Assembly (NCBI RefSeq): GCF_024502345.1
Contig: NZ_JALDNN010000003.1
Source of the DNA: Escherichia coli
Lineage (GTDB): Bacteria; Pseudomonadota; Gammaproteobacteria; Enterobacterales; Enterobacteriaceae
Strand: one strand, 5' to 3'
Length of the DNA stretch: 64,000 bases
Part shown: piece by piece, positions 1 through 64,000 of the stretch
How the letters are laid out: every line of letters starts with the position of its first letter
How positions within the stretch are numbered: position 1 is the first letter of the stretch
Position numbers and translations under genes: made by a program
The notes under the pieces: generated by a model
Databases searched by the model: none
What the model saw: only the letters and a program-made list of their open reading frames with translations
Told to the model about the DNA's origin: nothing

Positions 1-1201
1 CCGTATCACAGTGTCCGCCGGATGCGCCTCGCAGTACGCCGTCAGAACCGGTCAGTACGTTCACATTGAAGTTGGTGTCTACTTCTAATGCGCTCAGTAC
101 CACCACATCCAGACGGTCAACGGATGCGCCTTTTGAACCCCAGTTGGCATACTGGTTTGCACTGATTTCAATGTGGTTTGGGTTGCGGGCCAAGGACTCA
201 GCCGCGTTACGGTCGAAGCTCTGCACGTCCAGCAGTTTGCGAATCAGGCCTTTTTCATGCAGATCCACGATGGTGGCGGTGATGCCGCCCAGCGCGAAGT
301 CAGCACGGATATCGCGGCTGCGCATTTTGTCTTCCAGGAAACGCGTCACGGCCAGAGAAGCGCCGCCGGTGCCTGTCTGCAGTGAGAAGCCTTCATTGAA
401 GTAGCCGGAGTTAGCAATGACCTCTGCCGCGCTACGGGCGATTAACAGTTCACGCGGGTTAGTGGTCATGCGGGTCGCATCAGCACCGATTTTGTCCGCA
501 TCGCCGACCTGATCGATCTGCACGATCAGATCTACCTGATCCTGTGTAATGCTGGCCGGGTTATGTGGATAGGTCAGCAGTTGTTCAGTCAGCAGGACAA
601 CCTGTTTCGCGTTTTCGGCATCTACGCGGGCATAGCCCAGTGAACCGCAGCATGCTTTACCGGTATAACCGTTGGCGTTACCAAACTGGTCGCAGGACGG
701 TACGCCGAGAAACGCCACATCAATGCTGAGTTCGCCACTTTGTACCAAGTGTACACGTCCACCGTGGGAGTGAATCTGTACCGGTTCGGCCAGCAGGCCA
801 CGGGAGATCTCTTCCGCCAGCGGGCCACGCAACCCGGAGGTATAAATACGGCTGACCACGCCCTGACGGATGTGCTCAACCAGCGGAGCATGGCAATCGC
901 TCAGAGAGCTGGAGGCCAGCGTCAGATTTTTAAAGCCCATACTGGCGATGGCGTCCATCACCAGGTTAATCGTCAGATCGCCACCGCGAAAAGCGTGGTG
1001 GAAAGAGATGGTCATGCCATCCTGTAAACCTGAACGACGAATGGCGTCTTCCAGGTTAGCGCACAGCTTTTTGTCGCGCGGTTTTTGCGCCTGTAGTTCT
1101 ACTTTTGCGGTGCTCTGATAAGCGGAAAGCTCACTTTCTGCATGACGGCTCCAGGTCGCCACGCGATCCTGGCGTTGAGACTGTTCGATTTTCTGCGTCA
1201 T
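1..1201 (-). CDS. citF: citrate lyase alpha subunit (citrate CoA-transferase), 5' part only; gene runs off window start
   Basis: Reverse-strand ATG at 1201 gives MTQKIEQSQRQDRVATW..., matching CitF N-terminus; lies directly downstream of citE in operon order. Confidence 0.9.
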   Translation of the reverse strand, partial: MTQKIEQSQRQDRVATWSRHAESELSAYQSTAKVELQAQKPRDKKLCANLEDAIRRSGLQDGMTISFHHAFRGGDLTINLVMDAIASMGFKNLTLASSSLSDCHAPLVEHIRQGVVSRIYTSGLRGPLAEEISRGLLAEPVQIHSHGGRVHLVQSGELSIDVAFLGVPSCDQFGNANGYTGKACCGSLGYARVDAENAKQVVLLTEQLLTYPHNPASITQDQVDLIVQIDQVGDADKIGADATRMTTNPRELLIARSAAEVIANSGYFNEGFSLQTGTGGASLAVTRFLEDKMRSRDIRADFALGGITATIVDLHEKGLIRKLLDVQSFDRNAAESLARNPNHIEISANQYANWGSKGASVDRLDVVVLSALEVDTNFNVNVLTGSDGVLRGASGGHCDT

Positions 1202-1210
1202 TTTTTTGCC

Positions 1211-2119
1211 TTATTCTTCGCGAATGCCGGAAAGTTCTGCACGGGAGATAACCAGAAGGGCGCGCTCGATAACCGGGCTGTCGACCATTTTGCCGTTCAG
1301 GGAAACCACTCCACGACCTTCGCGGGCAGCGGCTTCAGCGGCTTCTACGACCAAACGGGCGTGAGCCAGCTCTTTGCGCGTCGGGGCGTACAGGTTATGC
1401 AGGAGTTCGATCTGGCGCGGGTTGATGAGCGACTTGCCGTCAAAACCCAACTGCTTGATGTGTGCGGCTTCGTGCAGGAAACCTGCTTCGTTGTTGGCAT
1501 CGGAATACACGGTGTCGAACGCCTGAATACCGGCAGAACGTGCAGCCTGCAAAATAGAGCAGCGGGCAAACAGCAGTTCAGTACCCTCCGGCGAGCGTTC
1601 AGTGCGCAGGTTACGCACATAATCTTCAGCACCCAGAGCAATACCGATCAGGCGCTCGGAAGCGTGGGCAATTTCTACCGCACGGGTAATGCCTAACGGC
1701 GACTCAATGGCGGCTAACAGGCCGGTGCTGCCGGGTTCACGGCCACAGGCGTTCTCGATGCGCAGAATTTCACTTTCGATGTCGATGACATCCTGCGCGG
1801 TATCGGTCTTCGGTAAACGTACGATGTCAGCACCGCCGCGTACCACGGCTTCAAGGTCGTTGATGCCCCATTCGGAGTCGAGGGCGTTTACACGCACGAT
1901 AGTTTCAACGTCGTGATACAGCGGATGCTGCAGCGCGTGGTACACCATGCGGCGAGCGGTATCTTTTTCACGCAACGCGACGGAGTCTTCCAGGTCGAAC
2001 ATCAGTGCATCTGCCGGGTAGATGAACGAGTTGCTGACCATGGCGGCATTGGCACCCGGTACGAACAACATGCTGCGGCGAGTACGGGTTTTACGTTGTT
2101 GCAAAGATGCGGAAATCAC
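1211..2119 (-). CDS. citE: citrate lyase beta subunit (citryl-CoA lyase)
   Basis: Translation [28 protein letters not shown]... near-identical to CitE; GTG at 2119 overlaps citD stop (GTGA coupling); alternative ATG at 2134. Confidence 0.9.
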
Positions 2120-2412
2120 TGGCAATCCTCCCATGGCAGTGCCGGAATACCGCCAGCGCGGGCCAGTAGTGCTTCCAGTCGCGCACGTAAAATGCAGTCC
2201 AGTGCGCCTTTATCATCAACATTTAATTGCACGCCGCGTACGTTGTAGCGGGACAGAACGTCCAGGATGGTGGTCCGAATGGCATCACCGAACTGTTTTT
2301 CGACGCTACTGTTAACCTGCAGGTCAATATCCTGCGAATCGAGTGGGGCGATGCGAATCATCACATCACCGGACTCGAGTGTGCCTGCGACGGCTGCCTG
2401 GTTTATTTTCAT
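2116..2412 (-). CDS. citD: citrate lyase acyl carrier protein (gamma subunit)
   Basis: 98-aa [27 protein letters not shown]... matches CitD; 4-bp overlap with citC. Confidence 0.9.
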
Positions 2413-3485
2413 TTTTCACCTGTTGCTAATGCGGGGGTATTTTGGCGGACTGCCGCACCCGATGAGGCTCGTTCAACCATGCTTTGCAGATAGTGCAGCG
2501 TGGCGTCAGGGACCAGGGATGCGATAGCCGTGAGATCTTTTTTAACCAGCAGCTTGCGCACCCAGGAGGCGGAAATCGGCATCTCCTGGAAGCACAGCCG
2601 CTCAATTTCCACCAGTTCAATCGGTGGGGCGGGAAGCGTTGGGGTCTCCAGCCAGTAGCGCATATCGTTGTTGTACTGGGAGGTGACGGAGCAATACGGC
2701 TCGGTACCGACGAAACGATGTGTAACGCCGAGAGCCGGTGCCAGGTACTGGCGGAAGATTTTCAGGTCTATTTCGGTGTAGCAGTGGTTAATAACGCTCT
2801 GCTCTTTGATGAAGTAGCACGGGAACGTGGCGCGGGAAATGATGTATTCCGAACCGCGATGCACGGTTAAACGTGGAATATCTTTTGTCCCTTTAAGCAC
2901 CAGATCCAACCGGTCTTCATACGGAAACCGTGAGGTATCCTCTTTGACCAAAAACAGATGCAGCCAGTCACATTGTGCGGCCGCCTGTTGGATCAGAAAA
3001 CGATGTCCGTTGGTGAAGGGGTTGGCGTTCATGACGATGCAACCAATTTTTTTCCCTTCACGACGCTGTTTTGCCAGAGATTCAGCGTAACGTTTCAGAC
3101 GCGTGGTGCTGTTTTCCATCAGCACCATAATGCCGGGAACGCTGGTCAGCGTAGAAAAGCCACACTGTTTAAACAGCGATTCGTACTCGGTTTTGGTATA
3201 GATGAAGAGGTGCGTACAGTGGCGCTCATAGGCGAGGTTGATTAACTCGGTCGCCAGCGTCAGCGCTAAGCCTTCGCCCCGTACGGATTCGCAGATGGCG
3301 ACACATTTTATAATATTCCCAGCGATACCGCCGCAGGCAATCAGGCGGTCGTCTCGGGTGACGGTGATAAATACTTCGACGGTGGTGTCAACGCTCAAAT
3401 CATTCTCTTTCAGAAATTGCGTGATAGCCGCCATCTTTTTATTTTCTGAGCGTTTAACTTGCGTGAATATATTATTACCGAACAT
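2409..3485 (-). CDS. citC: [citrate (pro-3S)-lyase] ligase
   Basis: 358-aa [28 protein letters not shown]... colinear with CitC. Confidence 0.92.
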
Positions 3486-3875
3486 AGTGAATAGAGCCCC
3501 GATGCTATATTTGTTACTGGGTTTCTGTTTTTGTTGCTCTGCTTAGCAACCTGATAACGTTTTGTTTGCAATTGAAGGGAATGGTTTTTTATTACGGAGT
3601 ATTTCTTTTTTTCCCTGCTGCATACATCGTAAGGGGTATTTTGGAGGTAATTTTTGATTTATTTCACAATAAGTTAGAAGGTTTTAATGTGTTTTATGGT
3701 TTTAAGTTTTTTAATTAATTTAACCTCGAAATAGCGTGTGGTTTTAATTTGTTTAATTGATTTAAAGTGGGGAATCTGCAACGATCTTGTTTTATACACG
3801 TAACGTGTAAATAAAACATTTCTATTACAACTACAATGAGAAATAAGTTTCGGGCAACGTGGATGAGGAAGATAT
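3486..3875. promoter_or_regulatory. divergent citC / citA intergenic control region, AT-rich with repeated GGTTTTAA-type motifs
   Basis: 390-bp ORF-free AT-rich spacer between divergent operon starts; repeated (G)GTTTTAA(T/G) units visible around 3660-3760. Confidence 0.45.
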
Positions 3876-5537
3876 ATGGCTGAGCAGAAAAATAAAACAC
3901 GGTTTCCTTTTTTCCGCAGCCTGGCGTTTCCTTTACGCATCTTTCTGCTTATTTTGGTCGTTTCTGTTTTTATCATCGCCGCCCTGGCACAATACTTTAC
4001 CGCCAGCTTTGAAGATTATCTGGCCGCGCATGTCCGCGATATGGCAATGAACCAGGCCAAAATCATCGCCTCTAACGACAGTATCATCACGGCAGTTAAA
4101 CATCGTGATTACAAGCGTTTGGCGACGATTGCCGACAAACTGCAGAGCGGAACTGACTTCGACTATGTGGTTATCGGGGATACCAACTCCATTCGTCTAT
4201 ATCATCCGAACCCGGAAAAGATTGGCTACCCGATGCAGTTCACCAAACCCGGTGCGCTGGAAAAAGGGGAAAGCTACTTTATTACCGGTAAAGGGTCCAT
4301 CGGGATGGCAATGCGCGCTAAAACGCCCATCTTTGATGACGATGGCAAAATCATTGGCGTAGTCTCAATTGGTTATCTGATCAGCAAAATCGATAGCTGG
4401 CGATCGGATTTCTTACTCCCGATGGCCGGTGTGTTTATCTTGCTGTTGTTGGTTCTTATGCTGCTATCCTGGTTTTTCGCTGCCCATATTCGTCGGCAGA
4501 TGTTGGGTATGGAACCGAAACAAATTGCGCGGGTGGTACGTCAGCAGGAAGCGTTGTTCAGCTCGGTATATGAAGGATTGATTGCCGTGGATCCTGATGG
4601 ATATATCACCGCAATAAACCGCAGTGCGAGGAAAATGCTGGGGCTGTCTTCACCAGGGCGAAAGTGGCTTGGAAAACCGGTGAGTGAGGTGGTTCAGCCA
4701 GCGGACTTTTTCACCCAACAGATTGCGGAAAAACGACAGGATGCGATGGTAAACTTTAATGGCCTGAGCGTTATCGCCAACCGTGAAGCGATTCGCTCTG
4801 GTGACGAACTGCTTGGGGCAATCATCAGTTTTCGTAGTAAAGATGAAATTGCTACCCTTAATGCGCAATTAACGCAGATCAAACAGTATGTAGAGAGCCT
4901 GAGAACGCTGCGTCATGAGCACCTGAACTGGATGTCGACCATCAATGGCCTGCTGCAAATGAAAGAATATGACAAGGTTCTGGCCATGGTGCAGGGAGAA
5001 TCCCAGGCGCAACAGCAACTGATTGACAGCCTGCGTGGCGCGTTTGCCGATCGTCAGGTCGCCGGTCTGTTGTTTGGCAAGGTTCAGCGCGCACGGGAAC
5101 TGGGCCTCACCATGACTATCGTTCCGGGGAGCCAACTGCATCAACTCCCCGAGGGGCTGGATAGCACAGAGTTTGCAGCAATTGTTGGCAATCTGCTTGA
5201 TAATGCATTTGAAGCGAGCTTACGCACCCAGCAAGGCAACAAGGTCGTAGAGCTCTATTTGAGCGATGAAGGGGATGACGTGATCATCGAAGTTGCCGAT
5301 CAGGGATGCGGTGTGCCGGAAGCATTGCGTGAGAAAATATTTGAACAGGGTGTGAGCACCCGTACCGATGAACCAGGTGAACATGGCATCGGTTTGTATC
5401 TGATTGCAAGTTATGTGAGGCGCTGTGACGGGGTGATTACGCTCGAAGATAACTCCCCTTGCGGTACCTTATTTTCTTTATTTCTTCCGAAAGTGAAAAA
5501 AAATAATGACGGAACCATTAACGCTGTTGATCGTTGA
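3876..5537 (+). CDS. citA: citrate-sensing histidine kinase (CitA/DpiB)
   Basis: 553-aa ORF; periplasmic sensor region plus HisKA/HATPase motifs (DNAFEAS, GIGLYL); colinear with E. coli DpiB. Confidence 0.92.
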   Translation: MAEQKNKTRFPFFRSLAFPLRIFLLILVVSVFIIAALAQYFTASFEDYLAAHVRDMAMNQAKIIASNDSIITAVKHRDYKRLATIADKLQSGTDFDYVVIGDTNSIRLYHPNPEKIGYPMQFTKPGALEKGESYFITGKGSIGMAMRAKTPIFDDDGKIIGVVSIGYLISKIDSWRSDFLLPMAGVFILLLLVLMLLSWFFAAHIRRQMLGMEPKQIARVVRQQEALFSSVYEGLIAVDPDGYITAINRSARKMLGLSSPGRKWLGKPVSEVVQPADFFTQQIAEKRQDAMVNFNGLSVIANREAIRSGDELLGAIISFRSKDEIATLNAQLTQIKQYVESLRTLRHEHLNWMSTINGLLQMKEYDKVLAMVQGESQAQQQLIDSLRGAFADRQVAGLLFGKVQRARELGLTMTIVPGSQLHQLPEGLDSTEFAAIVGNLLDNAFEASLRTQQGNKVVELYLSDEGDDVIIEVADQGCGVPEALREKIFEQGVSTRTDEPGEHGIGLYLIASYVRRCDGVITLEDNSPCGTLFSLFLPKVKKNNDGTINAVDR

Positions 5538-6186
5538 GGATGAAACGCTACTGGCGGAAATGCATGCTGAATATATCCGCCATATACCCGGTTTCAGCCA
5601 GATATGGCTGGCGGGTAATCTTGAGCAGGCGAGGATGATGATTGAGCGTTTTAAGCCCGGTCTGATACTGCTCGATAACTACTTGCCGGACGGCAAGGGA
5701 ATTACGTTGCTGCATGAGCTGACCCAGGCGCGCTATCCGGGCGGCGTAGTGTTTACCACGGCGGCCAGCGATATGGAAACGGTCTCCGAGGCTGTGCGCA
5801 GCGGTGCGTTTGATTACCTGGTCAAACCCATTGCCTACGAGCGGCTGGGGCAGACCCTGACGCGTTATCAACAACGTCGACGCATGTTGGCGGGGAATGA
5901 CAGCGCCAGCCAAAAGCAGATTGATGAAATGTTTAATGCCTACGCGCGGGGCGAACCGAAAGGGGATTTACCGACTGGGATTGATGCGTTAACACTAAAT
6001 GCAGTGTTGAAATTATTCGCCGACCCGACGGTACACCATACTGCGGAAACGATCGCCCAGGCGCTTACCATCAGCCGAACGACTTCCAGACGCTACCTGG
6101 AGTACTGTGCCAGCCGTCATTTGATTATTGCGGAGATTATTCACGGTAAGGTAGGCAGGCCGCAGCGTATTTATCATGGCGGCTAA
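5506..6186 (+). CDS. citB: response regulator CitB/DpiA
   Basis: 226-aa ORF MTEPLTLLIVEDETLLAEMH... receiver domain plus C-terminal HTH; overlaps citA end. Confidence 0.9.
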   Translation: MTEPLTLLIVEDETLLAEMHAEYIRHIPGFSQIWLAGNLEQARMMIERFKPGLILLDNYLPDGKGITLLHELTQARYPGGVVFTTAASDMETVSEAVRSGAFDYLVKPIAYERLGQTLTRYQQRRRMLAGNDSASQKQIDEMFNAYARGEPKGDLPTGIDALTLNAVLKLFADPTVHHTAETIAQALTISRTTSRRYLEYCASRHLIIAEIIHGKVGRPQRIYHGG

Positions 6187-6199
6187 ATGCTGATTTCTG

Positions 6200-6290
6200 A
6201 CGTAGGCCGGATAAGATGTTTTAGCATCGACATCCGGCAACGGTGCGGTTTAAATGCCGGATGCGGCGTAGATGCCTAATCCGGCCTACA
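6200..6290. repeat. REP/BIME-like extragenic palindromes
   Basis: GTAGGCCGGATAAG ... GCCGGATGCGGCGTAGATGCCTAATCCGGCCTAC, typical enterobacterial REP units in inverted orientation. Confidence 0.6.
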
Positions 6291-6302
6291 TTTCACTGAG
6301 TA

Positions 6303-7044
6303 TCAGCCGCCAACGACGGCTGAAGAAGAACCTGGTACCATCACTTCAGTTGCGATAATCACAACCAACAGCCCAACCAGAACCGGAACCGAGGTACGTT
6401 TCACCACTTCGAACGGAGAAATCTTTGCCATACCTGCGACAGCGACAACCACGCCGGAGACCGGGGAGATTGTGCGCCCAAGGTTTGACGCCTGCAGCAT
6501 CGGGATAACAAGGTAAGCCGGGTTAATGCCGGAAGAATGCGCCAGCTTAGGGATCATTTCAACGAAGGCGTAGAACGGGGCGTTACCGGAACCCGTAGTC
6601 ATTGCCGCCAGCATAGTCAGGATCACCAGCACCATCATCAAGATAATGCTCGCTGAACCAAACGAGGTGGCGATAGAAATCAGACTCTGAATAAAGCCGA
6701 TTGTGCTCAGACCCTGGGCAAAAACACCCGCAGCGACTAACAACATCACCACGTTAGCAAAGGCATCCGCCATGCCACGGTAAGCGACTTCCAGACCAGA
6801 GAAAACCTTTTGGGTGTTGAACCCACGTACGAACTCCAGAATAGCCGCGATGAGCATGCACAGAACCAGAATCGTAATGATGTGCAACTGCGGGCCCCAT
6901 TTACCATCAAAAATCAGGACGCCAACGATCGGGGTAAACGGCAGAATGGCGTAAAATGACGGGGCAGTCGTGGTGATTTCAGCCACATCTAACATTTCAT
7001 GAGAAATGTTCTCTTTTTTATCCAGAAAACGCTGCCAGAAAAAG
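6303..7044 (-). pseudogene. dcuC: anaerobic C4-dicarboxylate transporter DcuC, 3' fragment (N-terminal ~210 codons missing, cut by IS26)
   Basis: Translation FFWQRFLDKKENISHEMLDVAEITTTAPSFYAILPFTP... matches C-terminal half of DcuC; reading frame runs into IS26 IR at 7045. Confidence 0.85.
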
Positions 7045-7832
7045 GGCACTGTTGCAAATAGTCGGTGGTGATAAACTTATCATCCCCTTTTGCTGATGGA
7101 GCTGCACATGAACCCATTCAAAGGCCGGCATTTTCAGCGTGACATCATTCTGTGGGCCGTACGCTGGTACTGCAAATACGGCATCAGTTACCGTGAGCTG
7201 CAGGAGATGCTGGCTGAACGCGGAGTGAATGTCGATCACTCCACGATTTACCGCTGGGTTCAGCGTTATGCGCCTGAAATGGAAAAACGGCTGCGCTGGT
7301 ACTGGCGTAACCCTTCCGATCTTTGCCCGTGGCACATGGATGAAACCTACGTGAAGGTCAATGGCCGCTGGGCGTATCTGTACCGGGCCGTCGACAGCCG
7401 GGGCCGCACTGTCGATTTTTATCTCTCCTCCCGTCGTAACAGCAAAGCTGCATACCGGTTTCTGGGTAAAATCCTCAACAACGTGAAGAAGTGGCAGATC
7501 CCGCGATTCATCAACACGGATAAAGCGCCCGCCTATGGTCGCGCGCTTGCTCTGCTCAAACGCGAAGGCCGGTGCCCGTCTGACGTTGAACACCGACAGA
7601 TTAAGTACCGGAACAACGTGATTGAATGCGATCATGGCAAACTGAAACGGATAATCGGCGCCACGCTGGGATTTAAATCCATGAAGACGGCTTACGCCAC
7701 CATCAAAGGTATTGAGGTGATGCGTGCATTACGCAAAGGCCAGGCCTCAGCATTTTATTATGGTGATCCCCTGGGCGAAATGCGCCTGGTAAGCAGAGTT
7801 TTTGAAATGTAAGGCCTTTGAATAAGACAAAA
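7045..7832 (+). mobile_element. IS26 (IS6 family), left 788 bp, interrupted by IS66-family insertion
   Basis: Begins GGCACTGTTGCAAA (IS26 terminal IR); contains intact tnp26; sequence ...GAATAAGACAAAAG breaks at 7833. Confidence 0.9.
7108..7812 (+). CDS. tnpA: IS26 transposase Tnp26
   Basis: MNPFKGRHFQRDIILWAVRWYCKYGISYREL...RLVSRVFEM, 234 aa, matches IS26 transposase as I recall it. Confidence 0.95.
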   Translation: MNPFKGRHFQRDIILWAVRWYCKYGISYRELQEMLAERGVNVDHSTIYRWVQRYAPEMEKRLRWYWRNPSDLCPWHMDETYVKVNGRWAYLYRAVDSRGRTVDFYLSSRRNSKAAYRFLGKILNNVKKWQIPRFINTDKAPAYGRALALLKREGRCPSDVEHRQIKYRNNVIECDHGKLKRIIGATLGFKSMKTAYATIKGIEVMRALRKGQASAFYYGDPLGEMRLVSRVFEM

Positions 7833-7862
7833 GTAAGCGTTAAGTGAGCGCCGTATTGACGG

Positions 7863-9455
7863 CTATTTATTGGTGAGATCTACGTTCCATGGCAGCAGTT
7901 CGGCCACTTTGTTGATGGGCCACTCCGGCAATACGCTCAGGATATGGCGAAGGTAACCCTCTGGATCGATACCGTTCAGCCTGCACGTTCCGATCAGACC
8001 ATACAGCAGGGCACCACGTTCACCACCATGATCACTGCCGAAGAAGATGTAGTTTTTCTTGCCCAGACAGACCGCTCGTAGCGCGCGCTCAGCAGCGTTA
8101 TTATCCGGCTCTGCCAGACCATCATCGCAGTAGTAACACAGGGCATCCCACTGGTTCAGTGCATAAGCGAACGCCTCGCCTAACCGGGATTTTTTCGACA
8201 GAGTGGCTCTTTTCTCCACCAACCAGTCATGCAGGGATATCAGCAACGGTTTACTTCGGGACCGTCTGGCGGCCAGCCGCTGAGATGCCGGAAGGCCGCG
8301 TATTTCCTCTTCTATCGCGTATAACTCACTGATGCGCTTCAGAGCCTCCTCTGCTGTGGCCGTCCGGGTGCTGATATAGACGTCATGGATTTTGCGCCGC
8401 GCATGAGCCCAGCATGCCGCTTCTGTCAACGGGCCACCTTCACGCTCTGCGCTGAACAACCTGTCGTACCCTGCGAAGGCATCTGCCTGCAGCACGCCAT
8501 GATAGTGCCGAAGATGTTGCTGAGGGTGTTTCCCCTGTCGGTCCGGTGAGAAGGCGAACCATGCCGCTGGCGGATCTGATGAACCCGCGCTTCTGTTATC
8601 ACGGACATATGTCCAGATACGCCCGGTTTTCGTCTTCTTTCTGCCCGGCGCCAGCACGGGCACCGGAGTGTCATCCGTATGCAGTTTGCGGCAGTCCATC
8701 ACGTAGTGGTAGAGGGCTTCATCCAGCGGGGCCATTAACCGGCAGCACGCATCCACCCAGTTGGAGAGCAGCGCACGACTCAGATCCACACCCTGACGGG
8801 CAAAGATTTCGCACTGGCGATACAGCGGCAGGTGTTCACAGTATTTGGCCGTTAACACGCGGGCCAGCAGACCCGGCCCGGCGATGCCCCGGTCGATAGG
8901 ACGTGAGGGCGCTGGCGCTTCAACGACGCAGTCGCATCGGGTACAGGCCTTTTTCACTCTGACCGTGCGGATCACTTTCAGGGCGCTGGAGACCAGCTCC
9001 AGTTGCTCCGCGCTGACTTCGCTGAGATAGGCCATATCACTACCGCAACCAGGACAGCTGGTTTCAGCTGGCTCCAGTCTGTTTATTTCGCGGGGAAGAT
9101 GTTCCGGTAACGGGCGACGATGACGGGACTGGCGCAACTGACGCGGAACCTGCTGATCATTGTCCCGGCCGTTGTAACGATCGCTTTGCTGCTCCTGCTG
9201 TTTCAGCAGGGCTTCGGCTTCTTCGACCTGCCGGCGTAGCTTTTCTGAACGGGTACCGAACAGCATTCGGCGCAGTTTTTCTATCTGAGCCCGCAGATAT
9301 TCTATTTCACGCTCTTCGTTCTCTATTTTCTCTTCTGCGCGGGCCAGCGCCGAACGCAGGAACGACTCAGTCTCAGCAACGAGACTGAGCTGGCTGTCTT
9401 TCTGGCGAAGCGCGTCTTCCAGCGCAGCGATACGGGCGAGATAGTCCTGACTCAT
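7863..9455 (-). CDS. IS66-family transposase TnpC (orf3)
   Basis: 530-aa ORF with N-terminal coiled coil, zinc-finger (CPGCG...CTRCDC) and DDE core typical of IS66 TnpC. Confidence 0.9.
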   Translation of the reverse strand: MSQDYLARIAALEDALRQKDSQLSLVAETESFLRSALARAEEKIENEEREIEYLRAQIEKLRRMLFGTRSEKLRRQVEEAEALLKQQEQQSDRYNGRDNDQQVPRQLRQSRHRRPLPEHLPREINRLEPAETSCPGCGSDMAYLSEVSAEQLELVSSALKVIRTVRVKKACTRCDCVVEAPAPSRPIDRGIAGPGLLARVLTAKYCEHLPLYRQCEIFARQGVDLSRALLSNWVDACCRLMAPLDEALYHYVMDCRKLHTDDTPVPVLAPGRKKTKTGRIWTYVRDNRSAGSSDPPAAWFAFSPDRQGKHPQQHLRHYHGVLQADAFAGYDRLFSAEREGGPLTEAACWAHARRKIHDVYISTRTATAEEALKRISELYAIEEEIRGLPASQRLAARRSRSKPLLISLHDWLVEKRATLSKKSRLGEAFAYALNQWDALCYYCDDGLAEPDNNAAERALRAVCLGKKNYIFFGSDHGGERGALLYGLIGTCRLNGIDPEGYLRHILSVLPEWPINKVAELLPWNVDLTNK

Positions 9456-9485
9456 GACCCCATTTATAATGCGGTCATGCGCTTT

Positions 9486-9836
9486 TTACAACATCGTCAG
9501 TGAGTTAAGGCGTGCAGTTTTAGGTTGCCGCCAGTCCAGCTTATCGAGGAGCATGGCGAGTTGTGAGCGGGTGATGGCGATTTTGCCGTCGCGTACAGCA
9601 GGCCAGACGAACTGTCCCTCTTCCAGACGTTTGGTAAACAGACACAGACCGTCAGCATCAGCCCAGAGGATCCTCACGGTGTCACCTTTACGACCACGGA
9701 AGATAAACAGGTGGCCGGAGAACGGATTGTCATCAAGAACATGCTGGACCAGTTCGCCCAGACCATTGAAGGACTTACGCATATCGGTGACCCCGGCAAC
9801 CAGCCAGATACGAGTGCCTGACGGTAAGGGTATCAT
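9486..9836 (-). CDS. IS66-family accessory protein TnpB (orf2)
   Basis: MIPLPSGTRIWLVAGVTDMRKSFNGL... ; ATGA overlap with upstream orf1. Confidence 0.85.
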   Translation of the reverse strand: MIPLPSGTRIWLVAGVTDMRKSFNGLGELVQHVLDDNPFSGHLFIFRGRKGDTVRILWADADGLCLFTKRLEEGQFVWPAVRDGKIAITRSQLAMLLDKLDWRQPKTARLNSLTML

Positions 9837-10240
9837 CGGCTCCTCCCGGTCAGCTCGCGGATCAGCGTTTTCAGAAGTGCAGGTGATAAATCCCCGGACA
9901 GACGCAGGCTGGCACCGCCGACAGTCACCTCGCATGTCATGGCCTCGCGGCAGGCTGGAGCGGCGGGTTCATAGTGCGGCTCAGCATGGTGTGACAGGGC
10001 CATATCAGGCAGGACAACGGGGATAACAGAGTCTTGCTCTCTGATTGACCGTTGTATTTCATCGGGCAGAAGATGTCTGTAACGCTGGCGCCAGGTAAAC
10101 AGCAGATTGTCATTAATTCCATTATCCCGCGCCAACCGGGCAACACAGGCTCCAGGCTGATATGACTTTTCGACGAGAGCCAGCTTAAAGTCCATTGAGT
10201 AGGACGCCCGCGCCCTGCGGGGCTGAAGAGTGTTTGACAT
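9833..10240 (-). CDS. IS66-family accessory protein TnpA (orf1), HTH
   Basis: 135-aa ORF first in three-gene IS66 operon. Confidence 0.8.
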   Translation of the reverse strand: MSNTLQPRRARASYSMDFKLALVEKSYQPGACVARLARDNGINDNLLFTWRQRYRHLLPDEIQRSIREQDSVIPVVLPDMALSHHAEPHYEPAAPACREAMTCEVTVGGASLRLSGDLSPALLKTLIRELTGRSR

Positions 10241-10326
10241 TGATAGAGTCCATTAACGTTAATAAGAGGACTCTATCATCGTCAATCGTTAGTAATCGCA
10301 ACAGGCGGCAGTGGCTTGACGCTTAC

Positions 10327-10366
10327 AGACAAAAGGCTGCCTCATCGCTAACTTTGCAACAGTGCC
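10327..10366 (+). mobile_element. IS26 right end (includes duplicated AGACAAAA, then 32 bp ending in IS26 IR)
   Basis: AGACAAAAGGCTGCCTCATCGCTAACTTTGCAACAGTGCC continues IS26 exactly where it was broken at 7832. Confidence 0.85.
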
Positions 10367-10455
10367 GTCGCTGACATCGTGCAACGACACAGAGCTAACG
10401 CTTAGGGTGTCATTTCGCCCTCAGCCGGAACCGACCCCAAGGACAGCGACTCTCA

Positions 10456-12834
10456 GTGATGGAGCACCTAAAAAGAGGCCCTGTCACTATCAGCGGCCCC
10501 GCATTCACTGAAGCACTTGAACGTTACACTCGCCTGCGCAGCCTGGAATTTTCCTGCCTGAATTTCACTGGGCTGCCTGCCATACAGCTCCGCAACCTGG
10601 CACGCTATGCCGGAATGGCATCGGTGAAATATATCAGCAGAATGCCAGAAGAACGGCGGCTGGCTATCCTTACCGCGTTCGTGAAAGCGCAAGAAATCTC
10701 GGCGCTGGACGAGGCCGTTGACGTGCTGGATATGCTGATCCTCAATATTACCAGGGAGGCGAAGAAAACCGGGCAGAAAAAGCGACTTAGGACGCTCAAG
10801 GATCTTGACCGTGCGGCGTTGTTGCTGGCGCGGGCATGTGCACTTTTACTTGATGAAGATACTGGTGATGATTTGCTGCGAAAGACCATATTCAGCAGTG
10901 TACCTGTCGCCAGACTGGCAGAGTCAGTGGAAAAAGTGAATGAACTGGCCCGCCCCCAGGATACAAACTTTCAGGATGAAATGGTGGAGCAGTACGGACG
11001 GGTAAGGCGTTTTTTGCCCGCACTACTGCGCGATCTGCACTTCCGGGCGGCCCCAGACGGTGAACATACCCTCGCGGCCATCCATTACCTGGCAGAGCTA
11101 AACGGCTCGAAAAAACGGATCCTGGACGATGCACCTGAGCATATCATTTCAGGCCCTTGGAAACGCCTGGTGTACGATGCTGAAGGTCGGATACAGCGAG
11201 CGGGTTACTCGTTGTGTCTGCTGGAGCGACTTCAGGATGCGCTACGCCGTCGTGACATCTGGTTGGAAAACAGCGATCGTTGGGGTGATCCGCGCCAAAA
11301 ACTTCTTCAGGGGGAGGAATGGCAGGCGCAGCGGGTTCCAGTGTGCCGGGCATTGGGTCACCCCACCAATGGCAGTAAAGCATCGGTGCAATTGGCAGCA
11401 CGGTTGGATGAAACCTGGAAAACGGTGGCATCACGTTTTGACCGCAATACCGCCGTAGACATCTGCAATGAAGGTAAACATCCTTCGCTGACCATCAGCA
11501 GCCTGGATAAATTGGATGAGCCACCGGCGCTGATACGACTGAGCAGCCGAGTCAGACAATTGCTCCCACCCGTTGACCTGACAGAACTGTTGCTTGAGAT
11601 TGACGCCAGAACGGGTTTCACCCGTGAATTCAGCCATGTCAGCGAGTCAGGTGCCCGCGCGCAGGATCTGCATATAAGCCTGTGTGCGGTGATGCTGGCT
11701 GAGGCCTGCAATATCGGACATGAGCCGCTGATCAAGCACAATATCCCTGCACTGACCCGCCATCGCCTGAGCTGGGTGAAACAGAACTACATCCGAGCAG
11801 AAACGCTGGTCAGCGCCAATGCGCGGCTGGTTGATTTTCAGTCCTCGTTAGCGTTGGCAGGATACTGGGGTGGCGGTGAGGTGGCCTCCGCTGATGGTAT
11901 GCGTTTTGTCACACCAGTGAAAACGGTGAATTCTGGCCCCAACAGAAAATACTTTGGTTCAGGGCGCGGCATTACCTGGTACAACTTTGTCTCTGACCAA
12001 TATTCGGGTTTTCATGGCATAGTGATCCCTGGAACGCTGCGGGATTCCATTTTTGTGCTGGAGGGACTACTTGAGCAACAAACGGGACTAAACCCGGTTG
12101 AAATCATGACGGACACAGCAGGTACCAGTGACATTATCTTTGGCTTGTTCTGGCTACTGGGATACCAATTTTCACCTCGTCTGGCGGATGCTGGTGAGGC
12201 GGTGTTCTGGCGGGCTGACAAAGCAGCGAATTACGGGGCGTTGGACGAACTGGCTCGGGGTTGTGTTGACCTTTCTAAAATCGAAAGCCACTGGGATGAG
12301 ATGATGCGGGTTGCAGGTTCGCTGAAGCTGGGCACAATTCATGCGTCAGAACTCATTCGATCGCTATTGAGAAGTACCCGACCGTCAGGGCTTGCTCAGG
12401 CAATAATGGAGGTCGGAAGAGTTAACAAGACACTGTATCTTCTCAACTATATTGATGATGAGGACTATCGCCGCAGGATCCTAACACAGCTTAACCGGGG
12501 CGAAGGTCGCCATGCCGTGGCAAGAGCCATTTGCTACGGTCAGCGTGGTGAGATCAGAAAACGTTACCGCGAGGGGCAGGAAGATCAGTTGGGTGCGCTG
12601 GGTCTGGTGACAAACGCAGTGGTGCTGTGGAATACGCTTTATATGCAGGAAGCCTTGTCGCACCTGCGTAGCACTGGGGAAGGGCCAGAAGATGAACATA
12701 TCGCGCGGCTTTCGCCTCTGATGCATGGTCATATCAACATGCTGGGACATTATACGTTCACACTACCGGAGGATATTATGAAGGGGGAATTGAGGCCGTT
12801 AAATCTCAATTTAAACAATGAATTACCTCCTTAG
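10456..12834 (+). pseudogene. Tn3-family transposase TnpA, 5'-truncated (about 200 N-terminal codons missing; upstream 90 bp in a different frame)
   Basis: 792-aa translation colinear with C-terminal ~4/5 of Tn3-family TnpA (about 1000 aa); starts at IS26 junction; stop codon lies inside terminal IR. Confidence 0.85.
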
Positions 12835-12867
12835 CGTGGTTTTTTACATCATTGGCCCTCAAACCCC
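12830..12867. repeat. Tn3-family 38-bp terminal inverted repeat
   Basis: Reverse complement reads GGGGTTTGAGGGCCAATGATGTAAAAAACCACGCTAAG (GGGG...ACGCTAAG pattern of Tn3-family IRs), overlapping tnpA stop. Confidence 0.8.
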
Positions 12868-12913
12868 TTATATGCGTTCTTAACGTTTGCTGCCCACTGT
12901 TCAATGCGGAGCA

Positions 12914-13060
12914 TCATTGCATATGTTGCTGCGGCATCAAGATCCAGTTGTTCAGAGTGTTCAGGGAGCAGAATTTTACAATATTCCAGTCATGAGCCAC
13001 AGCTCCGAGCCGTTCATAAAGTGTAGATAGTTGCGTTATGGAATCATCAGTGCGGTTCAT
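12914..13060 (-). CDS. small ORF (48 aa), translationally coupled (ATGA) to upstream 222-aa gene
   Basis: MNRTDDSITQLSTLYERLGAVAHDWNIVKFCS...; start overlaps stop of 13057-13725 gene; ends 47 bp from Tn3 IR; may be remnant of a gene disrupted by the transposon. Confidence 0.25.
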   Translation of the reverse strand: MNRTDDSITQLSTLYERLGAVAHDWNIVKFCSLNTLNNWILMPQQHMQ

Positions 13061-13725
13061 GAATAGCGCCGACTTCCAATAATATATTGAGCAAGTTTGA
13101 TGTTAAGACATACCATGTTGCTTGATAGTTGGCGCATCATACGGGATTCGCTACGAATTAAATAGGATTCAAGTAGTCCAGAATATTCCCCTGACGTTAC
13201 AACCGTCAACTGGGCAATGTGATTATTTAATTTGCTTACCCCTGCCAGGATATCATCCTCCGTCGCCTCGATATAAACGGGGGAGGCAGCGATAACATAA
13301 TCATCGAAAGGTCTTGCTGCCATCAATGTCTCAATAGATTTCGCCGTCCTTTCTTTCCCGAATGTATTTGTTAATTCCCGCCACCATTGTCGGTGACTGA
13401 ACGGTAAATCATGAAAGGTGGCTTCATAAGCGTCCACGAGGTCACGACTATTCAAAAAACCCAACCCGGCCGAGATCACCCACAACTCCAGGTTCTCAGT
13501 TGTCCGTAATATCTCTTTTGCCGTTGACCAGTGATTACCGGCATAGAGCGACAGGGCCGGTACCGGTGAAGCACTTTGCGACCGTTTAATCGTTGCTGCC
13601 CAGCTGGACATTGCCTCTTCTGGTGTCTGTCCAGACCGGATACTCAGTTCTGGCATGGAGCCGCACTGGCTGTGCTTACCTTTGGTACAGGACGTTATTA
13701 GGTGTGTAATTCGCGACGCCGCCAT
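13057..13725 (-). CDS. hypothetical protein (222 aa)
   Basis: ATG at 13725 preceded by GAGGG SD; ORF track extends to TTG at 13743; no family recognised. Confidence 0.55.
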   Translation of the reverse strand: MAASRITHLITSCTKGKHSQCGSMPELSIRSGQTPEEAMSSWAATIKRSQSASPVPALSLYAGNHWSTAKEILRTTENLELWVISAGLGFLNSRDLVDAYEATFHDLPFSHRQWWRELTNTFGKERTAKSIETLMAARPFDDYVIAASPVYIEATEDDILAGVSKLNNHIAQLTVVTSGEYSGLLESYLIRSESRMMRQLSSNMVCLNIKLAQYIIGSRRYS

Positions 13726-13935
13726 TTTGTAGCCCTCAGCCAAATGTGTGTAATCACTGTCTAACTATCGTAACAGCCCCTCATCCGCCATAACGACAAA
13801 GAGGAAGCCCTAAACGTAAACGACTACCCCATTATACATTTAGTCATGCCTTTACTAATAACTAGATACCAAAGTAAACACCCCAGAGGTGACACCGTCA
13901 CGTTTTTCGGCTTTATTTAGTTCATTTTATGTACT

Positions 13936-13963
13936 ATGGGATTTAATTATGGGTAAATCCCAT
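13936..13963. promoter_or_regulatory. perfect 10-bp inverted repeat ATGGGATTTA-N8-TAAATCCCAT in divergent promoter region
   Basis: Read directly; sits in 500-bp AT-rich ORF-free region between divergent genes; CTTTACTAAT also repeated at about 13846 and 14141. Confidence 0.4.
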
Positions 13964-14233
13964 AGATTTACACCTCTACTCAAAAGAGCCTAATAGAAAC
14001 TAAATCCTTATATATCAATAACTTGAATTCGCCATCACGCACCCATAGAGAGCACCCGTCTTTTGTCGGGCCGTAGGGTTGTTGGCCCCATAGTAACTGC
14101 ATGCTAATCTCTTTCATGCTTAGTCACTAGTAAAGGCTTTACTAATTGCGATGCTACGTGAATATTATTGACGGAGGAGGGGGTTGGGGCAGTGAAAATC
14201 TCTCAGCCAAAACAGTGGGAAAAGGATCGTGAA

Positions 14234-15046
14234 ATGAGCATGAATTATCAGCCGGAACTGAAGTTGAGTACCCGCACCGAACAACTCGCCAGTAGTCGTG
14301 ATGCCGCTATGCAAAAATTTCTGGACGGTATTATGCTGATTGCCGAAGCCTCAGCTATTTGCGGGTTTTCACTATTTAACAGCAAAATTATGGCCCCTAA
14401 TGCTTTTGGCCTTCCTGCGTCCCTGGCCGCAAGCATCGAGGAAGGGCGACAGCAAATAGACCGTAAGACATGGAACAATCTTTTTGAAGAAACGGGTATT
14501 GACCGATTCTGGAATCACAACCAGCGAGCGGAGTTCAGTGAGTCTCTCCGGTCCGCTCCGCCAATTGCGTCGTTAACCGTAATCCGTAGCACATTGCGCC
14601 AGGCAGTGGCCATTCGGAGCATCACGCTTGCTCAAGGGTTTGTTGATCTGCTATGCCAGCTTGATCGCCGGTATAAAACTAATGCCCAGCAATTTGTGAT
14701 GCCAAAAAAACTGGTACTACGTGGCATTTTTCCCGACTCGAACATGATGAGATATAACGGCTTTTCTCAGGATAATCTCTTCTATTTGAACGACTTTGAG
14801 AATATCGTTTGCATCTGCTCCAACGCAGCGACACCTCCTGTCGGCAGTGGATTGAATATGTACGACCGGCTTGCTGCCTTAAGGAAAACCGATTTTACTG
14901 GTGACATTACCGACCCGAAGGGCTGGAAGTGCCGATTGTTCGTAAATGGTAATGTCCATATTTCAGTTGAGTGTGAAAGCCTGCATAACACACTGAATGA
15001 CCTGATTAGCATTTATTTTGCCAACCAGATCCCGGCCAAAGGATAA
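14234..15046 (+). CDS. hypothetical protein (about 270 aa)
   Basis: ATG at 14234 with AAGGA SD (ORF track uses TTG at 14168); 2-bp gap to next gene. Confidence 0.55.
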   Translation: MSMNYQPELKLSTRTEQLASSRDAAMQKFLDGIMLIAEASAICGFSLFNSKIMAPNAFGLPASLAASIEEGRQQIDRKTWNNLFEETGIDRFWNHNQRAEFSESLRSAPPIASLTVIRSTLRQAVAIRSITLAQGFVDLLCQLDRRYKTNAQQFVMPKKLVLRGIFPDSNMMRYNGFSQDNLFYLNDFENIVCICSNAATPPVGSGLNMYDRLAALRKTDFTGDITDPKGWKCRLFVNGNVHISVECESLHNTLNDLISIYFANQIPAKG

Positions 15047-15048
15047 GA

Positions 15049-16269
15049 ATGATGACTGACAATGAAAATTTGATGAACGGGGATGAACAGACAGCGTCCA
15101 ATTTAAGTGAAGAGACAACAAAAAAGCGCCCTCTCAGCCCCGAACTACTGAAGAATTCTCCTTATTCATCAATAGCTAAGGTTAAATATTTCACCGAAAT
15201 TGAACAAATCTGCCTCGATAAGGGCATCAGCACCGAAAACCTCGATCAGTTTTTCAAAGCCCACTGGCTGCGGGATAAAATGGGGGGGTCTTTTGCCCGC
15301 GCTCAGGAGATGCTGGCTGCCTACAAGCAATACGTGGACGAGGTGCCCGAGGAAGCGCGTGCGATTGAAATCCCTGACCAGATTAAAGAAGCATTTAGTG
15401 ATTTTACTGCGTTTATCATCTGGTACTTCCGCTTAAGCTATACGGCTATCCAGAGTGATAGCGTGAAAATTGCGAAGGCAGAAATTACTCAGTTAAGACA
15501 TCGGAATGCTGAAATTCTGGAAGAACTGTCACAGTCGAAAGAACAGGTTACAGTACTGAATAACGAAAAAGTTAACCTGATTAACCAGCTGGAACAACAG
15601 CGTGAACTCGCCAGTAAATTGGGGGATTCACTTCGGGAAGCAGAAGAAGCGCTGGCTACAACCCAAAGTGAATTACAGCATGCCCAAAACGAGATTCAGC
15701 TTATACAGCAGACAGTAGGGACACTGAACCAACAACTGAGTGAGCGCAAGCAGGAACTGGCCTCCCAGCAGGAGTACCAGAAGCAACTGAATGATGAGAA
15801 TAAAGAGCAGCAGGTAGAGCTGACAGCCCTCAAAAGCCAGAATGAACACTTACAACGGACCGTATCTGATTTAAAGGTCAGTGTCAGTCAGCTTGAACAG
15901 GACCTTTCCTCAGCACAAACCCATTCCTCTGAATTGAGCTCATCTTTAGCCGAAAAGGACACGGCCCTGACGCTCGTGCGGTCGGAGCTGTCAACAGCTA
16001 AAGGGGAGAATGAACAACTTCGAGCTGAAGCACAACGCTTAGGTGATGAGAGCCTGCTTGCCAAAAAGGTGCAAACAGCTCAGACAGAAGAACTTCGGAA
16101 GCTCCAGAATCAGATGATATCCATGGAAGCGACACTCAATGCGGAAAAGACCATTTCAGAGTCTTTACGAGGAACAATCAAGCAGCTTACCGAAGCTATG
16201 ACCGGCGCAGTTGCCATCAAACCTAAATCCTCTGGGGCATCAAAACCGCGAAACAAAAAGACGACATAA
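15049..16269 (+). CDS. coiled-coil protein with N-terminal globular domain (KfrA-like architecture)
   Basis: 406 aa; residues ~140-380 are heptad-rich Q/E/L/K repeats (LEQQRELASKLGDSLREAEEALATTQSELQHAQNEIQ...). Confidence 0.65.
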   Translation: MMTDNENLMNGDEQTASNLSEETTKKRPLSPELLKNSPYSSIAKVKYFTEIEQICLDKGISTENLDQFFKAHWLRDKMGGSFARAQEMLAAYKQYVDEVPEEARAIEIPDQIKEAFSDFTAFIIWYFRLSYTAIQSDSVKIAKAEITQLRHRNAEILEELSQSKEQVTVLNNEKVNLINQLEQQRELASKLGDSLREAEEALATTQSELQHAQNEIQLIQQTVGTLNQQLSERKQELASQQEYQKQLNDENKEQQVELTALKSQNEHLQRTVSDLKVSVSQLEQDLSSAQTHSSELSSSLAEKDTALTLVRSELSTAKGENEQLRAEAQRLGDESLLAKKVQTAQTEELRKLQNQMISMEATLNAEKTISESLRGTIKQLTEAMTGAVAIKPKSSGASKPRNKKTT

Positions 16270-16323
16270 CTGCTCCCGCCAGGAATTTGCAATAGACTTA
16301 AATTCCTGGCGTCCACAGGCTCT

Positions 16324-16539
16324 TTATCCCGTTCGCAGGAGTTTACGTCCTTCCGACAGCATTAGGCTGATTTTCCCCGAATCACTGATCTCAATAGCAT
16401 CAACCAGGCTAGTGATCCCGCCAACAGCTTGCTGTTGTGAAATAGCTCCCAGTTTGTAGTCATCGAGTACTGCCGCCAAAAACGCCTTCAGTTTAACCTG
16501 CTCACTCATCGAAAGTATGTACGCCATTTTTAGCCCCAT
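16324..16539 (-). CDS. small hypothetical protein (about 71 aa), 4th gene of methyltransferase operon
   Basis: ATG 1 nt after stop of 439-aa gene; MGLKMAYILSMSEQVKLKAFLAAVLDDYKLGAISQQQ... Confidence 0.3.
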   Translation of the reverse strand: MGLKMAYILSMSEQVKLKAFLAAVLDDYKLGAISQQQAVGGITSLVDAIEISDSGKISLMLSEGRKLLRTG

Positions 16540-16540
16540 T

Positions 16541-17860
16541 TTAAGGTTGTGATTCGGGTGAATTGTATCGTCTAGCTTCCGGGAAATGAGGGAGTTCCTG
16601 GTATTCAGTCTTCTCCGTAGCATCCCAGTGCCACCATCCATAGGCCCCATATTCCTGGTTGTAATACGCCTTCTTAAGTTCCTTTCGCGCAAGATAGGCA
16701 GGTGTCGACATCCCGAAAACTTCCATCGGGAACGGCTTATCACTTCGTGTATCCAGTAAATAAAAATCTGGGAAAACATCGCTCACACTGGCGTCATACC
16801 GCATAGGCTTAACATAGTGCCGGTGTTCGGCATCAAGTTTACGGGACACTATCGCTTCGTAGGAGGAGTCCAGAGGTATCCAGTTATCACTCACCAGCAT
16901 AAGCACTATCTGATGAGCTCGTGCAGAGATACCTCTACTGGTCACCGATACGGGAGATGTAAGAGCAAAAACAACAACTTTGCCCCCATTTTTCCAGGCG
17001 GCATATTCCAGAGGGAATCGCCGCTTCACGCTATCCCAGTGCCCGTCTGAGTTAAAGAAGGTAAGGGGCATACCGCCGAAGTTACGCATAGGTAGAAACT
17101 TCAGCGGCTTCTCATGCTTTTCTGCGTCATAGCGCGGCAGTACTGATAGCAGCAGCAGTCGTTTGTCGCTCAGTTCCGCCGACGACAGCAGTTGAACCTG
17201 CTCACTGGCCACTTTGCTTTTAGAGTCCGCCACCCCGATAAAAAGATGGTCGCCAATACATGCTCTACCCGATCTAATCTGCTTTGCGGCTTCCAACATC
17301 CGGTATCGAACCAGCGAATCATTTCGCTTCCCGGCCATATTCGGATACCAGACATTAAGACCGGCTTCAGTCCACAACAGACTCAGAAGTCCGGACAGGG
17401 TCATTGAAGCCTGGCCACCTTCAGGTCGCTGGATTTGGGGCAGGGAAGGAACCTCAGACTTTTCCGGCGGATCTTTCTCCGTCATGCCTATTCCAAGGCG
17501 GATTGACATGGTCCCCTCATTGTTGATGCGTACAACATTGCTGGCATAACCCTTTAACCCTGTATGCCTGGCATCAAGGTCGAAAAACACACACGATGGA
17601 TCATGCTCAGTGCCGGTATTTGCAGCCTTAATCAGGATGAACGTATCACTGTTTGGTAGTGAGCGGACGTAGAGACGCTTTGCGCCTTTTCCCCGACATC
17701 CGCAGCTGATCACAGATTTCTGCCCGGACGTGTGGTGTGCTTTCTTCAGGGCCGACTGCCATCCCTTTACATACTCATCCTGTGTCTGAAATTCAGCCGA
17801 GTATCGTTTCGTGTTTGGTTCGTCATCGTAAGCAATAAAAACTGCAAACTTCTGGCCCAT
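16541..17860 (-). CDS. hypothetical 439-aa protein downstream of C5-methyltransferase; candidate restriction endonuclease or methylation-dependent partner
   Basis: Strong SD AGGAGG before ATG at 17860; co-directional with MTase; no family recognised by eye. Confidence 0.65.
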   Translation of the reverse strand: MGQKFAVFIAYDDEPNTKRYSAEFQTQDEYVKGWQSALKKAHHTSGQKSVISCGCRGKGAKRLYVRSLPNSDTFILIKAANTGTEHDPSCVFFDLDARHTGLKGYASNVVRINNEGTMSIRLGIGMTEKDPPEKSEVPSLPQIQRPEGGQASMTLSGLLSLLWTEAGLNVWYPNMAGKRNDSLVRYRMLEAAKQIRSGRACIGDHLFIGVADSKSKVASEQVQLLSSAELSDKRLLLLSVLPRYDAEKHEKPLKFLPMRNFGGMPLTFFNSDGHWDSVKRRFPLEYAAWKNGGKVVVFALTSPVSVTSRGISARAHQIVLMLVSDNWIPLDSSYEAIVSRKLDAEHRHYVKPMRYDASVSDVFPDFYLLDTRSDKPFPMEVFGMSTPAYLARKELKKAYYNQEYGAYGWWHWDATEKTEYQELPHFPEARRYNSPESQP

Positions 17861-17884
17861 GGGACCTCCTGAAATTTAAAAATA

Positions 17885-18055
17885 CTAATAGCCTAGCCAT
17901 ATCAATACTTCTTGCGCGTTGTACTCTTCCCTCTCACCCAACTCGGAAAAAAATACGTCTATGTCGCTGGCTACGACGCAATGTTTTGCAAGCTCTTGCA
18001 GAGCTCTCTGTTTTGAAATGGTGAGGTCTTCTGCTGAATCAAAATACGTCATCAT
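17885..18055 (-). CDS. small ORF (56 aa) between methyltransferase and 439-aa gene
   Basis: MMTYFDSAEDLTISKQRALQELAKHCVVASDIDVFFSELGEREEYNAQEVLIWLGY; GGAGG SD; below ORF-track length cutoff. Confidence 0.3.
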   Translation of the reverse strand: MMTYFDSAEDLTISKQRALQELAKHCVVASDIDVFFSELGEREEYNAQEVLIWLGY

Positions 18056-18183
18056 TACCTCCTGATGAAGGAGTTGACTGAAGCAGGCCTTTCTCTCCCT
18101 GCCCAGGTTTTTTTCTGTGCAAAAGTTACAATATTAGTGAAATAAACCATTACGTTAACCTGCAAAATCACACAGAAGAATTA

Positions 18184-19611
18184 CTATGATGCCGCTTCAA
18201 ATTCTCCCTTGAGACGAGCCGCAACGGCGATCTCAATACGGCTTCGAAGCAAACTGGCCACGGCCGCAAATACGTCGACGATGACCGAATTGCCGAACTG
18301 GCGATAGGCCTGGGTATCAGAGACTGGAATGCGAAAAGTAACTTTTCCCGGTTGCTCGAATCCCATAAGGCGGGCACATTCTCGCGGGGTTAAACGGCGC
18401 GGGCGCCTTGCCATATTTACAGGATCATTAAAGTCCTTTTCGCCTATGCTGTGATCCCATCCACGGTCTAGCAAAATTTCAGAGCCATCACGATAGTACC
18501 GTGCGCTGAGTGTTCTGCAAACAACTGATTTATCAAGTGGATTTACCAGTCCGAAGCCAAATCCATTACCTTTTGCCTGGTGCTTTTTAGCGTAGTTATA
18601 AAGGTACTCCCAGAGCTTTGGAGAAAGGATGTAACGGCTATCGACCTCAGCGTCCAGCAGCTCCCCAAGGGTTGGCCGTCGTGAAGGATAAAGAGCCGAT
18701 ACACCACTTAACGAAAAGCCATCATGGAGCTTCAGATCGCGCCTGAATCCAACCAACACGATACGTTCCCGGTGCTGAGGCCTGAAGTTCTTACCGTCAA
18801 TTATTTTGGGGTCCTTTGATCCGTGAGCATCGCAGTCGGCAACATCGTAGCCAAGTTCATCAAGCGCTTTCATGATGATGCGGAACGTATTTCCCTTATC
18901 GTGGCTCTTCAGATTTTTTACGTTCTCAAGAACGAAAATGGCAGGCTGTTTGGCTCGGATGATCCGGGCGACATCAAAAAAAAGGGTCCCCTGGGTGTCG
19001 CATTCAAAGCCGTGTTTTCGGCCCAAAGAGTTCTTTTTGCTGACACCGGCAATACTGAACGGCTGGCATGGGAAACCGGCGAGCAAAACATCATGGTCAG
19101 GAATGGATGCAGCGATAGAAGCATACGCCTGGTCTTCCGACACATCGGGAAGATTGCTGAGTGTAATGTCCCGGATATCTGAGTTGAAATGGTGCTCGGT
19201 GTCTTCGCAGTACCAGTTTGCACTGTATGTCCGGCGGGAGAACTGATTCCATTCGCTTGTAAACACGCATTTCCCGCCAATGGCGTCAAAACCACTCCGG
19301 AGGCCACCGATCCCAGCAAACAAGTCAATAAAACGGAAAAATTTCTGGTCATAGTCTGCTGGGCGTGAGGGGAGCAACGATCGAAGATAATGATATTCTT
19401 CCTGGGTTATTCGACATTCATTAACTGAACCTTTGATCTGGCGAATAAGTGATGCCCTCGACCAGTCGCTGCCGGTTGCAGCATTAAGTTGCGCAGCCAA
19501 ATCTTTTACGTCATAGATACTTGCAACCTGAACCAGTAATTTATGGATAGAGGAATGTGTCTCATCATTTAGCAATGCAGTTATTGCAGGCTCATTTCTC
19601 GCGCTGTACAT
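18184..19611 (-). CDS. DNA (cytosine-5)-methyltransferase, Dcm/EcoRII-methylase-like
   Basis: Motifs FAGIGG (AdoMet binding), PCQPFS (catalytic Cys), ENV; colinear with E. coli Dcm over nearly full length. Confidence 0.9.
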
Positions 19612-19833
19612 CCTTACTCCGTGAAATGTGATTAATTTAGGTTCTCAGACTACCACGCGCAGAAAATTCAATTTTTCTTTAAAGCCCTTTATTTTCATCT
19701 CCTGAAATAAATTTTTTATCCACTTAAATTGCCTCCGTTAACGGAAATTTGCCCGGGTTCTAATTGGTACAATAAGCACTTCTAATCACACGACTAATTT
19801 GTTACTACAAACCATCTAATTCAGGGAGAATGT

Positions 19834-20349
19834 ATGACTCTGTTGAAAAAGTTACTTTTGCCGACATTAATTGTCCTTTTCCCGGCGGCAGTTCTGGCTG
19901 GTCAGTCTTCATTTGAAGCAAAAGTGGTAAAAATTATCGATGGGGACACCATTACCGCGCTCGACGGTCAGAATACAAGCATCAAAATCCGTATGTACGG
20001 TATTGATGCCCCCGAAAGTAAGCAGGCCTTTGGACAAAAGGCTAAACAAGCGTTGAGCTCCGCGATTGCTGCACAGAATATTACGGTAATAGACCACGGA
20101 CCTGATATTTACGGCAGGATGTTGGGGACTATTTGGCTTGATGGTTATGACATCAACGCTTCAATGGTAGACAGTGGTTATGCATGGGTATATCGGTTTG
20201 ACGGTAATCCCATCGTCCCAAACTATCTTAAATTCGAAGCTTCAGCTCAGAAAGCCGTTAAAGGTCTCTGGGTAGATCCTAATCCCGTTGCTCCTTGGGA
20301 GTGGCGCCAGCAAAACCAGAAACCTCAAAAGACGAAAAGCAGGGGGTGA
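19834..20349 (+). CDS. secreted thermonuclease-family (staphylococcal nuclease-like) endonuclease
   Basis: N-terminal signal peptide (MTLLKKLLLPTLIVLFPAAVLA); SNase core motifs DGDT...YGIDAPE... Confidence 0.85.
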   Translation: MTLLKKLLLPTLIVLFPAAVLAGQSSFEAKVVKIIDGDTITALDGQNTSIKIRMYGIDAPESKQAFGQKAKQALSSAIAAQNITVIDHGPDIYGRMLGTIWLDGYDINASMVDSGYAWVYRFDGNPIVPNYLKFEASAQKAVKGLWVDPNPVAPWEWRQQNQKPQKTKSRG

Positions 20350-20355
20350 GCGCGA

Positions 20356-21287
20356 TGACAAGCCAGCATCCTTTACTGAAAATTGCACTTAATGGCGATG
20401 GACTTCTTTCGTGGCCAAATTCACCCGGACAGACTATGCGCTGCCCAACGTGTATGCGAGATGTTATTACGGGTCCGGATGGTGATTTAATACATCAAAT
20501 GGAAGAGGGCGCTAACCCCTGCACGCCATCTGTTGATGTTGTCATTTCAAAGGCGATCATTGAACTACTCAGCACGGGTGAGCGCCTCTATGTCAACCCA
20601 GTTAAGAACGCGAATAGAACACTGGCCCCATCGTTTATCTTTCTGCATAAAGACAAGCAACTTCGACCATTCATAAATACGGAATATCAACCAGCAGGTG
20701 CCACCTGGAGAAGTGATAAAGGGAACAGGCTTGGTTTTTTCTATATGGATGCGCGAGCGTCTAAAATTAATAAGGACCAGTTCGATTTTATTGCTGTAAT
20801 AGACCCATCTACTTTTCAAGCAGAATTTAAGACCTTATGGTCCATGTGTGAATTCGATAACCCCCTTGCCGCGTTACAGCACTTATTGGTTTCAGAGAAT
20901 ATGTCTTCAGTCTGGGTGAAATGGCCTGTTAAAAGCCTACAACCGAGGAAAGAAGCAGTGAAGGCCGATTACTGGTATGACTATTATTCACCTCACTACC
21001 CAGCGCAGCAGGCAGCTTGCACAGCAACAGTGATTGGACTGGAAGGAAATGTATCCGGGGAAACTATTTACATGCTCCAGATCGCTGTAGACCGGTCGAT
21101 AGTTGAGTACCAGCTTGTAAAATCGCTAGGGGTTATATTGCTATTGGATAATACGGGAAATTTGGTATCGGAGACGCGCCCACACTTTGATATAATCATC
21201 AAAGCTTGCATCTCGGGTGTCAGAGACTTTGTACGTCAAAATCCTCGAATGCGAAGTGTGGAGCATCAGATTACCAGTGCAATATGA
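20356..21287 (+). CDS. hypothetical protein (311 aa)
   Basis: ATG at 20356 preceded by GGGGG/GAG SD just after nuclease stop; no family recognised. Confidence 0.55.
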
Positions 21288-21781
21288 GGAAATGGATCAG
21301 CGACTAAATCTGTTGCTCGCCGTAAATACAAGTGCGCACCATAAAATAAAAACACTTTATAAATCAATGACTTTGTCAAAGCTAAGTAGAGATGTCCGGG
21401 GTGGGGCAAAGTTCAAATGTCCTTTGATAATATTGAATTCCTGGATAAAAATCGCATCTTAACCTCTTCGTTTGAGTACCTTGTTGGGTTGACCCCGTAT
21501 TCGCTTTATTTGTAGTATTGGGCTGCTTTGAAGTGTTTCATGTTCAAACGCGACGTGTTCTGTAAGTTCTTCCTGACAACAGAGCCGACAATATATACAC
21601 ATCCGCTATGGAGAATCTGACAACCGCTATGCGTATTACGCCACCCTGAGTTTTTCCTTCCTCTGTCGTACTGAGCAAGCCTCAGCACGCACTCAATAAC
21701 ATCCCGTCTGCGGATGTGCTTTACCGTACGTAAAAATGTAGCCCTCCAGGGCTGACTGTATCTAAAAACTGAGAAATTACT

Positions 21782-23260
21782 ATGTTGCTGTCCTCGACGC
21801 GTAAGGACTGGCTGGGTAACGTCCGTGGTGACGTTCTGGCCGGTATTGTTGTCGCGCTCGCACTCATTCCAGAAGCGATCGCCTTTTCCATTATCGCCGG
21901 TGTTGATCCCCAGGTGGGCCTCTACTCGGCGTTCTGTATTCCTCTCGTTATGGCCTTCTTTGGCGGACGTCCGGCGATGATTTCGTCCTCCACCGGTGCA
22001 ATGGCTCTCCTGATGGTGACGCTGGTGAAAGATCATGGCTTACAGTATTTACTGGCTGCCTCCATACTGACCGGGGTATTCCAGCTGATAGCCGGATATC
22101 TGAAGCTTGGCGGGCTGATGCGTTTTGTTTCACGCTCAGTGGTCACGGGGTTTGTTAATGCACTGGCAATACTGATTTTTATGGCCCAGTTGCCTGAGCT
22201 GACCAATGTGACATGGCATGTTTATGCCATGACTGCGGCAGGGCTGGGGATCATCTATCTCTTCCCTTATATCAACAAAACCATTCCTTCACCGCTTGTG
22301 TGCATCGTGGTGCTGACTGGGATTGCCATGTGGCTGCATCTGGATGTGCGAACCGTCGGGGATATGGGGAAACTTCCCGACAGTCTGCCGGTCTTCCTGC
22401 TCCCGGACGTGCCTTTAAATCTTCAGACGCTGCTCATCATCCTGCCATATTCTGCGGGGCTTGCGGTGGTTGGCCTGCTTGAGTCGATGATGACCGCCAC
22501 TATCGTGGATGACATGACCGACACGCCAAGCGACAAAAACAGGGAGTGCAAAGCTCAGGGCATCGCGAACATCTGCACATCCTTTATCGGAGGAATGGCA
22601 GGCTGCGCGATGATTGGGCAATCTGTTATCAACGTAAAATCCGGTGGACGCGGACGACTTTCAACCCTCACGGCGGGCGTGGTGCTGCTTTGCCTGATTG
22701 TGTTCCTGCGCAACTGGGTCTCCCAAATTCCGATGGCAGCGCTGGTCGCGGTGATGATTATGGTTTCCATCGGGACATTCTCCTGGCGCTCCATTGCCAA
22801 CCTGCGGACACACCCCCTTTCAACCAGCGTGGTCATGCTTGCCACCGTAGCGGTTGTGGTGGCAACACATAATCTGGCCTTCGGTGTGCTGACCGGTGTA
22901 CTGATTGCTTCGCTCAATTTTGCCACTAAAGTATCCCGGTTCATGCGTGTAACCTCAGTTCTGGAGGGGACGAGCCGGACGTATACCGTCACCGGCCAGG
23001 TATTCTTTGCATCAGCAGACCGCTTTACGAGCCACTTTGATTTCCGTGAAGCGATTGAGAATGTGGTGATAGACGTTTCACATGCCCATTTCTGGGACAT
23101 CACGTCCGTCAGCGCCCTGGATAAGGTGGTCATTAAGTTCCGCAGAGAGGGCGCCGGGGTTGAAATACGTGGGATGAATGAAGCCACCCGCACCATCGTT
23201 GACCGGTTTGGTGTTCACGATAAACCTGAAGAAGTCGAAAAACTGATGGGCGGTCATTAA
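21782..23260 (+). CDS. SulP-family anion transporter with C-terminal STAS domain
   Basis: 492 aa, about 10 TM segments, SulP signature region and STAS-like C-terminus. Confidence 0.85.
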
Positions 23261-23278
23261 CAGACTGGAGGGAAAACT

Positions 23279-24106
23279 ATGAATAATACTGTTACAGCTT
23301 GTGTGGACGGTTCACTTTCAACGCGGTCAGTGTGTGAATATGCGGCGTGGGCAGCCCGCACTTTGCAATCACAGCTAGCACTGTTGCACGTTATCGAAAA
23401 AGACAGCACCCCGGTAGTGTCAGACCTGACCGGCACTCTCGGCATAGACAGTCAGCAATTGCTGACCGATGAGCTGGTAGAAATTGAAGGGCAACGTAAT
23501 CGCCTGCTGATGGCCCAGGGGAAAGCAATACTGGAAAGTTGTGCTGAACTGCTTCAAAAACAGGGAAGCCCGGATGTGCTTTTGATGCAAAAACACGGTA
23601 CACCGGATGAAGTTCTGGCAGAGCTGAGCGACCTTCGTCTCATGGTGCTGGGGCGTCGGGGTAGCCAGCATCCGGTAGGCTCTCATCTGGAAAGCGTTAT
23701 TCGTCTGCAAAAGAAACCCCTACTGGTTGTTCCGGAGAACTACTCAGTGCCTTCCAGAGTCATGCTGGCTTATGATGGCAGTGAAGAAAGCAGGAGTAAC
23801 CTGGAACGTCTGACGATGAGTCCCTTACTCAGGGGGCTGGAGTGCCACCTTGTCATGGTAAACGGTAAGAAGGAAGAGCTGCTGACCGCACAGCAAATTT
23901 TACGTGACGCGGATATAGAAAACAGCACAACACATCTTACCGGGCAATCAGTCGGGGACGCGCTTATTCGTTACGCCGAGGAAAATGCTGTCGATCTGAT
24001 AGTGATGGGGGCCTACGGTCATTCCAGGTTGCGGCAGTTCTTTATCGGTAGTCATACCTCCGAAATGCTGCAAAAGACGCAACAACCGCTTCTTATCCTC
24101 CGTTAG
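23279..24106 (+). CDS. universal stress protein, tandem UspA domains
   Basis: 275 aa with two Usp-like halves (VLGRRG..., VMGAYGHSRL...). Confidence 0.8.
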   Translation: MNNTVTACVDGSLSTRSVCEYAAWAARTLQSQLALLHVIEKDSTPVVSDLTGTLGIDSQQLLTDELVEIEGQRNRLLMAQGKAILESCAELLQKQGSPDVLLMQKHGTPDEVLAELSDLRLMVLGRRGSQHPVGSHLESVIRLQKKPLLVVPENYSVPSRVMLAYDGSEESRSNLERLTMSPLLRGLECHLVMVNGKKEELLTAQQILRDADIENSTTHLTGQSVGDALIRYAEENAVDLIVMGAYGHSRLRQFFIGSHTSEMLQKTQQPLLILR

Positions 24107-24125
24107 CACTGATTATCTTAAATAA

Positions 24126-24150
24126 AAAAGGGCGAGTTCTCTCGCCCTTC
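24126..24150. terminator. bidirectional stem-loop terminator between usp and arsC (convergent)
   Basis: AAAAAAGGGCGAGTTCTCTCGCCCTTCGT hairpin flanked by A/T runs. Confidence 0.5.
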
Positions 24151-24165
24151 GTCACAAGAACACGT

Positions 24166-24591
24166 TTAGTTCAGCCGGTTACCTTTTTCATCAACTACCT
24201 TCTCACCGTCCTCTTTCGTGAACGCGCTTTTCTGCGCATCGGGAAGAATATCCAGCACGACTTCAGAAGGGCGGCATAGCCGGGTACCCAGCGGCGTTAC
24301 CACGATAGGGCGATTGATCAGAACAGGGTGCTGCAACATAAAATCGATTAACTGCTCGTCAGTAAAGCGGTCTTCCGCCAGCCCTAACGCTTCAAAAGGT
24401 TCGACATTCTTACGCAGCAGCGCTCGTACCGTGATCCCCATATCCGCAATGAGTTTTACCAGCTCAGCTCGTGATGGTGGGGTTTCAAGATAATGAATAA
24501 CGGTCGGCTCTGTACCGCTGTTGCGGATCATTTCAAGGGTATTGCGTGACGTGCCGCAGGCCGGGTTGTGATAAATGGTAATGTTGCTCAT
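24166..24591 (-). CDS. arsC: arsenate reductase (glutaredoxin-type)
   Basis: 141 aa MSNITIYHNPACGTSRNTLEMIR... classic ArsC. Confidence 0.92.
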   Translation of the reverse strand: MSNITIYHNPACGTSRNTLEMIRNSGTEPTVIHYLETPPSRAELVKLIADMGITVRALLRKNVEPFEALGLAEDRFTDEQLIDFMLQHPVLINRPIVVTPLGTRLCRPSEVVLDILPDAQKSAFTKEDGEKVVDEKGNRLN

Positions 24592-24603
24592 ATCAGTATC
24601 TCA

Positions 24604-25893
24604 TTACAAAGTGAAAGACAGACGAAGCGCCAGTGCTGCAAGCGTGACAAACAGCACGGGGATTGTCATGACAATGCCCACCCGGAAGTAATATCCCCAG
24701 GTAATTTTGATATTTTTCTGCGACAGAACGTGCAGCCACAGTAACGTTGCCAGACTGCCGATAGGGGTAATTTTTGGCCCCAGGTCGCTGCCGATGACGT
24801 TGGCGTAAATCATCGCTTCTTTGATAACACCGGTCGCAGTGCTGCCATCAATCGACAGCGCCCCGACCAGCACGGTCGGCATATTGTTCATCACTGATGA
24901 CAGGAAGGCCGTCAGGAAGCCCGTACCCAGCGTTGCCGCCCACAATCCCTGCTCTGCCAGCTGATTCAGCAAGGAAGAGAGATAGTGGGTCAGACCGGCA
25001 TTTCGTAAGCCGTAGACCACCAGGTACATCCCCAGCGAGAAGATAACGATTTGCCAGGGCGCACCACGCAGCACCTTACCGGTGTTAATGGCATGCCCTT
25101 TTTTCGCAACAGCAAACAGAAGCAATGCACCAGCGGCTGCGACCAAACTGACCGGTACGCCCAGCGGCTCCAGTCCGAAGAATCCCACCAGAAGCAACAC
25201 CAGAACCAGCCAGCCGGTTTTAAAGGTATTCACATCACGTATAGCGTCTTTCGGTTCTTTCAACAGAGAAACGTCGTAAACGGCGGGAATGTCCTTACGG
25301 AAAAACAGATGCAGCATCACCAGCGTAGCCGCAATCGCGGCCAGGTTAACCGGGACCATCACGGCGGCATATTCTGAGAAACCAAGCTTAAAGAAATCCG
25401 CCGAGACGATATTCACCAGGTTTGAGACAATCAGTGGCAGGCTTGCCGTGTCAGCGATAAACCCTGCGGCCATGATAAACGCTAAGGTTGCCCCCCGGCT
25501 GAATCCCAGCGCCAGCAGCATCGCGATAACGATAGGTGTCAGGATCAGTGCCGCACCGTCGTTGGCAAACAGTGCCGCAACCATCGCACCAAGCAGGACG
25601 ATCCAGGTGAAGAGCAGCCGCCCCCGGCCATTCCCCCAACGGGCAACGTGCAGCGCGGCCCATTCAAAGAAGCCGGATTCGTCGAGCAGAAGACTGATGA
25701 TGATCACGGCGATAAAGGTGGCGGTCGCATTCCACACTATCTGCCAGACCACCGGAATATCCCCCAGATGAACGACGCCAGTCAGCAATGCCAGAATTGC
25801 GCCCAGTGAGGCACTCCAGCCAATCCCCAGCCCTCTGGGTTGCCAGATAACCAGGACGAGCGTGAATAAAAAGATAGCACCAGCCAGTAACAT
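24604..25893 (-). CDS. arsB: arsenite efflux permease
   Basis: [28 protein letters not shown]... about 429 aa polytopic membrane protein matching ArsB. Confidence 0.92.
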
Positions 25894-25938
25894 CAGAAAC
25901 TCCATTCACATTTGTTTATTCGGATATATATATCGCCA

Positions 25939-26259
25939 TCAGCAGGAGACAGATGCCACGCTACTGAGCTTGTTGCGTATGTTTTCTCGTTCACAGTTCC
26001 AGGCTGTATCAATAATACCCGCAGCCCATGCTGGCATGTGTGGCGACAGTCGGTAATGCACCCATTTTCCTTCGCGACGGTCGATGACCAGCTCGGCTTC
26101 ACGTAAAAGGGCCATATGGCGAGAAATTTTTGGCTGAGACTCTGCGGTTGCCGCACAGATGTCACAGACGCACATTTCACCGGACTCCCTGAGAAGCATC
26201 ACGATAGTTGAACGGGTCTCGTCGGCGAGCAGTTTAAAAAGCTGAACAGGCTGTAGCAT
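25939..26259 (-). CDS. arsR: arsenical resistance operon repressor (ArsR/SmtB family)
   Basis: MLQPVQLFKLLADETRSTIVMLL...ELCVCDIC (metal-binding CVC)... Confidence 0.88.
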   Translation of the reverse strand: MLQPVQLFKLLADETRSTIVMLLRESGEMCVCDICAATAESQPKISRHMALLREAELVIDRREGKWVHYRLSPHMPAWAAGIIDTAWNCERENIRNKLSSVASVSC

Positions 26260-26345
26260 GCTTAACCTCGTAAAAAAATAACAATACATATGGTATTTCA
26301 TATGTGATAACTTTTAAAGCATAGCTTATGAAATGGAGATTTTTT

Positions 26346-27050
26346 ATGACCGACTTACCAGCAATCGAACCGGCTTATTTTGATGATGCGCTTGCCAGCA
26401 AACTTACGGGCAACAACGAAACCATGCCGCGAATTCTCATCCTGTACGGTTCAGTACGAGAGCGGTCCTACAGTCGTTTTGCAGCGGAAGAGGCCGGGCG
26501 GTTGCTGGCAAAGATGGGGGCTGAGGTGAAAATATTTAACCCATCCGGTCTGCCGTTACCCGATGATGCGCCCGAAAGTCACCCCAAAGTGCTTGAACTC
26601 CGCGAGCTGGTCAGGTGGTGTGACGGAATGGTCTGGAGTTCTCCGGAAAGACATGGCGCCATGAGCTCGGTGATGAAGGCCCAGATTGACTGGATACCCC
26701 TGAGTGAAGGTGCTGTTCGTCCTTCCCAGGGTAAAACGCTGGCCGTCATGCAGGTTTGTGGTGGTTCACAGTCGTTTAACACGGTCAATCAGATGCGGAT
26801 ACTTGGCCGCTGGATGCGGATGTTCACCATCCCCAATCAGTCGTCAGTGCCAAAGGCATGGCAGGAATTTGATGATGAAGGGCGCATGAAACCCTCACCC
26901 TGGTATGACAGGATTGTCGACGTTACCGAAGAGTTGTTCAAAATGACGTTACTCCTGAAAGGGCACACAGCCTACCTGTCCGACCGCTACAGCGAAAGGA
27001 AAGAGAGTCATCAGGAGCTCGCGGCACGGGTCAATCAGGCCAAAATCTGA
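26346..27050 (+). CDS. arsH: ArsH (NADPH-dependent FMN reductase family)
   Basis: MTDLPAIEP...[18 protein letters not shown]... typical ArsH; divergent from arsR. Confidence 0.85.
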
Positions 27051-27082
27051 CAGCCAGGCATGCCCGGATGGATTACCGGGCT

Positions 27083-28486
27083 TTAAATCGGTTTCTTCCC
27101 AAATATCTCTTCAGAGCGTGACTGAAGTTTCACCAGGGCATTGAACATATCGTCCTGATCCAGGGAACGCTGGGATTTCTTCGTCGTGGGAGCTTTACGC
27201 CTGCGAGAAGGGCCGTCTCCGGATGGTACGGATTGCGACCGGTTATTATCCCGCTCGGCCTGGACCAGCTGCGCCATTTCCAGGGCCCGCCCCAGACGTT
27301 TGTTATCCACAATGGCCCCCTGATCGATTTCAGAAAGCTTGTCATAGGTGGAGTAGGGAAGTGATACGCCATTAAGCCGGAGCTCTTTATGTCCATCCGG
27401 GTAATGCCAGACATCGATGTATTTACCAATCGCCCGACGACTGAATTCGCTGTCTTCAATCAGATAAAGGACTTTGTCGTATTGCACTGTGAGTGATTTC
27501 GACACTTTACGAGCTTCACGCCAGTTAAATACCATATCAAGATCGTCATCGACATCCAGTTCCCGATGAACATCAAACTCCTGGCGAGGCGCTTTTGCGA
27601 AACGACGGTTGTAATCGTTCATGAACTCTTCGGCAAATGCGTTCGCAGCTTCCATGGAACTGATGCCCTGGAGCCTGAGCTCCTTGACCAGTCGGTCCTG
27701 AAGCGTCAGGTGCGCCCGTTCAACGCGGCCTTTGGCAGCACTGGTTTCTGCACAAATGGTCTGAATGTTCAGTTCATGCATCGCACGGCCAAACTGGGTA
27801 TCGCCGTCGCCGCCGGTTGCATTTTTATTGTTGATCCTGAATACGCTGGCTTTGTCGCTGTACAGCGCAAGCGGTTTGCCATGTTTTTCAATATAGCCCC
27901 GGGTCGCTTCAAAATAGGTGAAAGTAGACTCAGATTTCACGAAAAGAAGCTGCATTAAACGACTGGTTGCGTCATCAACGTAAACCAGTGCCGTACACTT
28001 AGGTCCCCGATTTTCAAACCAGTGGTGGTCGCAGCCGTCGATTTGTATGAGTTCACCGGCACAGGCACGGCGGTAACGAGGTTGCTGAATTTTTGGCGCA
28101 CGTTGCTTACGTGGGACCCACAGACTGGCCTGAGTCATCAGCTTACGGACGGTTTCTTTGGAAAGATGAACACCGTGCACCTCAGACAGTTTTTCACAGG
28201 CCAGCGTCGGACCGAAATCGTTATAGCGTTCGCGAATAATGTTCAGCGCGTATGCGGCCAGTCCCTGAGGCAACTGGTTGTTACTGGATTTACCACGACG
28301 GCGGCTGGTCATGCCAATCGGACCATCTTCACGATAACGCGCAAGCAGACGACGGCACTGACGGTCGGAGATACCAAGCCGCTGAGCTGCCATTTGTGTT
28401 GTCAGACGCCGGTCGATGACATCCTGAATGATTTTGAGTCGGTTAACTTCATCCAATGTGAAAAACTCCGCTGCGAGAGCCGTCAT
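27083..28486 (-). CDS. DDE transposase (integrase-core type, ISNCY/IS1202-like; family tentative)
   Basis: 467 aa: N-terminal HTH (LGISDRQCRRLL), DDE core (IQIDGCDHHWF...VYVDDATSRL...ETSAAKGRVERAHLTLQDRL). Confidence 0.8.
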   Translation of the reverse strand: MTALAAEFFTLDEVNRLKIIQDVIDRRLTTQMAAQRLGISDRQCRRLLARYREDGPIGMTSRRRGKSSNNQLPQGLAAYALNIIRERYNDFGPTLACEKLSEVHGVHLSKETVRKLMTQASLWVPRKQRAPKIQQPRYRRACAGELIQIDGCDHHWFENRGPKCTALVYVDDATSRLMQLLFVKSESTFTYFEATRGYIEKHGKPLALYSDKASVFRINNKNATGGDGDTQFGRAMHELNIQTICAETSAAKGRVERAHLTLQDRLVKELRLQGISSMEAANAFAEEFMNDYNRRFAKAPRQEFDVHRELDVDDDLDMVFNWREARKVSKSLTVQYDKVLYLIEDSEFSRRAIGKYIDVWHYPDGHKELRLNGVSLPYSTYDKLSEIDQGAIVDNKRLGRALEMAQLVQAERDNNRSQSVPSGDGPSRRRKAPTTKKSQRSLDQDDMFNALVKLQSRSEEIFGKKPI

Positions 28487-28780
28487 GGTAATCCTTACTT
28501 GATTATACACGCCGGACATCTTAACTTAGCCATTATCGGACATTACAACTTTGCTACTACAGACTTTGTCAAAGCAAGTTTAAAATGTCACCTCTTTGTG
28601 CAAGATAGAAAGGGCACTTTCAGCCTATGTAATCATATTAATGTGACTGCTGCGTTATCCCACTCAACCAATTAATAAAGCAAAAGTTAAATATGAAAGA
28701 CTGGAATAAAAATATAACGAAAACATCTTAATATGGAAATATCTGTGTCAACGGGATCTTTAGTTATTGAATATCTGGTT

Positions 28781-29587
28781 CTAAATAGGTTCTACATTCA
28801 ACGGGAAGGGAAACCAAATATCTATATGTTTTTTATAAATACCATTACGTGGCAAACAACAATCTGCATATTTTTTTAAAGAATCTCCACATGGACAAAT
28901 ATTTTCTGGCGATAATACTCCATCATGTTCTTTCGCCTTAAATCTCCAGGTCGTAATATTGAAAATTTGATGTGGGGATTGTATGTATTTGACAACACTA
29001 ATTAAAGTTGAATAGTTATAATGATCACCATCATTGGAGAAAAAAACACTACATTTGTTAACGGGATTACTAACTATGTCATAAGTAATTAATTCAAAAT
29101 CGATCACTTCATCAAAGCAAAGAACTCCATTATAAAGTTTATTTTTAACATGACCACAATCATTAATAAAACTACGGGTTGTATTACATACTGAACATTT
29201 CACTTCTTTTATTATTTCACGAGAACTACCGAAGATTTTATATGGGAATAACGCCTGCCAATTACATACCATTCTCGCTAAGAAGTTAACACCATAGAAA
29301 TTAACCTCAGGCAGAAACTCATTATTTTCTTTAATATGTATTAAATCTATTTCTATCCTTTCAAGTTCTACCCATGCTTCATAAAAATCACCTCTTGTAA
29401 GTAAATTAATGACTTGAATATATTTTAAATGGGCTAGTAAAATTGTTTTGTATAAAAACAATCTGTTTGATTCATTATTCAAGCTCAAGGATTGAGCTTT
29501 TTTTAACTCAGCATTAAGATAATCAAGAATAGCACTATCTTCTTGAGTAATACACATCCAACGCTTTAACTTTTCGTGAATATTCAT
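28781..29587 (-). CDS. candidate defence operon gene D: SEC-C / zinc-finger protein (268 aa)
   Basis: C-terminal CPCGDSLKKYADCC (SEC-C-like metal-binding motif) plus CSVCN...CGH; AT-rich. Confidence 0.6.
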   Translation of the reverse strand: MNIHEKLKRWMCITQEDSAILDYLNAELKKAQSLSLNNESNRLFLYKTILLAHLKYIQVINLLTRGDFYEAWVELERIEIDLIHIKENNEFLPEVNFYGVNFLARMVCNWQALFPYKIFGSSREIIKEVKCSVCNTTRSFINDCGHVKNKLYNGVLCFDEVIDFELITYDIVSNPVNKCSVFFSNDGDHYNYSTLISVVKYIQSPHQIFNITTWRFKAKEHDGVLSPENICPCGDSLKKYADCCLPRNGIYKKHIDIWFPFPLNVEPI

Positions 29588-29604
29588 AATATCTATATAG
29601 ATTT

Positions 29605-30051
29605 TTATTTGATTTTGTTAATTACTTTTAAAACATCGTCTACTTTTCCAGAAACAGTGTATTTCACATGTTTTCCTGATTTATTTTTTTTAATTATAGA
29701 GACTTTAACGTCTATATCTCTAGTTCCAAAGTTATCAATTTTTTTCTGAATATAATTTGAAACAAGATTTACTAAAAAAGGTATCATTACTGATGTGGCA
29801 AAGAAAGTGCCTAACGCTAACGTTATACTGTTTAATTGCAGGTACGAAACACCATTAGAATCTCCGTACACTTTAACATTAGAATGTGATTGCTTGGTGA
29901 ACTGGAAAAAATCCAGTGCATTACCTCCAGTAATTTTTGAACTATCAAAAACGATCGCAATCTCATCATCTTGAGGTTCATATGAAGAAATGATTTTTAC
30001 CTCTTCATCTTCATCACTCATTTCACTCAAAGTAATGGGGTTCATTCTCAA
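29605..30051 (-). CDS. candidate defence operon gene C: small single-TM protein (148 aa)
   Basis: Acidic N-terminus, hydrophobic segment ITLALGTFFATSVMIPFLVNLV, basic C-terminus; 17 bp upstream of gene D. Confidence 0.5.
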   Translation of the reverse strand: MRMNPITLSEMSDEDEEVKIISSYEPQDDEIAIVFDSSKITGGNALDFFQFTKQSHSNVKVYGDSNGVSYLQLNSITLALGTFFATSVMIPFLVNLVSNYIQKKIDNFGTRDIDVKVSIIKKNKSGKHVKYTVSGKVDDVLKVINKIK

Positions 30052-30197
30052 CTCCTTGTTTTATATTTTTACATTCAAATTTTACTATACGACTGGTTAA
30101 TTGCTCCTGTCCAACACACACCAGAGTTCATATGCTTAGCATACAAGGGACCAATGCCAGTAGCGACAGGCTAGTGTGTCAAAAAACCACATGAAGA

Positions 30198-31559
30198 TCA
30201 ATCTCCTGCGGAAAATTTGGCCGCAATTAGTTTCATTGTCCTTTCCATGCCTTGATAAACTGTCGCATCTGTAATGTTTAACCTTGCGAGTTCCTTAAGT
30301 ATTCTAGCTTTGTTTCTGATCACTATTTTTTCTACTTTAAACTCTTGCATAGCATCATCAGGGTTTGAAACTAAATCGGGATAAACAGCATTATTCCCAA
30401 ATAATAAGAATGCACCTGACTGTGATGACATCCTTTCATTATTATTTCTTCCTTTAACGAAAATTAACCTTTCCAAATCTGATGGTATAATTACATCTTT
30501 AAAATAAGGTTTTTCATCTTTAATGTAATGTATGAGTTTTTGACAAGCTTCAGTTTTATTGAAAGCCTCCTTGTCCATTTTACAATCCAGCTGATCTTTC
30601 AGTGTTTGACTTAGCATTGATATATTTGATATGCAACTTACTGTATCAGAGTCAAAGAATTTTATACGATCCCTTTTTGTTTTGAAAATAATAACATGTC
30701 CATCAACCTCATTTGTATTTTCATTATTACTAATGTCGCAACAAGCGAAATACAGAGCGATTAGTGGATTTGATGTTATATCCAACAAACGAGTTGGTAG
30801 TCCGTAGTGTTGCATCCTTACTAACTTGTCTAGCATTGTTTTATCATCAACAAACTCAGTTGGCCTTGCTGTTAGGGCTTCACGGACTAAATTTGATTCA
30901 CTGTGCAAATGCTTGAAGTTACCTTTTTTGTTTTTCCTGAAAACTGATGGAGCCAACTCGTAAGATACATCAGAATGTCCACGATAAAATATTTCTGCAT
31001 CTTCTTCATGATCTTGTTCTAAAACACGCGCCATGAAACTTTGAACATTATCTATTATTGGGTAGTTATCAACTTCATCAGGAAGTGCTTCAGTAGGAGG
31101 AAGTGGTGTACTTCTTGTCGTTATATTTAGAAGTGCTAATGTTTGATTTAAATCACGTGCTTTTATTCCCCAGTGAGTCCGTTTCAGCCCATATGCACCT
31201 AATTCTAAAGCTGTTTGATATAACTCTTTGTTTATCACTACGACATCATCTTGTGAGTGAGTGATTCTGAAATCAAACTCAACATTTTTGTTAACTGTTC
31301 GTAGATTTGAAATTACACCAAGTCGCAAAGTAATGTATTCAACATTGTCTCGGGAATAAAGTTCTGACATAAAAAGCGTAGGTAATTTCTCAATATAAGA
31401 TAATGCTTTATCATTCAAAGGCGTTAACTTCAACCGGATGTCATCAGAGGTGCCTTCTAACATACGTGATATAGGAAAATCACAACTCCCACTAACCCGT
31501 TCATACATGGGCCAATGTTCAAAATAGTCAGGTTCTCCGCCCATAATTAGATTAAACAT
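30198..31559 (-). CDS. candidate defence operon gene B: FRG-domain protein (453 aa)
   Basis: FRG-domain signature block IFYRGHSD...LAPSVFR...RMQHYGLPTRLLDITSNPLIALYFAC...SSQSGAFLLFG preceded by about 190-aa unknown N-domain. Confidence 0.7.
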   Translation of the reverse strand: MFNLIMGGEPDYFEHWPMYERVSGSCDFPISRMLEGTSDDIRLKLTPLNDKALSYIEKLPTLFMSELYSRDNVEYITLRLGVISNLRTVNKNVEFDFRITHSQDDVVVINKELYQTALELGAYGLKRTHWGIKARDLNQTLALLNITTRSTPLPPTEALPDEVDNYPIIDNVQSFMARVLEQDHEEDAEIFYRGHSDVSYELAPSVFRKNKKGNFKHLHSESNLVREALTARPTEFVDDKTMLDKLVRMQHYGLPTRLLDITSNPLIALYFACCDISNNENTNEVDGHVIIFKTKRDRIKFFDSDTVSCISNISMLSQTLKDQLDCKMDKEAFNKTEACQKLIHYIKDEKPYFKDVIIPSDLERLIFVKGRNNNERMSSQSGAFLLFGNNAVYPDLVSNPDDAMQEFKVEKIVIRNKARILKELARLNITDATVYQGMERTMKLIAAKFSAGD

Positions 31560-31572
31560 TAAAACTAAATCC

Positions 31573-32376
31573 TTATATTTTACTTAATGAATTATTTACA
31601 ATCCAATCAATTGCGCCAGAGGTGCGAATCCAAGGCTTTATATTATGATTCACATAATAAATGGCTTCATCCATTCCACCTAACGTGATATATCCACTGT
31701 TAGACTTGATCTGTAATCTGCACTTCGATAACAAGCCGGGGATGTGTCTATTAGAATCAATCGCAGCTTTAGCGATATCATCGGCATCCGGGGATGACTG
31801 TCGGTAGGCGAGTAGGGCGCGTGTATACTGAAAAAACGAACGCATATCCCCAGGATAATCGTCCAGTAGCAAGGCCAGATCATCCACCATTTCAAGCTCA
31901 AGGTAATAGTTCGCTAATAAATGACGAATCCCCTGGTTATCGTTCGGGTTGAGCTTCAGCATTTCGCGGCTATGAGCCATAGCCGGATAAAAATTACCAG
32001 ACTCCCATAAGGCCTCAGCCAAAGCTGCTTTTGCTCTCATATATGGACGTGTTTCGACAAATCCCCAGAAACGTCCTGCGAACTCCTGAAAATCCTCGCC
32101 AAGTGCAATGCTGGCTGCGTACAAAGCAGTCTCCAGCTTCCCGATTTTTGACTCAGGAGGTTCTTGAGATATCTCGCAGTAGAATGAGTATGCGTCAGCA
32201 CAGAGCGGGGATTTCTTGATAGCTTTTCTGATGAGTTTCAGCACAACTTCCAGGTCATCATTTTCCCAGGCATCGAACATGAACTCCTGAGCCGCAACCA
32301 GATCTAGATGTAATTGCTCAGAGCTGACAGCAGTTTTATACAAATCAACGCGCTTTGTAGTCGGGAATTTAATCAT
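31573..32376 (-). CDS. candidate defence operon gene A: helical-repeat (TPR-like) protein (267 aa)
   Basis: Alpha-helical repeat character (AMAHSREMLKLNPNDNQGIRHLLANYYLELEMVDD); 13 bp upstream of gene B. Confidence 0.55.
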   Translation of the reverse strand: MIKFPTTKRVDLYKTAVSSEQLHLDLVAAQEFMFDAWENDDLEVVLKLIRKAIKKSPLCADAYSFYCEISQEPPESKIGKLETALYAASIALGEDFQEFAGRFWGFVETRPYMRAKAALAEALWESGNFYPAMAHSREMLKLNPNDNQGIRHLLANYYLELEMVDDLALLLDDYPGDMRSFFQYTRALLAYRQSSPDADDIAKAAIDSNRHIPGLLSKCRLQIKSNSGYITLGGMDEAIYYVNHNIKPWIRTSGAIDWIVNNSLSKI

Positions 32377-32434
32377 CTCAAGTATCCTTTTGGGGACTCA
32401 CTGTTCCGGTACTTTGCAGCACTGATGGTCGATT

Positions 32435-33793
32435 CTATCGCTTTGAACTTGCCACAAACAAGCTCGGGTCTGCCAGAACGGGATTGATAGCCCGGAGCTG
32501 TTCCTGGATGCGCACCTGAGCCTTACGGCTGGGCGATTTTTTGCTTCGTTCCCGTTTGCCTTCGCTTTCCCGCTCATCCTGTTTTACCTGAGCCAGTCGG
32601 AGTACAGTCCCGAGACGTTTGTTATCAACAATCTGCCCCTGGTCGACACAGGCCAGCTTATCAAATGCCTGGCACTTAAGGCTCCGGTGCCCATAGAGGA
32701 AGGCGAGGGTGCCATCGGGATAATCCAGTACTTTAATTTTTTCACCGGCAAGACGGCTATTTTCTTCTGTGGTGTCCATGAGATAAAGGATCTTATCGTA
32801 CTGGAAGGTCAGTGATTTCGACACGGTACGAACATCATGCCAGGCAAAGATGTCTCTTAATTCATCGGGGCTTTCCTGCACCGGACGATGCAAATCTTTG
32901 GGGAACTTAGCCGGTCGTGAAAACCGGCTGTTAAAGTCAGCGATGAAAGTGGCAAGCCAGGCATTTGCGGCCTCAATGCCGGTTATACCTTCCAGACGCA
33001 TTTCTTTGATCAGCCGATCCTGAAGTGTCTGATTCGCACGTTCCACGCGGCCTTTAGCTTCAGAGCTGTTGGCACAAATAAGCTCGATTGCCAGGTCATA
33101 AAGCACACGTCCGAACTGGGTAACGGTGGTATTGCGTTTCTCCGGACCACTGACGCGAAATATTGCGTGTTTGTCACTGTACAGCGATACCGGCTTCCCA
33201 TGCTGCTCGATGTATTCCCGGGTTGCCAGCATGTAGTCAAAGGCTGTTTCTGACTCGCTGAACCGCAAATGCATCAGACGCCCGGTGGCATCATCGATAA
33301 AGACCAGCAGGCAGCATTTTGGCGCACGGCCTTCAAACCAGTCATGGTGGGAGCCGTCGATCTGGATAAGTTCACCCAGACAATCACGCCGATGTCGGGG
33401 TTGATAAACCCGTGACTTACGGCGAGCATGCGGGACCCAGAGTCCGTCAGACGTCATCCAGTTGCGGACGGTCTCGATTGAAAGCCGGATATTATGGCGC
33501 TCTCTGAGTTTTTCTGCGGCCAGTGTGGGCCCAAAGTCACTGTAGTTTTCACGTATCAGCGTGAGTACTCGTAGTTTGAGAGATTCGGTCAACCGGCGGT
33601 TGCTGGGCTGGCCGCGTTTGCGGCTGACAAGTCCTTCAGCACCAGAAACTCGGTAACGATTGATAAGTCGTTGCGCCTGACGTTCTGAAATGCCAAGCTG
33701 TGATGCTGCATCACGACGGCGTAGACGCTTTTCACAAACTGCCTGTATCACCGGTAGGCGGTGGATCTCTTTATCTGACATGGTCACCAACAT
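32435..33793 (-). CDS. DDE transposase (integrase-core type, ISNCY/IS1202-like; family tentative)
   Basis: 452 aa; same architecture as 27083-28486 protein but clearly a different sequence (LGISERQAQRLI...IQIDGSHHDWF...). Confidence 0.8.
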   Translation of the reverse strand: MLVTMSDKEIHRLPVIQAVCEKRLRRRDAASQLGISERQAQRLINRYRVSGAEGLVSRKRGQPSNRRLTESLKLRVLTLIRENYSDFGPTLAAEKLRERHNIRLSIETVRNWMTSDGLWVPHARRKSRVYQPRHRRDCLGELIQIDGSHHDWFEGRAPKCCLLVFIDDATGRLMHLRFSESETAFDYMLATREYIEQHGKPVSLYSDKHAIFRVSGPEKRNTTVTQFGRVLYDLAIELICANSSEAKGRVERANQTLQDRLIKEMRLEGITGIEAANAWLATFIADFNSRFSRPAKFPKDLHRPVQESPDELRDIFAWHDVRTVSKSLTFQYDKILYLMDTTEENSRLAGEKIKVLDYPDGTLAFLYGHRSLKCQAFDKLACVDQGQIVDNKRLGTVLRLAQVKQDERESEGKRERSKKSPSRKAQVRIQEQLRAINPVLADPSLFVASSKR

Positions 33794-34053
33794 GCGTTGA
33801 GTCCCTTAGAATTGCATTCAGTTTAGCTTACTCTAAGGTGACGTTTCTATCTGGATAAAAAGTGACATTACTAAATGGTTCTAACAATCTTGGTGCGCAT
33901 AACAAAGATTATGTTAAATATGGTGGGTTTGCTCTTAAGTTCATGAGTCCCTCTCTTTCAGGAACTTACCGATGAATCAGTCAGTTGCCAAAGTTTAGTT
34001 GTGGACTTACGATGACTTCATAACACAAAAATTACGGGGCATCCGCTAAGTTC

Positions 34054-35577
34054 ATGGCATATACCATCTTACATTTATCGAGGAACAACCAGAGAACTCA
34101 TCTCATAGTTGATGATGTGACTACCCTACCGGTCATGTTCGCCACAATTTATGGAATGAATGAACTGAGCAAGAAAAGCCTAGGGACTCAAGAAAACATT
34201 TTGTGTTCGCTGCGTTTCTTTTACGTCTATTACTATAAGAAGCATAAACAAACATTTGACTACGATTTCTATCGGTCTGGCTACAATATCTCCTGTTTTA
34301 TCAGGGAGCTTGATGGCTTCTTTACTTATCTGCTCGGGAAGCAGCACCTGAGTGACGAGACCGACATAATCTCTAACGGGTTTTTACATTCGGCACTCTC
34401 CAGAACCAACAAGTCCACCTATGGTAACCACGTCAGAAACGTTGGCCGATTCCTTAAGTATCTCAACTATAGATATATGAATCTGGCATACCAAGATATG
34501 TCACCTACTGAAGCTCACCAGATTAACCAGGCGAACCATAGAGATCTCGCTGCCAGAATTAAGGTCTTCAATAGAGTTGAAGTATCCAGGAACGAACCAG
34601 CTCACCGATACAAAAGTATCACCAGCCAGCAAAGTATCGAACTAACGAACATGTTAATCCCCTCCACTCCTGAATTTTCAGATATCGAGACCGGCGAACT
34701 ATTCACGGCCGTGGTTAATCCCCAAAACCCATTCGATTCAGGATTTCAACAATACCGTAACTACCTTATTCACCGGTTAATGTTTAACTATGGCTTACGT
34801 GTTGGTGAAGTTCAATTGTTGATGAAGGATTGCGTGGGGCCAACCCTTCCAGACTCACGAGGTAACATTCGTTTCATCCTGATTGTACAAAATCTACCAG
34901 ATGATGTAGTTGACCCAAGGAAACAACAACCTTCACTCAAGACTGAGCATTCACAGCGACAAATCGAACTAACCGAAGATGACTTCATTATGTTTACCAT
35001 TTATATGGAGCAATATCGGTCCCCATTATTTGAAGAGAAAAAAATTGTTGACCATGAGTTTGTTTTTATTAAAGGCTCAGGTAGGTTAACTCCATTAACT
35101 TACGATGCAATTCGAACATTTTATAAGGAAAAAATTGATCCGGCATTCATTGCCCTATTCCCTCATTATCGTACGAAAAGTAATAAAAATATTAATAATA
35201 TGGTTAATATAACACCACACGTTGGGCGGCATACTTGGGCTAATATCACTCTTGAGTTTATTTACAATAGTCTCCTGAGTGAATCACTAATACTGGCGCA
35301 AGACTATGGTATTCGAGCAAGGATGAATGGAGTACTTGAACCAGCTATTGAACAACTTCGTGCTTTAGGCGGCTGGTCACTGACCAGTAAAGTTCCATTA
35401 AGATATGCCAAGCGGTTTATTGAAGTGGTGAGTAACCAGAGCAACTATAAGCGTACGAAACATTCAGATATGCATTTAGCTTCCCCAGAAACAAACATTT
35501 CGCAAAGAAAAACCTCCAACTTGCTAGAAGATAATGTTTATGACGAAGACTTCACATTCAAAGATCTATTCAACTGA
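34054..35577 (+). CDS. tyrosine recombinase (phage-integrase family), trio gene 1
   Basis: C-terminal catalytic block HVGRHTWANITL...LGGWS...RYA (R..H..R..Y pattern); AT-rich. Confidence 0.7.
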   Translation: MAYTILHLSRNNQRTHLIVDDVTTLPVMFATIYGMNELSKKSLGTQENILCSLRFFYVYYYKKHKQTFDYDFYRSGYNISCFIRELDGFFTYLLGKQHLSDETDIISNGFLHSALSRTNKSTYGNHVRNVGRFLKYLNYRYMNLAYQDMSPTEAHQINQANHRDLAARIKVFNRVEVSRNEPAHRYKSITSQQSIELTNMLIPSTPEFSDIETGELFTAVVNPQNPFDSGFQQYRNYLIHRLMFNYGLRVGEVQLLMKDCVGPTLPDSRGNIRFILIVQNLPDDVVDPRKQQPSLKTEHSQRQIELTEDDFIMFTIYMEQYRSPLFEEKKIVDHEFVFIKGSGRLTPLTYDAIRTFYKEKIDPAFIALFPHYRTKSNKNINNMVNITPHVGRHTWANITLEFIYNSLLSESLILAQDYGIRARMNGVLEPAIEQLRALGGWSLTSKVPLRYAKRFIEVVSNQSNYKRTKHSDMHLASPETNISQRKTSNLLEDNVYDEDFTFKDLFN

Positions 35578-37210
35578 GAGCGGTATCACCGGGGGTGGTT
35601 TTTTTAAAACCCATCCCCTTCACTTTACAAAAGAACAGCTTGAATGGATTGAAAATATTCAGCTCCCTAAACGATTGTTTTTAATAAGTGCAACAGAATT
35701 TGATGACCGATATTTATATCTACATGATGATTGGCGTTACAGATTCTCAGGTAATAATTTGGCTATATTATTCTCTACTGGTAAATACTTTTGTGATTTA
35801 TCACCAGTTTCACTCAAGCTCTTGAAATACTTAACGATCGCGTACATTAATGAGAACTCGGCAAGTGTTGCTGATAAATTTGCTCAGTTTGTCGCAACAA
35901 CTTTCAAACAAATTGAGGTTATCACTCGCGAAAGCCTTATTGAAAAAATGCAAATGCTAGTTGCGAAGACTGAGCGAAATCACTCAGACAGCAGTCAGTT
36001 CTATTACACCCTCTATGCATTACGAAAACTTGATCGTAATGGATTCTTCGAAAGTAAGGATGACAGTGATGAGCTGGAAGATCTATTGCTGGAAGTGCCA
36101 CGCCCTAGGAACAATAACTGGGCTCGCTACCAAAACCTAGACCTCGTTATACCAGAAGAAGTATGCCTAATGATAGAAAATGGCATTCAACGTTGGGCAT
36201 CTAAGCTATGTCCAAAAATTGATGTTGAAGAAAATAAAAACATTCATCTGGAAACTGTAAGGAAAACCATTAAAATTGATACATTACGGGACTGCATTAT
36301 TATTGGCATAGTTTATTACATTGGGGCCAGACCTGTACAGATCGGTAAACTTTCCGGAGGCGATTTTATCGTTGATACCGAGAATAAGTACGGGATGCGT
36401 TATTCAGTACTTGTGCCATATGCCAAAAAGTCAAAACTAACTATCGATCGAGTTCGAGTTGCAATTCCGGAAGAACTTGGAAAGTTAATCTTACTGTATA
36501 AGTACCTAGTTGGAATTGGTGATACCGACCCGATGTTTTCCATCATAGTATCTTCAATGAAGATGGTGGAAGCGTCATTAAAGAAAATGCTTTTCAGATT
36601 TTCACCACAAGAGATTCAGGAGGCAGTAAAAAACGATGATTATCAACTACCTGTATATACCGCAAGCCTCTTTCGTCACAACGTTGGTCACTCAATGGCA
36701 ATGAGTGGTGCCAGTGCTCCTGAGATAGCTTATATATTGGGACAATCCTCTTATGTTGTTGCAGATCGATACATTGCAGCCACCCCTGAGCTGGCTGATA
36801 TTCGTGAGGCAGCTTTGGGTCGCAACCCTGTGTTTAAGAACATGATGGCACTCATGTTGACTGGGAATTTAGTTCACAGCAGCGAATGGGAAGGTCGCAA
36901 TGTTGCAGGGTCAATTGGTGGGCAACTTCATTACCATCTCGGTGGATGTAATTATGAAGAAGACATTTGCCCCTTTGCACAGGGTCGTGGATGTTACGGT
37001 TGCCTGTATTTCAAACCATTTATAGATGGAAACCACAAAAAAGTATTTCTTTCGCTGAATGATGAAATCCAAAATGTTCGTGATGTTGCCGATGATGCTG
37101 GCATTTTAAATCATCCACTTCTCAAGGAATTAGTGCGGCGGAAAGAGCATGTAAATCAGGTTATGGCTCGCATTGAAATGGCAAAGGCCGGAGGACTATT
37201 TAATCGATGA
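35534..37210 (+). CDS. tyrosine recombinase, trio gene 2
   Basis: LFRHNVGHSMAMSGASAPEIAYILGQSSYVVADRYIA catalytic block; overlaps gene 1 by 44 nt and gene 3 by 4 nt (ATGA). Confidence 0.7.
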   Translation: MFMTKTSHSKIYSTESGITGGGFFKTHPLHFTKEQLEWIENIQLPKRLFLISATEFDDRYLYLHDDWRYRFSGNNLAILFSTGKYFCDLSPVSLKLLKYLTIAYINENSASVADKFAQFVATTFKQIEVITRESLIEKMQMLVAKTERNHSDSSQFYYTLYALRKLDRNGFFESKDDSDELEDLLLEVPRPRNNNWARYQNLDLVIPEEVCLMIENGIQRWASKLCPKIDVEENKNIHLETVRKTIKIDTLRDCIIIGIVYYIGARPVQIGKLSGGDFIVDTENKYGMRYSVLVPYAKKSKLTIDRVRVAIPEELGKLILLYKYLVGIGDTDPMFSIIVSSMKMVEASLKKMLFRFSPQEIQEAVKNDDYQLPVYTASLFRHNVGHSMAMSGASAPEIAYILGQSSYVVADRYIAATPELADIREAALGRNPVFKNMMALMLTGNLVHSSEWEGRNVAGSIGGQLHYHLGGCNYEEDICPFAQGRGCYGCLYFKPFIDGNHKKVFLSLNDEIQNVRDVADDAGILNHPLLKELVRRKEHVNQVMARIEMAKAGGLFNR

Positions 37211-38355
37211 CTACACAAATAACAATACGTAATAAACAGGCGGATAATCTTCTTATTTATATAGAGAAATATAAAGCAAAATTTGAAGAGCGTCTTGTTG
37301 CCTACAATGCTGTTGGACAACTGGAGTGGAATGCCGGTTCCTGGCGTTTTGGTGAGAAAGGTGTTGCATGGCTTAAAGAAACAAAAGATCGCGGCTTTAA
37401 GTGGGACGAAGTTTCTAGTCGTATTAAGGGGCTCTCACAAATGAATATTTCTTCGGAATTTCAGGATTTTATGCGAGCTTATCACATGCATCTGGTGTGT
37501 ATCATTGGCGGATTACCATCAGGTTCTACACTAGACAAACCATTACAGGTCATGAAGCGCTGGTATTGGGAAATGGTAAATAAAACAGGTCAAACGCATC
37601 CAATGTATCTGACTTCCGATATTATTCATGCAGCGATGGAGCGGCATCATGAGAATTCTGACAGTCCTGATAATGTCAGTGACTATTGCGATATTGCAGT
37701 AAAGGCCATTGCTTTACTACGTCAATATGATCTTTTCTTAGTTAATATTGAAGTCAAAAATAAGTATCCTTATCGAAATGGTTCTAACAGCACTAAAGAA
37801 AGGAAGAAAGCGCAAGAAGCCACCCCTGATCAAACTGATGATGAAAGACTCATATCAATCCGTGCATTTATGTGTGTTATTGAGTTGATCGCTTTAGCTG
37901 AGAATAGTTATCAGCGTATCTTTTACAATATGTTGTTACTCACAATTATTTGCGGTTTCCGTTTCCAGGAAATAATGTTGCTGAAAATGACTTCTTTGGT
38001 TAAGCGAGAAATTACGGATAAAGATAAACGTCAGCACGCAATAGATCAAGACTGGCCTACTTACAGGTTGGGTATTGAGTATCTTGGTGCAAAAAAGGCT
38101 GGATGGCGGATCCATTGGCTGGCGCCAAGCACTTATTCTGTCGTTGAGATGATTTATAAATCTGTTCGAGAATTGACCTCTGGGTTCCGTAAAACGATTC
38201 AGGGCTTCAGAGATTCTAATTTCACTAATATGCTCCCAGGTAAGATCGCTGATTTTCCTGATGAATGGATTGAGCAAAATTATCTTGAAGACATCATGTT
38301 TAGTGGTTCTGGTGGCTCCAGGAATGATCTTGGAAAGAGTATTCGGAATTCCATT
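37207..38355 (+). pseudogene. trio gene 3, 3'-truncated by IS903 (ORF-track stop at 38370 lies inside IS903 IR)
   Basis: Reading frame runs straight into IS903 terminal repeat; no native C-terminus or catalytic block present. Confidence 0.6.
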
Positions 38356-39412
38356 GGCTTTGTTGAATAAATCAGATTTCGGGTAAGTCTCCCCCGTAGC
38401 GGGTTGTGTTTTCAGGCAATACGCACGCTTTCAGGCATACCTGCTTTCGTCATTTTGTTCAGCGCTCGTACCAGGGCCATAGCCTCTGCAACCTGACCAT
38501 CGTAGTCACGCAGTGTCAGTGAACCCCCGAACAGCTGTTTTACCCGGTACATCGCCGTTTCCGCTATCGAGCGACGGTTGTAATCTGTTGTCCATTTCCA
38601 CCGCGCATTACTCCCGGTCATTCGCTGATTAGCCACTGCACGGTTACGGTCTGCATATTCACCGGGCCAGTAACCCGCACCTTTTCGGGGAGGGATAAGC
38701 GCGCTGATTTTCTTACGCCGCAGTTCATCGTGACATAGCCGGGTATCGTAAGCGCCATCGGCGGCGGCTGACCTGATTTTCCGGTGGGTTTGCCGGATTA
38801 ACCCGGGGAAGGCCTCTGAGTCCGTAACGTTGTTCAGCGACAGGTCAGCGCAGATGATTTCATGTGTTTTACTGTCAACGGCGAGATGCAGCTTACGCCA
38901 GATACGGCGGCGTTCCTGGCCATGCTTTTTGACTTTCCACTCGCCTTCACCGAAGACCTTCAGCCCGGTGGAATCAATTACCAGGTGTGCGATTTCACCC
39001 CGGGTGGGCGTTTTGAAACTGACATTAACCGACTTTGCCCGCCTGCTGACACAGCTGTAATCCGGGCAGCGTAGCGGAACGTTCATCAGAGAAAAAATGG
39101 AATCAATAAAGCCCTGCGCAGCGCGCAGGGTCAGCCTGAATACGCGTTTAATGACCAGCACAGTCGTGATGGCAAGGTCAGAATAGCGCTGAGGTCTGCC
39201 TCGTGAAGAAGGTGTTGCTGACTCATACCAGGCCTGAATAGCTTCATCATCCAGCCAGAAAGTTATGGAGCCACGGTTGATGAGGGCTTTATTGTAGGTG
39301 GGCCAGTTGGTGATTTTGAACTTTTGCTTTGCCACGGAACGGTCTGCGTTGTCGGGAAGATACGTGATCTGATCCTTCAACTCAGCAAAAGTTCGATTTA
39401 TTCAACAAAGCC
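38356..39412 (-). mobile_element. IS903-like element (IS5 family), 1057 bp
   Basis: 18-bp terminal IRs GGCTTTGTTGAATAAATC at both ends; no flanking 9-bp duplication (AATTCCATT vs GATTTTGGA). Confidence 0.9.
38412..39335 (-). CDS. IS903 transposase
   Basis: (V)AKQKFKITNWPTYNKALINRGSITFWLDDEAIQAWYES... about 307 aa; GTG start at 39335 (ORF track ATG at 39380). Confidence 0.9.
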   Translation of the reverse strand: MAKQKFKITNWPTYNKALINRGSITFWLDDEAIQAWYESATPSSRGRPQRYSDLAITTVLVIKRVFRLTLRAAQGFIDSIFSLMNVPLRCPDYSCVSRRAKSVNVSFKTPTRGEIAHLVIDSTGLKVFGEGEWKVKKHGQERRRIWRKLHLAVDSKTHEIICADLSLNNVTDSEAFPGLIRQTHRKIRSAAADGAYDTRLCHDELRRKKISALIPPRKGAGYWPGEYADRNRAVANQRMTGSNARWKWTTDYNRRSIAETAMYRVKQLFGGSLTLRDYDGQVAEAMALVRALNKMTKAGMPESVRIA

Positions 39413-39562
39413 GATTTTGGAATTTCCCCTACCATAATCTGGTAGCTACACATTCACTCGCAGAGATTAATCGCTTTAACATAATTAGTGCCAGCACTGA
39501 GTCCTTTAAAATTATAAATCCATGTTCTATCCATAACGTCGTGCCATTGCTCCTTTCGGTGT

Positions 39563-39844
39563 TCACTGCAAACGGGAGCAGGAATTCCGTTGCAGTTCTT
39601 CGGCCGCCTGCTGTTGCAGCACGACCATCACTCTGCTGAGCATTGTCAGCGCCTGGGAAGGGGAACCGCCAAACGTCAATTTGATTTCGTTGGTGGTGTG
39701 GTGCTGTTCCAGGTCGAGAATATTTACTTCCACGTCTGCGCCCTTCTCATCCTTAGCCGTACAATGAATGCTGACCCGGGTCACCGGGTCCTTAACTGTC
39801 TGCAATGGTTTCTTCGTGCTGATGTTGATTGCGGTATTCTTCAT
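39563..39844 (-). CDS. hypothetical protein (93 aa)
   Basis: ORF downstream of ParB-like gene; no family recognised. Confidence 0.4.
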   Translation of the reverse strand: MKNTAINISTKKPLQTVKDPVTRVSIHCTAKDEKGADVEVNILDLEQHHTTNEIKLTFGGSPSQALTMLSRVMVVLQQQAAEELQRNSCSRLQ

Positions 39845-39909
39845 TGCCCTGTTTCTCCTTGACCAGTGGTGGTAACCGACCCTACCGGGTGGCGGGGTCA
39901 GTCAGGAAA

Positions 39910-41115
39910 TCATGCCTGGCCCTTGTTCTGCTTTTCAGCATGTTTACGCAGGTACTGCGTCAGATCGCCGTGAGCTTCACAAATGGCATTCATCTCGTCA
40001 TTGGTCAGCACCAGAGTGTAAGTATCGTCGCTGAGGTTCTTAGCGGCCCGTTGTTTAGCTTCTTCCGCAATACGCGAAAACAGCGGGATTGCCGTGTCCG
40101 CAATCGTCGTCACGGTCTTTTTGTTCAGTACGCTGGAGACCGACACAGCTTTAGGCTCTGGCGTTTTGACCGGGTCTTTCATCTGCGGTGCCGGGGTCCT
40201 TTCCGGGGTCGGCTCCGGGTTAGTGCCCGCACTCCCGTCCACCAGCTGCGGTGGGGTGGTCTCATCGTTAGTACCTTCGCCGGACGTTTGTTCAGTCACG
40301 GTGGTTTCCGGGGGGGTCGCATTTGCGTCCGGCACGATGGCTGCTTTCGGCTTCATCGCTGCATCAATGTTGCCAGCTTTGACGAATTTCAGGGTTTTGG
40401 CCGTCGCCTTACCATAAACATCAATGGCTTTGGTGATGTTGTTGACCGCTTCATCGCCGCTGTAAAGGTATTCATCCAGCGCGACATACATACTCACTTC
40501 ACCCTTCACCAACATGGCCTGGAGGGCTTCAGGCAGATCCAGGACGCGAACCATCTGACGCAGGTGCTGTTCGGTTTTACCGCGACGCTTCGCCAGTTCA
40601 GCGAACGTTTTGGGTTCTTCCGCGTCTTCAACCATCCGTTTGATGGAGAGCGCCTCAGCTACGACAGACAGAGCCAGATTTGAGTTACCGTCCAGCGTAA
40701 ACTGCTCGGCACTGGCGCGGCTACCGCGAAACTCCTCGCATCGAATTAACGTGATCAATTCACGCCCTTCATCTGCCAGCTCGATGTTTGCCATCGCGAC
40801 GGCACGGATACGGCATGCTCCCTGGCGCAGGACCGGACGGCCATTCAGAATCTGTACGACAATAGCTTGTACGCTTAAAGGATCGATCTTGTAGGACTCT
40901 TTCAGGCTGTTCAGGTGGGCTACCACGTCAGGTAATGAGTAGTAACTCTCCCCAATGCCAGCAGTACGGGTGTTAAACCCCTCTTCCTCTTCGACCACTG
41001 CCGGGTTAATGACTAGACCATTGCTTTTGCGTGCGCCGTTACCGGTACGCTCCAGGTAGGTGCGCAGGCTGATATCGTTGTTAGCGGTTTTTACATCATT
41101 TTCGACAGTGGACAT
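39910..41115 (-). CDS. ParB/KorB-like DNA-binding protein (orphan, no adjacent ParA)
   Basis: GxxRxRA-type ParB box (RQGACRIRAVA), HTH (KTFAELAKRRGKTEQHLRQMVRVL), low-complexity P/T/E linker; assignment tentative. Confidence 0.5.
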   Translation of the reverse strand: MSTVENDVKTANNDISLRTYLERTGNGARKSNGLVINPAVVEEEEGFNTRTAGIGESYYSLPDVVAHLNSLKESYKIDPLSVQAIVVQILNGRPVLRQGACRIRAVAMANIELADEGRELITLIRCEEFRGSRASAEQFTLDGNSNLALSVVAEALSIKRMVEDAEEPKTFAELAKRRGKTEQHLRQMVRVLDLPEALQAMLVKGEVSMYVALDEYLYSGDEAVNNITKAIDVYGKATAKTLKFVKAGNIDAAMKPKAAIVPDANATPPETTVTEQTSGEGTNDETTPPQLVDGSAGTNPEPTPERTPAPQMKDPVKTPEPKAVSVSSVLNKKTVTTIADTAIPLFSRIAEEAKQRAAKNLSDDTYTLVLTNDEMNAICEAHGDLTQYLRKHAEKQNKGQA

Positions 41116-41204
41116 GGTGCCTTCCTTTTAGTTTTCGTTTAGGGTGTTTGTTCGCTACAAAACAACAATACCAGGTTCGATTCATTTCCTAATAACCTGA
41201 GGCG

Positions 41205-41230
41205 AAAAAAAAGTAACTTTTTTTCCGGGG
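41205..41230. promoter_or_regulatory. palindromic motif copy R0 (AAAGTAACTTT core + TTTTCCGGGGG)
   Basis: about 90 bp upstream of ParB-like gene start; see motif finding. Confidence 0.45.
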
Positions 41231-41324
41231 GTTATAGTACGCGATCCGTCCGTTTTAAATTCTCGCTAAGGAGGGCAAATTTCACTTTAGTGTGAAAAGC
41301 GGGTACATAAAGCAGGAATATGTC

Positions 41325-41348
41325 GAAAAAGTTACTTTCCCGGTTGCC
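41325..41348. promoter_or_regulatory. palindromic motif copy R1 GAAAAAGTTACTTTCCCGGTTGCC
   Basis: 23/24 match (one indel) to copy at 59289-59312. Confidence 0.5.
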
Positions 41349-41875
41349 TGAAAAAATGCCGTTGCAGCAAACACAAGGTGTGAACACCCCCCCCGCCCCG
41401 GCGGCTCCGGGCAAAGGAGTATCCGATGAAGCTTTCCCGGCAGACCACAAATGATACGGCTGTAATCGAAGGCACCCGCAGATTACCGACCATATCGCCT
41501 CCCAGCGAGCCACCGAAGCCAAAAAAGACGGCATGAATTTTAATGCAGGCGTTGAGCTTGCATCTAAAAGGAACTGTGCAACGAGGACAAACATTACCAT
41601 GATTGAACACCGCACAGAGATGCGCCAAACGGCCATTAAATCGCTTCAGGAAGCCGAAGAAGCATTGACGGCACTGGCTATGTCCTATGAGCTACAGCCC
41701 GATGATAAGGCCAGTTCGTGTCATCCACGGACCGGTACTCTCTCCACGGCCAGCCAGGTACGGAAATTGCGCCGTGTCGTCGAAAAGCAGAAAACTTGAA
41801 ATTCGACAAGGCGGCGGGTAGCTATTTCCTGCATGTACAAACTAACAAGGGTTTAGCCGACGATAGAAAGGAAAA

Positions 41876-41907
41876 AAGGGTTTCCCCGACCGGAGAAACC
41901 CTTTTCT
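41876..41907 (+). terminator. rho-independent-type hairpin (GGGTTTC...GAAACCC + T-run)
   Basis: AAGGGTTTCCCCGACCGGAGAAACCCTTTTCT. Confidence 0.45.
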
Positions 41908-41944
41908 AAAGGTGCCATTAGCTTGCTGGCCCACATTCTGAAAT

Positions 41945-41964
41945 GAGGGGGGTCGCCCCCCCTC
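41945..41964. terminator. G/C-rich perfect hairpin GAGGGGGG-TCG-CCCCCCTC just downstream of hok
   Basis: Read directly; 6 bp from hok stop codon. Confidence 0.4.
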
Positions 41965-41970
41965 TTTCAG

Positions 41971-42129
41971 CTACTTACCGGATTCGTAGTCCATCACAGC
42001 CGACACTTCCCGTGTACCGTCTTTCAGCCTCAGTTCGCAGAGCGAATTGCGCGTAAGCCAGGTGAATATCAACAGCGTAAGACATACTATCAATACGCAC
42101 AAAACAACGGGTTGGTTCGGCAGTTTCAT
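41971..42129 (-). CDS. hok: Hok/Gef-family type I toxin (52 aa)
   Basis: [52 protein letters not shown]; AAGGAG SD; ORF-track 100-aa version is an in-frame upstream extension. Confidence 0.85.
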
Positions 42130-42486
42130 GGCCTTCTTCTCCTTGCATTTAAGCGGGTAAGAGGCTACTCTGAATGTGACTAGCATACAGGGGCCTCGGG
42201 TTAATTTGAAAAAATTACTCGGGGCTTTCTGCTTTTTACCACAGTCAAACAGTGAATCTGCTGGCTGGGGCAAAAGCCTCCAGCACCGAGGTTATTATAC
42301 CACCCCGCCCCTTTTAAACGAACAGATCGTTCTCCTAAATATTTAATAAGTAAGTATTTCAGGTTTTGCTGCTTCGCAGGCTGTAACAGCAGGTGTCTGA
42401 CGTAATAACTGATTAAACAGACGGATTCGAATCTCAACACTCAACGACGCCAGCTCGCCTGTTCCCCCGCTTCTTTCCGGCTGTAA

Positions 42487-43092
42487 TCAGTCCGTTTTCG
42501 TACCAGCGATCAGTGACAAACGGTGAGCACGAACACTACTGTGCCGGAGGCTGTCCGGGTAATGGGCGATTTTCTCCAGTTCCTCATCGAGGCGGGTATA
42601 CGTCAGCCTCCTGATTTTCAAGATTTCCTTGTGAAGCCAGCGTTTGATAAAGGGATTGCCGGAAAGCAGTACCAGGTCTGCATCCTCCACTTCATCAAAA
42701 AGCCAGACGGGTTTTGCCGGAGTAAGGCGGTAGAGCCAGGTGCGGGAAAACTCCCCCGTTGCAATCAGAAACCAGACAACCATGCCAAGTGCGAACTCGA
42801 TGACCAGCATCAGGGTAAACTGAATATCCCGGACGTCAGGCTCTCCGGTAAAGCTCATTAGGCGGTCGCCAGTTGCCAGACGCTGAATAATACAGACCAG
42901 CATCAGCAGAGCCAGTAACAGCGCCATGAGCAGCCCGCCGTTCACTTCAAAAGTAGCTTTCTGGACGCGATCAGGCGGCACCTGCTTACGGTAGCGGCCG
43001 ACCACATCACCAATCATTACCCTGATGGCTATGCGTTCTTCATCGACCGTTGTTTCGGTAAATCCGGACGGGCCCGTTTCTGTTTGATTCAT
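42487..43092 (-). CDS. hypothetical membrane protein (201 aa, 2 predicted TM helices)
   Basis: Hydrophobic segments LLMALLLALLMLVCII and FTLMLVIEFALGMVVWFLIA. Confidence 0.5.
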   Translation of the reverse strand: MNQTETGPSGFTETTVDEERIAIRVMIGDVVGRYRKQVPPDRVQKATFEVNGGLLMALLLALLMLVCIIQRLATGDRLMSFTGEPDVRDIQFTLMLVIEFALGMVVWFLIATGEFSRTWLYRLTPAKPVWLFDEVEDADLVLLSGNPFIKRWLHKEILKIRRLTYTRLDEELEKIAHYPDSLRHSSVRAHRLSLIAGTKTD

Positions 43093-43305
43093 GTACCCTC
43101 TCCTCTCTCTGAAAAATAATGGTAAGACGCAAGCTGATCATACCAGGTGAGCAGGAGTGGTTTTGTCGGTTAAAGGCTGGAAAAAAACGGTTAAAAAAAG
43201 AGGGAAATGACAGCAAGAAGGTGGGATGCAGTAAGCGGCTTTGGTTCCCTCCGGTTCTGTGGGGAGGAAACGGCCAGAACAGCAGACCGATACGATGGGC
43301 GGGCG

Positions 43306-43587
43306 CTATTTTGTATCCAGAATTCGTGCCTTTTCTTCCCGCGTCGCCAGTCGGGCACTTCCGGAACGGTCGCGGATCAGCAGTGGCTTTTCCTTTTTCC
43401 AACCAGTGATAGCCGTTTCCCCGAAACGACGCGGTGCATTGCCATTCCAGCTGGCAATCACGTGATTATCGTGTACTTCCTTGATGACGACAGAATGAAG
43501 AGTCACCGTCTTAATGGTGGTGTTTCCCATTTTGGTCCGGGAGAGTGACCAGACGGTCATCCCCACCTCCAGCTGACTGAGTTTCAT
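43306..43587 (-). CDS. hypothetical protein (about 93 aa)
   Basis: Internal Met MKLSQLEVGMTVWS... taken as start. Confidence 0.4.
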   Translation of the reverse strand: MKLSQLEVGMTVWSLSRTKMGNTTIKTVTLHSVVIKEVHDNHVIASWNGNAPRRFGETAITGWKKEKPLLIRDRSGSARLATREEKARILDTK

Positions 43588-43718
43588 CTTTACTCCGGTA
43601 ATATCGGGATACATCATTAAACGACGTGGAGACGTAGGTTAGCATAAGCACTCACAGCGGATACTGCCGCCAGATAACAGGGTGAGGTATCCGCCATGAG
43701 CAGTCTTTACGGCTGGCG

Positions 43719-43889
43719 TTATTCGGCCAGGGCGCGGGTAATAGACGCACGCTGACGCTGGCGCTCAGCCTTACGCTGGCTGCGGCGATATAGCGGCTTC
43801 GCGGCAGCGTAGCGACAATCTTCCGGGTGGTACCAGCAACAGCCGCAGGGCTCAGGCTGGGGTTTTCCGGCAAGTCCGAATGGTTTCAT
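43719..43889 (-). CDS. small Cys-rich ORF (56 aa), not in ORF track
   Basis: MKPFGLAGKPQPEPCGCCWYHPEDCRYAAAKPLYRRSQRKAERQRQRASITRALAE; AAGGTGA SD 5 nt upstream; the overlapping ORF-track frame (43652-43873) lacks a comparable start context. Confidence 0.35.
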   Translation of the reverse strand: MKPFGLAGKPQPEPCGCCWYHPEDCRYAAAKPLYRRSQRKAERQRQRASITRALAE

Positions 43890-43930
43890 AATGTCACCTT
43901 TTAAATGGAATAATGTTCAGGTCCCGTCCA

Positions 43931-44254
43931 TCAGGCCACGGGTTCATTAATGAAGCGGCGTTGCATAAACAGGTACAGATAACCCTCTGGCGAGAACATA
44001 CAAAGATTCTCGGTAATACAGGCATCGAGGTACTTCGTGTCGCCAAGGAGTCGCTTAATGACAGCCAGCTGGTTAGCCGCAGACTGAATCAGCGGATAGC
44101 CATTCACGGCACGATGAATACCTGAGTGGAATAACGAACGAGCCTTTCCAATCTTTTCCCGGGTTGCGTCCATTTCCATATCGATAACAGACTGACGCGC
44201 AACATTAATAGCATTGCCGGATAACTCCGCGAAGCTAACCAGAGGCTTATTCAT
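43931..44254 (-). CDS. hypothetical protein (107 aa)
   Basis: ORF with SD-like GGAAGGAG upstream. Confidence 0.45.
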   Translation of the reverse strand: MNKPLVSFAELSGNAINVARQSVIDMEMDATREKIGKARSLFHSGIHRAVNGYPLIQSAANQLAVIKRLLGDTKYLDACITENLCMFSPEGYLYLFMQRRFINEPVA

Positions 44255-44439
44255 AAAAAACTCCTTCCAGGTATGTGAGCTTATTATATCAATACGGACT
44301 TTGCCCCAAACAACCCGACTCGAAATATTTTGGAAATTACTCTAATAACTAAAAATGGCACCCGGAAAATAGAATGAATTTATTTTAAGCTTGCCGAACA
44401 TGGCTGGCGGCGGAATTAAATTTGGGTAATGACTCCAAC

Positions 44440-44943
44440 TTATTGATAGTGTTTTATGTTCAGATAATGCCCGATGACTTTGTCATGCTGCTCCACCGAT
44501 TTTGAGAACGACAGCGACTTCCGTCCCAGCCGTGCCAGGTGCTGCCTCAGATTCAGGTTATGCCGCTCAATTCGCTGCGTATATCGCTTGCTGATTACGT
44601 GCAGCTTTCCCTTCAGGCGGGATTCATACAGCGGCCAGCCATCCGTCATCCATATCACCACGTCAAAGGGTGACAGCAGGCTCATAAGACGCCCCAGCGT
44701 CGCCATAGTGCGTTCACCGAATACGTGCGCAACAACCGTCTTCCGGAGCCTGTCATACGCGTAAAACAGCCAGCGCTGGCGCGATTTAGCCCCGACGTAT
44801 CCCCACTGTTCGTCCATTTCCGCGCAGACGATGACGTCACTGCCCGGCTGTATGCGCGAGGTTACCGACTGCGGCCTGAGTTTTTTAAATGGCGGAAAAT
44901 CGTGTTGAGGCCAACGCCCATAATGCGGGCGGTTGCCCGGCAT
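44440..44943 (-). CDS. insB: IS1 InsB (normally expressed as InsAB' by -1 frameshift)
   Basis: [27 protein letters not shown]...; differs at several residues from copy 2. Confidence 0.95.
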
Positions 44944-45137
44944 CCAACGCCATTCATGGCCATATCAATGATTTTCTGGTGCGTACCGGGTTGAGAAGCG
45001 GTGTAAGTGAACTGCAGTTGCCATGTTTTACGGCAGTGAGAGCAGAGATAGCGCTGATGTCCGGCAGTGCTTTTGCCGTTACGCACCACCCCGTCAGTAG
45101 CTGAACAGGAGGGACAGCTGATAGAAACAGAAGCCAC
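44862..45137 (-). CDS. insA: IS1 InsA
   Basis: [43 protein letters not shown]... Confidence 0.95.
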
Positions 45138-45290
45138 TGGAGCACCTCAAAAACACCATCATACACTAAATCAGTAAGTTGGCAGCATCACCGAAAATAA
45201 AATAGAGAGAGTTTTCAATCCGCATGACTTTAAAAAAGACAATTTTTAGAAATAAGCCGGATAAAAAAATAGCTTTATCCGGCACTCATA

Positions 45291-46241
45291 TTACAACCAG
45301 TTCTTCCGCTTAAAGTACAGATACGGTGCCAGGCCCGCGAGGATCATAAAGATAATCGCGGCAGGGTAGCCGAAGCTCCACTTCAGTTCTGGCATAAACT
45401 CAAAGTTCATGCCATAGCTGGAAGCAACGAGCGTCGGCGGCAGGAATACCACGGATACCACCGAGAAGATTTTGATGATGCGGTTCTGCTCGATGTTGAT
45501 AAAACCCATTGCCGCCTGCATCAGGAAGTTCACCTTCTGGAACAGGGATTCGTTATGCGGCAGCAGGGATTCGATATCTCGCAGGATTTCACGCGCCTGC
45601 TCCAGTTGCCCACCCGGTAAACGCGCTTTACGCACCAGGAAGTTGAGCGCGCGCTGGGTATCCATCAGACACAGGCGAACTTTCCAGCCGATATCTTCCA
45701 GTTCCGCCAGCGTGGAGAGCGCCTCGTCGTACTCATCGCCCTGATGCCCTTCCATAATCACCCGGCTCAACTGCTCCAGGTCGCTATAGATATTTTCAAT
45801 TTCATCTGCCAACTGTTCGATTTTGGTTTCGAACAGATCCAGCAGCAACTCGTAGGCGTTACCGTCTACCATCGACTGGCTACGGGCACGCATACGATAC
45901 AGACGAAAAGCGGGCAGTTCACGCTCACGCAGAGTAAACAGACGACCATCACGGATGGTAAATGCCACAGTGGAGTTACCGGCGTGATCTTCCGCATCTT
46001 CAAAGAAGAAGAAGGAGTGAATATGCAGGCCGTCGTCGTCTTCAAAGAAACGTGCCGATGCTTCGATGTCTTCCAGTTCCGGGCGGGTTGCCAGGCTCTG
46101 GCCAAGTTCAGATTGTAAGCGCAGTCGCTCGTCGTCGTCCGGTTCGACAAGATCAATCCATACTGCATTTACAAGGGGTTGTGACTCTTCGACTTCCAGC
46201 CGGGTCAGTCGGTTATTTTCCAGTTGAAATGCGCTCAGCAT
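45291..46241 (-). CDS. corA: magnesium/cobalt transporter CorA
   Basis: [31 protein letters not shown]...[17 protein letters not shown]...YFKRKNWL, essentially identical to enterobacterial CorA; terminator hairpin GCCGGATAAA...TTTATCCGGC downstream. Confidence 0.95.
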
Positions 46242-46640
46242 GACCGGGACTCCCAATGCTTAAAATATCGGACAGTTCGGTGGGCACACAGAAACAAATT
46301 GGGTTTCAGACCATTAAACAGCCTGACTCAGCGCGACGGGAAAAATTGAGGTCGCTGACAACCGCTAAGGCTATCAGCAAAAAGGGATAGCCTTAGGAGT
46401 TGATCCTGGATGACAGGATAGTGAGCCAGTATCTACTGGGTGTGTCCAAGGCGAATGTCCTCTTAGAGTGATCGTGCGCGCATGTTACGCCAGCAAAATT
46501 TTGCCGTCAACACGCAACAGAACACCACAGAACAATAGTTGAACTTCGCGCTTTTTGGTACTCGTCAAGGTCGCTAACAGGATAAAAAAATCCCACATCC
46601 AGGACCTATAATGGCGCATCAGCTACTCATTGGTAAAGGA

Positions 46641-46940
46641 ATGATCACCTTGAATCTCAAACGGATTTTTCTCGCCCTCACCTTACTTCCCTTGTTTGCT
46701 GTTGCCGCTGATGATTGCGCACTCTCAGATCCGACGCTGACCGTACAGGCGTATACCGTTAATCCTCAAACAGAGCGGGTGAAAATGTACTGGCAAAAAG
46801 CCAATGGCGAAGCGTGGGGAACGTTACATGCTCTGCTGGCGGATATTAATAGTCAGGGTCAGGTGCAGATGGCGATGAACGGCGGCATCTTAAATTTGAC
46901 GGTTTTTGATATAAAATATAGAAAGAAGGAGGTTTTCTGA
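46641..46940 (+). CDS. signal-peptide protein (99 aa), possibly a truncated chromosomal gene at an island junction
   Basis: MITLNLKRIFLALTLLPLFAVAADD...; stop embedded in hairpin AAGGAGGTTTTCTGAATACCTCCTT. Confidence 0.4.
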   Translation: MITLNLKRIFLALTLLPLFAVAADDCALSDPTLTVQAYTVNPQTERVKMYWQKANGEAWGTLHALLADINSQGQVQMAMNGGILNLTVFDIKYRKKEVF

Positions 46941-46959
46941 ATACCTCCTTCACTGGCGC

Positions 46960-47166
46960 TCAGTTCGAGAATACGTTAACGCTGTACCGTTTACCGAGCA
47001 CCTCGGCAGTGGTATCGACAATTTTCTGAATATCATCGGCAATCGCGGGTTTACTGAATGCGACGGTGTGCAGTTCACCAGCCTGTTCCGCCGTCGCACC
47101 ATCATGAAAGCGGCTGGCATCGTAAAGCTGGACCCGGAGTGTCCGGGTATAATCGACATGGCCCAT
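46960..47166 (-). CDS. small hypothetical protein (68 aa)
   Basis: ORF in unidirectional array; C-terminal block resembles the two 74-aa paralogues. Confidence 0.4.
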   Translation of the reverse strand: MGHVDYTRTLRVQLYDASRFHDGATAEQAGELHTVAFSKPAIADDIQKIVDTTAEVLGKRYSVNVFSN

Positions 47167-47200
47167 TATTCCTCTCCTGTTCAGTCAGGCGCTATACGCG

Positions 47201-47425
47201 TTAATAATCACTTTCTTCCGGTTGCGGCTGGGTGACAAACTGGTACTTCACCCCATTAGGGACGCCAACGGCTTTTGCTACAGATTCACACAGCAGCGAC
47301 AGGTCATTCAGAGTCATCGGATATTCGATATCGACGGAATATAAGGCCCCGGCGTTCTCGGCCTCTTCGATATTTTTATACTGGGCACTGAAAATGGCTA
47401 TGGTAGAGATTTCAAGGTTATGCAT
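47201..47425 (-). CDS. small hypothetical protein (74 aa), paralogue of 53302-53526
   Basis: Shares 19-residue block YPMTLNDLSLLCESVAKA(V/L) with 53302-53526 product. Confidence 0.5.
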   Translation of the reverse strand: MHNLEISTIAIFSAQYKNIEEAENAGALYSVDIEYPMTLNDLSLLCESVAKAVGVPNGVKYQFVTQPQPEESDY

Positions 47426-47478
47426 GAGTCAGTCCTTGTTAATAAAAAAGAAGCCACCGTAAGGTGGCTGAATAAAGG

Positions 47479-47685
47479 TTAATGGACCTGGCTGGCCTTT
47501 TTTTCCGCGTTCTTGTTGTAATCAACGCGGGCAATAACGACGGCAGCGGCCAGGAGTGCAGCGAGACCGCCGTAGAATACTGGTCGGGAGATATCGACGA
47601 ACATATCGCTCAGGTTATCAACGCCGAGGAGAAATACGCAGATAATGACGATAAAGCGAACAGGTTTGCTGTAGAACAATTTCAT
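47479..47685 (-). CDS. small membrane protein (68 aa)
   Basis: Two hydrophobic helices. Confidence 0.4.
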   Translation of the reverse strand: MKLFYSKPVRFIVIICVFLLGVDNLSDMFVDISRPVFYGGLAALLAAAVVIARVDYNKNAEKKASQVH

Positions 47686-47884
47686 CAGGAGCTATCCTTC
47701 TGGGGTGAAATGACACCAGCATTACACCATATCAGATGCCAATTTTTTTTCGGTAACGGGCCTATTTTGACAAGAAAAAAGACACATCAGGGAGGCAATG
47801 ACGAGAGTATTTTCGAGGTGCCTATGGCCTGTCACTTCCTGAACTCAGGAAAAGAACGATGCTGTAGAACACAATCGAAATATA

Positions 47885-47900
47885 GAAAAGTAACTTTTCC
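47885..47900. promoter_or_regulatory. palindromic motif copy R4 GAAAAGTAACTTTTCC
   Basis: Intergenic, 200 bp upstream of 47685 gene start. Confidence 0.45.
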
Positions 47901-48080
47901 ACCGACGATATGTCCGGCGGCAAGTTATTCTTATGCAGGGCACAAATCAGTGAATTGGGTTCCGCGCGGGAAAGTCAAAAAAACTTGCATGTCGTTCCGG
48001 ATGCCAGGCGACGTAGCACATAGATTTGGGCCTGTGTAAGCGGGGAGCTGGGACGTTTTGTGTCTGCCATAATGTTCCTT

Positions 48081-48341
48081 TTATAACGAGGGCTGTCCGG
48101 CTGACAGATTAGCGGACAGACCTGAAAATAACGTGCATATCCAGCACCTGGCTGAATCCCTGAGCGAGGCAAATGCCTTTACTCTTCCCCCTCCGACAAC
48201 AACAAAAATGCGTTGAGCTTCCTCTTCGGCCTGTTCATCAGTCATGCTTTTCTCGCGGATGTGCGAAGTAAACAGGCTCCAGTTTGCAGCGATAAAATCA
48301 CGTACTTGATGCATTTCCGAATTCTCAGCGTCAATAACCAT
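48081..48341 (-). CDS. hypothetical protein (86 aa)
   Basis: ORF in array. Confidence 0.4.
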   Translation of the reverse strand: MVIDAENSEMHQVRDFIAANWSLFTSHIREKSMTDEQAEEEAQRIFVVVGGGRVKAFASLRDSARCWICTLFSGLSANLSAGQPSL

Positions 48342-48429
48342 TTTTAGTGTCCTGTGTCTTAAATAAGGTCCGCCCTGTTAATAGATCAGGGACGGACTGT
48401 TTAAGCGAGATAGCCAGCCTGTGCCGTGG

Positions 48430-48936
48430 TTATCCATTCACCAGAGTGATTTTTGTGGGGGATACTTTGATACTAAAAGCATTAAATTTCTTTTTAAGAG
48501 CGAGTTCAAACCACGCCACCGGGATAGAGACCGAACTATCATCGCCGCCCAATGCCTCCTCTGCCTCGTCATACCATTCATCATCAACAGACGGATTCAT
48601 CCCACGGGCATAGACAACCGTATCACGGGAAACAGGGGTTCCATCCAGAGATGCATTGGTAATCAGATAGACGCCATGATCTTTTACCAGAAGGATCTGT
48701 GGAGTCAGGCGGGCCGGGTCAATGTGTTTGGATGATGGCCAGAAAATTCCCCCCGTCTGGTTCATTTCCACTTCTGTTTTGCCCTCTTCGTTGAGAGGAG
48801 TACCGCCGGGGTAATTTGACGGTTCAAAAAGCTGTTCAATGGTTGCATTGAACCGTTCCGCCGAGCGGAGTTCTTCGAGGAGCTTTTTTACCCCAGCAAT
48901 TTCGAATGTTAATGTGGTCATAAACTTATTCTCCAT
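48430..48936 (-). CDS. hypothetical protein (168 aa)
   Basis: ORF in array, acidic. Confidence 0.5.
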   Translation of the reverse strand: MENKFMTTLTFEIAGVKKLLEELRSAERFNATIEQLFEPSNYPGGTPLNEEGKTEVEMNQTGGIFWPSSKHIDPARLTPQILLVKDHGVYLITNASLDGTPVSRDTVVYARGMNPSVDDEWYDEAEEALGGDDSSVSIPVAWFELALKKKFNAFSIKVSPTKITLVNG

Positions 48937-49234
48937 CCGTAGTCAGCATCAGATATCGGGTGGCCAGTAGCAACTCTTTGACGTCAGCAGTTGAAACCTC
49001 CCCTTTGCCTTCTACCGCGTCCTGCAAACGCTGACGCGTCGCCTGAATCGTCTCTGACGACAGTGACGCCAGTTTGCTCAATACAGCGTTAGCTTTTTCC
49101 ACAGCGGGATACAGGGACTCTGAGGTGGTATTGTCTACATCGTTATCGAAAAACAGGTCAGACTCCATATTAATATTGTCTTCGAGCCAGCTGGTAAGAA
49201 TATCAAGTAAAGACATAACTTTATTAATCTGCAT
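48926..49234 (-). CDS. hypothetical protein (about 102 aa)
   Basis: ATG at 49234 with GAGGG SD; ORF-track N-terminal extension unlikely. Confidence 0.45.
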   Translation of the reverse strand: MQINKVMSLLDILTSWLEDNINMESDLFFDNDVDNTTSESLYPAVEKANAVLSKLASLSSETIQATRQRLQDAVEGKGEVSTADVKELLLATRYLMLTTDGE

Positions 49235-49442
49235 TTTTCTCGCCCTCGGTTGATGTAATTCAAATATAACAAACTGTCTCGTCTGGCTAATAACCCAGAA
49301 TGAAAAAAATAAGCGATTTATTAGATAGGACTGAATTAAATTTAAATGGAGTGCAGCCGGACTCAGTTTAAAAACACTCCGCGCTAAAGGCAGAAAAAAG
49401 CCTTCCGAAAGGGAAGGCTTATGCACTACATCAGGAAAAGAA

Positions 49443-49823
49443 CTATCGCTGCTTCTGGAGCGCGATATACGCTGCGAAAACAGCTACCAACACCGTCATG
49501 AAGTAAACTAGATATGAACCAGATTGCCAGACATTAACGCCAAAAAACGATATTAATTTTCCGTCCGGGATAACAGAAAAAATCAGGTTCCAGAATCCAA
49601 CCAGAACGACCTGAGAGATAATCATTTTACCAAGCGCTCCCAGTTCATGAGCCGCATACATTGCAGCCATGACAAATGTCAGAGCTACCACAAGCAGCGC
49701 AGACAAAGCCACAACCGAAATGCTCAGGCCGACGGATGTAAACAGAATGGCATCTTTAAAAGTCAGACCTGTAAAACCCCAGATCAGAATGGCTAAAATG
49801 AAAAACATAAGGATAAATTTCAC
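49443..49823 (-). CDS. integral membrane protein (126 aa, 4 TM)
   Basis: Hydrophobic throughout. Confidence 0.5.
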   Translation of the reverse strand: MKFILMFFILAILIWGFTGLTFKDAILFTSVGLSISVVALSALLVVALTFVMAAMYAAHELGALGKMIISQVVLVGFWNLIFSVIPDGKLISFFGVNVWQSGSYLVYFMTVLVAVFAAYIALQKQR

Positions 49824-49908
49824 TAGAATTGCGTCCCTCTTTCGGTGGCAGAGTGTCGGTCAGGATGCCTGTGGCGAGGCAACTACAGACAGAATTTAAC
49901 ACAAAAAA

Positions 49909-50193
49909 TTAATTACAAATCCGTTCACAGGCCTGTTTCAATGATTCTTTGGTATGGCTATGTGCGGCCTGATTTAACAATGCCCGGATGTGTAGTTCAT
50001 CATGACCGTCAGCTACAAAGAGTTTGATTTTACTTTCAAGGCGGCTCATGGCTTCGTAGAGTTTTGCCTCTTTATTGTTCTTCATAAAGCGAAGAATGTA
50101 ATCCGCAATAATATGCTCTGGTGGCGTTTTAATTTCACGGCAGCGATTGCTTGTCATGAGTTTTTCCTCAAGTTTGTGGCAAAATGGCACCAT
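49909..50193 (-). CDS. hypothetical protein (about 94 aa)
   Basis: Internal Met start MVPFCHKLEEK... Confidence 0.4.
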   Translation of the reverse strand: MVPFCHKLEEKLMTSNRCREIKTPPEHIIADYILRFMKNNKEAKLYEAMSRLESKIKLFVADGHDELHIRALLNQAAHSHTKESLKQACERICN

Positions 50194-50194
50194 C

Positions 50195-50422
50195 TCATTT
50201 AAGCCACCCTTTTCCGGTTGTATAATTAATTTGACCTGCTTTACACAGCGCCAGCAAACGGCGATCAAGAATATGCGACGGTTGCGGATTGCTTTCCCCG
50301 GCTGCAATCCGGTGACACTCTGCTTTGATCTCTCCGGCAAATAATGTCGAGAACGGCGTAGGAACTGGGGTAAGAATTTCGTTGAGTGCCCTGTCCAGCG
50401 CCAGATACTTATCCATATTCAT
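50195..50422 (-). CDS. hypothetical protein (about 75 aa)
   Basis: Internal Met start MNMDKYLALDRALNEIL... Confidence 0.4.
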   Translation of the reverse strand: MNMDKYLALDRALNEILTPVPTPFSTLFAGEIKAECHRIAAGESNPQPSHILDRRLLALCKAGQINYTTGKGWLK

Positions 50423-50591
50423 GTCCTTGCAGGTAATTGAATGGATGGGATTTAAATTTATTATACTGAATCGAGTTACTAAACTAATATCCTTCAGGAT
50501 GAAGAAAGGAATCATCCACCTTCAGTATGTATTCGACATATAGGACACGTCTCTAAAATTTTTCGCGTTTTCGCGATTTACACCGACAGGC

Positions 50592-50945
50592 CTACCAGTC
50601 ACCACCTTCGATATGAAGTTGCGTCGCAGAAACAGCCACCATTTCCTGCATTGGCTGGTCATGCTTGTTATGACTACTCCCAAGCAGTAGGCTCACCTTG
50701 CCGTTAGCGGAATAAAACATAGCATCAGGAAAATGCTCTCTGACTTCCCCCAGCAATGTGTGCATCGACTGAGTCAGTCGGTAGAATCGACGTGCGGCAG
50801 TCGGCATTGCATCATCAAGGAGATCTCCGGCGTCGCCGTCCCCGCTGTTTATGAAACTCAGTACCTTATCTTCGTCCATTCGAACCTCTTTTTCAGTCAT
50901 GTCATATATATCCATTGAGATATCTGTCAGCCTGAGCAACGACAT
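50592..50945 (-). CDS. hypothetical protein (117 aa)
   Basis: ORF in array. Confidence 0.45.
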   Translation of the reverse strand: MSLLRLTDISMDIYDMTEKEVRMDEDKVLSFINSGDGDAGDLLDDAMPTAARRFYRLTQSMHTLLGEVREHFPDAMFYSANGKVSLLLGSSHNKHDQPMQEMVAVSATQLHIEGGDW

Positions 50946-50960
50946 CAGGCTGACCTTCGC

Positions 50961-51569
50961 TCACCCGGTAATAACGATGGCCTGTTCCAATTGTGGCTGG
51001 CGATCCCCCCGCAGCGCTACCGACTCCTGGAGGCGTGCGGAAGGCATCGTCATTGCCTTAAACCCCTCATCCCGCGAACGCACCAGCATCCCCCACGAAT
51101 GGGTTTCACAGACATCGTTCTCGAAATTGGGTTCGGTCGACAGCAGTGATTCCATCTTCGGTTCGATGTGTACCGGCGCAATGTTTTTATAAACAGGGTG
51201 AACACGACACTGTTCAGACGCTTGTGCTCGGTAGCTCCCTTGCGCCAGCAGCACGTCATGGGAAACCAGGTCATAATCTGTATCTTCGACAAAAGTCTTC
51301 AGGGTGTGCGTTATTTTGCCGAATCCTTCGATATTCCAGACGGACACCATCGTAAACTCTTCAAACGCACGGGGACTTTTGACCAAAAATCCATTCAGCG
51401 CCCTACGCCCCTTCAGCATCCCCACCAGGTATTGCTTGTTGGGATAAGGGCGCATCGCAACAAGGTCATTACCAGTCAGGCGTAGCGACAGTTCCGGGAC
51501 GCTTACGGAATCCAGCGTGCAAAGATTTCCCATCGGATGCAGGATTTTTGGTACAAGGTGCAAAAACAT
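50961..51569 (-). CDS. hypothetical protein (202 aa)
   Basis: ORF in array. Confidence 0.5.
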   Translation of the reverse strand: MFLHLVPKILHPMGNLCTLDSVSVPELSLRLTGNDLVAMRPYPNKQYLVGMLKGRRALNGFLVKSPRAFEEFTMVSVWNIEGFGKITHTLKTFVEDTDYDLVSHDVLLAQGSYRAQASEQCRVHPVYKNIAPVHIEPKMESLLSTEPNFENDVCETHSWGMLVRSRDEGFKAMTMPSARLQESVALRGDRQPQLEQAIVITG

Positions 51570-51599
51570 CGGTATTCTCCTCGTTTATTAAGCCTTCAA

Positions 51600-52136
51600 T
51601 TATTGTGCCGTCGCCTGATGTATTTCGAACCAGAAGACAACCGGCTTTTCCGTGACTTCAATTAACCCAAATCGCTCTGCGGTTCTGAAGTTGACGCTGT
51701 ATGCCCTGGCGCGTTCTACCTGGCGGCTTATTTCTTTCCTCATGCCTTCAACACTTAATGCACCTTTAAAGAGATTGCAGGGGGCGCAAGCCGGAAAAAG
51801 ATTTTCGATTGCATGCAGTTCAGGGTGCATGACCTTACCGGTACTTCGAGCCCGGTGTGTCACTCGACTTCCAGCGGGGGCTCTGACCATTTCAAAATCC
51901 CGCCTCACCGGTTCAACATGATCGGCATGCCAGCCTTTTTCCGGCAAAGGACAGCCGCAGTAGGCACACCGACCGCCAAATTTCAAACGCAGTTCGGCTC
52001 GTTGCTCTTTGGATATTTTATTTTTTGGTTTTGAAAATCGCCCATCATCAGATTCAACCTTCGGGAGGAGTTCTGAAAAATTGGGTAATTCGATTACTGC
52101 GCCTTTGTTATTTAGAACTTTCACCGGACCTCCCAA
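51600..52136 (-). CDS. HNH endonuclease-domain protein (178 aa)
   Basis: CAYCGC...HADHVEP...N...ACAPCN = C-x2-C / H-x-D-H / C-x2-C HNH signature. Confidence 0.75.
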   Translation of the reverse strand: MGGPVKVLNNKGAVIELPNFSELLPKVESDDGRFSKPKNKISKEQRAELRLKFGGRCAYCGCPLPEKGWHADHVEPVRRDFEMVRAPAGSRVTHRARSTGKVMHPELHAIENLFPACAPCNLFKGALSVEGMRKEISRQVERARAYSVNFRTAERFGLIEVTEKPVVFWFEIHQATAQ

Positions 52137-52154
52137 CCATATTAAGACGATTTT

Positions 52155-52466
52155 TTATTTATTTTCCTGAATTAGTTTTCGAATTTTAATCAGGTGTGGT
52201 CGGCTTAATTTGCATAGCTGTTCGGTCGCGGCATCCAGAGTGGGAAATACATGGGCCTCATTAATATCCAGTGTCCAGTATTTCGCTTTACCTTCTCCCA
52301 GATCAGATTCAAAGTAATTCCGCTTTACCCCAATCTGCTTTGGTCTTCCATTAATTCTGACGATTTCATGCCGCTCGTCGAAGATAAAACCCTCTCCGAC
52401 CAACGTCAGGAGGACAAAAGGGCCCTCGGCCTTTTGCGTACCCAGCGAACTCATCTCATTATTCAT
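52155..52466 (-). CDS. hypothetical protein (103 aa)
   Basis: ATGA-coupled to upstream gene. Confidence 0.45.
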   Translation of the reverse strand: MNNEMSSLGTQKAEGPFVLLTLVGEGFIFDERHEIVRINGRPKQIGVKRNYFESDLGEGKAKYWTLDINEAHVFPTLDAATEQLCKLSRPHLIKIRKLIQENK

Positions 52467-53146
52467 ACGACCTCCCCGGTAATACGCTTAAAGTTGACGA
52501 CCCAGACCCACGGGTTGGCCTGCCAACTGTCCTCGCCGTACGTGTTTTTCCAGAGGCTGCGGAAGCCAAGAAAGTGCTTATCGCCAAGAACACAACATTC
52601 TGTTGGTGCGCCTTCAGCTTTGGCATCTTCCTCGCTGATGGTATTTAACCGCTCTACCCGCAAATCGGTAATTTCCAGTGCAATACGGCTGGCCCAGCGA
52701 GGCATATGGATTGAAGGTGTCCACGCACCTTCGAACTTCATATTTTCGGTACGAGGCTTCCAGTCGGCCTCATCAGGGATCGACCACAGCCCATAATCCC
52801 CCGACCGCTGTTCGCAGCTCGCCCGGTAAATGCGGGCTGCTTCAGTCCTGTCCATCACGATGTTGTCATTCCAGTCCACCGCGCACGCATCTTCATTCCC
52901 GAGCAATGAAAACGCCTCACGGACCGTAATGCGGTCGCCAACTACGCCGTACGGACAAGGCCGAAGCGCCGAGTATGGCTGGGTCCCTGTTGGAAGCCAC
53001 CAGTCATGCGTGTGCCCGCGATGTCGCGGTGTTTGCGCAGGCCTTATAGACCATTCATCCGAACTATATTGAGGCTTTATAATCCGCCGCGTCTGTGTTT
53101 TCTGATCTGCCAGAATTGCCCGGACCATTTCATCATTAAAAAGCAT
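52463..53146 (-). CDS. phage-type ASCH/PUA-like protein (tentative)
   Basis: N-terminus MLFNDEMVRAILADQKTQTRRII resembles common phage ASCH-domain proteins. Confidence 0.5.
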   Translation of the reverse strand: MLFNDEMVRAILADQKTQTRRIIKPQYSSDEWSIRPAQTPRHRGHTHDWWLPTGTQPYSALRPCPYGVVGDRITVREAFSLLGNEDACAVDWNDNIVMDRTEAARIYRASCEQRSGDYGLWSIPDEADWKPRTENMKFEGAWTPSIHMPRWASRIALEITDLRVERLNTISEEDAKAEGAPTECCVLGDKHFLGFRSLWKNTYGEDSWQANPWVWVVNFKRITGEVV

Positions 53147-53301
53147 TCCACGAGTCTTCACTGTGCTGACTCCTTTCACACATGGTTCACACATTGAGAG
53201 GCCTATCCCTCTTTATCAGCCAGGCATACCGAAACTGTCGGTAGTTTTACGGGAACGGGCAACTGCCCCCCTACCTGATAAAGTGGTGTTCTCCCCCAAA
53301 A

Positions 53302-53526
53302 TTAATCGTATTCCCCATCCACTACCGGCTCAGTCGTAATTTCATATTTCACTCCGCCGGGTACATCCAACGCTTTAGCGACGGACTCACACAGCAATGA
53401 CAAATCATTCAGGGTCATTGGGTATTCAACTTCCAGGCTGTGCAGTGCATTGGCGCTGGCAGCAGCAGCCTTGTCAGCATGACAGGCATTAAAAACGAAA
53501 ACGGTGGTTTTTTCTTGAATAGGCAT
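53302..53526 (-). CDS. small hypothetical protein (74 aa), paralogue of 47201-47425
   Basis: ...EYPMTLNDLSLLCESVAKALDVPGGVKY... Confidence 0.5.
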   Translation of the reverse strand: MPIQEKTTVFVFNACHADKAAAASANALHSLEVEYPMTLNDLSLLCESVAKALDVPGGVKYEITTEPVVDGEYD

Positions 53527-53612
53527 AGTGCAATCCTCTGAATAATTAGCCCTGTGATCAGGGCGGTTTTTGATTAAATTTAAATGTTCGTTTTCAATAA
53601 TTAGTGAATCTG

Positions 53613-54077
53613 TTAATCGGGTTGTGACTTATCATTTTCTCCAACCGAAGTGCTGTCGAGAAATGACCATTCTTGTTTGGGGCTTTTATATAATGCACTA
53701 GCCTCAGTACTCATCCACGACTCACAGGCTTTATAAGTCATGCCTTCCTCTCTAACGCGGTCCTTAAAATACGCCCAGGCTTGCAGATCAAGCGGCTGAT
53801 ACTCTTTCAGCGACTGGTCAAGCCTTTCCTTCCAGATTTTCTTCCGATGAGTAAAATGAGGAAAAGCCAGGAATGCATAACTACCTGCAACAAAAAAAAA
53901 GAACAGGAGTCCGCCCCATAGAGAATGTTTGAAAAACACCAGTCCTGGGAAAATCCATGCCACAATGGCAACAAATAAAAGAAGGTGCTCCTTCCCAGTA
54001 GGTTTATTAAAATGCCAGGAAATTGCAATACACTTTAATTTACTAAAGTGATTTTGTTTCTCCTTAATATCGGTCAT
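53613..54077 (-). CDS. membrane protein (154 aa)
   Basis: Two long hydrophobic segments. Confidence 0.5.
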   Translation of the reverse strand: MTDIKEKQNHFSKLKCIAISWHFNKPTGKEHLLLFVAIVAWIFPGLVFFKHSLWGGLLFFFFVAGSYAFLAFPHFTHRKKIWKERLDQSLKEYQPLDLQAWAYFKDRVREEGMTYKACESWMSTEASALYKSPKQEWSFLDSTSVGENDKSQPD

Positions 54078-54123
54078 ATATCAGTCCTTACTTATAAAAA
54101 AATGGTTATTATTAGTCTGATGT

Positions 54124-54137
54124 AAAAGTTACTTTTC
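54124..54137. promoter_or_regulatory. palindromic motif copy R5 AAAAGTTACTTTTC
   Basis: 47 bp upstream of 54077 gene start. Confidence 0.45.
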
Positions 54138-54259
54138 AAAACAGTCCCTTTAACGAATTCCGCACCTGCGCTCATTACAACACACACCATTCGGCGCTTT
54201 TTCCGTTAACGGGGCTATTTTCACGTTTTTTGCACGTATGTCTGATTTTGCTGGTGGGC

Positions 54260-56689
54260 TCACGCCAGCAGGCGGACCATACGTTTCAACAGAGGCCTTA
54301 ACAACGCCGCCGTCCTCTCCCGGCATTCATCCACATGCCGGAACCCCGTCTTTTTCGAAGACTGGGGGCCGGATAACATCCGCAGCTCCCAGATGACTTC
54401 CCGTAAGGTTCCTTCGCGCTCCGGCGAAATACACCCGGCTAATGTCTCCAGAAAGCGTTTTCTTACGGCCCGGTAATACAGACGTTCTTCCGGTTGCTGT
54501 GACGAAATCCGCAGGTTACAGAGGGTCAGGACAGCGTCAAGAGTCCTTGCCTTCAGTTCGTCTCCCGTCCGGGCCAGATGTAGCTGTTGTTCTGTCTCCA
54601 GTTGCGTCGTTATCCACCCCCCCAGAGGGGTTTTGTTGTAGGTGTGCAGTGCCACACAGGCCGCAACACAACACCAGAAGCGCAGTTTCTGCCGCTGCCC
54701 CCGCAGTTTGCGGGCTACGAGCAAGCGATAATCGCTGTCGGTCAGGATCTTGAAACGGCGGCTGGCGAGCAGAGACGGCAGCGGCGTCTGGTCGTTAATG
54801 CCAAGACGTGAATAGGCCTGCCCGCGTTGAGCGAGTCGATGGTACACCGCACCTTTCCCCCGCGAAATTCGGACGGCGCCGTATCTAAGCAGGTACTGTG
54901 CCGCCGCCACAGGGGTAAACTCACCGTCAGACACACGCTGGCGTAATCCGTCATATTCATGCCAGATAATCCAGGATGCCGTGTCTTCATCGACCGTCAG
55001 CTCATCCTCTTCTTCGAATGCAACGATGTTCAGGCCTTCCCCGCTACTCATCAGACTGCGGGAAGCTCGCTCATCCTCCCGACCGTCAAAATAGGCTATT
55101 TCGGATGACGGATCGGACAGCCCGTCAAATGACGTCCCGATACGGCCTTCCGGCAACTTCATCCAGCGTGGTGCTGGCATCGGCGTGCGGGGTACTGGTT
55201 GCATAGCTGGCTCATCGTCGAGAAGATCCAGTGCCCCCCCTTCCCACACCTGGCGGTAAAGTTCAATGGCACGAAATGGGCGCGGGTTAAAGCAATGCAG
55301 TGACCAGAGAAAGTCGATATGCAGCACGTTAGCCTCCTGCACCAGTCGAAACTGCGGCTCCGACATGCGGCGGTTATGCGCGGTATCTTCGATCTCGCCT
55401 GAAAGTAACTTTTCATGCACCGCTGCGGCCCGCTGAGCCTCCACGTAATCGAGGCTGCAACAGATATGGAACAGTCTTTCGGTCAGGGACGACGAGAACA
55501 CATTGGGCTGAAGACGCACATACCCGCCCTCAAACACTTTGCGTCCGATATAATCCCGAAGGCTCCAGTCGTACTGAATTTTGGTCAGGAAACGCTGAAG
55601 GCGGTTGAGACCAGCCTGGTAGCCGTACTTCTCAGGGTCAGTGCGGAGTAAGGTTTCCATCGAGTGATCAATGCCGACGGCGCAGCATAGCGAGCATCCA
55701 TAGCGAGCGCCGCAGGCAGAAGACCGGACAGTGGATTTCTCCGGCGTCCAGATACATTCCCCGGTCGCGTCTTTGTAAAGCGTGGCGAGGCTGAAGTTGT
55801 CCGGCAAAAAGCTTGGCAGCGGAAATCGCGCCAGAGAACCACAGGCCATCAGAAATGACCAGATATCCTGTGCCCGCCACTCTTTCACCGGGTACAGTTC
55901 GCCGCCGTGCTCCGTGAGCGAGACGCTGTCCGCCTGCCCGCCCATTCTTAGGATGTTGTCTGCCCGACGGGCGCTCTCATCATCGCGGGAACCCAGCATC
56001 AGGCACACTTTGTTGCGGACAGAAGCAGGTGCATTTTTCAGATAACGGGCTTTGGCCTGGCGCAGTGGAGAACGCTTTAGATCTGTAGCGCATTGACGCG
56101 TAGAAGAATTTGTCCAGGTTGGAAGTCCACGCCCGGTCAGAATGCGTCCGACCCAGCTCTGGGTCATGGACGGGCGGGCCACAAGGACGGTCAAAGGCAG
56201 TTCTTGTTCGGCAATAAAGGCTCTGAGCTGGCTGAGAACCTGCGTGGCCTGATGATGCATCTCAGGGTTTTCAATCAGGGTGTCAGACATCTGAATGAAG
56301 TGGTGCTGGCTGACGTTCGACCCGTTTCGTACTGCACGGATCAAGGCCATAAGGAACAAGTGCAGTAGCGAGTGAGAGTCTTTCCCGCCGCTGTAGCCGA
56401 CGCACATGGTCCAGCCTTCGGTAATCGCATGATAAATGGCACTGGTTGCCGTCGTCACGCGCGAAGCGAGACTGATCGGCTCACCGGCATCAGTATAATT
56501 CAGATCCGCATCGGTCTTCAGTGTCTGCCAGACATCGCCCCATTTATCCTGCGTCAGAATGGCAGCGTTAGCCGCCTCAGAAAATTGAATTTCTGAGGGT
56601 AATTCAAGGAATGTTTCTTTCATTTCGATATACATATTATTTCCTGAATTTGGCTTTCGCTGTATTGTCGCGATATTTATTAAATCCAT
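54260..56689 (-). CDS. large PP-loop ATP-pyrophosphatase (PAPS-reductase / DndC-like) domain protein, 809 aa
   Basis: PP-loop GYSGGKDS near residue 100; Cys cluster ACGARYGCSLCCAVG; long C-terminal extension of unknown function. Confidence 0.75.
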   Translation of the reverse strand: MDLINIATIQRKPNSGNNMYIEMKETFLELPSEIQFSEAANAAILTQDKWGDVWQTLKTDADLNYTDAGEPISLASRVTTATSAIYHAITEGWTMCVGYSGGKDSHSLLHLFLMALIRAVRNGSNVSQHHFIQMSDTLIENPEMHHQATQVLSQLRAFIAEQELPLTVLVARPSMTQSWVGRILTGRGLPTWTNSSTRQCATDLKRSPLRQAKARYLKNAPASVRNKVCLMLGSRDDESARRADNILRMGGQADSVSLTEHGGELYPVKEWRAQDIWSFLMACGSLARFPLPSFLPDNFSLATLYKDATGECIWTPEKSTVRSSACGARYGCSLCCAVGIDHSMETLLRTDPEKYGYQAGLNRLQRFLTKIQYDWSLRDYIGRKVFEGGYVRLQPNVFSSSLTERLFHICCSLDYVEAQRAAAVHEKLLSGEIEDTAHNRRMSEPQFRLVQEANVLHIDFLWSLHCFNPRPFRAIELYRQVWEGGALDLLDDEPAMQPVPRTPMPAPRWMKLPEGRIGTSFDGLSDPSSEIAYFDGREDERASRSLMSSGEGLNIVAFEEEDELTVDEDTASWIIWHEYDGLRQRVSDGEFTPVAAAQYLLRYGAVRISRGKGAVYHRLAQRGQAYSRLGINDQTPLPSLLASRRFKILTDSDYRLLVARKLRGQRQKLRFWCCVAACVALHTYNKTPLGGWITTQLETEQQLHLARTGDELKARTLDAVLTLCNLRISSQQPEERLYYRAVRKRFLETLAGCISPEREGTLREVIWELRMLSGPQSSKKTGFRHVDECRERTAALLRPLLKRMVRLLA

Positions 56690-56811
56690 TTAATATCTTC
56701 AGCGCAATATGTGAAGCTAAAAATAGTTAAATTGAAATCATGCCAATTTAATTAAATAACACTGAACAAATAAAATTACGCGGCAATAAATATATTATGT
56801 TCTCCACGCTC

Positions 56812-57258
56812 TCACGAATACTGCTGGGTAATTAAAACCGTCGCATTTGATTCCAGCTCTGCCAACGGAATTAGGGGCGTATTGAGCATCATGTCATCGC
56901 CGCAATGACGGGGTACAGCCGTCAGATGAAATGATTCTTTCATGACCCGGATGGAAGTTGTTTCCGTGCGGCAGGAGGGCATTACGTCCCGGAGCATCGT
57001 TTCCTGTCCGCTGCTGTCACTTTCAATAAACGCAGCCTGCGACATGAGAACCTCAATGTCCTCTTCCAATGTTTCGGACCAGTGGCAGTCATAGAAGAAA
57101 AACTCGGCGGCGTACAAATCATTTTCTTTCACGTATGCCGCCAGTTCACGGATACGCTTAGCCAGCGACGTATCAATGGAAAAGAAGACGCTTTGCGGGA
57201 CATCACTCGCAAATTCATTGATGCAGCTAGCGGACAAAATCAGGATTTTATTGGTCAT
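56812..57258 (-). CDS. hypothetical protein (about 148 aa)
   Basis: Internal Met MTNKILILSASCINEF... Confidence 0.45.
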   Translation of the reverse strand: MTNKILILSASCINEFASDVPQSVFFSIDTSLAKRIRELAAYVKENDLYAAEFFFYDCHWSETLEEDIEVLMSQAAFIESDSSGQETMLRDVMPSCRTETTSIRVMKESFHLTAVPRHCGDDMMLNTPLIPLAELESNATVLITQQYS

Positions 57259-57305
57259 TTTCAGCTCTCCATGCCACCGGCTGTTCCGGTGGCAATCAGG
57301 GATTA

Positions 57306-58112
57306 TCAGGCAGTCACGGGGCACAATTCGTCAAGTGAAGGCAGTAATTTGCTCAGGCTTTCGTACACGACGGGCATCAATTCAGTGACGCTGTGAAGCG
57401 CCATGCTGGTATTGTCTTCTTCGCTGAGAATGATAACTCCATCCTCACCAGGATTGTCGGGCGTGCTCTCGTCAGAGGCCAGGCGGTGGCGTGCAACGTC
57501 ATAAGCCGATTCTGATTTTTTGCAGCTCATCAGATAGCATTGAGTGTATGTGTATTCGTGGTTGTACTGGTTCACTTTCACCAACGCATACTGAACACCG
57601 GCATCATGAGCTTCGTTCATCAGGCGAGAAAAATTAAAGCCTTCTTCGTAGTGGTGTGTATCTTTAGTCACCACAATAGTCGCACCGCCGAACTCGTTTT
57701 CGCGTGGTCGGTCGCAGACGAAAGCGGCATTGATTGTGACCATCTCAGGCAGGTTAAACACCGACAACACGGCAGTTGTTACCGCGATAGCGTGGTCGAG
57801 GTTAATGCTTTCATCATGGCAGATTGCCAGGCCTTTACCGGTGATTTCCGCTTTGAGTTCCAGCTCGTAATTGTCTTCTGGTGACTCCGACTGACCAAAA
57901 GTCGGCTCAAACGGATCGCACTCCGGGTGGTTCTGAATAATACCCAGGACAAGCAATTCAGTGAGGGAACACTCTGAAACCGGTTTAGACAGCAAGTGTT
58001 CACCTTCCGCCACATCCGTGTCTGTAACATACGCAATCGCGTCCAGTGCCATCTGTGCCTGTTCCTGTGAACAGAGAATTGTGAAGGATGCCTGAGTGTA
58101 ATTGTTCGCCAT
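57306..58112 (-). CDS. hypothetical protein (268 aa)
   Basis: ORF in array; acidic. Confidence 0.5.
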   Translation of the reverse strand: MANNYTQASFTILCSQEQAQMALDAIAYVTDTDVAEGEHLLSKPVSECSLTELLVLGIIQNHPECDPFEPTFGQSESPEDNYELELKAEITGKGLAICHDESINLDHAIAVTTAVLSVFNLPEMVTINAAFVCDRPRENEFGGATIVVTKDTHHYEEGFNFSRLMNEAHDAGVQYALVKVNQYNHEYTYTQCYLMSCKKSESAYDVARHRLASDESTPDNPGEDGVIILSEEDNTSMALHSVTELMPVVYESLSKLLPSLDELCPVTA

Positions 58113-58339
58113 TGCATAACTCCTTATTTAATTAAATGTGATTGCTGTCTGTGAATAGATAATATCAAAACAGATACCTGCACCTAATAACCAATAATGA
58201 AATATGTTCGAAATTTTTATAGAGCAGACAGCGCCATATTTAATAATCCAACTTTTATTCTGGATACGGTGTAAAATAAATATACGGGAAAACAAAAAAC
58301 CGCCACAAGGGCGGAATTTATTAGACGGGAAAGATTTGG

Positions 58340-58603
58340 TTATACGGTATGTGTCAGGGAGGAAGCAATGAGCCTGTCTGGTAACAGTGATTGTAGGGAC
58401 GCAGACGAAATAACAAGCACCTGATCCAAGTGCGCTATACCTTCGTCGATATGTTGCTGGAATGCCGCTTCAGCTTCACCGCAGGAGTCCGCTTCGACCA
58501 GCATCACCTCTTCCTCATCATCAAACATCATGCGGCCTGAGATAATATACAGTCGGCTTAAGTCCGGGGTATTTACAGCGATGCCCTGTTCGTTAATCAT
58601 CAT
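58340..58603 (-). CDS. hypothetical protein (87 aa)
   Basis: ORF in array. Confidence 0.4.
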   Translation of the reverse strand: MMINEQGIAVNTPDLSRLYIISGRMMFDDEEEVMLVEADSCGEAEAAFQQHIDEGIAHLDQVLVISSASLQSLLPDRLIASSLTHTV

Positions 58604-58659
58604 TTTTCTCCGCCTTCAATTTTTAAATTTGTCAGTTCTGCTACGTGTAAAAAACAGCA

Positions 58660-58992
58660 TCAGCCCTGTAAACCCGGACAGGTATCAACGTAGCTCATTG
58701 GTTTGCCGATCGCGGCGCTCAGGCGAAGGATTTCGCCGATGGAGACGTACCGAAGCATTTCCGAACGCCCGTGTTTCTGGTATTCATCCACCGACATAGT
58801 GCGCCAGTCCTTGTGCGGTGCGGTTTTGCACAACTGCCAGTTGTCGGCAGTGGTCGGGCGACGCAGGACATATACACCCAGCGAAGGCGTGAGGCCACTG
58901 CCGAATGCCTGCTCCACCACAATACGTACTTCAGAGCCGTCGGGGCGTTTCAGTGTCTGAGTAATTTTAGTAATGAGCTGTTCGGATTCCAT
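58660..58992 (-). CDS. hypothetical protein (110 aa)
   Basis: ORF in array. Confidence 0.45.
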   Translation of the reverse strand: MESEQLITKITQTLKRPDGSEVRIVVEQAFGSGLTPSLGVYVLRRPTTADNWQLCKTAPHKDWRTMSVDEYQKHGRSEMLRYVSIGEILRLSAAIGKPMSYVDTCPGLQG

Positions 58993-59288
58993 ACTATTAA
59001 CCTCGACCGTCAGTTGGGTTGCTGTAGGGATATTTTACCAAAGTCGGCTCTCTGGCTAATAAGTAAGAAGTGATTTTTTTCATTCATTGAAGTTTCTTTC
59101 ATATGGAATGAATATTAATTATTTAAACTGACTCGGCCTATTTTAATTATTATTAATCAGGGTATTTAATGTGCAAATTGGCAGGGCGCTGAATTACCGG
59201 GCATCCATTGCCCGGACAGTTTATTAAAAAAAACTGATAATGCCCCGCCGGAGAATTACGCCAATTCCTGTGAAGGCATGGTCTGGCT

Positions 59289-59312
59289 GAAAAGTTACTT
59301 TTCCCGGTTGCC
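59289..59312. promoter_or_regulatory. palindromic motif copy R2 GAAAAGTTACTTTTCCCGGTTGCC
   Basis: In 500-bp ORF-free region upstream of 58992 gene. Confidence 0.5.
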
Positions 59313-59491
59313 CTGCCTTGATCCCGTATCGTTTATACCGGTCTGCTCTTACATCCTACCTGGGCAGCAGCTGGCTACGGTGATCGGGTATTAAAATAGA
59401 ACCGGTCTGTTTTACCGCAGATTCAACGCCCCGCACCTAGCGTAAAATCGCCTTTCCCGGATGCCCTCCTTAGTCGTCCGGCACGATGGCG

Positions 59492-60653
59492 CTACTCCCA
59501 GCGATAAGGGGTAAAATAGTCCTCGTTAACAGCAAGAAATTCGGTCAGGGAATGCATCGCCTTCGTGTCATATGCCGTCACAATAAAACGGTATCCGTCC
59601 ACCGTTTCGATGTAGCTGATCCCCCGTGGCGTGCAACTGGATTTCACAACTTCCGCCGTCATCATAAACTGCCCTTGCGGGAATTCCGGTGACAGGTAGA
59701 TAAAGCCAGTGGTGGCTGATGACGGGTTGGCATTCATCAGCACGCTGTTAAATTGCTTTCCGTGCCGCGCCGGAATCAACGCGCTCCCCGCTGTCGCCTG
59801 AGTCATCAACTGGCGGATCAGGGTTTCCTCTTTATCTGAGCTGTAGGCGCGAACATCATTTTCAGCCCCGGAGCGTGAGTAGACGCCGACATGAGCAAGA
59901 CGTCGGTACTCGTTACGCATATAGGCATGACAGGATGCACCGGCTCGCCCCTGAAGAGTGACGCCAAAGTCTTCACATAACATCAGTACCTGGCGCAGGT
60001 TTTTGTCATAGACCGTGGCAGAGAGCGCCAGGTTATAGCTGATGAATGTCAGCTCAAAAACCCGGGTATGTGCGTCACTAAGGTGTGCCTCCATGCGGAT
60101 CACTGGTTTCTCCGTCATTGGAAACGGCGTACCGGCCAAGCAGTACGAGGTAACATCGCTAAAACACTCGTCGATCACACTGGCAATGACCGTATCGGCG
60201 TCAATGACAGCCGGAGCTGGAACATAAATCTGAAACTGTCCTTCAGTGCCCGGTTGGATCAGGACGGGGTATAGACGCGGGGAATTGAGTTGTTCGCAGT
60301 CGGCATTGATCAGTTCTGTCCAACCGGGTTTTCCGGTGGGAGCATCAAGGCGAAGACCCAGGTTATCGCAGAAGTCGACGATCTGGCGGGAGTGCTCCAC
60401 CATCACTGCCCCGGAGAGTGTCAGACCGTGCGTAACCATCTGCATCTCACTCGTCCGGGTCTGGGAGTTCTGGGACCAGGGCTGTAATGAAAGCGTCGTC
60501 CGACTTAAGGAGGGAATGATGGTTTCATTCAGAGGTTCAATAAGCTGGCAATGCGCATACAGCCGGGTGGCGAGGAAGTCAAATATGAAGCTTGCCTGTT
60601 GTTTTGTGCTGGCCTGAATATAAAACATCGCATCCATGCCTGAATCCCGGGAT
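59492..60653 (-). pseudogene. 395-codon gene of unknown function split after codon 7 by IS1; first 5 codons and start of the TSD remain at 61436-61450
   Basis: Removing IS1 and one TSD copy restores ATG AAA CTT TTC GGT ATT TCA TCC CGG... (MKLFGISSRDSGMDAMFYIQ...); ORF-track start MAASPG is encoded by the IS1 terminus. Confidence 0.7.
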
Positions 60654-60717
60654 GAAATACCGGGTGATGCTGCCAACTTACTGATTTAGTGTATGATGGT
60701 GTTTTTGAGGTGCTCCA

Positions 60718-60993
60718 GTGGCTTCTGTTTCTATCAGCTGTCCCTCCTGTTCAGCTACTGACGGGGTGGTGCGTAACGGCAAAAGCACCGCCGGACATCA
60801 GCGCTATCTCTGCTCTCACTGCCGTAAAACATGGCAACTGCAGTTCACTTACACCGCTTCTCAACCCGGTACGCACCAGAAAATCATTGATATGGCCATG
60901 AATGGCGTTGGATGCCGGGCAACAGCCCGCATTATGGGCGTTGGCCTCAACACGATTTTACGTCACTTAAAAAACTCAGGCCGCAGTCGGTAA
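60718..60993 (+). CDS. insA: IS1 InsA
   Basis: Near-identical to copy 1 InsA. Confidence 0.95.
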
Positions 60994-61415
60994 CCTCGCG
61001 CATACAGCCGGGCAGTGACGTCATCGTCTGCGCGGAAATGGACGAACAGTGGGGATACGTCGGGGCTAAATCGCGCCAGCGCTGGCTGTTTTACGCGTAT
61101 GACAGGCTCCGGAAGACGGTTGTTGCGCACGTATTCGGTGAACGCACTATGGCGACGCTGGGGCGTCTTATGAGCCTGCTGTCACCCTTTGACGTGGTGA
61201 TATGGATGACGGATGGCTGGCCGCTGTATGAATCCCGCCTGAAGGGAAAGCTGCACGTAATCAGCAAGCGATATACGCAGCGAATTGAGCGGCATAACCT
61301 GAATCTGAGGCAGCACCTGGCACGGCTGGGACGGAAGTCGCTGTCGTTCTCAAAATCGGTGGAGCTGCATGACAAAGTCATCGGGCATTATCTGAACATA
61401 AAACACTATCAATAA
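60912..61415 (+). CDS. insB: IS1 InsB
   Basis: [25 protein letters not shown]... Confidence 0.95.
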
Positions 61416-61458
61416 GTTGGAGTCATTACCGAAATACCGAAAAGTTTCATTTTTTACC

Positions 61459-61755
61459 TTAATGGATGAGCGATTTATAATCATGCGCCGACAGGTGGAC
61501 GTTATGTACGCCATCGTTCCACTCAAAGAATAGCCGATATTTTGAATTAACTCGAATGGAAGAATACCGGTTTGCGGTCATTCTTAAGCGTTCGTACCGC
61601 AAACTACCAGATAACAATTCGCGTTCGTTTTTAACATTATTTAACGTTTCCAGTCTGCATGAAATCGCATTAATCAGTTCAGCAGGAATGCCTGCCGTGG
61701 ATTTTCCATTACGGAAAAACTTTTCCAATCGCCTGTCTTTAAATGAATGGATCAT
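61459..61755 (-). CDS. HigB-like toxin (plasmid-maintenance killer protein family, RelE/ParE fold)
   Basis: [38 protein letters not shown]...SIRVNSKYRLFFEWNDGVHNVHLSAHDY aligns with Rts1 HigB pattern (MIKSFKHKGLKLLFEKG...P...RL...SITVRANWRITF...DY). Confidence 0.65.
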   Translation of the reverse strand: MIHSFKDRRLEKFFRNGKSTAGIPAELINAISCRLETLNNVKNERELLSGSLRYERLRMTANRYSSIRVNSKYRLFFEWNDGVHNVHLSAHDYKSLIH

Positions 61756-61818
61756 ATTTTCCTCCGTAACGAAATGAGTTTAAATAAATAAGAATTAAAA
61801 AAGCCTAAATCTAATTTA

Positions 61819-62286
61819 TTACATCCCGAGGATTCTGGCTGCGACCGTCAGTTGTTTATCACTTAATGGAAATTTGCGTGATAACGTCGACTTCAGGCTG
61901 TTCAAAAAACTGTTCTCGCCGTCTTGCTGCGTGATGGCGTCCACCAGTTCTTGGTGGTTCTGACACCAGAGGTTGAACGCGGAAGTCTTTGATTGAACAG
62001 CACGTTGACGCTCTGCTGCCTGAGCGGCTGAGATCTTGCGAGCAGCTTCTGGGTATATGCGATACAGTGCAGTCAGGGTGTAACAGGTACGGGTAGTGAC
62101 CAGGCTATAGCCAGTGGCATTACAGGCAATACAGCGGCTCTTATAAAAGTGATTGCGTTCGCCACGTCCATTGCATTTATTGCAAGTAACACGGTAAATA
62201 TATTCCCCGGTGCCTTTTACTGAATCAATACACTTAATCTTAGCGTTATCGATTGCCATTCCGCTACGGTCAAAGTATTTATCCAT
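61819..62286 (-). CDS. zinc-finger protein (155 aa), CxxC-x-GxG repeats
   Basis: CNKCNGRGE...CIACNATGY DnaJ-type zinc-finger-like spacing. Confidence 0.5.
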   Translation of the reverse strand: MDKYFDRSGMAIDNAKIKCIDSVKGTGEYIYRVTCNKCNGRGERNHFYKSRCIACNATGYSLVTTRTCYTLTALYRIYPEAARKISAAQAAERQRAVQSKTSAFNLWCQNHQELVDAITQQDGENSFLNSLKSTLSRKFPLSDKQLTVAARILGM

Positions 62287-62608
62287 TTTTGATTCCTCAG
62301 GTTTGGTCTGAAGTAATAATGACAGATTGGCCTCGCTGGCTAATAACCTGAACGAACGTTTTTTGAAAATAAATCAGGAAGGATGATTGAGATGATTTAT
62401 ATATGCAGGATTCAATTTTAATGGAGGGTATTTTCAGAATTATCTGTTTACAAAAAACGAAACAAATCCTAATGAGGCATTTATTGCATCACAATAAAAG
62501 TGATTGCTTTTCACTCATTTGAGTAGCGATGCTTAAGTATTTATCCGTTTTAAGGTATAACAGCAGCGTGATACGACTCAGGGAATGCCTGTCCGTCACC
62601 TTAATGAT

Positions 62609-62626
62609 GCTTTACTTCCGGTTGCC
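62609..62626. promoter_or_regulatory. motif copy R3a GCTTTACTTCCGGTTGCC (half-palindrome + CCGGTTGCC extension)
   Basis: In 860-bp ORF-poor region. Confidence 0.35.
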
Positions 62627-62999
62627 GAAACAGTCCATATGGCTGACATGTATTACACGCACGGTCTAACGCAGTTCCGGGGGGTGGCACAGCGGCGTGA
62701 TGCCGCTTTAATCTGGAAAACGCAGGCATCTACTGGTGCCTCAGGATCGCGGCACTCGCAAGCTGAAACACCAGAGCCTGTTCGTCTTCCGGCTGTATCG
62801 CTCGTCCCCGTCTACAAAACCCGTCTCATCCGCAGGTATCGCTGGCGCACTCCCAGACGGTTAGAGGCTTTCGGGAACTGCCTGGGTCAAAGAACACCGG
62901 CGTTCAGGTAGCTGTTGAAATGGACATCTACACGTTTTTGTTCAAGTGATTCAGTTGTGGTGAGGGCATAACGGGTAATGCCCTCCCGTGAAGCCCTGA

Positions 63000-63015
63000 G
63001 AAAAGTTACTTTTCC
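63000..63015. promoter_or_regulatory. palindromic motif copy R3b GAAAAGTTACTTTTCC
   Basis: 130 bp upstream of 63146 start codon. Confidence 0.45.
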
Positions 63016-63145
63016 AGGATTAATGCAGTCTGGCTTTTAATATAAATTCAGGGGATATTTTTTAAAAAAAATACCTGTCGTCAACTTATTAGAAAAGTAA
63101 GTCAAAATGCTAGAGTGTTCTCATTCAAAAAGAGGAGAACTAACC

Positions 63146-63922
63146 ATGCCAAAATATTTGTTACCTGCCGAGCTTGCGGAAATTGTTTGTGGATTACTGG
63201 TGCAACCAGCATTATTGAATGAATTAAAAACACCAGCCACGCATAAAGCATTTATGCAGGACATCGGCGAGCTGGTGGCGAAACATTGCGGCGGTCAAAT
63301 TGACGGCGTGATCATGCCTGAGGTACGCGATGAAGACAGCCAGGCCGATTACCTGACATCTCCAGATGAAACCCCTTATATTGTTGTCTCTCCTGGCCAG
63401 GACATGCACTCCCTCACAGATAACGTCTGGCGTCATCATGCCCGGGATGGCTGGCTTGACCATATCAAAGGCAGTGTCGAAGAAAGCCCTGATGAACTGC
63501 CGACCCACAAAGAGTGCGCTGTACGCCGCTACACCCTCCAGCGTCTGCTCCTTCAGGAAGAAACCAGCCATGCTAATCTGCCAGTACAGGTGGTGCGGAT
63601 GTGTGAGTACAGCACCGACGATGTTGAGCAGACCGATTCTTCAGCAGAGTTTAACGTCACAATGGCGCTCGGTGGTCATGCCATGCTGGCAGTAAAAGAT
63701 ACAGATTCCCGTCTGGTGATGGCCCTGACACTCTTGATTGAAAATGGAGTTCCCTCTGTCCACGTTAATGCGGGTGACACTGATCCTTCAGTTCTGCACA
63801 TCCGGGCAGCTCACGGTGGTCTGGTTCTTTCAACCGACTCCCTTAATCATGATTTCAGTATTTCGCCCTCTGACCAGTATACCTACGGACGCCCTGGATT
63901 ATTATTGAAAGCCGCCTACTGA
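63146..63922 (+). CDS. hypothetical protein (258 aa)
   Basis: ATG at 63146 with GAGGAG SD (AAAGAGGAGAACTAACCATG); ORF track starts further upstream. Confidence 0.5.
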   Translation: MPKYLLPAELAEIVCGLLVQPALLNELKTPATHKAFMQDIGELVAKHCGGQIDGVIMPEVRDEDSQADYLTSPDETPYIVVSPGQDMHSLTDNVWRHHARDGWLDHIKGSVEESPDELPTHKECAVRRYTLQRLLLQEETSHANLPVQVVRMCEYSTDDVEQTDSSAEFNVTMALGGHAMLAVKDTDSRLVMALTLLIENGVPSVHVNAGDTDPSVLHIRAAHGGLVLSTDSLNHDFSISPSDQYTYGRPGLLLKAAY

Positions 63923-64000
63923 TTTATTAATTCAAAATCCGTCATTATTATTTACCCCCATTTTTCGCCCCTAACTTATGGGGCGAGTATATTTTAAAAA

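Follow-up and report, generated by a model that had tools for sequence, protein, structure and literature searches.

Hok/Sok is a type I toxin–antitoxin system whose small toxin gene, hok, is a textbook short plasmid ORF. DUF5417 (PF17438) proteins form another described family. Intact homologues are 110 aa long in the IncHI3-like plasmid pNDM-CIT (WP_058658225.1) and 314 aa long in IncHI2 (WP_000778030.1), and the gene is intact in about 985 IncHI2 and 55 IncHI3-like plasmids. As a general rule, leading-region genes occupy the first-transferred side of oriT and are coded on the T-strand (PMC11541004).

The window analysed here is a stretch of 64,000 nucleotides from Escherichia coli, in which a sequence-only reading had singled out two short ORFs in a plasmid-like segment as unannotated small proteins with strong ribosome-binding sites. 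The segment is indeed plasmid-borne: 452 of the 457 E. coli matches to the region are on plasmids, and it is backbone of an R27-type IncHI1 conjugative plasmid (R27/pHCM1-type). In R27, 10–20 kb separate the ORF A cluster from mobI/oriT. The cluster is on the side of the relaxase operon and downstream of it, not across oriT. A literature search on R27 small proteins and the R27 transcriptome found nothing relevant. Both ORFs are present in the window sequence. One of them, ORF A, is a genuine and already catalogued gene, while the other, ORF B, is a gene relic, and overall the pair is ordinary. We consider it likely that the full account holds, with ORF A as a genuine gene in an establishment-type string and ORF B as the relic of deletions.

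ORF A, its neighbours and its family

ORF A encodes a 6.5-kDa protein. The features of its surroundings are as follows.

43719–43889, minus strand: ORF A, 56 aa, basic (pI 9.8), with four cysteines, the same as WP_000802039.1 (ORF listing, PGAP and orthologues)
43894–43900, minus strand: Shine–Dalgarno (SD) sequence of ORF A, AAGGTGA, 4 nt before the ATG (read from the sequence)
43931–44254, minus strand: 107-aa hypothetical gene directly upstream of ORF A (PGAP)
43306–43587, minus strand: 93-aa hypothetical gene directly downstream of ORF A (PGAP)
42487–43092, minus strand: 201-aa gene for a predicted membrane protein, next in line on the same strand (PGAP)
41971–42129, minus strand: hok, 52 aa, overlapping mok (Pfam HOK_GEF E 5e-19; NCBIfam E 1e-36)

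The position, strand, SD and 56-aa sequence given for ORF A in the sequence-only reading are correct. It is not unannotated, being called by PGAP as RefSeq WP_000802039.1, 'hypothetical protein'. The exact sequence was found on 1000 or more contigs, and full-length orthologues in the same gene order are encoded by IncHI2 (73% aa identity) and IncHI3-like plasmids (95%). In tblastn searches, 1262 plasmid records matched ORF A, and in 1256 the match covered 80% or more of the query; IncHI2 plasmids account for about 1000 of the records, at 73% identity. The 107-aa gene and ORF A are adjacent in IncHI1, IncHI2 and IncHI3-like plasmids and in contig L008. ORF A lies in a one-directional string of small 'establishment-type' genes, consisting of the 107-aa gene, ORF A, the 93-aa gene, the 201-aa gene and hok. 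The hok gene falls within the interval of the two ORFs and is accompanied by an Rfam match to sok (RF01794) at 42127–42288 (89 bits). Neither ORF A nor ORF B belongs to the Hok/Gef family, as both lack a HOK_GEF match, a transmembrane helix and an antisense RNA match. A Hok-like toxin was also dropped as a candidate for ORF A for want of a hydrophobic segment, and a lipoprotein was dropped since no signal peptide precedes the cysteines.

The ORF A family is characterized by the motif MKP[FY]G...GCC..., followed by an arginine-rich helix (RRxQRKxERQ). In the family alignment, M1, K2, P3, G5, G16, C18, R36, K40 and R43 are invariant. The G-C-C cysteine cluster is conserved, with the third cysteine two or four residues upstream, so that conserved cysteines occupy only three positions (13 or 15, 17 and 18). 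A classical four-ligand zinc site within one chain is unsupported because only these three cysteines are conserved, C25 being IncHI-specific. ORF A is likewise not assigned to the zinc ribbons or zinc fingers, with three conserved cysteines only and no Pfam or NCBIfam match. Members share full-length similarity with ORF A that includes MKP[FY]G, the G-C-C cluster and the basic RRxQRKxxR helix. An exhaustive family profile search retrieved 11 matches at E <= 1e-3, including more distant members. The 70-aa protein of phage SUSP1 aligned with the family profile in hhalign (probability 97.5%, E 7.5e-12), and phrog_10765 matched at E 3.7e-4.

Carriers of the family are IncHI plasmids, other enterobacterial plasmids (in ArdA-type anti-restriction islands) and Felix-O1-like and other phages. 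The surroundings of distant members include two PF03230 Antirestrict genes and DUF1380, DUF4942, DndB and LPD29/30 genes, and also a phage contig that encodes NAPRTase and PRPP synthetase. These distant members in islands with PF03230 genes are the only link between ORF A and anti-restriction: known anti-restriction and anti-defence models (ArdA PF03230 and others) matched neither ORF A nor its neighbours in Pfam and PADLOC scans. ORF A matched nothing in Pfam, NCBIfam or PADLOC, its neighbours had no PADLOC match and no match to an anti-restriction or anti-defence Pfam model, and the family profile found no sequence in the PDB. The family is without a Pfam or NCBIfam model, and all its RefSeq entries are named 'hypothetical protein'.

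The AF2 model of ORF A contains a helix at residues 26–55 (pLDDT ~90), preceded by 25 N-terminal residues of moderate confidence (pLDDT ~62). A Foldseek search of the PDB with a second AF2 model (mean pLDDT 78.5) found no match; fold comparison is uninformative here because the model consists of little more than a single long helix and a coil. Our best guess is a small establishment factor that binds metal and nucleic acid. The cysteine cluster would hold a metal or mediate dimerization, the basic helix would bind nucleic acid or an acidic host target, and the protein would act as an accessory factor while the mobile element becomes established in a newly entered cell. Nucleic acid binding taken by itself is a tentative assignment of fairly low probability. 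It is rather unlikely, though conceivable, that the family (50–80 aa) is a class of small effectors of anti-restriction islands and virulent phages, which would act early after DNA entry and neutralize host defence or seize a host nucleic-acid process, with the basic helix binding RNA/DNA or an acidic protein of the host. If that reading were true, the class would be one without an earlier description.

Alternatively, ORF A might regulate the plasmid itself, as a small repressor or antiterminator that binds DNA or RNA and controls the neighbouring genes, and not be aimed at the host. A regulatory role, also suggested in the sequence-only reading, would fit the predicted basic arginine-rich helix and the tight adjoining of ORF A and the 107-aa gene in four lineages. 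However, the distant members are flanked by unrelated genes, such as a DUF1380-like upstream gene in contigs L009 and L020 and the tRNA cluster in SUSP1; the family therefore travels without a fixed target locus. Moreover, Pfam, NCBIfam and Foldseek revealed no known DNA-binding fold in ORF A, HTH and RHH included, and we regard the regulator as improbable, to about the same degree as the effector class.

ORF A is located among genes that aid the establishment of mobile elements in a new host. The family is widespread, being found in at least 1260 plasmid records and in Felix-O1-like phages, and has no characterized member. Since it sits among establishment genes, is widespread and lacks a Pfam or NCBIfam model, ORF A is a reasonable low-cost candidate for anti-defence and establishment screens of IncHI resistance plasmids.

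ORF B, a remnant of a DUF5417 gene

ORF B is encoded on the opposite strand, upstream of a 66-aa gene that converges on hok. The features of this part of the window are as follows.

41426–41536, plus strand: ORF B, 36-codon remnant of a DUF5417 gene (18-residue identity, pNDM-CIT alignment and frame comparison)
41414–41419, plus strand: SD of ORF B, AAGGAG; the 35 nt upstream of the start are the same in pNDM-CIT
41477–41478, plus strand: junction of deletion 1, with 223 nt lost relative to pNDM-CIT (L003 3553–3775) and flanking GCAG microhomology
41581–41582, plus strand: junction of deletion 2, with ~970 nt lost and with them a 189-aa and a 116-aa gene
41599–41799, plus strand: 66-aa gene WP_000569545.1, surviving last gene of the former DUF5417 operon (PGAP, pNDM-CIT alignment)
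41328–41338, no strand: palindrome AAAGTTACTTT, a candidate operator for the transcription unit of ORF B and the 66-aa gene; it precedes the ORF B start by 98 nt
41210–41220, no strand: the palindrome again, as AAAGTAACTTT, ~95 nt before the start of the divergent ParB-HTH gene (401 aa, 39910–41115)
41387–41394, plus strand: poly-C tract (C8) in the ORF B leader, C7 to C13 among IncHI1 plasmids
41872–41907, no strand: terminator-like hairpin of 16 pairs between the convergent 66-aa gene and hok

The sequence-only reading had placed ORF B at 41416–41538 with 40 aa. The ORF exists, but its ATG is at 41426, its stop ends at 41536 and it encodes 36 aa; position 41416 falls within the SD, and the peptide quoted has 36 residues. 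It is unannotated, as had been claimed, its exact sequence being absent from 15 billion predicted proteins. NCBIfam and PADLOC scans of ORF B found no match, and a literature search for the palindrome sequence found nothing relevant.

The first 18 residues of ORF B are identical (18/18, 100%) to the start of the DUF5417 protein WP_058658225.1. These 18 native codons are followed by 14 frame-shifted codons and by 4 codons in the native frame, to which a 1-nt gain in an A-run returns the ORF ahead of the ancestral stop. The tail of ORF B, RLPTISPPSEPP, corresponds to the +1 frame of the ancestral tail. The Pfam DUF5417 match of the intact protein spans residues 50–92 and lies wholly within the deleted 223 nt, and ORF B matched neither PF17438 nor any other Pfam model at E <= 1. 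Positional orthology and the N-terminus are shared with DUF5417 members (the 35 nt upstream and the stop codon are also the same), yet the domain match is absent, which is why we class ORF B as a remnant and not as a member. As an ORF it is not conserved in its homologues, its C-terminal half being in another frame and 223 bases missing. By this alignment, ORF B is the stump of a DUF5417 gene destroyed by deletion, with its authentic ribosome-binding site and start surviving. The stump was found in 206 R27-like plasmids.

In the ancestor, a promoter/operator, a conserved leader hairpin, AAGGAG and the ATG would have driven a four-gene operon (DUF5417, 189 aa, 116 aa and 66–68 aa). A first deletion in the R27 lineage, of 223 bp at GCAG microhomology, removed the DUF5417 domain and shifted the frame of the tail. 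A second, of ~970 bp, took out the two middle genes, which are present in pNDM-CIT and IncHI2, leaving the 36-codon stump and the last gene. The product of that last gene matches phrog_19934 (E 2.6e-11). The stump may still be translated, with its start signals now serving the transcript of the 66-aa gene.

A functional micro-protein or a leader peptide (uORF) under selection, needed, for instance, for expression of the 66-aa gene, is an unlikely reading of ORF B, somewhat more so than the regulator reading of ORF A. Such a uORF might act, for example, through coupling, since an alternative 88-aa reading of the downstream gene starts at 41533 and its ATGA overlaps the ORF B stop, or through protection of the transcript from Rho. 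Its SD is strong (-8.2 kcal/mol), and IncHI1, IncHI2 and IncHI3-like plasmids all keep the leader with both hairpin and SD. Within codons 1–18, all 8 differences from the IncHI3-like gene are synonymous, as are the 3 changes assignable to the IncHI1 branch; this synonymous pattern can, however, predate the deletion or stem from the IncHI3 branch. ORF B is also back in the ancestral frame at the ancestral stop, which overlaps an ATG, but nothing of the DUF5417 domain remains, and 14 of its 36 codons are read in a frame other than the ancestral one.

Some pipelines annotate the 88-aa reading, but PGAP prefers the 66-aa start, which leaves a 62-nt gap from ORF B. In the 15 codons after the ATGA, both of the two changes relative to pNDM-CIT are non-synonymous and the stretch is otherwise nearly identical, a pattern that points to the conserved non-coding ribosome-binding region of the lost next gene. 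The 88-aa reading was dropped as evidence of coupling, as its N-terminal extension matches this region of the deleted gene. Frameshifts and stops were sought in five IncHI1 sequences; ORF B was invariant, and the only length variation in the 291 nt around it was in the upstream poly-C tract. This invariance provides no test of selection because the IncHI1 plasmids are at least 98% identical here. The synonymous changes, the invariance and the regained frame and stop leave room for continued selection on the mini-ORF. A 134-aa antisense ORF listed in some R27 records (41232–41636) was rejected as a real gene, as most PGAP runs omit it and conservation follows the plus-strand DUF5417 frame. The preferred label for ORF B is that of a pseudogene remnant.

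Start signals, selection on ORF A and known systems

The ribosome-binding sites of both ORFs are as strong as had been proposed. Pairing of the SD with the 16S 3' end has a duplex energy of -8.3 kcal/mol in ORF A and -8.2 kcal/mol in ORF B, values that rank 5th and 6th among the 219 ATG-initiated ORFs of 30–59 aa in the window (median -2.5). An SD alone proves nothing, as four further small ORFs, mostly within larger genes, score equally well. For ORF B, the alignment indicates that the strong SD and the start were inherited from the ancestral DUF5417 gene, and a perfect SD and start codon can thus be inherited debris and not evidence of a new micro-protein. The AAGGTGA of ORF A is kept in the IncHI2 and IncHI3-like orthologues, and ORF A would be translated from this conserved site.

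Substitutions in ORF A follow its own reading frame. The dN/dS ratio was 0.048 between IncHI1 and IncHI3-like, 0.128 between IncHI1 and IncHI2 and 0.089 against contig L008. Differences at codon positions 1/2/3 numbered 3/0/14 between IncHI1 and IncHI3-like, with 14 of the 17 at third positions, and 9/10/26 in a second comparison; the synonymous excess was significant (binomial, p = 4e-7 to 7e-6). With its orthologues and dN/dS of 0.05–0.13, ORF A is conserved as an ORF, beyond the DNA, in homologous regions. Judged by this pattern, it is a genuine protein-coding gene under strong purifying selection in its own frame. A chance ORF, or conservation owed to an overlapping element (a 73-aa TTG ORF at 43652–43873) or to an RNA or DNA signal, is effectively refuted and extremely improbable. 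In its favour, the 73-aa ORF is open in another frame in IncHI1, and in some PLSDB records this position carries no listed gene. Against it, changes in ORF A cluster at the third positions of its codons (dN/dS <= 0.13), IncHI2 and IncHI3-like plasmids have the 73-aa frame broken or cut short, protein-level homologues of 30–60% identity occur in unrelated DNA contexts, and PLSDB gene listings are known to have gaps.

The suggestion that both ORFs are real but missed small proteins is thus supported in part and needs correcting. ORF A is coding and was already in RefSeq, and ORF B is a gene remnant.

ORF B shares with the gene of WP_058658225.1 the promoter region, leader, SD, start codon, first 18 residues and stop codon, and differs from intact DUF5417 in lacking residues 19 to ~92 and in having 14 codons out of frame. 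ORF A is the same gene as WP_000802039.1 of IncHI1, alongside which UniRef A0A2C8CWI6 is listed; WP_000802040.1 (IncHI2, 73%) and WP_162859439.1 (IncHI3-like, 95%) have the same neighbours and SD. Lambda N and HIV Rev provide RNA-binding arginine-rich-motif peptides, and the predicted helical run of ORF A, RRSQRKAERQRQR, may be likened to their helices as a lead that implies no sequence homology; unlike these peptides, ORF A has a conserved cysteine-bearing N-terminal half. SUSP1 gp135 (YP_009199387.1, 70 aa; phrog_10765) and its Ounavirinae relatives share with ORF A MKPYG..GK....CGCC, an acidic patch and an R/K-rich helix (KKRARQE). Identity to ORF A is ~30%, the phage proteins having a 4-residue insertion and a longer C-terminus, and the gp135 gene lies in the tRNA cluster of a virulent phage, whereas ORF A is carried on a plasmid.

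Backbone context and start sites

The segment at 41.1-44.4 kb of the window matches about 90 E. coli plasmids at 99.8-100% identity, and 452 of the 457 matching places in E. coli lie on plasmids. About 200 records in the plasmid collection match it equally closely; R27 and pHCM1 are among them, and the segment is therefore R27-type IncHI1 backbone. The gene map is that of an identical plasmid annotated by PGAP (window coordinate = locus coordinate + 38099).

Genes of the segment, as annotated by PGAP
39910-41115, minus strand, ParB-HTH protein (401 aa)
41599-41799, plus strand, 66-aa hypothetical protein
41971-42148, minus strand, hok/mok (hok by Pfam and NCBIfam, sok region by Rfam)
42487-43092, minus strand, 201-aa membrane protein
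43306-43587, minus strand, 93-aa protein
43719-43889, minus strand, ORF A, 56-aa hypothetical protein (WP_000802039.1)
43931-44254, minus strand, 107-aa protein
from 44440, IS1, then captured corA

The IS1 copy and a chromosomal-type corA-ysgD fragment (44440-46900) split a string of small backbone genes, sitting between the 107-aa gene and genes at ~46.9-47.9 kb. This may separate ORF A and its neighbours from the original promoter of their operon, near a palindrome at 47887. The corA fragment is present in R27, where IS1 is absent.

The sequence-only reading had proposed two small unannotated genes with strong ribosome-binding sites, ORF A and, on the plus strand, ORF B. All ORFs of 30-59 aa that begin with ATG, across the window, were scored by how strongly the sequence ahead of the start pairs with the 16S rRNA 3' end. 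Strong sites were confirmed for both, ORF A (AAGGTGA, -8.3 kcal/mol) ranking 5th and ORF B (AAGGAG, -8.2 kcal/mol) 6th of 219 (median -2.5). Four other small ORFs reach equal scores, and a Shine-Dalgarno (SD) site alone is therefore no proof of a gene. ORF A was present exactly as described. ORF B exists, but at 41426-41536 and with 36 codons, not 40, the start first assigned to it falling within the SD.

ORF A, a conserved small gene of plasmids and phages

ORF A is a genuine gene for a small protein, already catalogued and uncharacterised. The supposition that it was unannotated did not hold, as PGAP calls it (WP_000802039.1) on an identical plasmid; the exact protein is found on at least 1000 contigs, always labelled hypothetical or uncharacterized. 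With tblastn, 1262 plasmid records matched, 1256 with a query coverage of 80% or more (~260 IncHI1-like at 90-100% identity and ~1000 IncHI2 at 73%). The orthologues of IncHI2 and of an IncHI1B/IncHI3-like Klebsiella plasmid have 58 aa, and both loci keep the order 107-aa homologue, ORF A, 93-aa homologue, 201-aa homologue. The distance from AAGGTGA to the start is unchanged in the IncHI2 and IncHI3-like orthologues. Nei-Gojobori dN/dS was 0.048 (IncHI1 vs IncHI3-like), 0.128 (IncHI1 vs IncHI2) and 0.089 (vs a more distant contig); 14 of the 17 IncHI1/IncHI3 differences fall in third codon positions, and synonymous changes are in excess (p = 4e-7). Conservation as an ORF in homologous plasmid regions is thus borne out by tblastn, gene order and dN/dS of 0.048-0.128. 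A 73-aa TTG ORF that overlaps ORF A in a different frame is cut short in the orthologues and was rejected.

No match to ORF A was found in Pfam, NCBIfam, PADLOC or PDB sequences. Two profile searches, one exhaustive over 1.8 billion representatives and one word-indexed, yielded a small family of 50-80 aa proteins. In a 16-sequence alignment, M1, K2, P3, G5, G16, C18, R36, K40 and R43 are invariant and G8, C17, Q44 and I50 nearly so; a third cysteine lies at position 15 or 13, and C25 is restricted to IncHI plasmids. The family associates with accessory-gene clusters of plasmids and phages. One branch lies on Citrobacter/E. coli plasmid contigs, within an island of co-directional genes that include two of ArdA type (PF03230), DndB, DUF1380, DUF1419, DUF4942 and LPD29/30. 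The second belongs to Felix-O1-like phages (SUSP1, Moogle, Sf13, Silverhawkium and others), as an annotated hypothetical gene of the tRNA cluster. Its alignment with the plasmid profile (hhalign probability 97.5%, E 7.5e-12) agrees with a weak phrog_10765 match. A further member, on a 154-kb phage-like contig, adjoins NAPRTase and PRPP-synthetase genes. Recognition of the family across both plasmids and phages is a useful by-product of the analysis.

One distant homologue is on a phage-like contig of low GC content (38%) that also carries HNH endonuclease genes (Logan SRR31558082). Called genes of this contig (967-1299, 1368-1565 and 1534-1722) have TAG codons in frame and TAA as their stop, which suggests a TAG-recoded phage.

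The gene exists, is under selection and carries a conserved motif. AlphaFold2, run on the 16-sequence alignment (mean pLDDT 78.5), predicts a basic helix with confidence at 26-55, the cysteine-bearing N-terminus being a moderately confident coil; Foldseek of the model against PDB gave no match. The GCC cluster could hold a metal or mediate dimerisation, the arginine-rich helix would contact nucleic acid or an acidic target, and the protein may aid establishment of the mobile element in a new host. Nucleic acid binding is a tentative assignment, and an anti-defence or host-takeover role is less likely still. In R27, the ORF A region and the relaxase operon lie to the same side of oriT; genes of a leading region are, as a rule, oriented alike (PMC11541004).

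ORF B and the DUF5417 gene

As judged by comparison with related plasmids, ORF B is a stump of a DUF5417 gene and not the small gene first proposed: the intact homologue is longer, and the tail is read in another frame. Matches by tblastn were confined to IncHI1 plasmids and a group of IncHI3-like ones; in the latter, residues 1-18 match, at 100% identity, the beginning of an annotated DUF5417 protein. In pNDM-CIT this gene (110 aa) opens a plus-strand operon of four genes (DUF5417, 189 aa, 116 aa, 68 aa) that converges on hok; IncHI2 has the same operon, with a DUF5417 protein of 314 aa. Alignment places two deletions in the window. The first, 223 nt inside DUF5417 (junction 41477/41478, GCAG flanking both ends), wholly contains the Pfam domain (residues 50-92 of the intact protein); the second, ~970 nt (junction ~41581/41582), comprises the two middle operon genes. 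As 223 is not divisible by three, the remaining tail is read in the +1 frame (RLPTISPPSEPP vs ancestral QIAAHIAAQRKA), and a 1-nt difference in an A-run restores the ancestral frame four codons ahead of the shared stop. DUF5417 is intact in ~985 IncHI2 and 55 IncHI3-like plasmids and a stump in 206 R27-like plasmids, so parsimony points to deletion in the R27 lineage. The strong SD, a leader hairpin (CCCGG-N5-CCGGG) and upstream blocks are kept in all three lineages, which is why the start context looks convincing.

In codons 1-18, ORF B and the IncHI3-like gene differ at eight sites, all of them synonymous and three assignable to the IncHI1 branch. This pattern is as compatible with continued selection on translation of the stump, for example to keep the downstream 66-aa gene expressed, as with a recent deletion. 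Across the 291-nt region in five sequences, variation is confined to the length of an upstream poly-C tract, the IncHI1 plasmids being too alike to decide selection. Retention as a leader ORF seems improbable. A gene in ORF A and a DUF5417 stump in ORF B would not surprise a specialist.

Compared with pNDM-CIT, the start of the 66-aa gene (41590-41604) is shifted: ATT stands where the ancestor had ATG, and two codons further on an ATA became ATG (MTIIERR... versus MIEHR...), giving a longer SD-to-start spacing. The poly-C tract (41387-41394) is C8 here and C7, C11, C12 or C13 in other IncHI1 plasmids, a variation that may stem from sequencing errors in the homopolymer or from genuine slippage. 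With C7 or C13, ORF B is joined in frame to an ATG upstream, at 41320, as a 71-73-aa ORF. An antisense ORF of 126-134 aa (41232-41636, minus strand), covering ORF B and its leader, varies in length with this tract. Annotated in some records (R27, pSZ6R-tetX4) and omitted by most PGAP runs, it is probably a spurious call.

A repeated palindrome

The palindrome AAAGTWACTTT occurs nine times in the window vs 0.01 expected by chance.

AAAGTWACTTT sites in the window (11 nt each)
18335, 19848, 41210, 41328, 47887, 54125, 55402, 59291, 63002

It often extends to AAAAGTWACTTTT, followed at three sites by CCCGGTTGC. R27 carries 13 copies in 49 kb. Eight of these lie between genes, two of them close to oriT in the stretch that separates mobI from the next tra operon. 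In the window, the divergent promoters separating the ParB-HTH gene from ORF B are flanked by two copies, and corresponding places in the IncHI2 and IncHI3-like loci have the motif too. A literature search found no paper with AAAGTWACTTT in this context. The highly over-represented palindrome is likewise among the most useful by-products and is unrelated to the verdict on the two ORFs. The adjacent ParB-HTH protein is the obvious candidate regulator, and the sites look like operators through which one regulator would act across the plasmid, much as KorB does in IncP plasmids.

Follow-up and report, generated by a model that had tools for sequence, protein, structure and literature searches.

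The hok locus described in this work lies on the minus strand of the window, a stretch of 64,000 nucleotides of Escherichia coli DNA, where positions 42129 to 41971 encode a toxin of 52 aa (RefSeq WP_001447600.1). The initial annotation had called this gene a member of the Hok family, and the profile searches bear the call out: the 52-aa ORF matched Pfam HOK_GEF (PF01848) with E=5.4e-19 (68 bits) and NCBIfam NF007279 (Hok family toxin) with 124 bits against a cutoff of 73, the match covering profile positions 1-52 of 52. The G/C hairpin that had been reported next to hok is also present, directly after the stop codon (41968-41940). The 501-bp region from 42350 to 41850 of the window is 100% identical to the corresponding region of the IncHI1 plasmid R27 (NC_002305.1, 91099-91599) and of pHCM1 (NC_003384.1), and 205 plasmid records carry the 501-bp hok region with at least 99% identity. 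More than 200 IncHI1 plasmids possess the identical hok locus. The plasmid pHCM1 is from S. Typhi CT18. In the RefSeq annotation of R27 the locus is represented by the Hok CDS only, with Sok and the leader ORF unannotated. As set out below, the locus is very probably an ordinary and intact hok/sok plasmid-addiction cassette of IncHI1 plasmid R27, similar to that of plasmid R1 and provided with an in-frame leader of the mokC type.

The start assigned to Hok by PGAP is inconsistent among related loci. It is an internal start giving 39-41 aa in the R1-type and IncHI2 loci (607-732 in the extracted R1-type segment, 518-637 in the extracted segments of two IncHI2 loci) and the 52-aa start in R27 (6222-6380 in its segment), while other submitters have named a 71-aa in-frame ORF 'Stm', 'HokB' or 'stable plasmid inheritance protein'. 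Window positions 41230-41799, just beyond the hok terminator, contain a pair of small ORFs (66 aa, plus strand; 126 aa, minus strand) that run in opposite directions and overlap at their 5' ends; they match the R27 CDS pair at 6552-6752 and 6741-7121 of the extracted R27 segment. Neither of the pair has a Pfam family. Pfam scans of seven neighbouring R27 ORFs detected no family, and the ParB-HTH protein at 39910-41115 of the window is the sole neighbour of hok with a family.

The locus was aligned with R1-type, IncHI2, Klebsiella IncF and K-12 hokC loci and with six or seven other loci from GTDB genomes, giving a set of 12 loci. The R1 parB sequence used here is 100% identical to many IncF plasmids. 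In the R1 numbering, tac is at G4-U6, the anti-Shine-Dalgarno (aSD) sequence at A70-C74, the mok Shine-Dalgarno (SD) sequence at G105/A106, the mok AUG at 116-118, and the hok AUG at 174-176 (PMC9841398). The features of the predicted hok mRNA, all on the minus strand, are as follows:

42294..42322, minus strand: putative hok promoter, with an extended -10 TGGTATAAT (42302-42294) and a weak -35 TTCGTT (42322-42317)
42287 to 41872, minus strand: predicted full-length hok mRNA of about 416 nt, from a +1 G placed by alignment to R1 GGCGCUU to the end of the terminator
42287-42275, minus strand: tac, the 5' end GGUGCUGGAGGCU, pairing with fbi in the predicted full-length mRNA
42225-42218, minus strand: ucb or anti-SD GCCCCGAG, predicted to sequester the SD of the upstream ORF in the full-length mRNA and corresponding to R1 A70-C75
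42197-42194, minus strand: SD of the upstream ORF, GAGG, aligned with the R1 mok SD G105-G108 and located 7 nt upstream of ATG 42186
42190-42178, minus strand: putative Sok target (sokT) CUGUAUGCUAGUC, spanning the upstream start codon and complementary to the predicted Sok 5' tail
42186..41971, minus strand: putative mokC-type upstream ORF of 71 aa, made up of 19 leader codons and Hok in the same frame
42165-42161, minus strand: dcb GCCUC, complementary to the SD region GAGGC, with a role assigned from the R1 model (PMC9841398)
42148..41975, minus strand: 57-aa ORF in the +1 frame, a remnant of the R1-type Mok frame
42144-42139, minus strand: hok SD AAGGAG, read from the sequence
42129..41971, minus strand: hok toxin gene, 52 aa, stop codon included (Pfam, NCBIfam, RefSeq)
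41968-41957 paired with 41952-41940, minus strand: G/C hairpin GAAAGAGGGGGG/CCCCCCUCAUUUC, with a 12-bp stem in the minimum free energy (MFE) fold
41938-41924, minus strand: part of the 3' UTR with complementarity to the upstream ORF around its start (42185-42172); the full-length MFE fold contains 13 pairs between them
41923-41911, minus strand: fbi AGCUAAUGGCACC, pairing with tac in the MFE fold
41907-41872, minus strand: predicted intrinsic terminator of the hok mRNA, a 16-bp stem followed by a T-run

The -10 element of the putative hok promoter aligns with TATAAT or TATGAT of 11 related loci and is followed after 6-7 nt by GG(C/U)GCU, the conserved 5' end of the mRNA. A consensus promoter scan of 41700-42500 did not call this promoter because of its poor -35. 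The scan did return a promoter-like site within hok (42093-42065, minus strand), which we regard as a chance occurrence. The only terminator-like site found by consensus scan in 41700-42500 was the one at 41907-41872. In an Rfam scan of the whole window a single match was obtained, RF01794 'sok', at 42288-42127 on the minus strand, with E=1.4e-18 and 89.1 bits against a gathering score of 59, well above chance expectation; the match spans the full model (positions 1-157 of 157). The R1 locus itself scored 88.9 bits, and by this measure the R27 leader is as typical of the family as the paradigm locus. Despite its name, the model represents the hok-sense strand and ends on the hok AUG, with which its last three positions align, and in K-12 the RF01794 match is on the hokC-sense strand (502-654, minus) with RefSeq sokC on the opposite one (553-611, plus; coordinates in the extracted segment). 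The match in the window therefore marks a canonical hok mRNA leader, and the Sok RNA belongs to the opposite strand.

The 417-nt sequence 42288..41872 folded with an MFE of -155 kcal/mol (z=-4.9 relative to shuffles), and this full-length fold recovers three features known from the R1 model: tac closed onto fbi, the ucb/SD hairpin, and the 3' end paired with the upstream initiation region. In this fold 42287-42281 pair with 41917-41911, and 42278-42275 with 41923-41920. The tac/fbi helix is 99% paired over the 12 loci with compensatory changes at two of its eight pairs, among them C3:G of the R1-type loci, which is U3:A in the IncHI loci. Covariation counts outside tac/fbi were degraded by MAFFT misalignment of hairpins of variable length and were not used either way. 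The ucb/SD hairpin (42225-42212 / 42207-42193) is present in both the MFE and the centroid folds and keeps its position in the aligned loci, and the GCCCC of ucb is invariant in the 12 loci; dcb is located in a block, TAGCCTCTT, that is invariant in 11 of them. The third feature, the pairing of 41938-41924, agrees with the R1 finding named in the title of Thisted 1994, according to which the 3' end of the R1 mRNA and Sok are competitors for the translation initiation region of mok.

In R1, hok mRNA isoforms of 441, 398, and 361 nt occur, the 398-nt form being processed to 361 nt, and a stem-loop blocks the 3' exonucleases. By analogy, the R27 isoforms would be of approximately 416, 378, and 349 nt. 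The G/C hairpin of the window occupies the same 3' position as the hairpins of other plasmid loci, with a different sequence, and on that comparison it is read as homologous to the R1 stem-loop at the end of the processed, translatable mRNA, which that stem-loop protects, and not as a terminator. The complementarities needed for refolding exist in the sequence, the 5' GGUGCU with AGCCCC and GAGGC with GCCUC. The open refolded form (tac/ucb, SD/dcb) was absent from the MFE folds of the 3'-truncated mRNA and of the leader alone, which contained only a 5' metastable hairpin and the closed ucb/SD hairpin. We infer from the R1 model that the truncated hok mRNA refolds into the open form.

A cis-encoded antisense RNA had been expected in the 5' leader (42130-42300) in the initial annotation without being delimited; by homology with R1 and hokC/sokC it can be delimited in silico, with the following predicted parts:

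42143..42171, plus strand: putative Sok promoter, -35 TTGCAT (42143-42148), 17-bp spacer, and -10 TACTCT (42166-42171)
42178..42238, plus strand: predicted Sok RNA of about 61 nt, with +1 G at 42178 by homology with R1 Sok and K-12 sokC
within it, plus strand: a single-stranded 5' tail of about 10 nt GACUAGCAUA, a hairpin at 42188-42231, and a U-rich 3' tail CUUUCUGCUUUUU to about 42238

The promoter geometry is the same in all 12 loci: TTGnnn, exactly 17 bp, TAnnCT (CACTCT in K-12), 6 nt, and G(+1). The Sok 5' tails vary among these loci, and a constant promoter geometry combined with varying tails is the pattern expected of a conserved gene whose tail sets the specificity. The promoter was not called by the consensus scan since its -10 TACTCT matches only three of the six consensus bases. 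The predicted Sok RNA folds with -21.3 kcal/mol (z=-4.4 to -4.6; none of 200 shuffles was as stable) into the architecture of R1 Sok and K-12 SokC, and 11 loci preserve its lower stem, either unchanged or through wobble compensation; pair counts of the upper stem were spoiled by MAFFT misalignment and are not used as evidence. R1 Sok is 64 nt long and consists of an 11-nt single-stranded 5' tail followed by a stem-loop. The R1 tail, 5'-GACUAGACAUA, is the reverse complement of the anti-Sok PNA-1 TATGTCTAGTC and covers the mok AUG. In RefSeq, sokC starts 8 nt inside mokC, the equivalent position in the window being 42178.

The R1 mok ATG precedes the hok ATG by 58 nt and, read in the +1 frame, starts a coding sequence of 70 aa. 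The homologous ATG of the window, ATG 42186, is 57 nt upstream of the hok ATG, and its frame is open through the hok SD and AUG. One nucleotide is missing after it (ATG-CTAGTC in the window, ATG-TCTAGTC in R1), and as a result of the 57-nt instead of 58-nt spacing it is in frame with hok. A full-length R1-type Mok (70 aa, +1 frame, SD-preceded ATG) is absent from the locus, the SD-preceded ATG being in frame 0. The initial annotation held that a 100-aa frame at hok was an in-frame extension and not a separate mok. The 100-aa ORF, starting at TTG 42273, is indeed an upstream extension of hok in the same frame, and it contains ATG 42186, the internal start at which a mok equivalent was missed. 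From the alignment, it is most likely that the locus has such an equivalent, ATG 42186 being the positional homologue of the R1 mok start and its layout relative to hok being that of the annotated K-12 mokC/hokC pair.

An in-frame start of this kind is not peculiar to the window. The 57-nt spacing is found in seven of the 12 loci compared (R27, IncHI2, C. freundii, Phytobacter, Franconibacter, and K-12 hokC), and the 58-nt spacing in the R1-type loci; in K-12 the start coordinates of mokB and hokB are also 58 nt apart, which corresponds to the +1 arrangement. K-12 mokC (16751..16960) and hokC (16751..16903) have starts 57 nt apart and a common stop in RefSeq. Literature searches gave no explicit statement that mokC is in frame with hokC, and the claim therefore rests on these RefSeq coordinates. 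The 71-aa ORF, leader included, shows 36% identity to K-12 MokC, and database entries on at least 1000 contigs already list it under the names 'Stm' or 'putative stable plasmid inheritance protein'.

Alignment of the leader with R1-type and other loci, one of the analyses suggested in the initial annotation, thus yields counterparts element by element, and in the predicted fold of the leader, which had been suggested as well, the tac/fbi closure and the ucb/SD hairpin appear in the full-length mRNA. Regulation at the locus, left undecided in that annotation, can be described in terms of R1, each R1 regulatory element having its counterpart here. By analogy with R1, the weak promoter on the minus strand would produce a stable hok mRNA of about 416 nt, which pairing of tac at the 5' end with the 3' segment fbi, together with the ucb anti-SD, would keep closed to ribosomes and to Sok. 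Slow trimming from the 3' end to the G/C hairpin after the hok stop would free the 5' end, and the leader would refold to expose the SD and the start of the upstream frame at ATG 42186. As long as the plasmid is present, the unstable Sok of about 61 nt would be made from the conserved plus-strand promoter (+1 at 42178), and its single-stranded 5' tail would pair over the upstream start codon, blocking translation and marking the duplex for RNase III. When the plasmid is lost, Sok would decay first and ribosomes starting at the upstream frame would read on across the hok ribosome-binding site; Hok would then be made, and this membrane toxin would kill the plasmid-free cell. The upstream frame in this scheme would be in frame with hok (mokC type) and not in the +1 frame (R1 mok type). 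What the coupling needs is a frame open up to the hok ribosome-binding site, so an in-frame leader would suffice.

Three other explanations of the locus were weighed against this reading. The locus could be a decayed or silent hok copy whose killer function is gone, like the IS-inactivated chromosomal hok loci of K-12. The R1-type +1 Mok frame is broken, by the 1-nt deletion after the ATG and a TAA before an internal ATG, both promoters are sub-consensus, and the related IncHI2 copies have often been hit by IS elements, all of which fits decay. Against it, the cis elements are all intact and the hok ORF is of full length, the tac/fbi change is compensatory rather than degenerative, the 57-nt in-frame layout is shared by diverged loci and by the annotated mokC/hokC pair, and the identical sequence is kept in more than 200 plasmids; we consider a decayed copy very unlikely. 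A different possibility is that the functional leader ORF is the 57-aa +1 frame from ATG 42148, a shortened R1-type Mok, and not the frame from ATG 42186. This ORF is open to the usual CGG-TAA end and matches the Mok families DUF5431 of Pfam and PRK13720 of NCBIfam (E of about 1e-17 to 1e-18), but the match covers profile positions 14-70 only, the first 13 being missing, its score of 62.6 bits is below the NCBIfam cutoff of 110, and conservation, at the nucleotide level, of the hok codons that overlap it accounts for the similarity to Mok. Moreover, a TAA stands directly upstream of its ATG, there is no SD, and the ATG is 30 nt past the Sok-complementary region, so that Sok could not block it; the TAAATG is absent from other loci with 57-nt spacing (C. 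freundii, Phytobacter, and Franconibacter). The 57-aa ORF is most likely not a functional gene, and that it serves as the leader is extremely improbable.

The third explanation is that hok is translated directly from its own SD (AAGGAG, 42144-42139), uncoupled from any upstream frame, and that Sok acts only through RNase III decay. The hok SD and AUG make a good ribosome-binding site, identical to that of R1; the sequence of the hok SD region, GCAAGGAGAAGAAGGCCATGAA, is the same in R27, R1, and 10 GTDB genomes, and the leader peptide is unconserved, since every difference between R27 and IncHI2 in the 19 leader codons changes an amino acid. On the other hand, the upstream SD, the ATG, and the open frame to hok have been kept in 12 of 12 loci, which makes uncoupled translation a most improbable account. 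The coupled, mokC-type reading is preferred here. A variation on it is that the single locus produces two Hok isoforms, a 71-aa extended Hok ('Stm') from 42186 and the 52-aa Hok from the internal start. We regard this as rather unlikely; if true, the 71-aa form might be the principal killer or one with a function of its own, and the 57-nt class (seven of the 12 loci) would be a single-ORF variant with two starts rather than a coupled pair of overlapping genes.

The family, its mechanism, and the in-frame variant were already known, and the gene was already annotated, so that nothing of substance is new here. The significance is mainly one of annotation: IncHI1 resistance plasmids such as R27 and S. 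Typhi pHCM1 carry what appears to be a complete hok/sok addiction module, the predicted Sok RNA, the ORF in the leader, and the control elements of the mRNA now have exact coordinates, and this copy is assigned to the in-frame mokC-type class. Literature searches found no experiments on transcript, processing, or killing at the R27/IncHI1 hok locus. Faridani et al. counted one hok gene in 'Salmonella typhi' and none in the plasmid-free Ty2. Their count is consistent with the pHCM1/R27 hok copy, a link that is drawn by us.

Several other hok copies came to light in the course of the comparisons. In the IncHI2 plasmid p13C1065T-1 (NZ_CP019260.1, segment 1-480) an element of the IS3/IS150 family is inserted in the hok leader within the Sok terminator hairpin; the insertion removes the hok promoter, tac, and ucb, and recalls the IS-inactivated hok loci of K-12. 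A split leader is common to many IncHI2 plasmids, which form a group with 83% identity matching query positions 149-484 only, in two places per record. In the IncHI2 plasmid p628-mcr (NZ_CP091551.1, segment 500-780) an insertion of the ISNCY family directly follows the 'CCAT' at the start of hok (GGCCAT|TGTTAAC). The hok coding sequence is gone from this site, and the Sok gene, still complete and accompanied by the hok promoter and leader, is left as an orphan antitoxin. Hok/sok loci identical to R1 were also found on short contigs (about 5 kb) of Streptomyces morookaense (contig164) and of an Oscillibacter (Clostridia) MAG; these are most likely E. coli plasmid or vector contamination of the assemblies.

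Among the known systems, R1 hok/sok (parB) has the same order and spacing of promoter, tac, ucb, mok SD/ATG, sokT, dcb, and hok SD as the window, and the two are also alike in the 52-aa Hok, the 3' stem-loop, fbi, the terminator, the geometry of the Sok promoter, and the Rfam score (89 vs 89 bits). They differ in the upstream start, which is 58 nt from hok in R1 and 57 nt and in frame in the window, with the 70-aa +1 Mok not encoded in the window. The tac/fbi sequences are GGUGCU/GGCACC in the window and GGCGCUU/AAGCGCC in R1, and the leader of the window is 15 nt shorter. The Sok 5' tail is GACUAGCAUACA in the window and GACUAGACAUAG in R1; judging from these differing tails, cross-repression between R27 and R1 Sok is unlikely, and the design of anti-Sok oligomers or of plasmid curing directed at IncHI plasmids could benefit because the tail is unlike that of R1.

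K-12 hokC(gef)/mokC/sokC shares with the window the 57-nt in-frame offset and the common stop, and its sokC begins 8 nt into the leader ORF, the position predicted for Sok in the window. The 19-aa leader of K-12 mokC, MLNTCRVPLTDRKVKEKRA, is similar to the 19-aa leader of the window, and tac begins with GGUGCU in both. K-12 hokC differs in that its Hok part is only about 36% identical and that it is chromosomal rather than plasmid-borne. In addition, IS186A ends 20 nt downstream of the K-12 hokC stop; K-12 hokC has lost its 3' fbi and terminator region to this IS186 copy, and the 3' half of the K-12 row in the alignment is non-homologous.

The IncHI2 hok/sok loci (R478-like backbones) have 84-87% nucleotide identity over the whole cassette. 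They resemble the window in their synteny downstream of a membrane-protein homologue of 201 aa, in the in-frame leader, in the TAAATG, and in a nearly identical Sok, and differ in a Sok hairpin loop shorter by 2-3 nt, in a few Hok substitutions, and in that many copies are interrupted by IS elements. Finally, in an IncHI1B Klebsiella plasmid (NZ_CP056484.1, segment 420-780) an R27-like hok with its 3' UTR (95.7% nucleotide identity) is located about 70 nt directly downstream of relB-relE, an arrangement that resembles relBE-hokD (relF) of K-12. The relBE-hok arrangement is without the native leader, the upstream ORF, and the Sok target, whereas the window has all of these.

Follow-up and report, generated by a model that had tools for sequence, protein, structure and literature searches.

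A very probable remnant of an IS1-bounded composite carrying Escherichia coli corA on an IncHI1 plasmid

Tn9 and Tn1681 are composite transposons bounded by IS1. In regard to how IS1 leaves a donor molecule, Sekine in 1997 and Turlan and Chandler in 1995 reportedly described IS1 circles in which a spacer of 6-9 bp, derived from the flank, lies between the two ends. Excision stimulated by the excision enhancer protein IEE is known for IS1, IS3 and IS30. IS1 does form excised circles, with a low basal excision rate that is stimulated by IEE, as stated in the review text of the preprint bioRxiv 10.1101/2023.06.07.543989. Among R27-like IncHI1 plasmids the presence of corA varies (bioRxiv 10.1101/334409), and an IS1-corA module is already known, being present and annotated in the reference IncHI1 plasmids R27 and pHCM1. 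The locus described here lies in a stretch of 64,000 nucleotides from Escherichia coli, hereafter called the window. It is, in our opinion very probably, the remnant of an IS1-bounded composite that carried E. coli corA onto an IncHI1 resistance plasmid of the typhoid type.

On either side of the locus, at positions 39400-44424 and 46899-64000, the window matches R27 and its relatives at 99.5-99.8%, which bears out the plasmid-like character that an initial annotation, made from the sequence alone, had given to the DNA beyond the IS1. R27 alone shows 99.8% identity to 39400-44423 and 46889-50329, the segment 46899-64000 is covered to at least 80% by 228 plasmids, and 14 plasmids including pHCM1 (S. 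Typhi CT18) match all of 41425-49898 except for a 33-bp deletion in IS1. The matching plasmid records are typed as MOBH/MPF_F with IncHI1 or IncFIA(HI1) replicons, and judging from these sequence matches we take the window to be an R27/pHCM1-type IncHI1 plasmid, at least over 39400-64000. Since at least 39 IncHI1 plasmids among the matches listed carry the two flanks only, in contiguous form, corA is an insertion into one backbone; the island junction postulated earlier does not exist, the DNA right of 46898 and that left of 44416 being parts of the same backbone. Three of these empty-site plasmids read ...GGCGGAATTAAATTTGACGGTTTTTG..., with neither IS1 nor corA present, and the empty site itself reads GGAATTAAATTTGACGG, in which the sequence duplicated in the window occurs once. 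Related genomes with the same gene order minus the IS1, which the initial annotation would have taken as the mark of a native corA context, are not what the comparison returned, as the relatives are without both IS1 and corA. The hairpin to the right of the locus is found in the empty-site plasmids immediately right of the target, and is probably the terminator of a converging minus-strand backbone gene (46960-47166). In pSGB23-type plasmids there is another IS1 insertion, 67 bp from this site.

Table 1. Features of the IS1-corA locus, in window coordinates.
Feature	Position	Strand	Remarks
Left target-site duplication copy	44416-44424		TTAAATTTG, IncHI1 intergenic DNA; single-copy in empty-site plasmids
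IS1 copy 1 (IS1a)	44425-45192	minus	complete, 768 bp; IRR at 44425, IRL end at 45192
insB frame	44440-44943	minus	ORF and Pfam IS1 match
insA	44862-45137	minus	ORF and Pfam IS1 match
Captured E. coli chromosomal fragment	45193-46890		1698 bp; composite central segment minus its last 8 bp
DUF943-family gene remnant	45193-45249	+	last 57 bp including the stop codon
corA intrinsic terminator hairpin	45256-45283	minus	terminator scan: 11 pairs, then T-run; present in the native E. coli locus
corA, Mg2+/Co2+/Ni2+ channel	45291-46241	minus	316 aa, intact
corA 5′ leader	46350-46510	minus	promoter-like site 46482-46510; leader hairpins 46350-46380
ysgD (corL), small leader ORF	46393-46449	minus	translation identical to K-12
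Truncated yigE	46611-46940	+	codons 1-93 of 254 (to 46889) and 16 plasmid-derived codons, stop at 46940
Right target-site duplication copy	46891-46898		TAAATTTG; 9 bp (TTAAATTTG) counting T46890
Plasmid-backbone hairpin	46925-46951	minus	stems 46925-46933 / 46943-46951; outside the captured DNA

The IS1 at this locus has the length of 768 bp and the imperfect terminal inverted repeats (GGTGATGCTGCC.../GGTAATGACTCC...) by which the family is recognized, with an exact 16-nt IRR, GGTAATGACTCC, at 44425 and the IRL at 45177-45192. A Pfam search returned the domains Zn_ribbon_InsA, HTH_Tnp_IS1 and DDE_Tnp_IS1, and the A-run frameshift site TTTAAAAAAC is found on the coding strand at 44885-44894, with the insA and insB' frames intact. 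This copy is 99% identical to a second one elsewhere in the window (60663-61430), which has GAAATACCG on both sides. Its SNPs are IS1B-like and it is without the 33-bp deletion, and is thereby distinct from the copy in pHCM1. Its own flanks do not match (TTAAATTTG to the left and GAAAATAAA to the right), and an 8-9-bp duplication directly flanking this copy alone, looked for at both ends, is absent, as it should be for an IS that forms one end of a composite. The initial annotation spoke of an IS1 without target duplication, which is correct as far as these two flanks go but misleading, because TAAATTTG, at 44417-44424 and again at 46891-46898, brackets the IS1 and the fragment together as a direct repeat. 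An 8-bp match at two fixed positions would arise by chance with p ~1.5e-5. The assignment of T46890 is ambiguous, as native yigE has a T there too. The right copy is at the same time the scar left by the loss of a second IS1; none is present beside corA in the window, where only one of the two IS1 copies that make up a composite is found.

Between the two copies of the duplication, corA, ysgD and the 5′ end of yigE stand in their native order at 99.8% identity to K-12. The capture of a chromosomal fragment onto a mobile element by IS1, one of two possibilities raised by the initial annotation, is what we find, with IncHI1 backbone on both sides of a piece of E. coli chromosome. Positions 99-1698 of the fragment differ from K-12 MG1655 at three sites, and the corresponding segment in eight other loci differs at 1-4 sites each. 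The first 98 bp are missing from K-12 and are native, at 96-98% identity, in 2755 of the 5426 E. coli genomes; the genomes that have them (roughly half) are those in which a DUF943-family gene adjoins corA. One native locus of this type reads ...acacaa/GAAAATAAAatagag (a slash marks a junction here and below), the DUF943 CDS ending 57 bp into the segment, which indicates that the first IS1 entered the DUF943 gene at its 3′ end, and the second one yigE, at TATGATGAA. The original insertion of IS1a is presumed to have cut the DUF943-family gene, with GAAAATAAA as its target.

The corA gene was described at the outset as near-identical to that of enterobacteria and as keeping its terminator, and both statements hold: 314 of the 316 amino acids are identical to those of K-12 CorA (the differences being V42L and G294A), and the hairpin downstream is followed by its T-run. 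At the protein level, Pfam CorA (PF01544) is matched over residues 27-312 (E=5e-58) and the GMN motif is kept (YGMNF); the same gene carries the corA annotation in R27, pHCM1 and others. Given that its own promoter region, the ysgD leader and the terminator are retained, the plasmid corA is probably expressed as a second copy providing an extra Mg2+/Co2+/Ni2+ channel, the promoter-like and terminator-like hits in the leader being consensus matches only. The 99-aa signal-peptide ORF ending in a hairpin (46641-46940) that had been reported next to it is present, and it turns out to be part of a truncated yigE fused to plasmid codons, 109 aa long from the annotated start at 46611, while the hairpin is derived from the plasmid. 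A Pfam search with the truncated ORF gave no match, and other copies of it are annotated as an incomplete phosphodiester glycosidase.

The complete form of the element is found in the IncHI1 plasmid pSD134209-1 (NZ_CP029690.1), where IS1-1706 bp-IS1 is present at exactly this site, with both IRR ends outward and a perfect 9-bp duplication, TTAAATTTG, on each side. The left junction of that composite (duplication/IS1 IRR) is identical to the outer junction of the window's IS1 (TTAAATTTG/IRR), and where the window has the remnant at 46891-46898 the plasmid has the second IS1 followed by the full TTAAATTTG. A search for the whole composite retrieved it from 143 of 5426 complete E. coli genomes and from nine PLSDB plasmids, with identical inner boundaries in six independent contexts. 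It is located at unrelated positions in E. coli chromosomes (rhsB, beside glcA, beside yagU and in an integrase island), as well as in an IncR plasmid of Enterobacter hormaechei and in an E. coli plasmid typed as IncHI1B. A matching outer duplication is absent at all five non-IncHI1 copies examined, so that the IncHI1 site alone gives direct evidence that the composite transposed as a whole. In every composite the central segment is 8 bp longer than in the window, and since these additional bases (atgatgaa) are native yigE sequence, the single-IS1 form derives from the composite and not the reverse. The junction between IS1a and the fragment occurs in 152 records as against 146 with the full composite, four of the six extra records being pHCM1-type plasmids. 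The form with a single IS1 is essentially an IncHI1 feature, and was not found outside this IncHI1 site among the 5426 E. coli genomes.

Within IncHI1, the single-IS1 form exists in two orientations. pHCM1 (NC_003384.1) and 13 other plasmids agree with the window in insertion site, orientation and junctions, and carry the same 1698-bp fragment with two SNPs; all 14 pHCM1-type records have the 33-bp deletion inside IS1, whereas the IS1 of the window is intact. In R27 (NC_002305.1) and about 26 relatives, IS1 and 1698 bp are found at the window's backbone site but inverted, and the remnant of the duplication lies 1 bp off that of the window, the 8-bp repeat of R27 being AAATTTAA. Window-type junctions are seen in the 14 pHCM1-type and R27-type junctions in 27 R27-type plasmid records, and the outer IS1 junction of R27, IRR'/TTAAATTTGACGG, recurs as the right junction in pSD134209-1. 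Compared with the composite, the window and R27 are each without the yigE-side IS1 plus 9 bp, or 777 bp. The piece missing from the window is atgatgaa + IS1 + T (or tatgatgaa + IS1), and the one missing from R27 is atgatgaa + IS1 + one duplication base (or seven and two bases). On the backbone, the SNPs 47482 A and 48192 T are common to the window, pHCM1, R27 and pSD134209-1 and are not present in two empty-site plasmids, and R27 and pSD134209-1 have three further backbone SNPs in common. From these shared SNPs, two and three in number, assessed with two empty-site plasmids and in a plasmid group that recombines, a single insertion with the composite as the ancestral state and two separate IS1 losses would seem moderately probable.

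The history that we propose would begin in a DUF943-type E. coli, where, as the native loci suggest, an IS1 would have entered the DUF943 gene at its 3′ end, and a second IS1, inverted, would have entered yigE at TATGATGAA, giving IS1-1706 bp-IS1 with the IRR ends outward. As the comparison shows, this composite then inserted into the intergenic sequence GGAA-TTAAATTTG-ACGG of an R27-like backbone, duplicating 9 bp, and it is this state that survives in pSD134209-1. Recombination between the inverted IS1 copies could flip the central segment, and the opposite orientations of the window and R27 would fit such a flip before each loss. The IS1 at the yigE end and 9 bp, 777 bp in total, would have been lost twice, on the way to pHCM1 and the window and again in the lineage of R27, the central segment being flipped one way in the first case and the other way in the second; the comparison displays this outcome, and the route to it is discussed below. 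All that is left is one IS1, the fragment with corA, and 8 bp of the second copy of the duplication.

As to the cause of the loss, the likeliest is excision of IS1, either by circle formation and resealing of the donor or by microhomology end-joining. The missing 777 bp correspond to 768 + 9 bp, which is the size expected from a circle with its spacer and a resealed donor. Excision of IS1 together with 9 bp from one side is an exact fit to the junction of the window and is off by one base in R27, where catcT/AAATTTAA is observed as against an expected catc/CAAATTTAA; circle excision proper would take 9 + 0, whereas R27 requires a split of 8 bp and 1 bp between the two sides. Microhomology at the junction amounts to 1 nt in the window and 1 nt in R27. 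Two independent deletions of exactly 777 bp whose breakpoints differ by no more than 1 bp are an uncomfortable coincidence, and no mechanism that we tried accounts for both. An in-situ inversion that would turn the window form and the R27 form into one another by recombination across the AAATTT palindrome of the duplication, worked out by hand, predicts AAATTT-AA-gatg... and ...cattacc-C-AAATTT, and is contradicted by R27, which has AAATTT-A-gatg... and ...cattacc-TT-AAATTT. If IS1 had inverted replicatively within the molecule and a deletion between the AAATTT repeats had followed, the outcome would be one base off, and for a hairpin or slippage deletion the flanks are weakly complementary, and not in the same way in the two configurations. 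SNP typing, applied to see which copy survived, revealed that the IS1 copies are mosaics of IS1A-like and IS1B-like variants, presumably through gene conversion. More speculatively, and with rather less than even chances, the yigE-side IS1 could have been removed recurrently by a specific transposase-driven reaction in which IS1 leaves with a 9-bp spacer and the donor is resealed, and the 8 of 9 match of the fragment's last 9 bp to IRL positions 4-12 may have helped such removal. If this were true, the R27 and pHCM1 lineages would be two natural, decades-old donor-side products of IS1 circle formation.

Other origins of the locus have to be weighed against a composite that lost one IS1. The IS1 and the 1698-bp fragment could be a unit with a single IS, mobilized by means of its IRR and of a surrogate end at the point where the yigE sequence stops, which inserted independently in both orientations into an IncHI1 hot spot. 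Such a unit would agree with the perfect 8-bp repeats of the window (TAAATTTG) and R27 (AAATTTAA) and their 1-bp offset; the fragment ends in 9 bp (GGCGGCATC) whose reverse complement agrees with IRL positions 4-12 at 8 of 9 bases, such matches numbering 32 in the window, and a hot spot would suit the IS1 inserted 67 bp off in pSGB23-type plasmids. However, in pSD134209-1 the same 9-bp target is occupied by the full composite, whose outer IS1 junctions are the same as well, the single-IS1 form is absent beyond this IncHI1 site in the 5426 E. coli genomes, the putative end is without the terminal GGT and lies 3 nt out of register with respect to the true IS1 end, and the backbone SNPs put all corA-bearing plasmids together. 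We therefore regard this possibility as improbable.

An F-prime-like capture, in which an IS1-mediated cointegrate of plasmid and chromosome was resolved by an imprecise excision that took corA DNA along, is still harder to sustain. Classically it leaves one IS1 with chromosomal DNA on one side, and the left junction (duplication/IRR-IS1-IRL/corA flank) is as a cointegrate would give, but it predicts neither a duplication bracketing the IS1 and the fragment, nor the two-IS1 form at the same site in pSD134209-1, nor the recurrence of one 1706-bp segment, with an IS1 on each side, at many unrelated loci. Finally, corA could be in its native chromosomal surroundings, with IS1 having rearranged them, or an IncHI1 plasmid could have become integrated into a chromosome, and to this reading we give the least credence of all. 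It would explain the native order and the 99.8% identity to K-12 of corA, ysgD and the yigE 5′ end; yet uvrD and the rest of yigE are missing on one side, DUF943/YPO3983 or yigF/yigG and rarD are missing on the other, and the same junctions recur in 14 pHCM1-type and 27 R27-type records. The rearranged chromosome that the initial annotation had offered as its second possibility is excluded on these grounds, the native neighbours of corA being absent with plasmid genes in their place. Integration of a whole plasmid into the chromosome would leave the identity of the corA unit unchanged.

In the literature searched we found no description of the IS1-corA-IS1 composite or of the two IS1 losses, both of which are small refinements of a known arrangement. 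The finding overall changes little and is of modest use. It gives a clear example of IS1 composites moving housekeeping genes too, and not resistance genes alone; through the corA composite, about 2.6% of complete E. coli genomes have corA in a second copy. IncHI1 lineages can be marked by where the module sits and which way it points, together with the 33-bp deletion in IS1, and the two 777-bp losses add a small natural data point on the departure of IS1 from a donor molecule.

Compared with known systems, the locus bears a superficial likeness to the one-ended or surrogate-end units of the ISEcp1 type, in that a single IS and the DNA adjacent to it lie inside a direct repeat, but the repeat at this locus goes back to a composite with two IS1 copies, and the unit is unseen at other sites. 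It differs from the composites of the Tn9 and Tn1681 type in that its passenger is a housekeeping cation channel and not a resistance or toxin gene, in that its IS1 copies are inverted, and in that the window, without its second IS1, can no longer move as a composite. It resembles them in that the ancestral element, as seen in pSD134209-1, is a passenger between two IS1 copies flanked by a 9-bp duplication, and in that the corA composite has spread across many replicons.

Set against reference strains, the captured fragment appears to be a chimera. Its corA-to-yigE part is K-12-like, differing from K-12 by 3 SNPs, and the 98 bp downstream of corA (45193-45290 in the window) derive from the alternative DUF943/YPO3983 neighbourhood; native strains with that neighbourhood have corA alleles that are only 97-99% identical to the one in the fragment. 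No exact donor lineage turned up among the native strains compared. In all 14 pHCM1-type plasmids from PLSDB, the IS1 adjoining corA has a 33-bp internal deletion within the transposase frame (alignment columns 370-402, pHCM1 locus 1861-2595 against window 44425-45192). The window's IS1 copy 1 (44425-45192) has its full length, and its SNPs follow an IS1B-like pattern; either the window predates this deletion or gene conversion from another IS1 repaired its copy.

At the other end of the fragment, the last 9 bp (46881-46889, GGCGGCATC) match IS1 IRL positions 4-12 in reverse complement at 8 of 9 positions, a match picked post hoc in a window where 32 such matches were observed against 17.5 expected. 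In the IS1-corA-IS1 composite (MSB1_9D locus, 8462-8490) this stretch lies 12 bp from the true IRL, so that two IS1-like ends face each other. The IRL-like end may be a reason for IS1 insertion there, or for the loss of that IS1 copy. In five non-IncHI1 copies of the composite that were examined, the outer ends are in no case flanked by matching 9-bp repeats, and their present positions probably result from IS1-IS1 recombination or later rearrangement rather than from clean transposition.

In pSGB23 the intergenic region with the TTAAATTTG target holds a lone IS1B (6442-7209 of the locus), which lies 67 bp away on the left side of the target, an arrangement that is a feature of pSGB23-type IncHI1 plasmids; the AT-rich spacer holding this target has therefore drawn IS1 on more than one occasion. 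IS1 copy 2 is flanked by a perfect 9-bp duplication, GAAATACCG. Given that copies 1 and 2 are 99% identical, 15.5 kb apart and in opposite orientations, the segment between them (45193-60662) could flip by homologous recombination.

Features of the accessory region, the corA-adjoining DNA and IS1 copy 2
Feature	Window position	Strand or orientation	Remark
Citrate genes dpiB, citF, citT	within 1-39400		accessory region
DNA cytosine methyltransferase	within 1-39400		accessory region
Tn3/IS66/ISNCY elements	within 1-39400		accessory region
SulP transporter and arsenic transporter	within 1-39400		accessory region
ParB-HTH protein, 401 aa	39910-41115	minus	adjoins corA unit
Hok-family toxin ORF	within 41971-42273	minus	adjoins corA unit
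IS1 copy 2	60663-61430	inverted relative to copy 1	simple insertion

The part of the window before about 39.4 kb consists of accessory DNA and not R27 backbone, with a markedly AT-rich stretch at 29000-31000 (GC 0.29-0.35, compared with about 0.50 elsewhere). Over positions 1-20000 there is a 100% match to plasmid NZ_LR890350.1 of E. coli MSB1_9D, and the chromosome of this same strain carries the composite inside rhsB. The ParB-HTH and Hok-family genes (39910-42273) are typical of plasmid leading regions.

What the first reader, a model, noticed from the sequence alone, without database searches (positions are those of the whole stretch)
46960..60653. Unidirectional array of about 20 small genes between the IS1 copies (leading-region-like architecture)
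Every credible ORF from 46.96 to 60.65 kb is on the minus strand with short spacers, ATGA or near-zero couplings and several small membrane proteins. With the hok toxin and ParB-like gene in the same orientation at 39.9-44.3 kb, this resembles plasmid/ICE leading regions or prophage accessory arrays, which are known hotspots for anti-restriction and anti-defence genes. Almost none of the proteins is recognisable.
Basis: inference. Interest (0 to 1): 0.55.

Follow-up and report, generated by a model that had tools for sequence, protein, structure and literature searches.

The report
One-way accessory gene array, IncHI plasmids
This is a conserved backbone stretch of IncHI1 resistance plasmids (R27/pHCM1 type): 22 small genes, about 32 with the flanks, all read in one direction, which resembles a plasmid establishment and anti-defence block but lies on the relaxase side of the transfer origin, so it is not a textbook leading region.

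Summary
Window 46960-60653 carries 22 co-oriented minus-strand genes, and the run really spans 39.5-62.3 kb. Both IS1 copies are secondary insertions.

The DNA is 99.9% identical to IncHI1 plasmids pHCM1 and R27, and it is syntenic with IncHI2 and IncHI1B plasmids.

Some features look like a leading region:
- hok/sok, a HigB-like toxin and a ParB-family protein;
- a DndC-like PP-loop enzyme whose homologue in a MOBF plasmid sits in a canonical leading region beside KlcA and orphan methylases;
- co-induction with transfer genes in published R27 htdA-mutant arrays.

The position does not fit. In R27 and IncHI2 the array lies beyond the 3' end of the relaxase operon and converges on it, 10-44 kb from the presumed oriT. 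Under the usual polarity rule it enters late and is not templated by the transferred strand. No ssb, psiB, ardA or klcA was found.

The closest precedent is the IncC array that contains the proven hde operon.

A 13-bp palindrome, AAAAGTWACTTTT, marks the main spacers. R27 has 25 copies. It clusters upstream of the ParB-like gene in three IncHI lineages, which suggests KorB-like control.

Function remains inferred.

The parts
63001..63013 (.). 13-bp palindrome AAAAGTTACTTTT in the divergent spacer at the head of the array
   Evidence: corresponds to R27 64083
61819..62286 (-). First array gene: 155-aa protein with two DnaJ-type CxxCxGxG zinc-finger motifs
   Evidence: only weak PHROG matches (best 5e-8 to an unknown family; Q-like 4e-4)
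61459..61755 (-). HigB/RelE-like toxin, 98 aa; stops 8 nt before the native start of g22
   Evidence: Pfam HigB-like_toxin; phrog_3066 1.8e-18; 90% identical in IncHI2
60663..61430 (+). IS1: a simple insertion with 9-bp target duplication CGGTATTTC (60654-60662 and 61431-61439), inside codon 6-7 of g22
   Evidence: absent at this site in R27, pHCM1 and IncHI2
59492..60662 (-). g22: 393-aa protein of unknown function. Its native start codon (61448-61450) and first codons (down to 61431) are now separated from the body by IS1
   Evidence: no family hit; 62% identical in IncHI2
58993..59491 (.). 499-nt spacer holding palindrome 59290-59302, a long-range inverted repeat (59125-59147 / 59390-59412) and AT-rich promoter-like hexamers
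   Evidence: ssDNA fold z = -2.96
58660..58992 (-). g21, 110 aa, unknown
58340..58603 (-). g20, 87 aa, acidic (net -12); followed by a terminator-like hairpin at 58314-58300
57306..58112 (-). g19, 268 aa, very acidic (net -31); family restricted to IncHI plasmids; fold has no significant PDB match
56812..57258 (-). g18, 148 aa, acidic (net -13), unknown
54260..56635 (-). g17, 791 aa: N-terminal DndC-like PP-loop ATP-pyrophosphatase (SGGKDS, conserved Cys182/308/314/317) plus a 350-aa helical C-terminal part with no known family
54124..54136 (.). Palindrome AAAAGTTACTTTT, 47 nt upstream of g16, overlapping a TTGAAA -35-like hexamer
53613..54077 (-). g16, 154 aa, 2 TM; followed by a terminator-like hairpin at 53564-53549; absent from IncHI2
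53302..53526 (-). g15, 74 aa, acidic; paralogue of g2 (57% identical)
52463..53161 (-). g14, 232 aa: homologue of phage P1 PmgT (57%); absent from R27 and IncHI2
52155..52466 (-). g13, 103 aa, phrog_30913 (unknown); ATGA overlap with g14; absent from R27
51600..52124 (-). g12, 174 aa, HNH endonuclease; absent from R27
   Evidence: phrog_2118 2.7e-54
50961..51569 (-). g11, 202 aa, DUF6012; truncated in R27
50592..50945 (-). g10, 117 aa, acidic, phrog_27273 (unknown)
50195..50416 (-). g9, 73 aa, phrog_7185 (unknown)
49909..50157 (-). g8, 82 aa, phrog_1344 (unknown)
49443..49823 (-). g7, 126 aa, about 5 TM membrane protein; followed by a terminator-like hairpin at 49420-49398
48926..49234 (-). 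g6, 102 aa, DUF957, acidic
48430..48921 (-). g5, 163 aa, DUF3085, acidic
48081..48341 (-). g4, 86 aa, unknown
47886..47898 (.). Palindrome AAAAGTAACTTTT in the 395-nt spacer upstream of g3
47479..47685 (-). g3, 68 aa, 2 TM; followed by a terminator-like hairpin at 47469-47452
47201..47425 (-). g2, 74 aa, acidic; paralogue of g15
46960..47166 (-). g1, 68 aa, unknown
44420..46950 (.). Inserted segment: IS1 (44420-45192) plus captured chromosomal corA, ysgD and a yigE fragment. It interrupts the array and is inverted relative to R27
42487..44254 (-). Array continuation: 107-, 56-, 103- and 201-aa genes of unknown function
41975..42288 (-). hok/sok type I toxin-antitoxin locus
   Evidence: Pfam HOK_GEF; Rfam sok 89 bits
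41209..41339 (.). Two palindromes (41209-41221 perfect; 41327-41339 one mismatch) flanking a conserved TTTAAA-17-TATAAC promoter-like element upstream of the ParB-like gene
39910..41115 (-). 401-aa ParB-family DNA-binding protein: HTH_ParB at residues 149-209; N-terminal GFNTR and GACRIRA motifs
38412..39380 (-). IS5-family transposase marking the rearrangement that truncates the array in this plasmid

Best explanation
The region is part of a conserved IncHI backbone block. In R27 this block is about 33 kb of one-directional genes running from the RepHI1B/Ig-like gene region to the 3' end of the relaxase (Tra1 'H') operon.

I read it as the IncHI counterpart of the establishment and host-defence-evasion arrays of other conjugative plasmids. 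It mixes several kinds of genes:
- addiction modules (hok/sok, a HigB-like toxin);
- DNA-acting enzymes (a solitary DndC-like Fe-S/PP-loop enzyme, an HNH nuclease, a P1 PmgT homologue);
- many small acidic or membrane proteins;
- exchangeable cassettes between lineages.

It is wired into plasmid-wide control. Its main spacers carry a 13-bp palindrome that also recurs across the rest of the plasmid. The palindrome is probably an operator for a ParB/KorB-like protein encoded in the array, and the array's genes rise with the tra genes when the HtdA repressor is lost.

Proposed mode of action: the genes are kept low in an established plasmid. They burst when repression is absent, either in a fresh transconjugant after second-strand synthesis or in transfer-derepressed donors. 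Their products then protect or modify the incoming DNA and stabilise it.

Shown: identity, synteny, position, motif statistics, domain assignments and the published expression changes.
Inferred: the operator-protein pairing, the timing of expression and any anti-defence activity.

It is not a leading region by position.
For: Identity and conservation:
- 99.9% identical to pHCM1/R27-type plasmids; 272 of 277 matching plasmids are predicted conjugative.
- Collinear in IncHI2: 17 of 22 genes at 51-80% amino-acid identity, with extra cassettes including an orphan DNA methylase.
- An array around a 36%-identical ParB-like gene exists in IncHI1B/FIB Klebsiella plasmids.

Link to transfer:
- The array abuts the relaxase operon in R27 and IncHI2.
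- In R27 microarrays of the htdA mutant at 25 C, R0071-R0075 rise 5-15-fold and R0086-R0093 rise 1.8-14-fold (PMC7366339 supplement). Mapping R0086-R0093 to g8...g1 is my inference from ORF counts.

Gene content:
- hok/sok, a HigB-like toxin and a ParB-family protein.
- The g17 homologue in MOBF plasmid NZ_CP150022.1 lies in a canonical leading-region array: DndB, N6-MTase, KlcA-type antirestriction protein and DUF4942, pointing at oriT/relaxase.
- The IncC homologue lies in the one-way array that also contains the hde operon. That operon was shown experimentally to give anti-restriction and CRISPR evasion in the recipient (PMC7498323).
- DUF905/YubL, present in the full R27 array, is listed second in Samuel et al.'s table of leading-region gene families, with 4709 members.

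Regulatory motif:
- 7 perfect sites in the window against 0.09 expected.
- 25 perfect sites in R27, 13 of them in the 20% of the plasmid without annotated CDS (P = 4.5e-4).
- The same motif occurs in IncHI2 and IncHI1B, with 2, 2 and 5 copies just upstream of the ParB-like gene. It is absent from the IncC, MOBF and P1 loci.
Against: - No product matches a known anti-restriction, anti-CRISPR, SSB or PsiB family in Pfam, PHROGs, NCBIfam or PADLOC.
- R27 lacks g12-g14 and parts of g10-g11 yet is a working conjugative plasmid, so those genes are dispensable.
- The htdA effect is not specific: 139 of 181 expressed R27 genes are derepressed.
- The palindrome also lies inside genes and at tra promoters, so it may serve TrhR/TrhY/HtdA or another protein rather than the ParB-like one. 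R27 has three ParB-like paralogues.
- The one-way orientation is also what co-orientation with replication predicts: the R27 cumulative GC skew has its minimum near RepHI1B and its maximum near 148 kb.
Confidence: 0.45

Rival explanations
1. It is a true leading region. IncHI plasmids would transfer with the opposite polarity to the textbook rule, so that the relaxase operon and then this array enter first. The transferred strand would then be the template for all array genes, which would be transcribed early from ssDNA.
For: - All array genes point towards the presumed oriT, as leading-region genes do.
- If transfer ran leftwards in R27 coordinates, the transferred strand would be their template (geometry, inference).
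- Content resembles a leading region: hok, a ParB-like protein, DUF905, and a methylase in IncHI2.
- The conventional leading side of R27 holds tra operons rather than typical leading genes.
- A published survey found no complete anti-defence system in PTU-HI1A.
- One 499-nt spacer folds better than shuffled sequence as ssDNA (z = -2.96) with a long-range stem.
- I found no paper giving the nick polarity of R27 or any MOBH1 plasmid.
Against: - The field's rule places relaxase and accessory genes in the lagging region.
- The MobI/TraH gene next to the presumed oriT is read away from it, like F traM/traY.
- Even with reversed polarity, 10 kb of opposite-strand tra genes would enter before the array.
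- Two other large spacers show no unusual ssDNA folding (z = -1.3 and -0.1).
- Rfam finds only sok.
Confidence: 0.2
2. There is no shared function. The stretch is an accretion zone of unrelated selfish or cargo cassettes (toxin-antitoxin modules, a homing-type HNH, phage-derived genes). Their common orientation simply reflects selection for co-orientation with replication from the RepHI1A/B origins.
For: - The GC-skew pattern of R27 fits bidirectional replication from about 55 kb, with the array on the co-oriented arm. The other long array (150 kb through 0 to 40 kb) is co-oriented on the other arm.
- Eight products match PHROG phage families: six of unknown function, plus the g12 HNH endonuclease and g17. 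g14 is a P1 PmgT homologue.
- Cassettes come and go between R27, pHCM1 and IncHI2.
- IS elements insert here without apparent harm.
Against: - 17 of 22 genes have kept order and orientation across the IncHI1/IncHI2 split at only 51-80% identity, which argues for selection on the block.
- Conserved operator-like palindromes sit in its spacers in three lineages.
- The genes respond to the conjugation regulator HtdA.
- Homologous arrays in IncC and a MOBF plasmid contain proven or classical anti-restriction genes.
Confidence: 0.3
3. The block is a prophage or ICE remnant, or an IS1 composite transposon moved as a unit.
For: IS1 copies flank 45.2-60.7 kb. Several products match phage protein families.
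Against: - The right IS1 has its own 9-bp duplication and is missing from R27, pHCM1 and IncHI2.
- The array continues on both sides of the IS1 copies.
- No integrase, terminase or structural genes are present.
- The same block lies at the same backbone position in hundreds of IncHI plasmids.
Confidence: 0.02

Closest known systems
Leading regions of F-, IncI- and MOBF-type plasmids (Samuel et al. 2024, PMC11541004)
   Same: - A long one-way run of small, mostly unknown genes next to the transfer genes.
- It contains a hok-type toxin, a ParB-like protein and DUF905/YubL (in the full R27 array), and orphan methylases in relatives.
- A homologue of g17 sits in such a region beside KlcA in NZ_CP150022.1.
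   Different: - The array lies on the relaxase side of the presumed oriT and converges on the relaxase operon.
- No ssb, psiB, ardA or klcA was found.
- No convincing Frpo-like elements were found.
- Transferred-strand templating is not established.
IncC/SXT 'hde' host-defence-evasion operon and its surrounding array (Roy et al. 2020, PMC7498323)
   Same: - The plasmid family is also MOBH/MPF_F.
- It is a 40-kb one-way array remote from the canonical leading position.
- It contains a 48%-identical homologue of g17 together with genes shown to act in the recipient against type I R-M and CRISPR.
   Different: The hde genes themselves (AAA ATPase, vcrx090, ssb, bet, exo) are not in this window. 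In R27, homologues of neighbouring IncC array genes (AAA ATPase, DUF3150, VWA, toprim) lie in a separate array at 173-180 kb. No function has been tested for any gene of the IncHI array.
IncP (RK2) kil-kor regulon controlled by KorB
   Same: A ParB-family protein is encoded within the regulated block. A 13-bp palindromic operator is scattered over the plasmid at promoters, at a distance from them and inside genes. Sites flank the regulator's own promoter. The comparison with KorB operators is from my own knowledge of RK2.
   Different: - The sequence is unrelated to the KorB operator.
- No adjacent ParA/IncC or KorA partner is present.
- Pfam assigns HTH_ParB, not the KorB domain.
- Binding is untested, and three paralogues plus the tra regulators compete as candidates.
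DndC of the Dnd DNA-phosphorothioation system
   Same: The PP-loop SGGKDS and conserved cysteines align with true DndC. PADLOC DndC gives 2e-37. The fold is of the PAPS-reductase and Fe-S thiolase type.
   Different: - It scores 114 bits against a curated cutoff of 290.
- It has an extra 350-aa C-terminal part of unknown family.
- No dndA/B/D/E genes are nearby in IncHI plasmids. Only the MOBF relative has a DndB-like neighbour.
Phage P1 pmgT operon
   Same: g14 is 57% identical to PmgT, a gene of unknown function under a C1-controlled operator.
   Different: Only this one gene is shared. It is missing from R27 and IncHI2.

Membership tests
Plasmid leading region | Lies directly beside oriT on the side opposite the relaxase (first DNA to enter) | tested here: not met
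   In R27 and IncHI2 the array lies beyond the 3' end of the mobI-traI-traD operon, 10-44 kb from the mobI/trhR spacer taken as oriT. The oriT position is taken from annotation and from the literature statement that oriT lies upstream of mobI. It was not mapped here.
Plasmid leading region | Genes oriented so that the transferred strand is their template | not testable with these tools
   I found no nick site or transfer polarity for IncHI or MOBH1 plasmids. Under the conventional polarity the feature is not met. Under reversed polarity it is met.
Plasmid leading region | Frpo/ssi-type ssDNA promoters upstream of operons | tested here: inconclusive
   One spacer (58993-59491) folds at z = -2.96 with a 23-nt long-range stem. 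Two others are not different from shuffles. Rfam finds nothing relevant.
Plasmid leading region | Hallmark genes (ssb, psiB, ardA/klcA, orphan methylase, hok-type TA, YubL/DUF905) | tested here: inconclusive
   Present: hok/sok and a ParB-like protein in the window, DUF905 in the full R27 array, a methylase in IncHI2. Absent: ssb, psiB, ardA, klcA.
Plasmid leading region | Early (zygotic) expression in transconjugants | not tested
   Only donor-cell microarrays exist.
ParB/KorB-type global regulon | ParB-family protein with an HTH and an N-terminal arginine-patch (GxxRxxA) domain | tested here: met
   HTH_ParB 3.3e-5; Caulobacter ParB 6s6h 3e-4; phrog_1033 ParB-like 8e-18; GFNTR and GACRIRA motifs.
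ParB/KorB-type global regulon | Short palindromic operator repeated at many promoters and conserved among relatives | tested here: met
   25 perfect sites in R27, 13 of them in CDS-free DNA (P = 4.5e-4). Conserved in IncHI2 and IncHI1B and clustered upstream of the ParB-like gene.
ParB/KorB-type global regulon | The protein binds the palindrome and represses transcription | not testable with these tools
   Needs EMSA, ChIP or reporter assays.
ParB/KorB-type global regulon | Adjacent ParA/IncC or KorA partner gene | tested here: not met
   The neighbours of the 401-aa gene are small genes of unknown function.
Dnd phosphorothioation system (DndC) | PP-loop motif and conserved cysteine cluster | tested here: met
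   S82, G84, K85, D86, S87 and C182/C308/C314/C317 are invariant across 42 sequences including annotated DndC.
Dnd phosphorothioation system (DndC) | Reaches the curated DndC equivalog score | tested here: not met
   114 bits against a cutoff of 290.4.
Dnd phosphorothioation system (DndC) | Clustered with dndA/B/D/E | tested here: not met
   None in the IncHI arrays. A DndB-like neighbour is present only in the MOBF relative.
IS1 composite transposon | Two IS1 copies mobilising the enclosed DNA as a unit, with one target duplication at the outer ends | tested here: not met
   The right IS1 has its own 9-bp duplication and is absent from relatives. The enclosed DNA is in its normal backbone context.
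Prophage | Integrase, packaging and structural genes, attachment sites | tested here: not met
   None in 39-64 kb. The block is plasmid backbone.

The most novel reading that the evidence does not exclude
IncHI plasmids run a KorB-like circuit. One of their orphan ParB-family proteins would bind the 13-bp palindrome RGAAAAGTWACTTTTCY at about 25 sites and silence a displaced 'leading-region equivalent'. That array would hold new anti-defence functions, among them a solitary DndC-like Fe-S/PP-loop enzyme that chemically marks or shields the incoming plasmid DNA. This would explain how R27-type plasmids enter diverse Enterobacterales without any known anti-defence gene.
Probability: 0.15. Interest if true: 0.75.

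Novelty: new variant of a known kind. Interest (0 to 1): 0.5.

Why it matters
IncHI1 and IncHI2 plasmids carry multidrug resistance in typhoid Salmonella and mcr-type colistin resistance in E. coli. Surveys of leading regions found no complete known anti-defence system in PTU-HI1A and left open how R27 crosses host barriers.

This array, with its IncC counterpart that contains the proven hde operon, is the obvious place to look. It also shows that in MOBH plasmids such genes need not sit where the 'leading region' rule predicts.

The conserved palindrome and the ParB-like proteins give a concrete, testable handle on plasmid-wide regulation.

Tried and rejected
- Known anti-defence or defence families: PHROGs, NCBIfam, PADLOC and precomputed Pfam on all 22 products plus flanking genes gave only HNH, DndC-like, HigB-like, ParB-like and DUF labels.
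- C-terminal half of g17: no Pfam hit and only generic helical matches.
- Frpo-like ssDNA promoters: one suggestive spacer, two negative.
- Duplicated 'palindrome + membrane gene + terminator + 74-aa gene' module: only the 74-aa genes are paralogous; g3 and g16 are unrelated.
- Q-type antiterminator reading of the first gene: only a 4e-4 PHROG hit; Pfam sees just zinc-finger motifs.
- Transfer polarity of R27, IncC or SXT: not stated in any paper I could open, and the original R27 papers are not held.
- The palindrome sequence was not found in any relevant paper in the library.

Full report
**What is there**

ORF listing and two independent sets of gene calls agree. Window 46960-60653 holds 22 protein-coding genes, all on the minus strand. 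Most have Shine-Dalgarno sequences, the spacers are short, and there is one ATGA overlap. Three products are small membrane proteins, and ten have a pI below 5.

The IS1 copies are at 44420-45192 and 60663-61430, in inverted orientation.

The run does not stop at the IS1s. Upstream lie a HigB-like toxin gene (61459-61755) and a 155-aa zinc-finger gene (61819-62286). Downstream lie four small genes, hok/sok (Rfam sok, 89 bits), a 134-aa gene, a 401-aa ParB-like gene (39910-41115) and a 93-aa gene. That gives about 32 co-oriented genes from 39.5 to 62.3 kb.

Three secondary events have altered the array in this plasmid:
- The right IS1 is a simple insertion with its own 9-bp duplication (CGGTATTTC) inside codons 6-7 of g22. 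It splits that gene from its start codon.
- The left IS1 belongs to an inserted IS1-corA-ysgD-yigE' segment of chromosomal origin.
- An IS5-family element truncates the array at about 39.4 kb.

**Where it comes from**

The segment is 99.9% identical to the IncHI1 plasmids pHCM1 (NC_003384, 4363-18056) and R27. It matches 277 plasmids, of which 272 are predicted conjugative with a MOBH relaxase and MPF_F.

In R27 the one-way run is about 33 kb (64.8-98.1 kb), interrupted by Tn10 and IS1-corA. It starts at a divergent spacer next to the Ig-like/RepHI1B region. It ends against the 3' end of the Tra1 'H' operon: NERD nuclease, S49 peptidase, DUF4400, coupling protein, MobH relaxase and MobI-like TraH. 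These are read in the opposite direction, away from the 758-bp mobI/trhR spacer where oriT is placed.

IncHI2 has exactly the same architecture. Seventeen of the 22 genes are collinear at 51-80% amino-acid identity. g3, g4, g7, g9, g14 and g16 are missing, and IncHI2 has extra cassettes, including a 416-aa orphan DNA methylase and TelA-like genes.

R27 itself lacks g12-g14 and parts of g10-g11. So the block is a conserved scaffold with exchangeable cassettes, and several genes are dispensable for a working conjugative plasmid.

**What the genes are**

Family searches recognise few of them:
- g12 is an HNH endonuclease.
- g14 is 57% identical to phage P1 PmgT, which lies in a C1-controlled operon of unknown function.
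- g8, g9, g10 and g13 match PHROG families of unknown function.
- g5, g6 and g11 are DUF3085, DUF957 and DUF6012.

g17 falls far below the curated DndC cutoff (114 against 290 bits). It has no dnd neighbours. It carries a 350-aa C-terminal helical part with no known family. It is therefore not a Dnd system member, but it is plausibly a nucleic-acid-modifying enzyme.

The 401-aa protein is a ParB-family member. It has an HTH_ParB domain, similarity to the Caulobacter ParB DNA-binding domain, and an N-terminal GxxRxRA-type motif.

The very acidic g19 (net charge -31) was my best DNA-mimic candidate. Its model has no significant structural neighbour.

**Is it a leading region?**

For:
- The g17 homologue in an 82-kb MOBF/MPF_F Enterobacter plasmid sits in a textbook leading region. 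That is a one-way array holding DndB-like, N6-methylase, DUF1419, KlcA-type antirestriction, DUF1380, PrlF/YhaV and DUF4942 genes. It points at the oriT spacer, with the coupling protein and relaxase following on the same strand.
- DUF905/YubL, present in the full R27 array, is listed second in the table of leading-region gene families of Samuel et al., with 4709 members.
- In published microarrays, array genes rise 2-17-fold in the transfer-derepressed htdA mutant at 25 C. So do 139 of 181 expressed R27 genes, so this is not specific.

Against:
- The field defines the leading region as the oriT side opposite the relaxase. By that rule this array is the trailing end.
- Because the array converges on the relaxase operon, its coding strand would be the transferred strand.
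- No ssb, psiB, ardA or klcA is present.
- Only one spacer (58993-59491) shows better-than-shuffle ssDNA folding (z = -2.96).

I could not find the nick polarity of R27 or of any MOBH1 element in the papers available. The reversed-polarity rival therefore stays open at about 0.2.

**The closest functional precedent**

The closest precedent is in the sister MOBH family IncC. There the g17 homologue (48% identical) lies in a 40-kb one-way array. That array also contains the hde operon (AAA ATPase, vcrx090, ssb, bet, exo). Roy et al. showed that this operon gives type I anti-restriction and CRISPR evasion through expression in the recipient.

A recent survey notes that anti-defence genes of PTU-C cluster 50-100 ORFs from oriT. 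The same survey found no complete system in PTU-HI1A. MOBH plasmids thus appear to keep such functions in long arrays away from the canonical leading position. This window fits that pattern.

**A regulatory element found on the way**

The perfect palindrome AAAAGT(T/A)ACTTTT occurs 7 times in the window, against 0.09 expected, and 25 times in R27. Thirteen of the R27 sites lie in the 20% of the plasmid without annotated CDS (P = 4.5e-4). The flanks extend it to RGAAAAGTWACTTTTCY.

Within the array the perfect sites fall at the following places:
- the divergent spacer at the head of the array (63001);
- three of its five largest internal spacers (59290, 54124, 47886);
- upstream of the ParB-like gene (41209, plus a one-mismatch site at 41327).

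Upstream of the ParB-like gene, the two sites flank a promoter-like TTTAAA-17-TATAAC. This element is conserved between IncHI1 and IncHI2 although the rest of the spacer has diverged.

The same 13-mer is present in IncHI2, including the oriT spacer. In a Klebsiella IncHI1B/FIB plasmid the ParB-like protein is only 36% identical, yet five copies sit in the 660 nt directly upstream of that gene. The motif is absent from the IncC, MOBF and P1 loci, and I did not find it in the literature library.

This resembles the KorB operators of IncP plasmids (my own knowledge). It suggests repression in the established state and a burst where the repressor is absent. R27 has three ParB-like paralogues. Sites also lie at tra promoters, so TrhR/TrhY/HtdA remain alternative binders.

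**Rival for the one-way orientation**

The cumulative GC skew of R27 has its minimum near RepHI1B (about 55-68 kb) and its maximum near 148 kb. Both long arrays of the plasmid are co-oriented with the inferred replication forks. Orientation alone therefore says little about function. The case for a shared role rests on conservation, regulation and the homologous arrays in other plasmids.

**Verdict**

The block is transfer-linked plasmid backbone with leading-region-like content, but it is not a leading region by position, and no anti-defence activity is shown.
- The sequence is known and widespread, and its function is not.
- The displaced position, the solitary DndC-like enzyme and the conserved palindrome with ParB-like proteins make it a moderately interesting and directly testable candidate for how IncHI plasmids establish in new hosts.

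Noticed in passing
window 18334, 19847, 41209, 47886, 54124, 59290, 63001 (perfect); 41327, 55401 (one mismatch): The 13-bp palindrome AAAAGTWACTTTT is hugely over-represented: 7 sites against 0.09 expected in the window, and 25 in R27. It is enriched in spacers and conserved in IncHI1, IncHI2 and IncHI1B plasmids, including the oriT spacer. It was not found in any relevant paper in the literature library.
   Followed up: partly
window 39910-41115; R27 (L002/L003) 92336-93541, 45191-46348, 40890-41966: IncHI plasmids carry three paralogous orphan ParB-family proteins in addition to the ParAB partition pair. The array copy has 2 (IncHI1, IncHI2) or 5 (IncHI1B, L018 14416-14870) palindromes just upstream.
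   Followed up: partly
window 60654-61450: IS1 is inserted with a 9-bp duplication (CGGTATTTC) inside codons 6-7 of g22, 8 nt downstream of the HigB-like toxin gene to which g22 is normally coupled. If g22 were the antitoxin this should be harmful, so it probably is not, or it is re-expressed from IS1 or an internal ATG.
   Followed up: partly
window 44418-46897: The IS1-corA-ysgD-yigE' segment is inverted relative to R27. It is a piece of enterobacterial chromosome captured by IS1 in the middle of the array.
   Followed up: no
window 50560-53055: The block g10-g14 (including the HNH endonuclease and the P1 PmgT homologue) is missing or truncated in R27. g14 is also absent from IncHI2. This may be a mobile HNH-associated cassette.
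   Followed up: partly
window 47201-47425 and 53302-53526: Two 74-aa acidic paralogues (57% identical, core YPMTLNDLSLLCESVAKA). Each lies just downstream of an unrelated small membrane-protein gene and a terminator-like hairpin.
   Followed up: yes
window 61819-62286: The first gene of the array encodes a protein with two DnaJ-type CxxCxGxG zinc-finger motifs and a weak (4e-4) PHROG match to Q-like antiterminators. This is of interest given the terminator-like hairpins inside the array, but it is unproven.
   Followed up: partly
window 59125-59147 / 59390-59412: A 23-nt inverted repeat 242 nt apart encloses the palindrome in the 499-nt spacer upstream of g21. The ssDNA fold z-score is -2.96. 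It could be an ssi/Frpo-like element or an RNA leader.
   Followed up: partly
window 1-39400: The rest of the window is a mosaic. It holds citrate-utilisation genes, a segment of IncHI1 backbone in another order (the dcm/thermonuclease region near 17-21 kb), low-GC DNA at 29-31 kb, and IS elements. The Tra1 region that follows the array in R27 is not adjacent here.
   Followed up: no
R27 L005 23473-29761 and L002 407-1718 (R0204-R0002): A second one-way cluster (AAA ATPase, DUF3150, VWA, toprim) is homologous to genes flanking the IncC hde operon. It is the most strongly 25 C-induced non-tra block in R27 (9-23-fold in PMC7366339). It is a further anti-defence candidate.
   Followed up: no
L018 19885-25335 (NZ_CP053766.1): In IncHI1B/FIB Klebsiella plasmids the corresponding one-way array runs straight into a type IV-A CRISPR-Cas (Csf) locus.
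   Followed up: no
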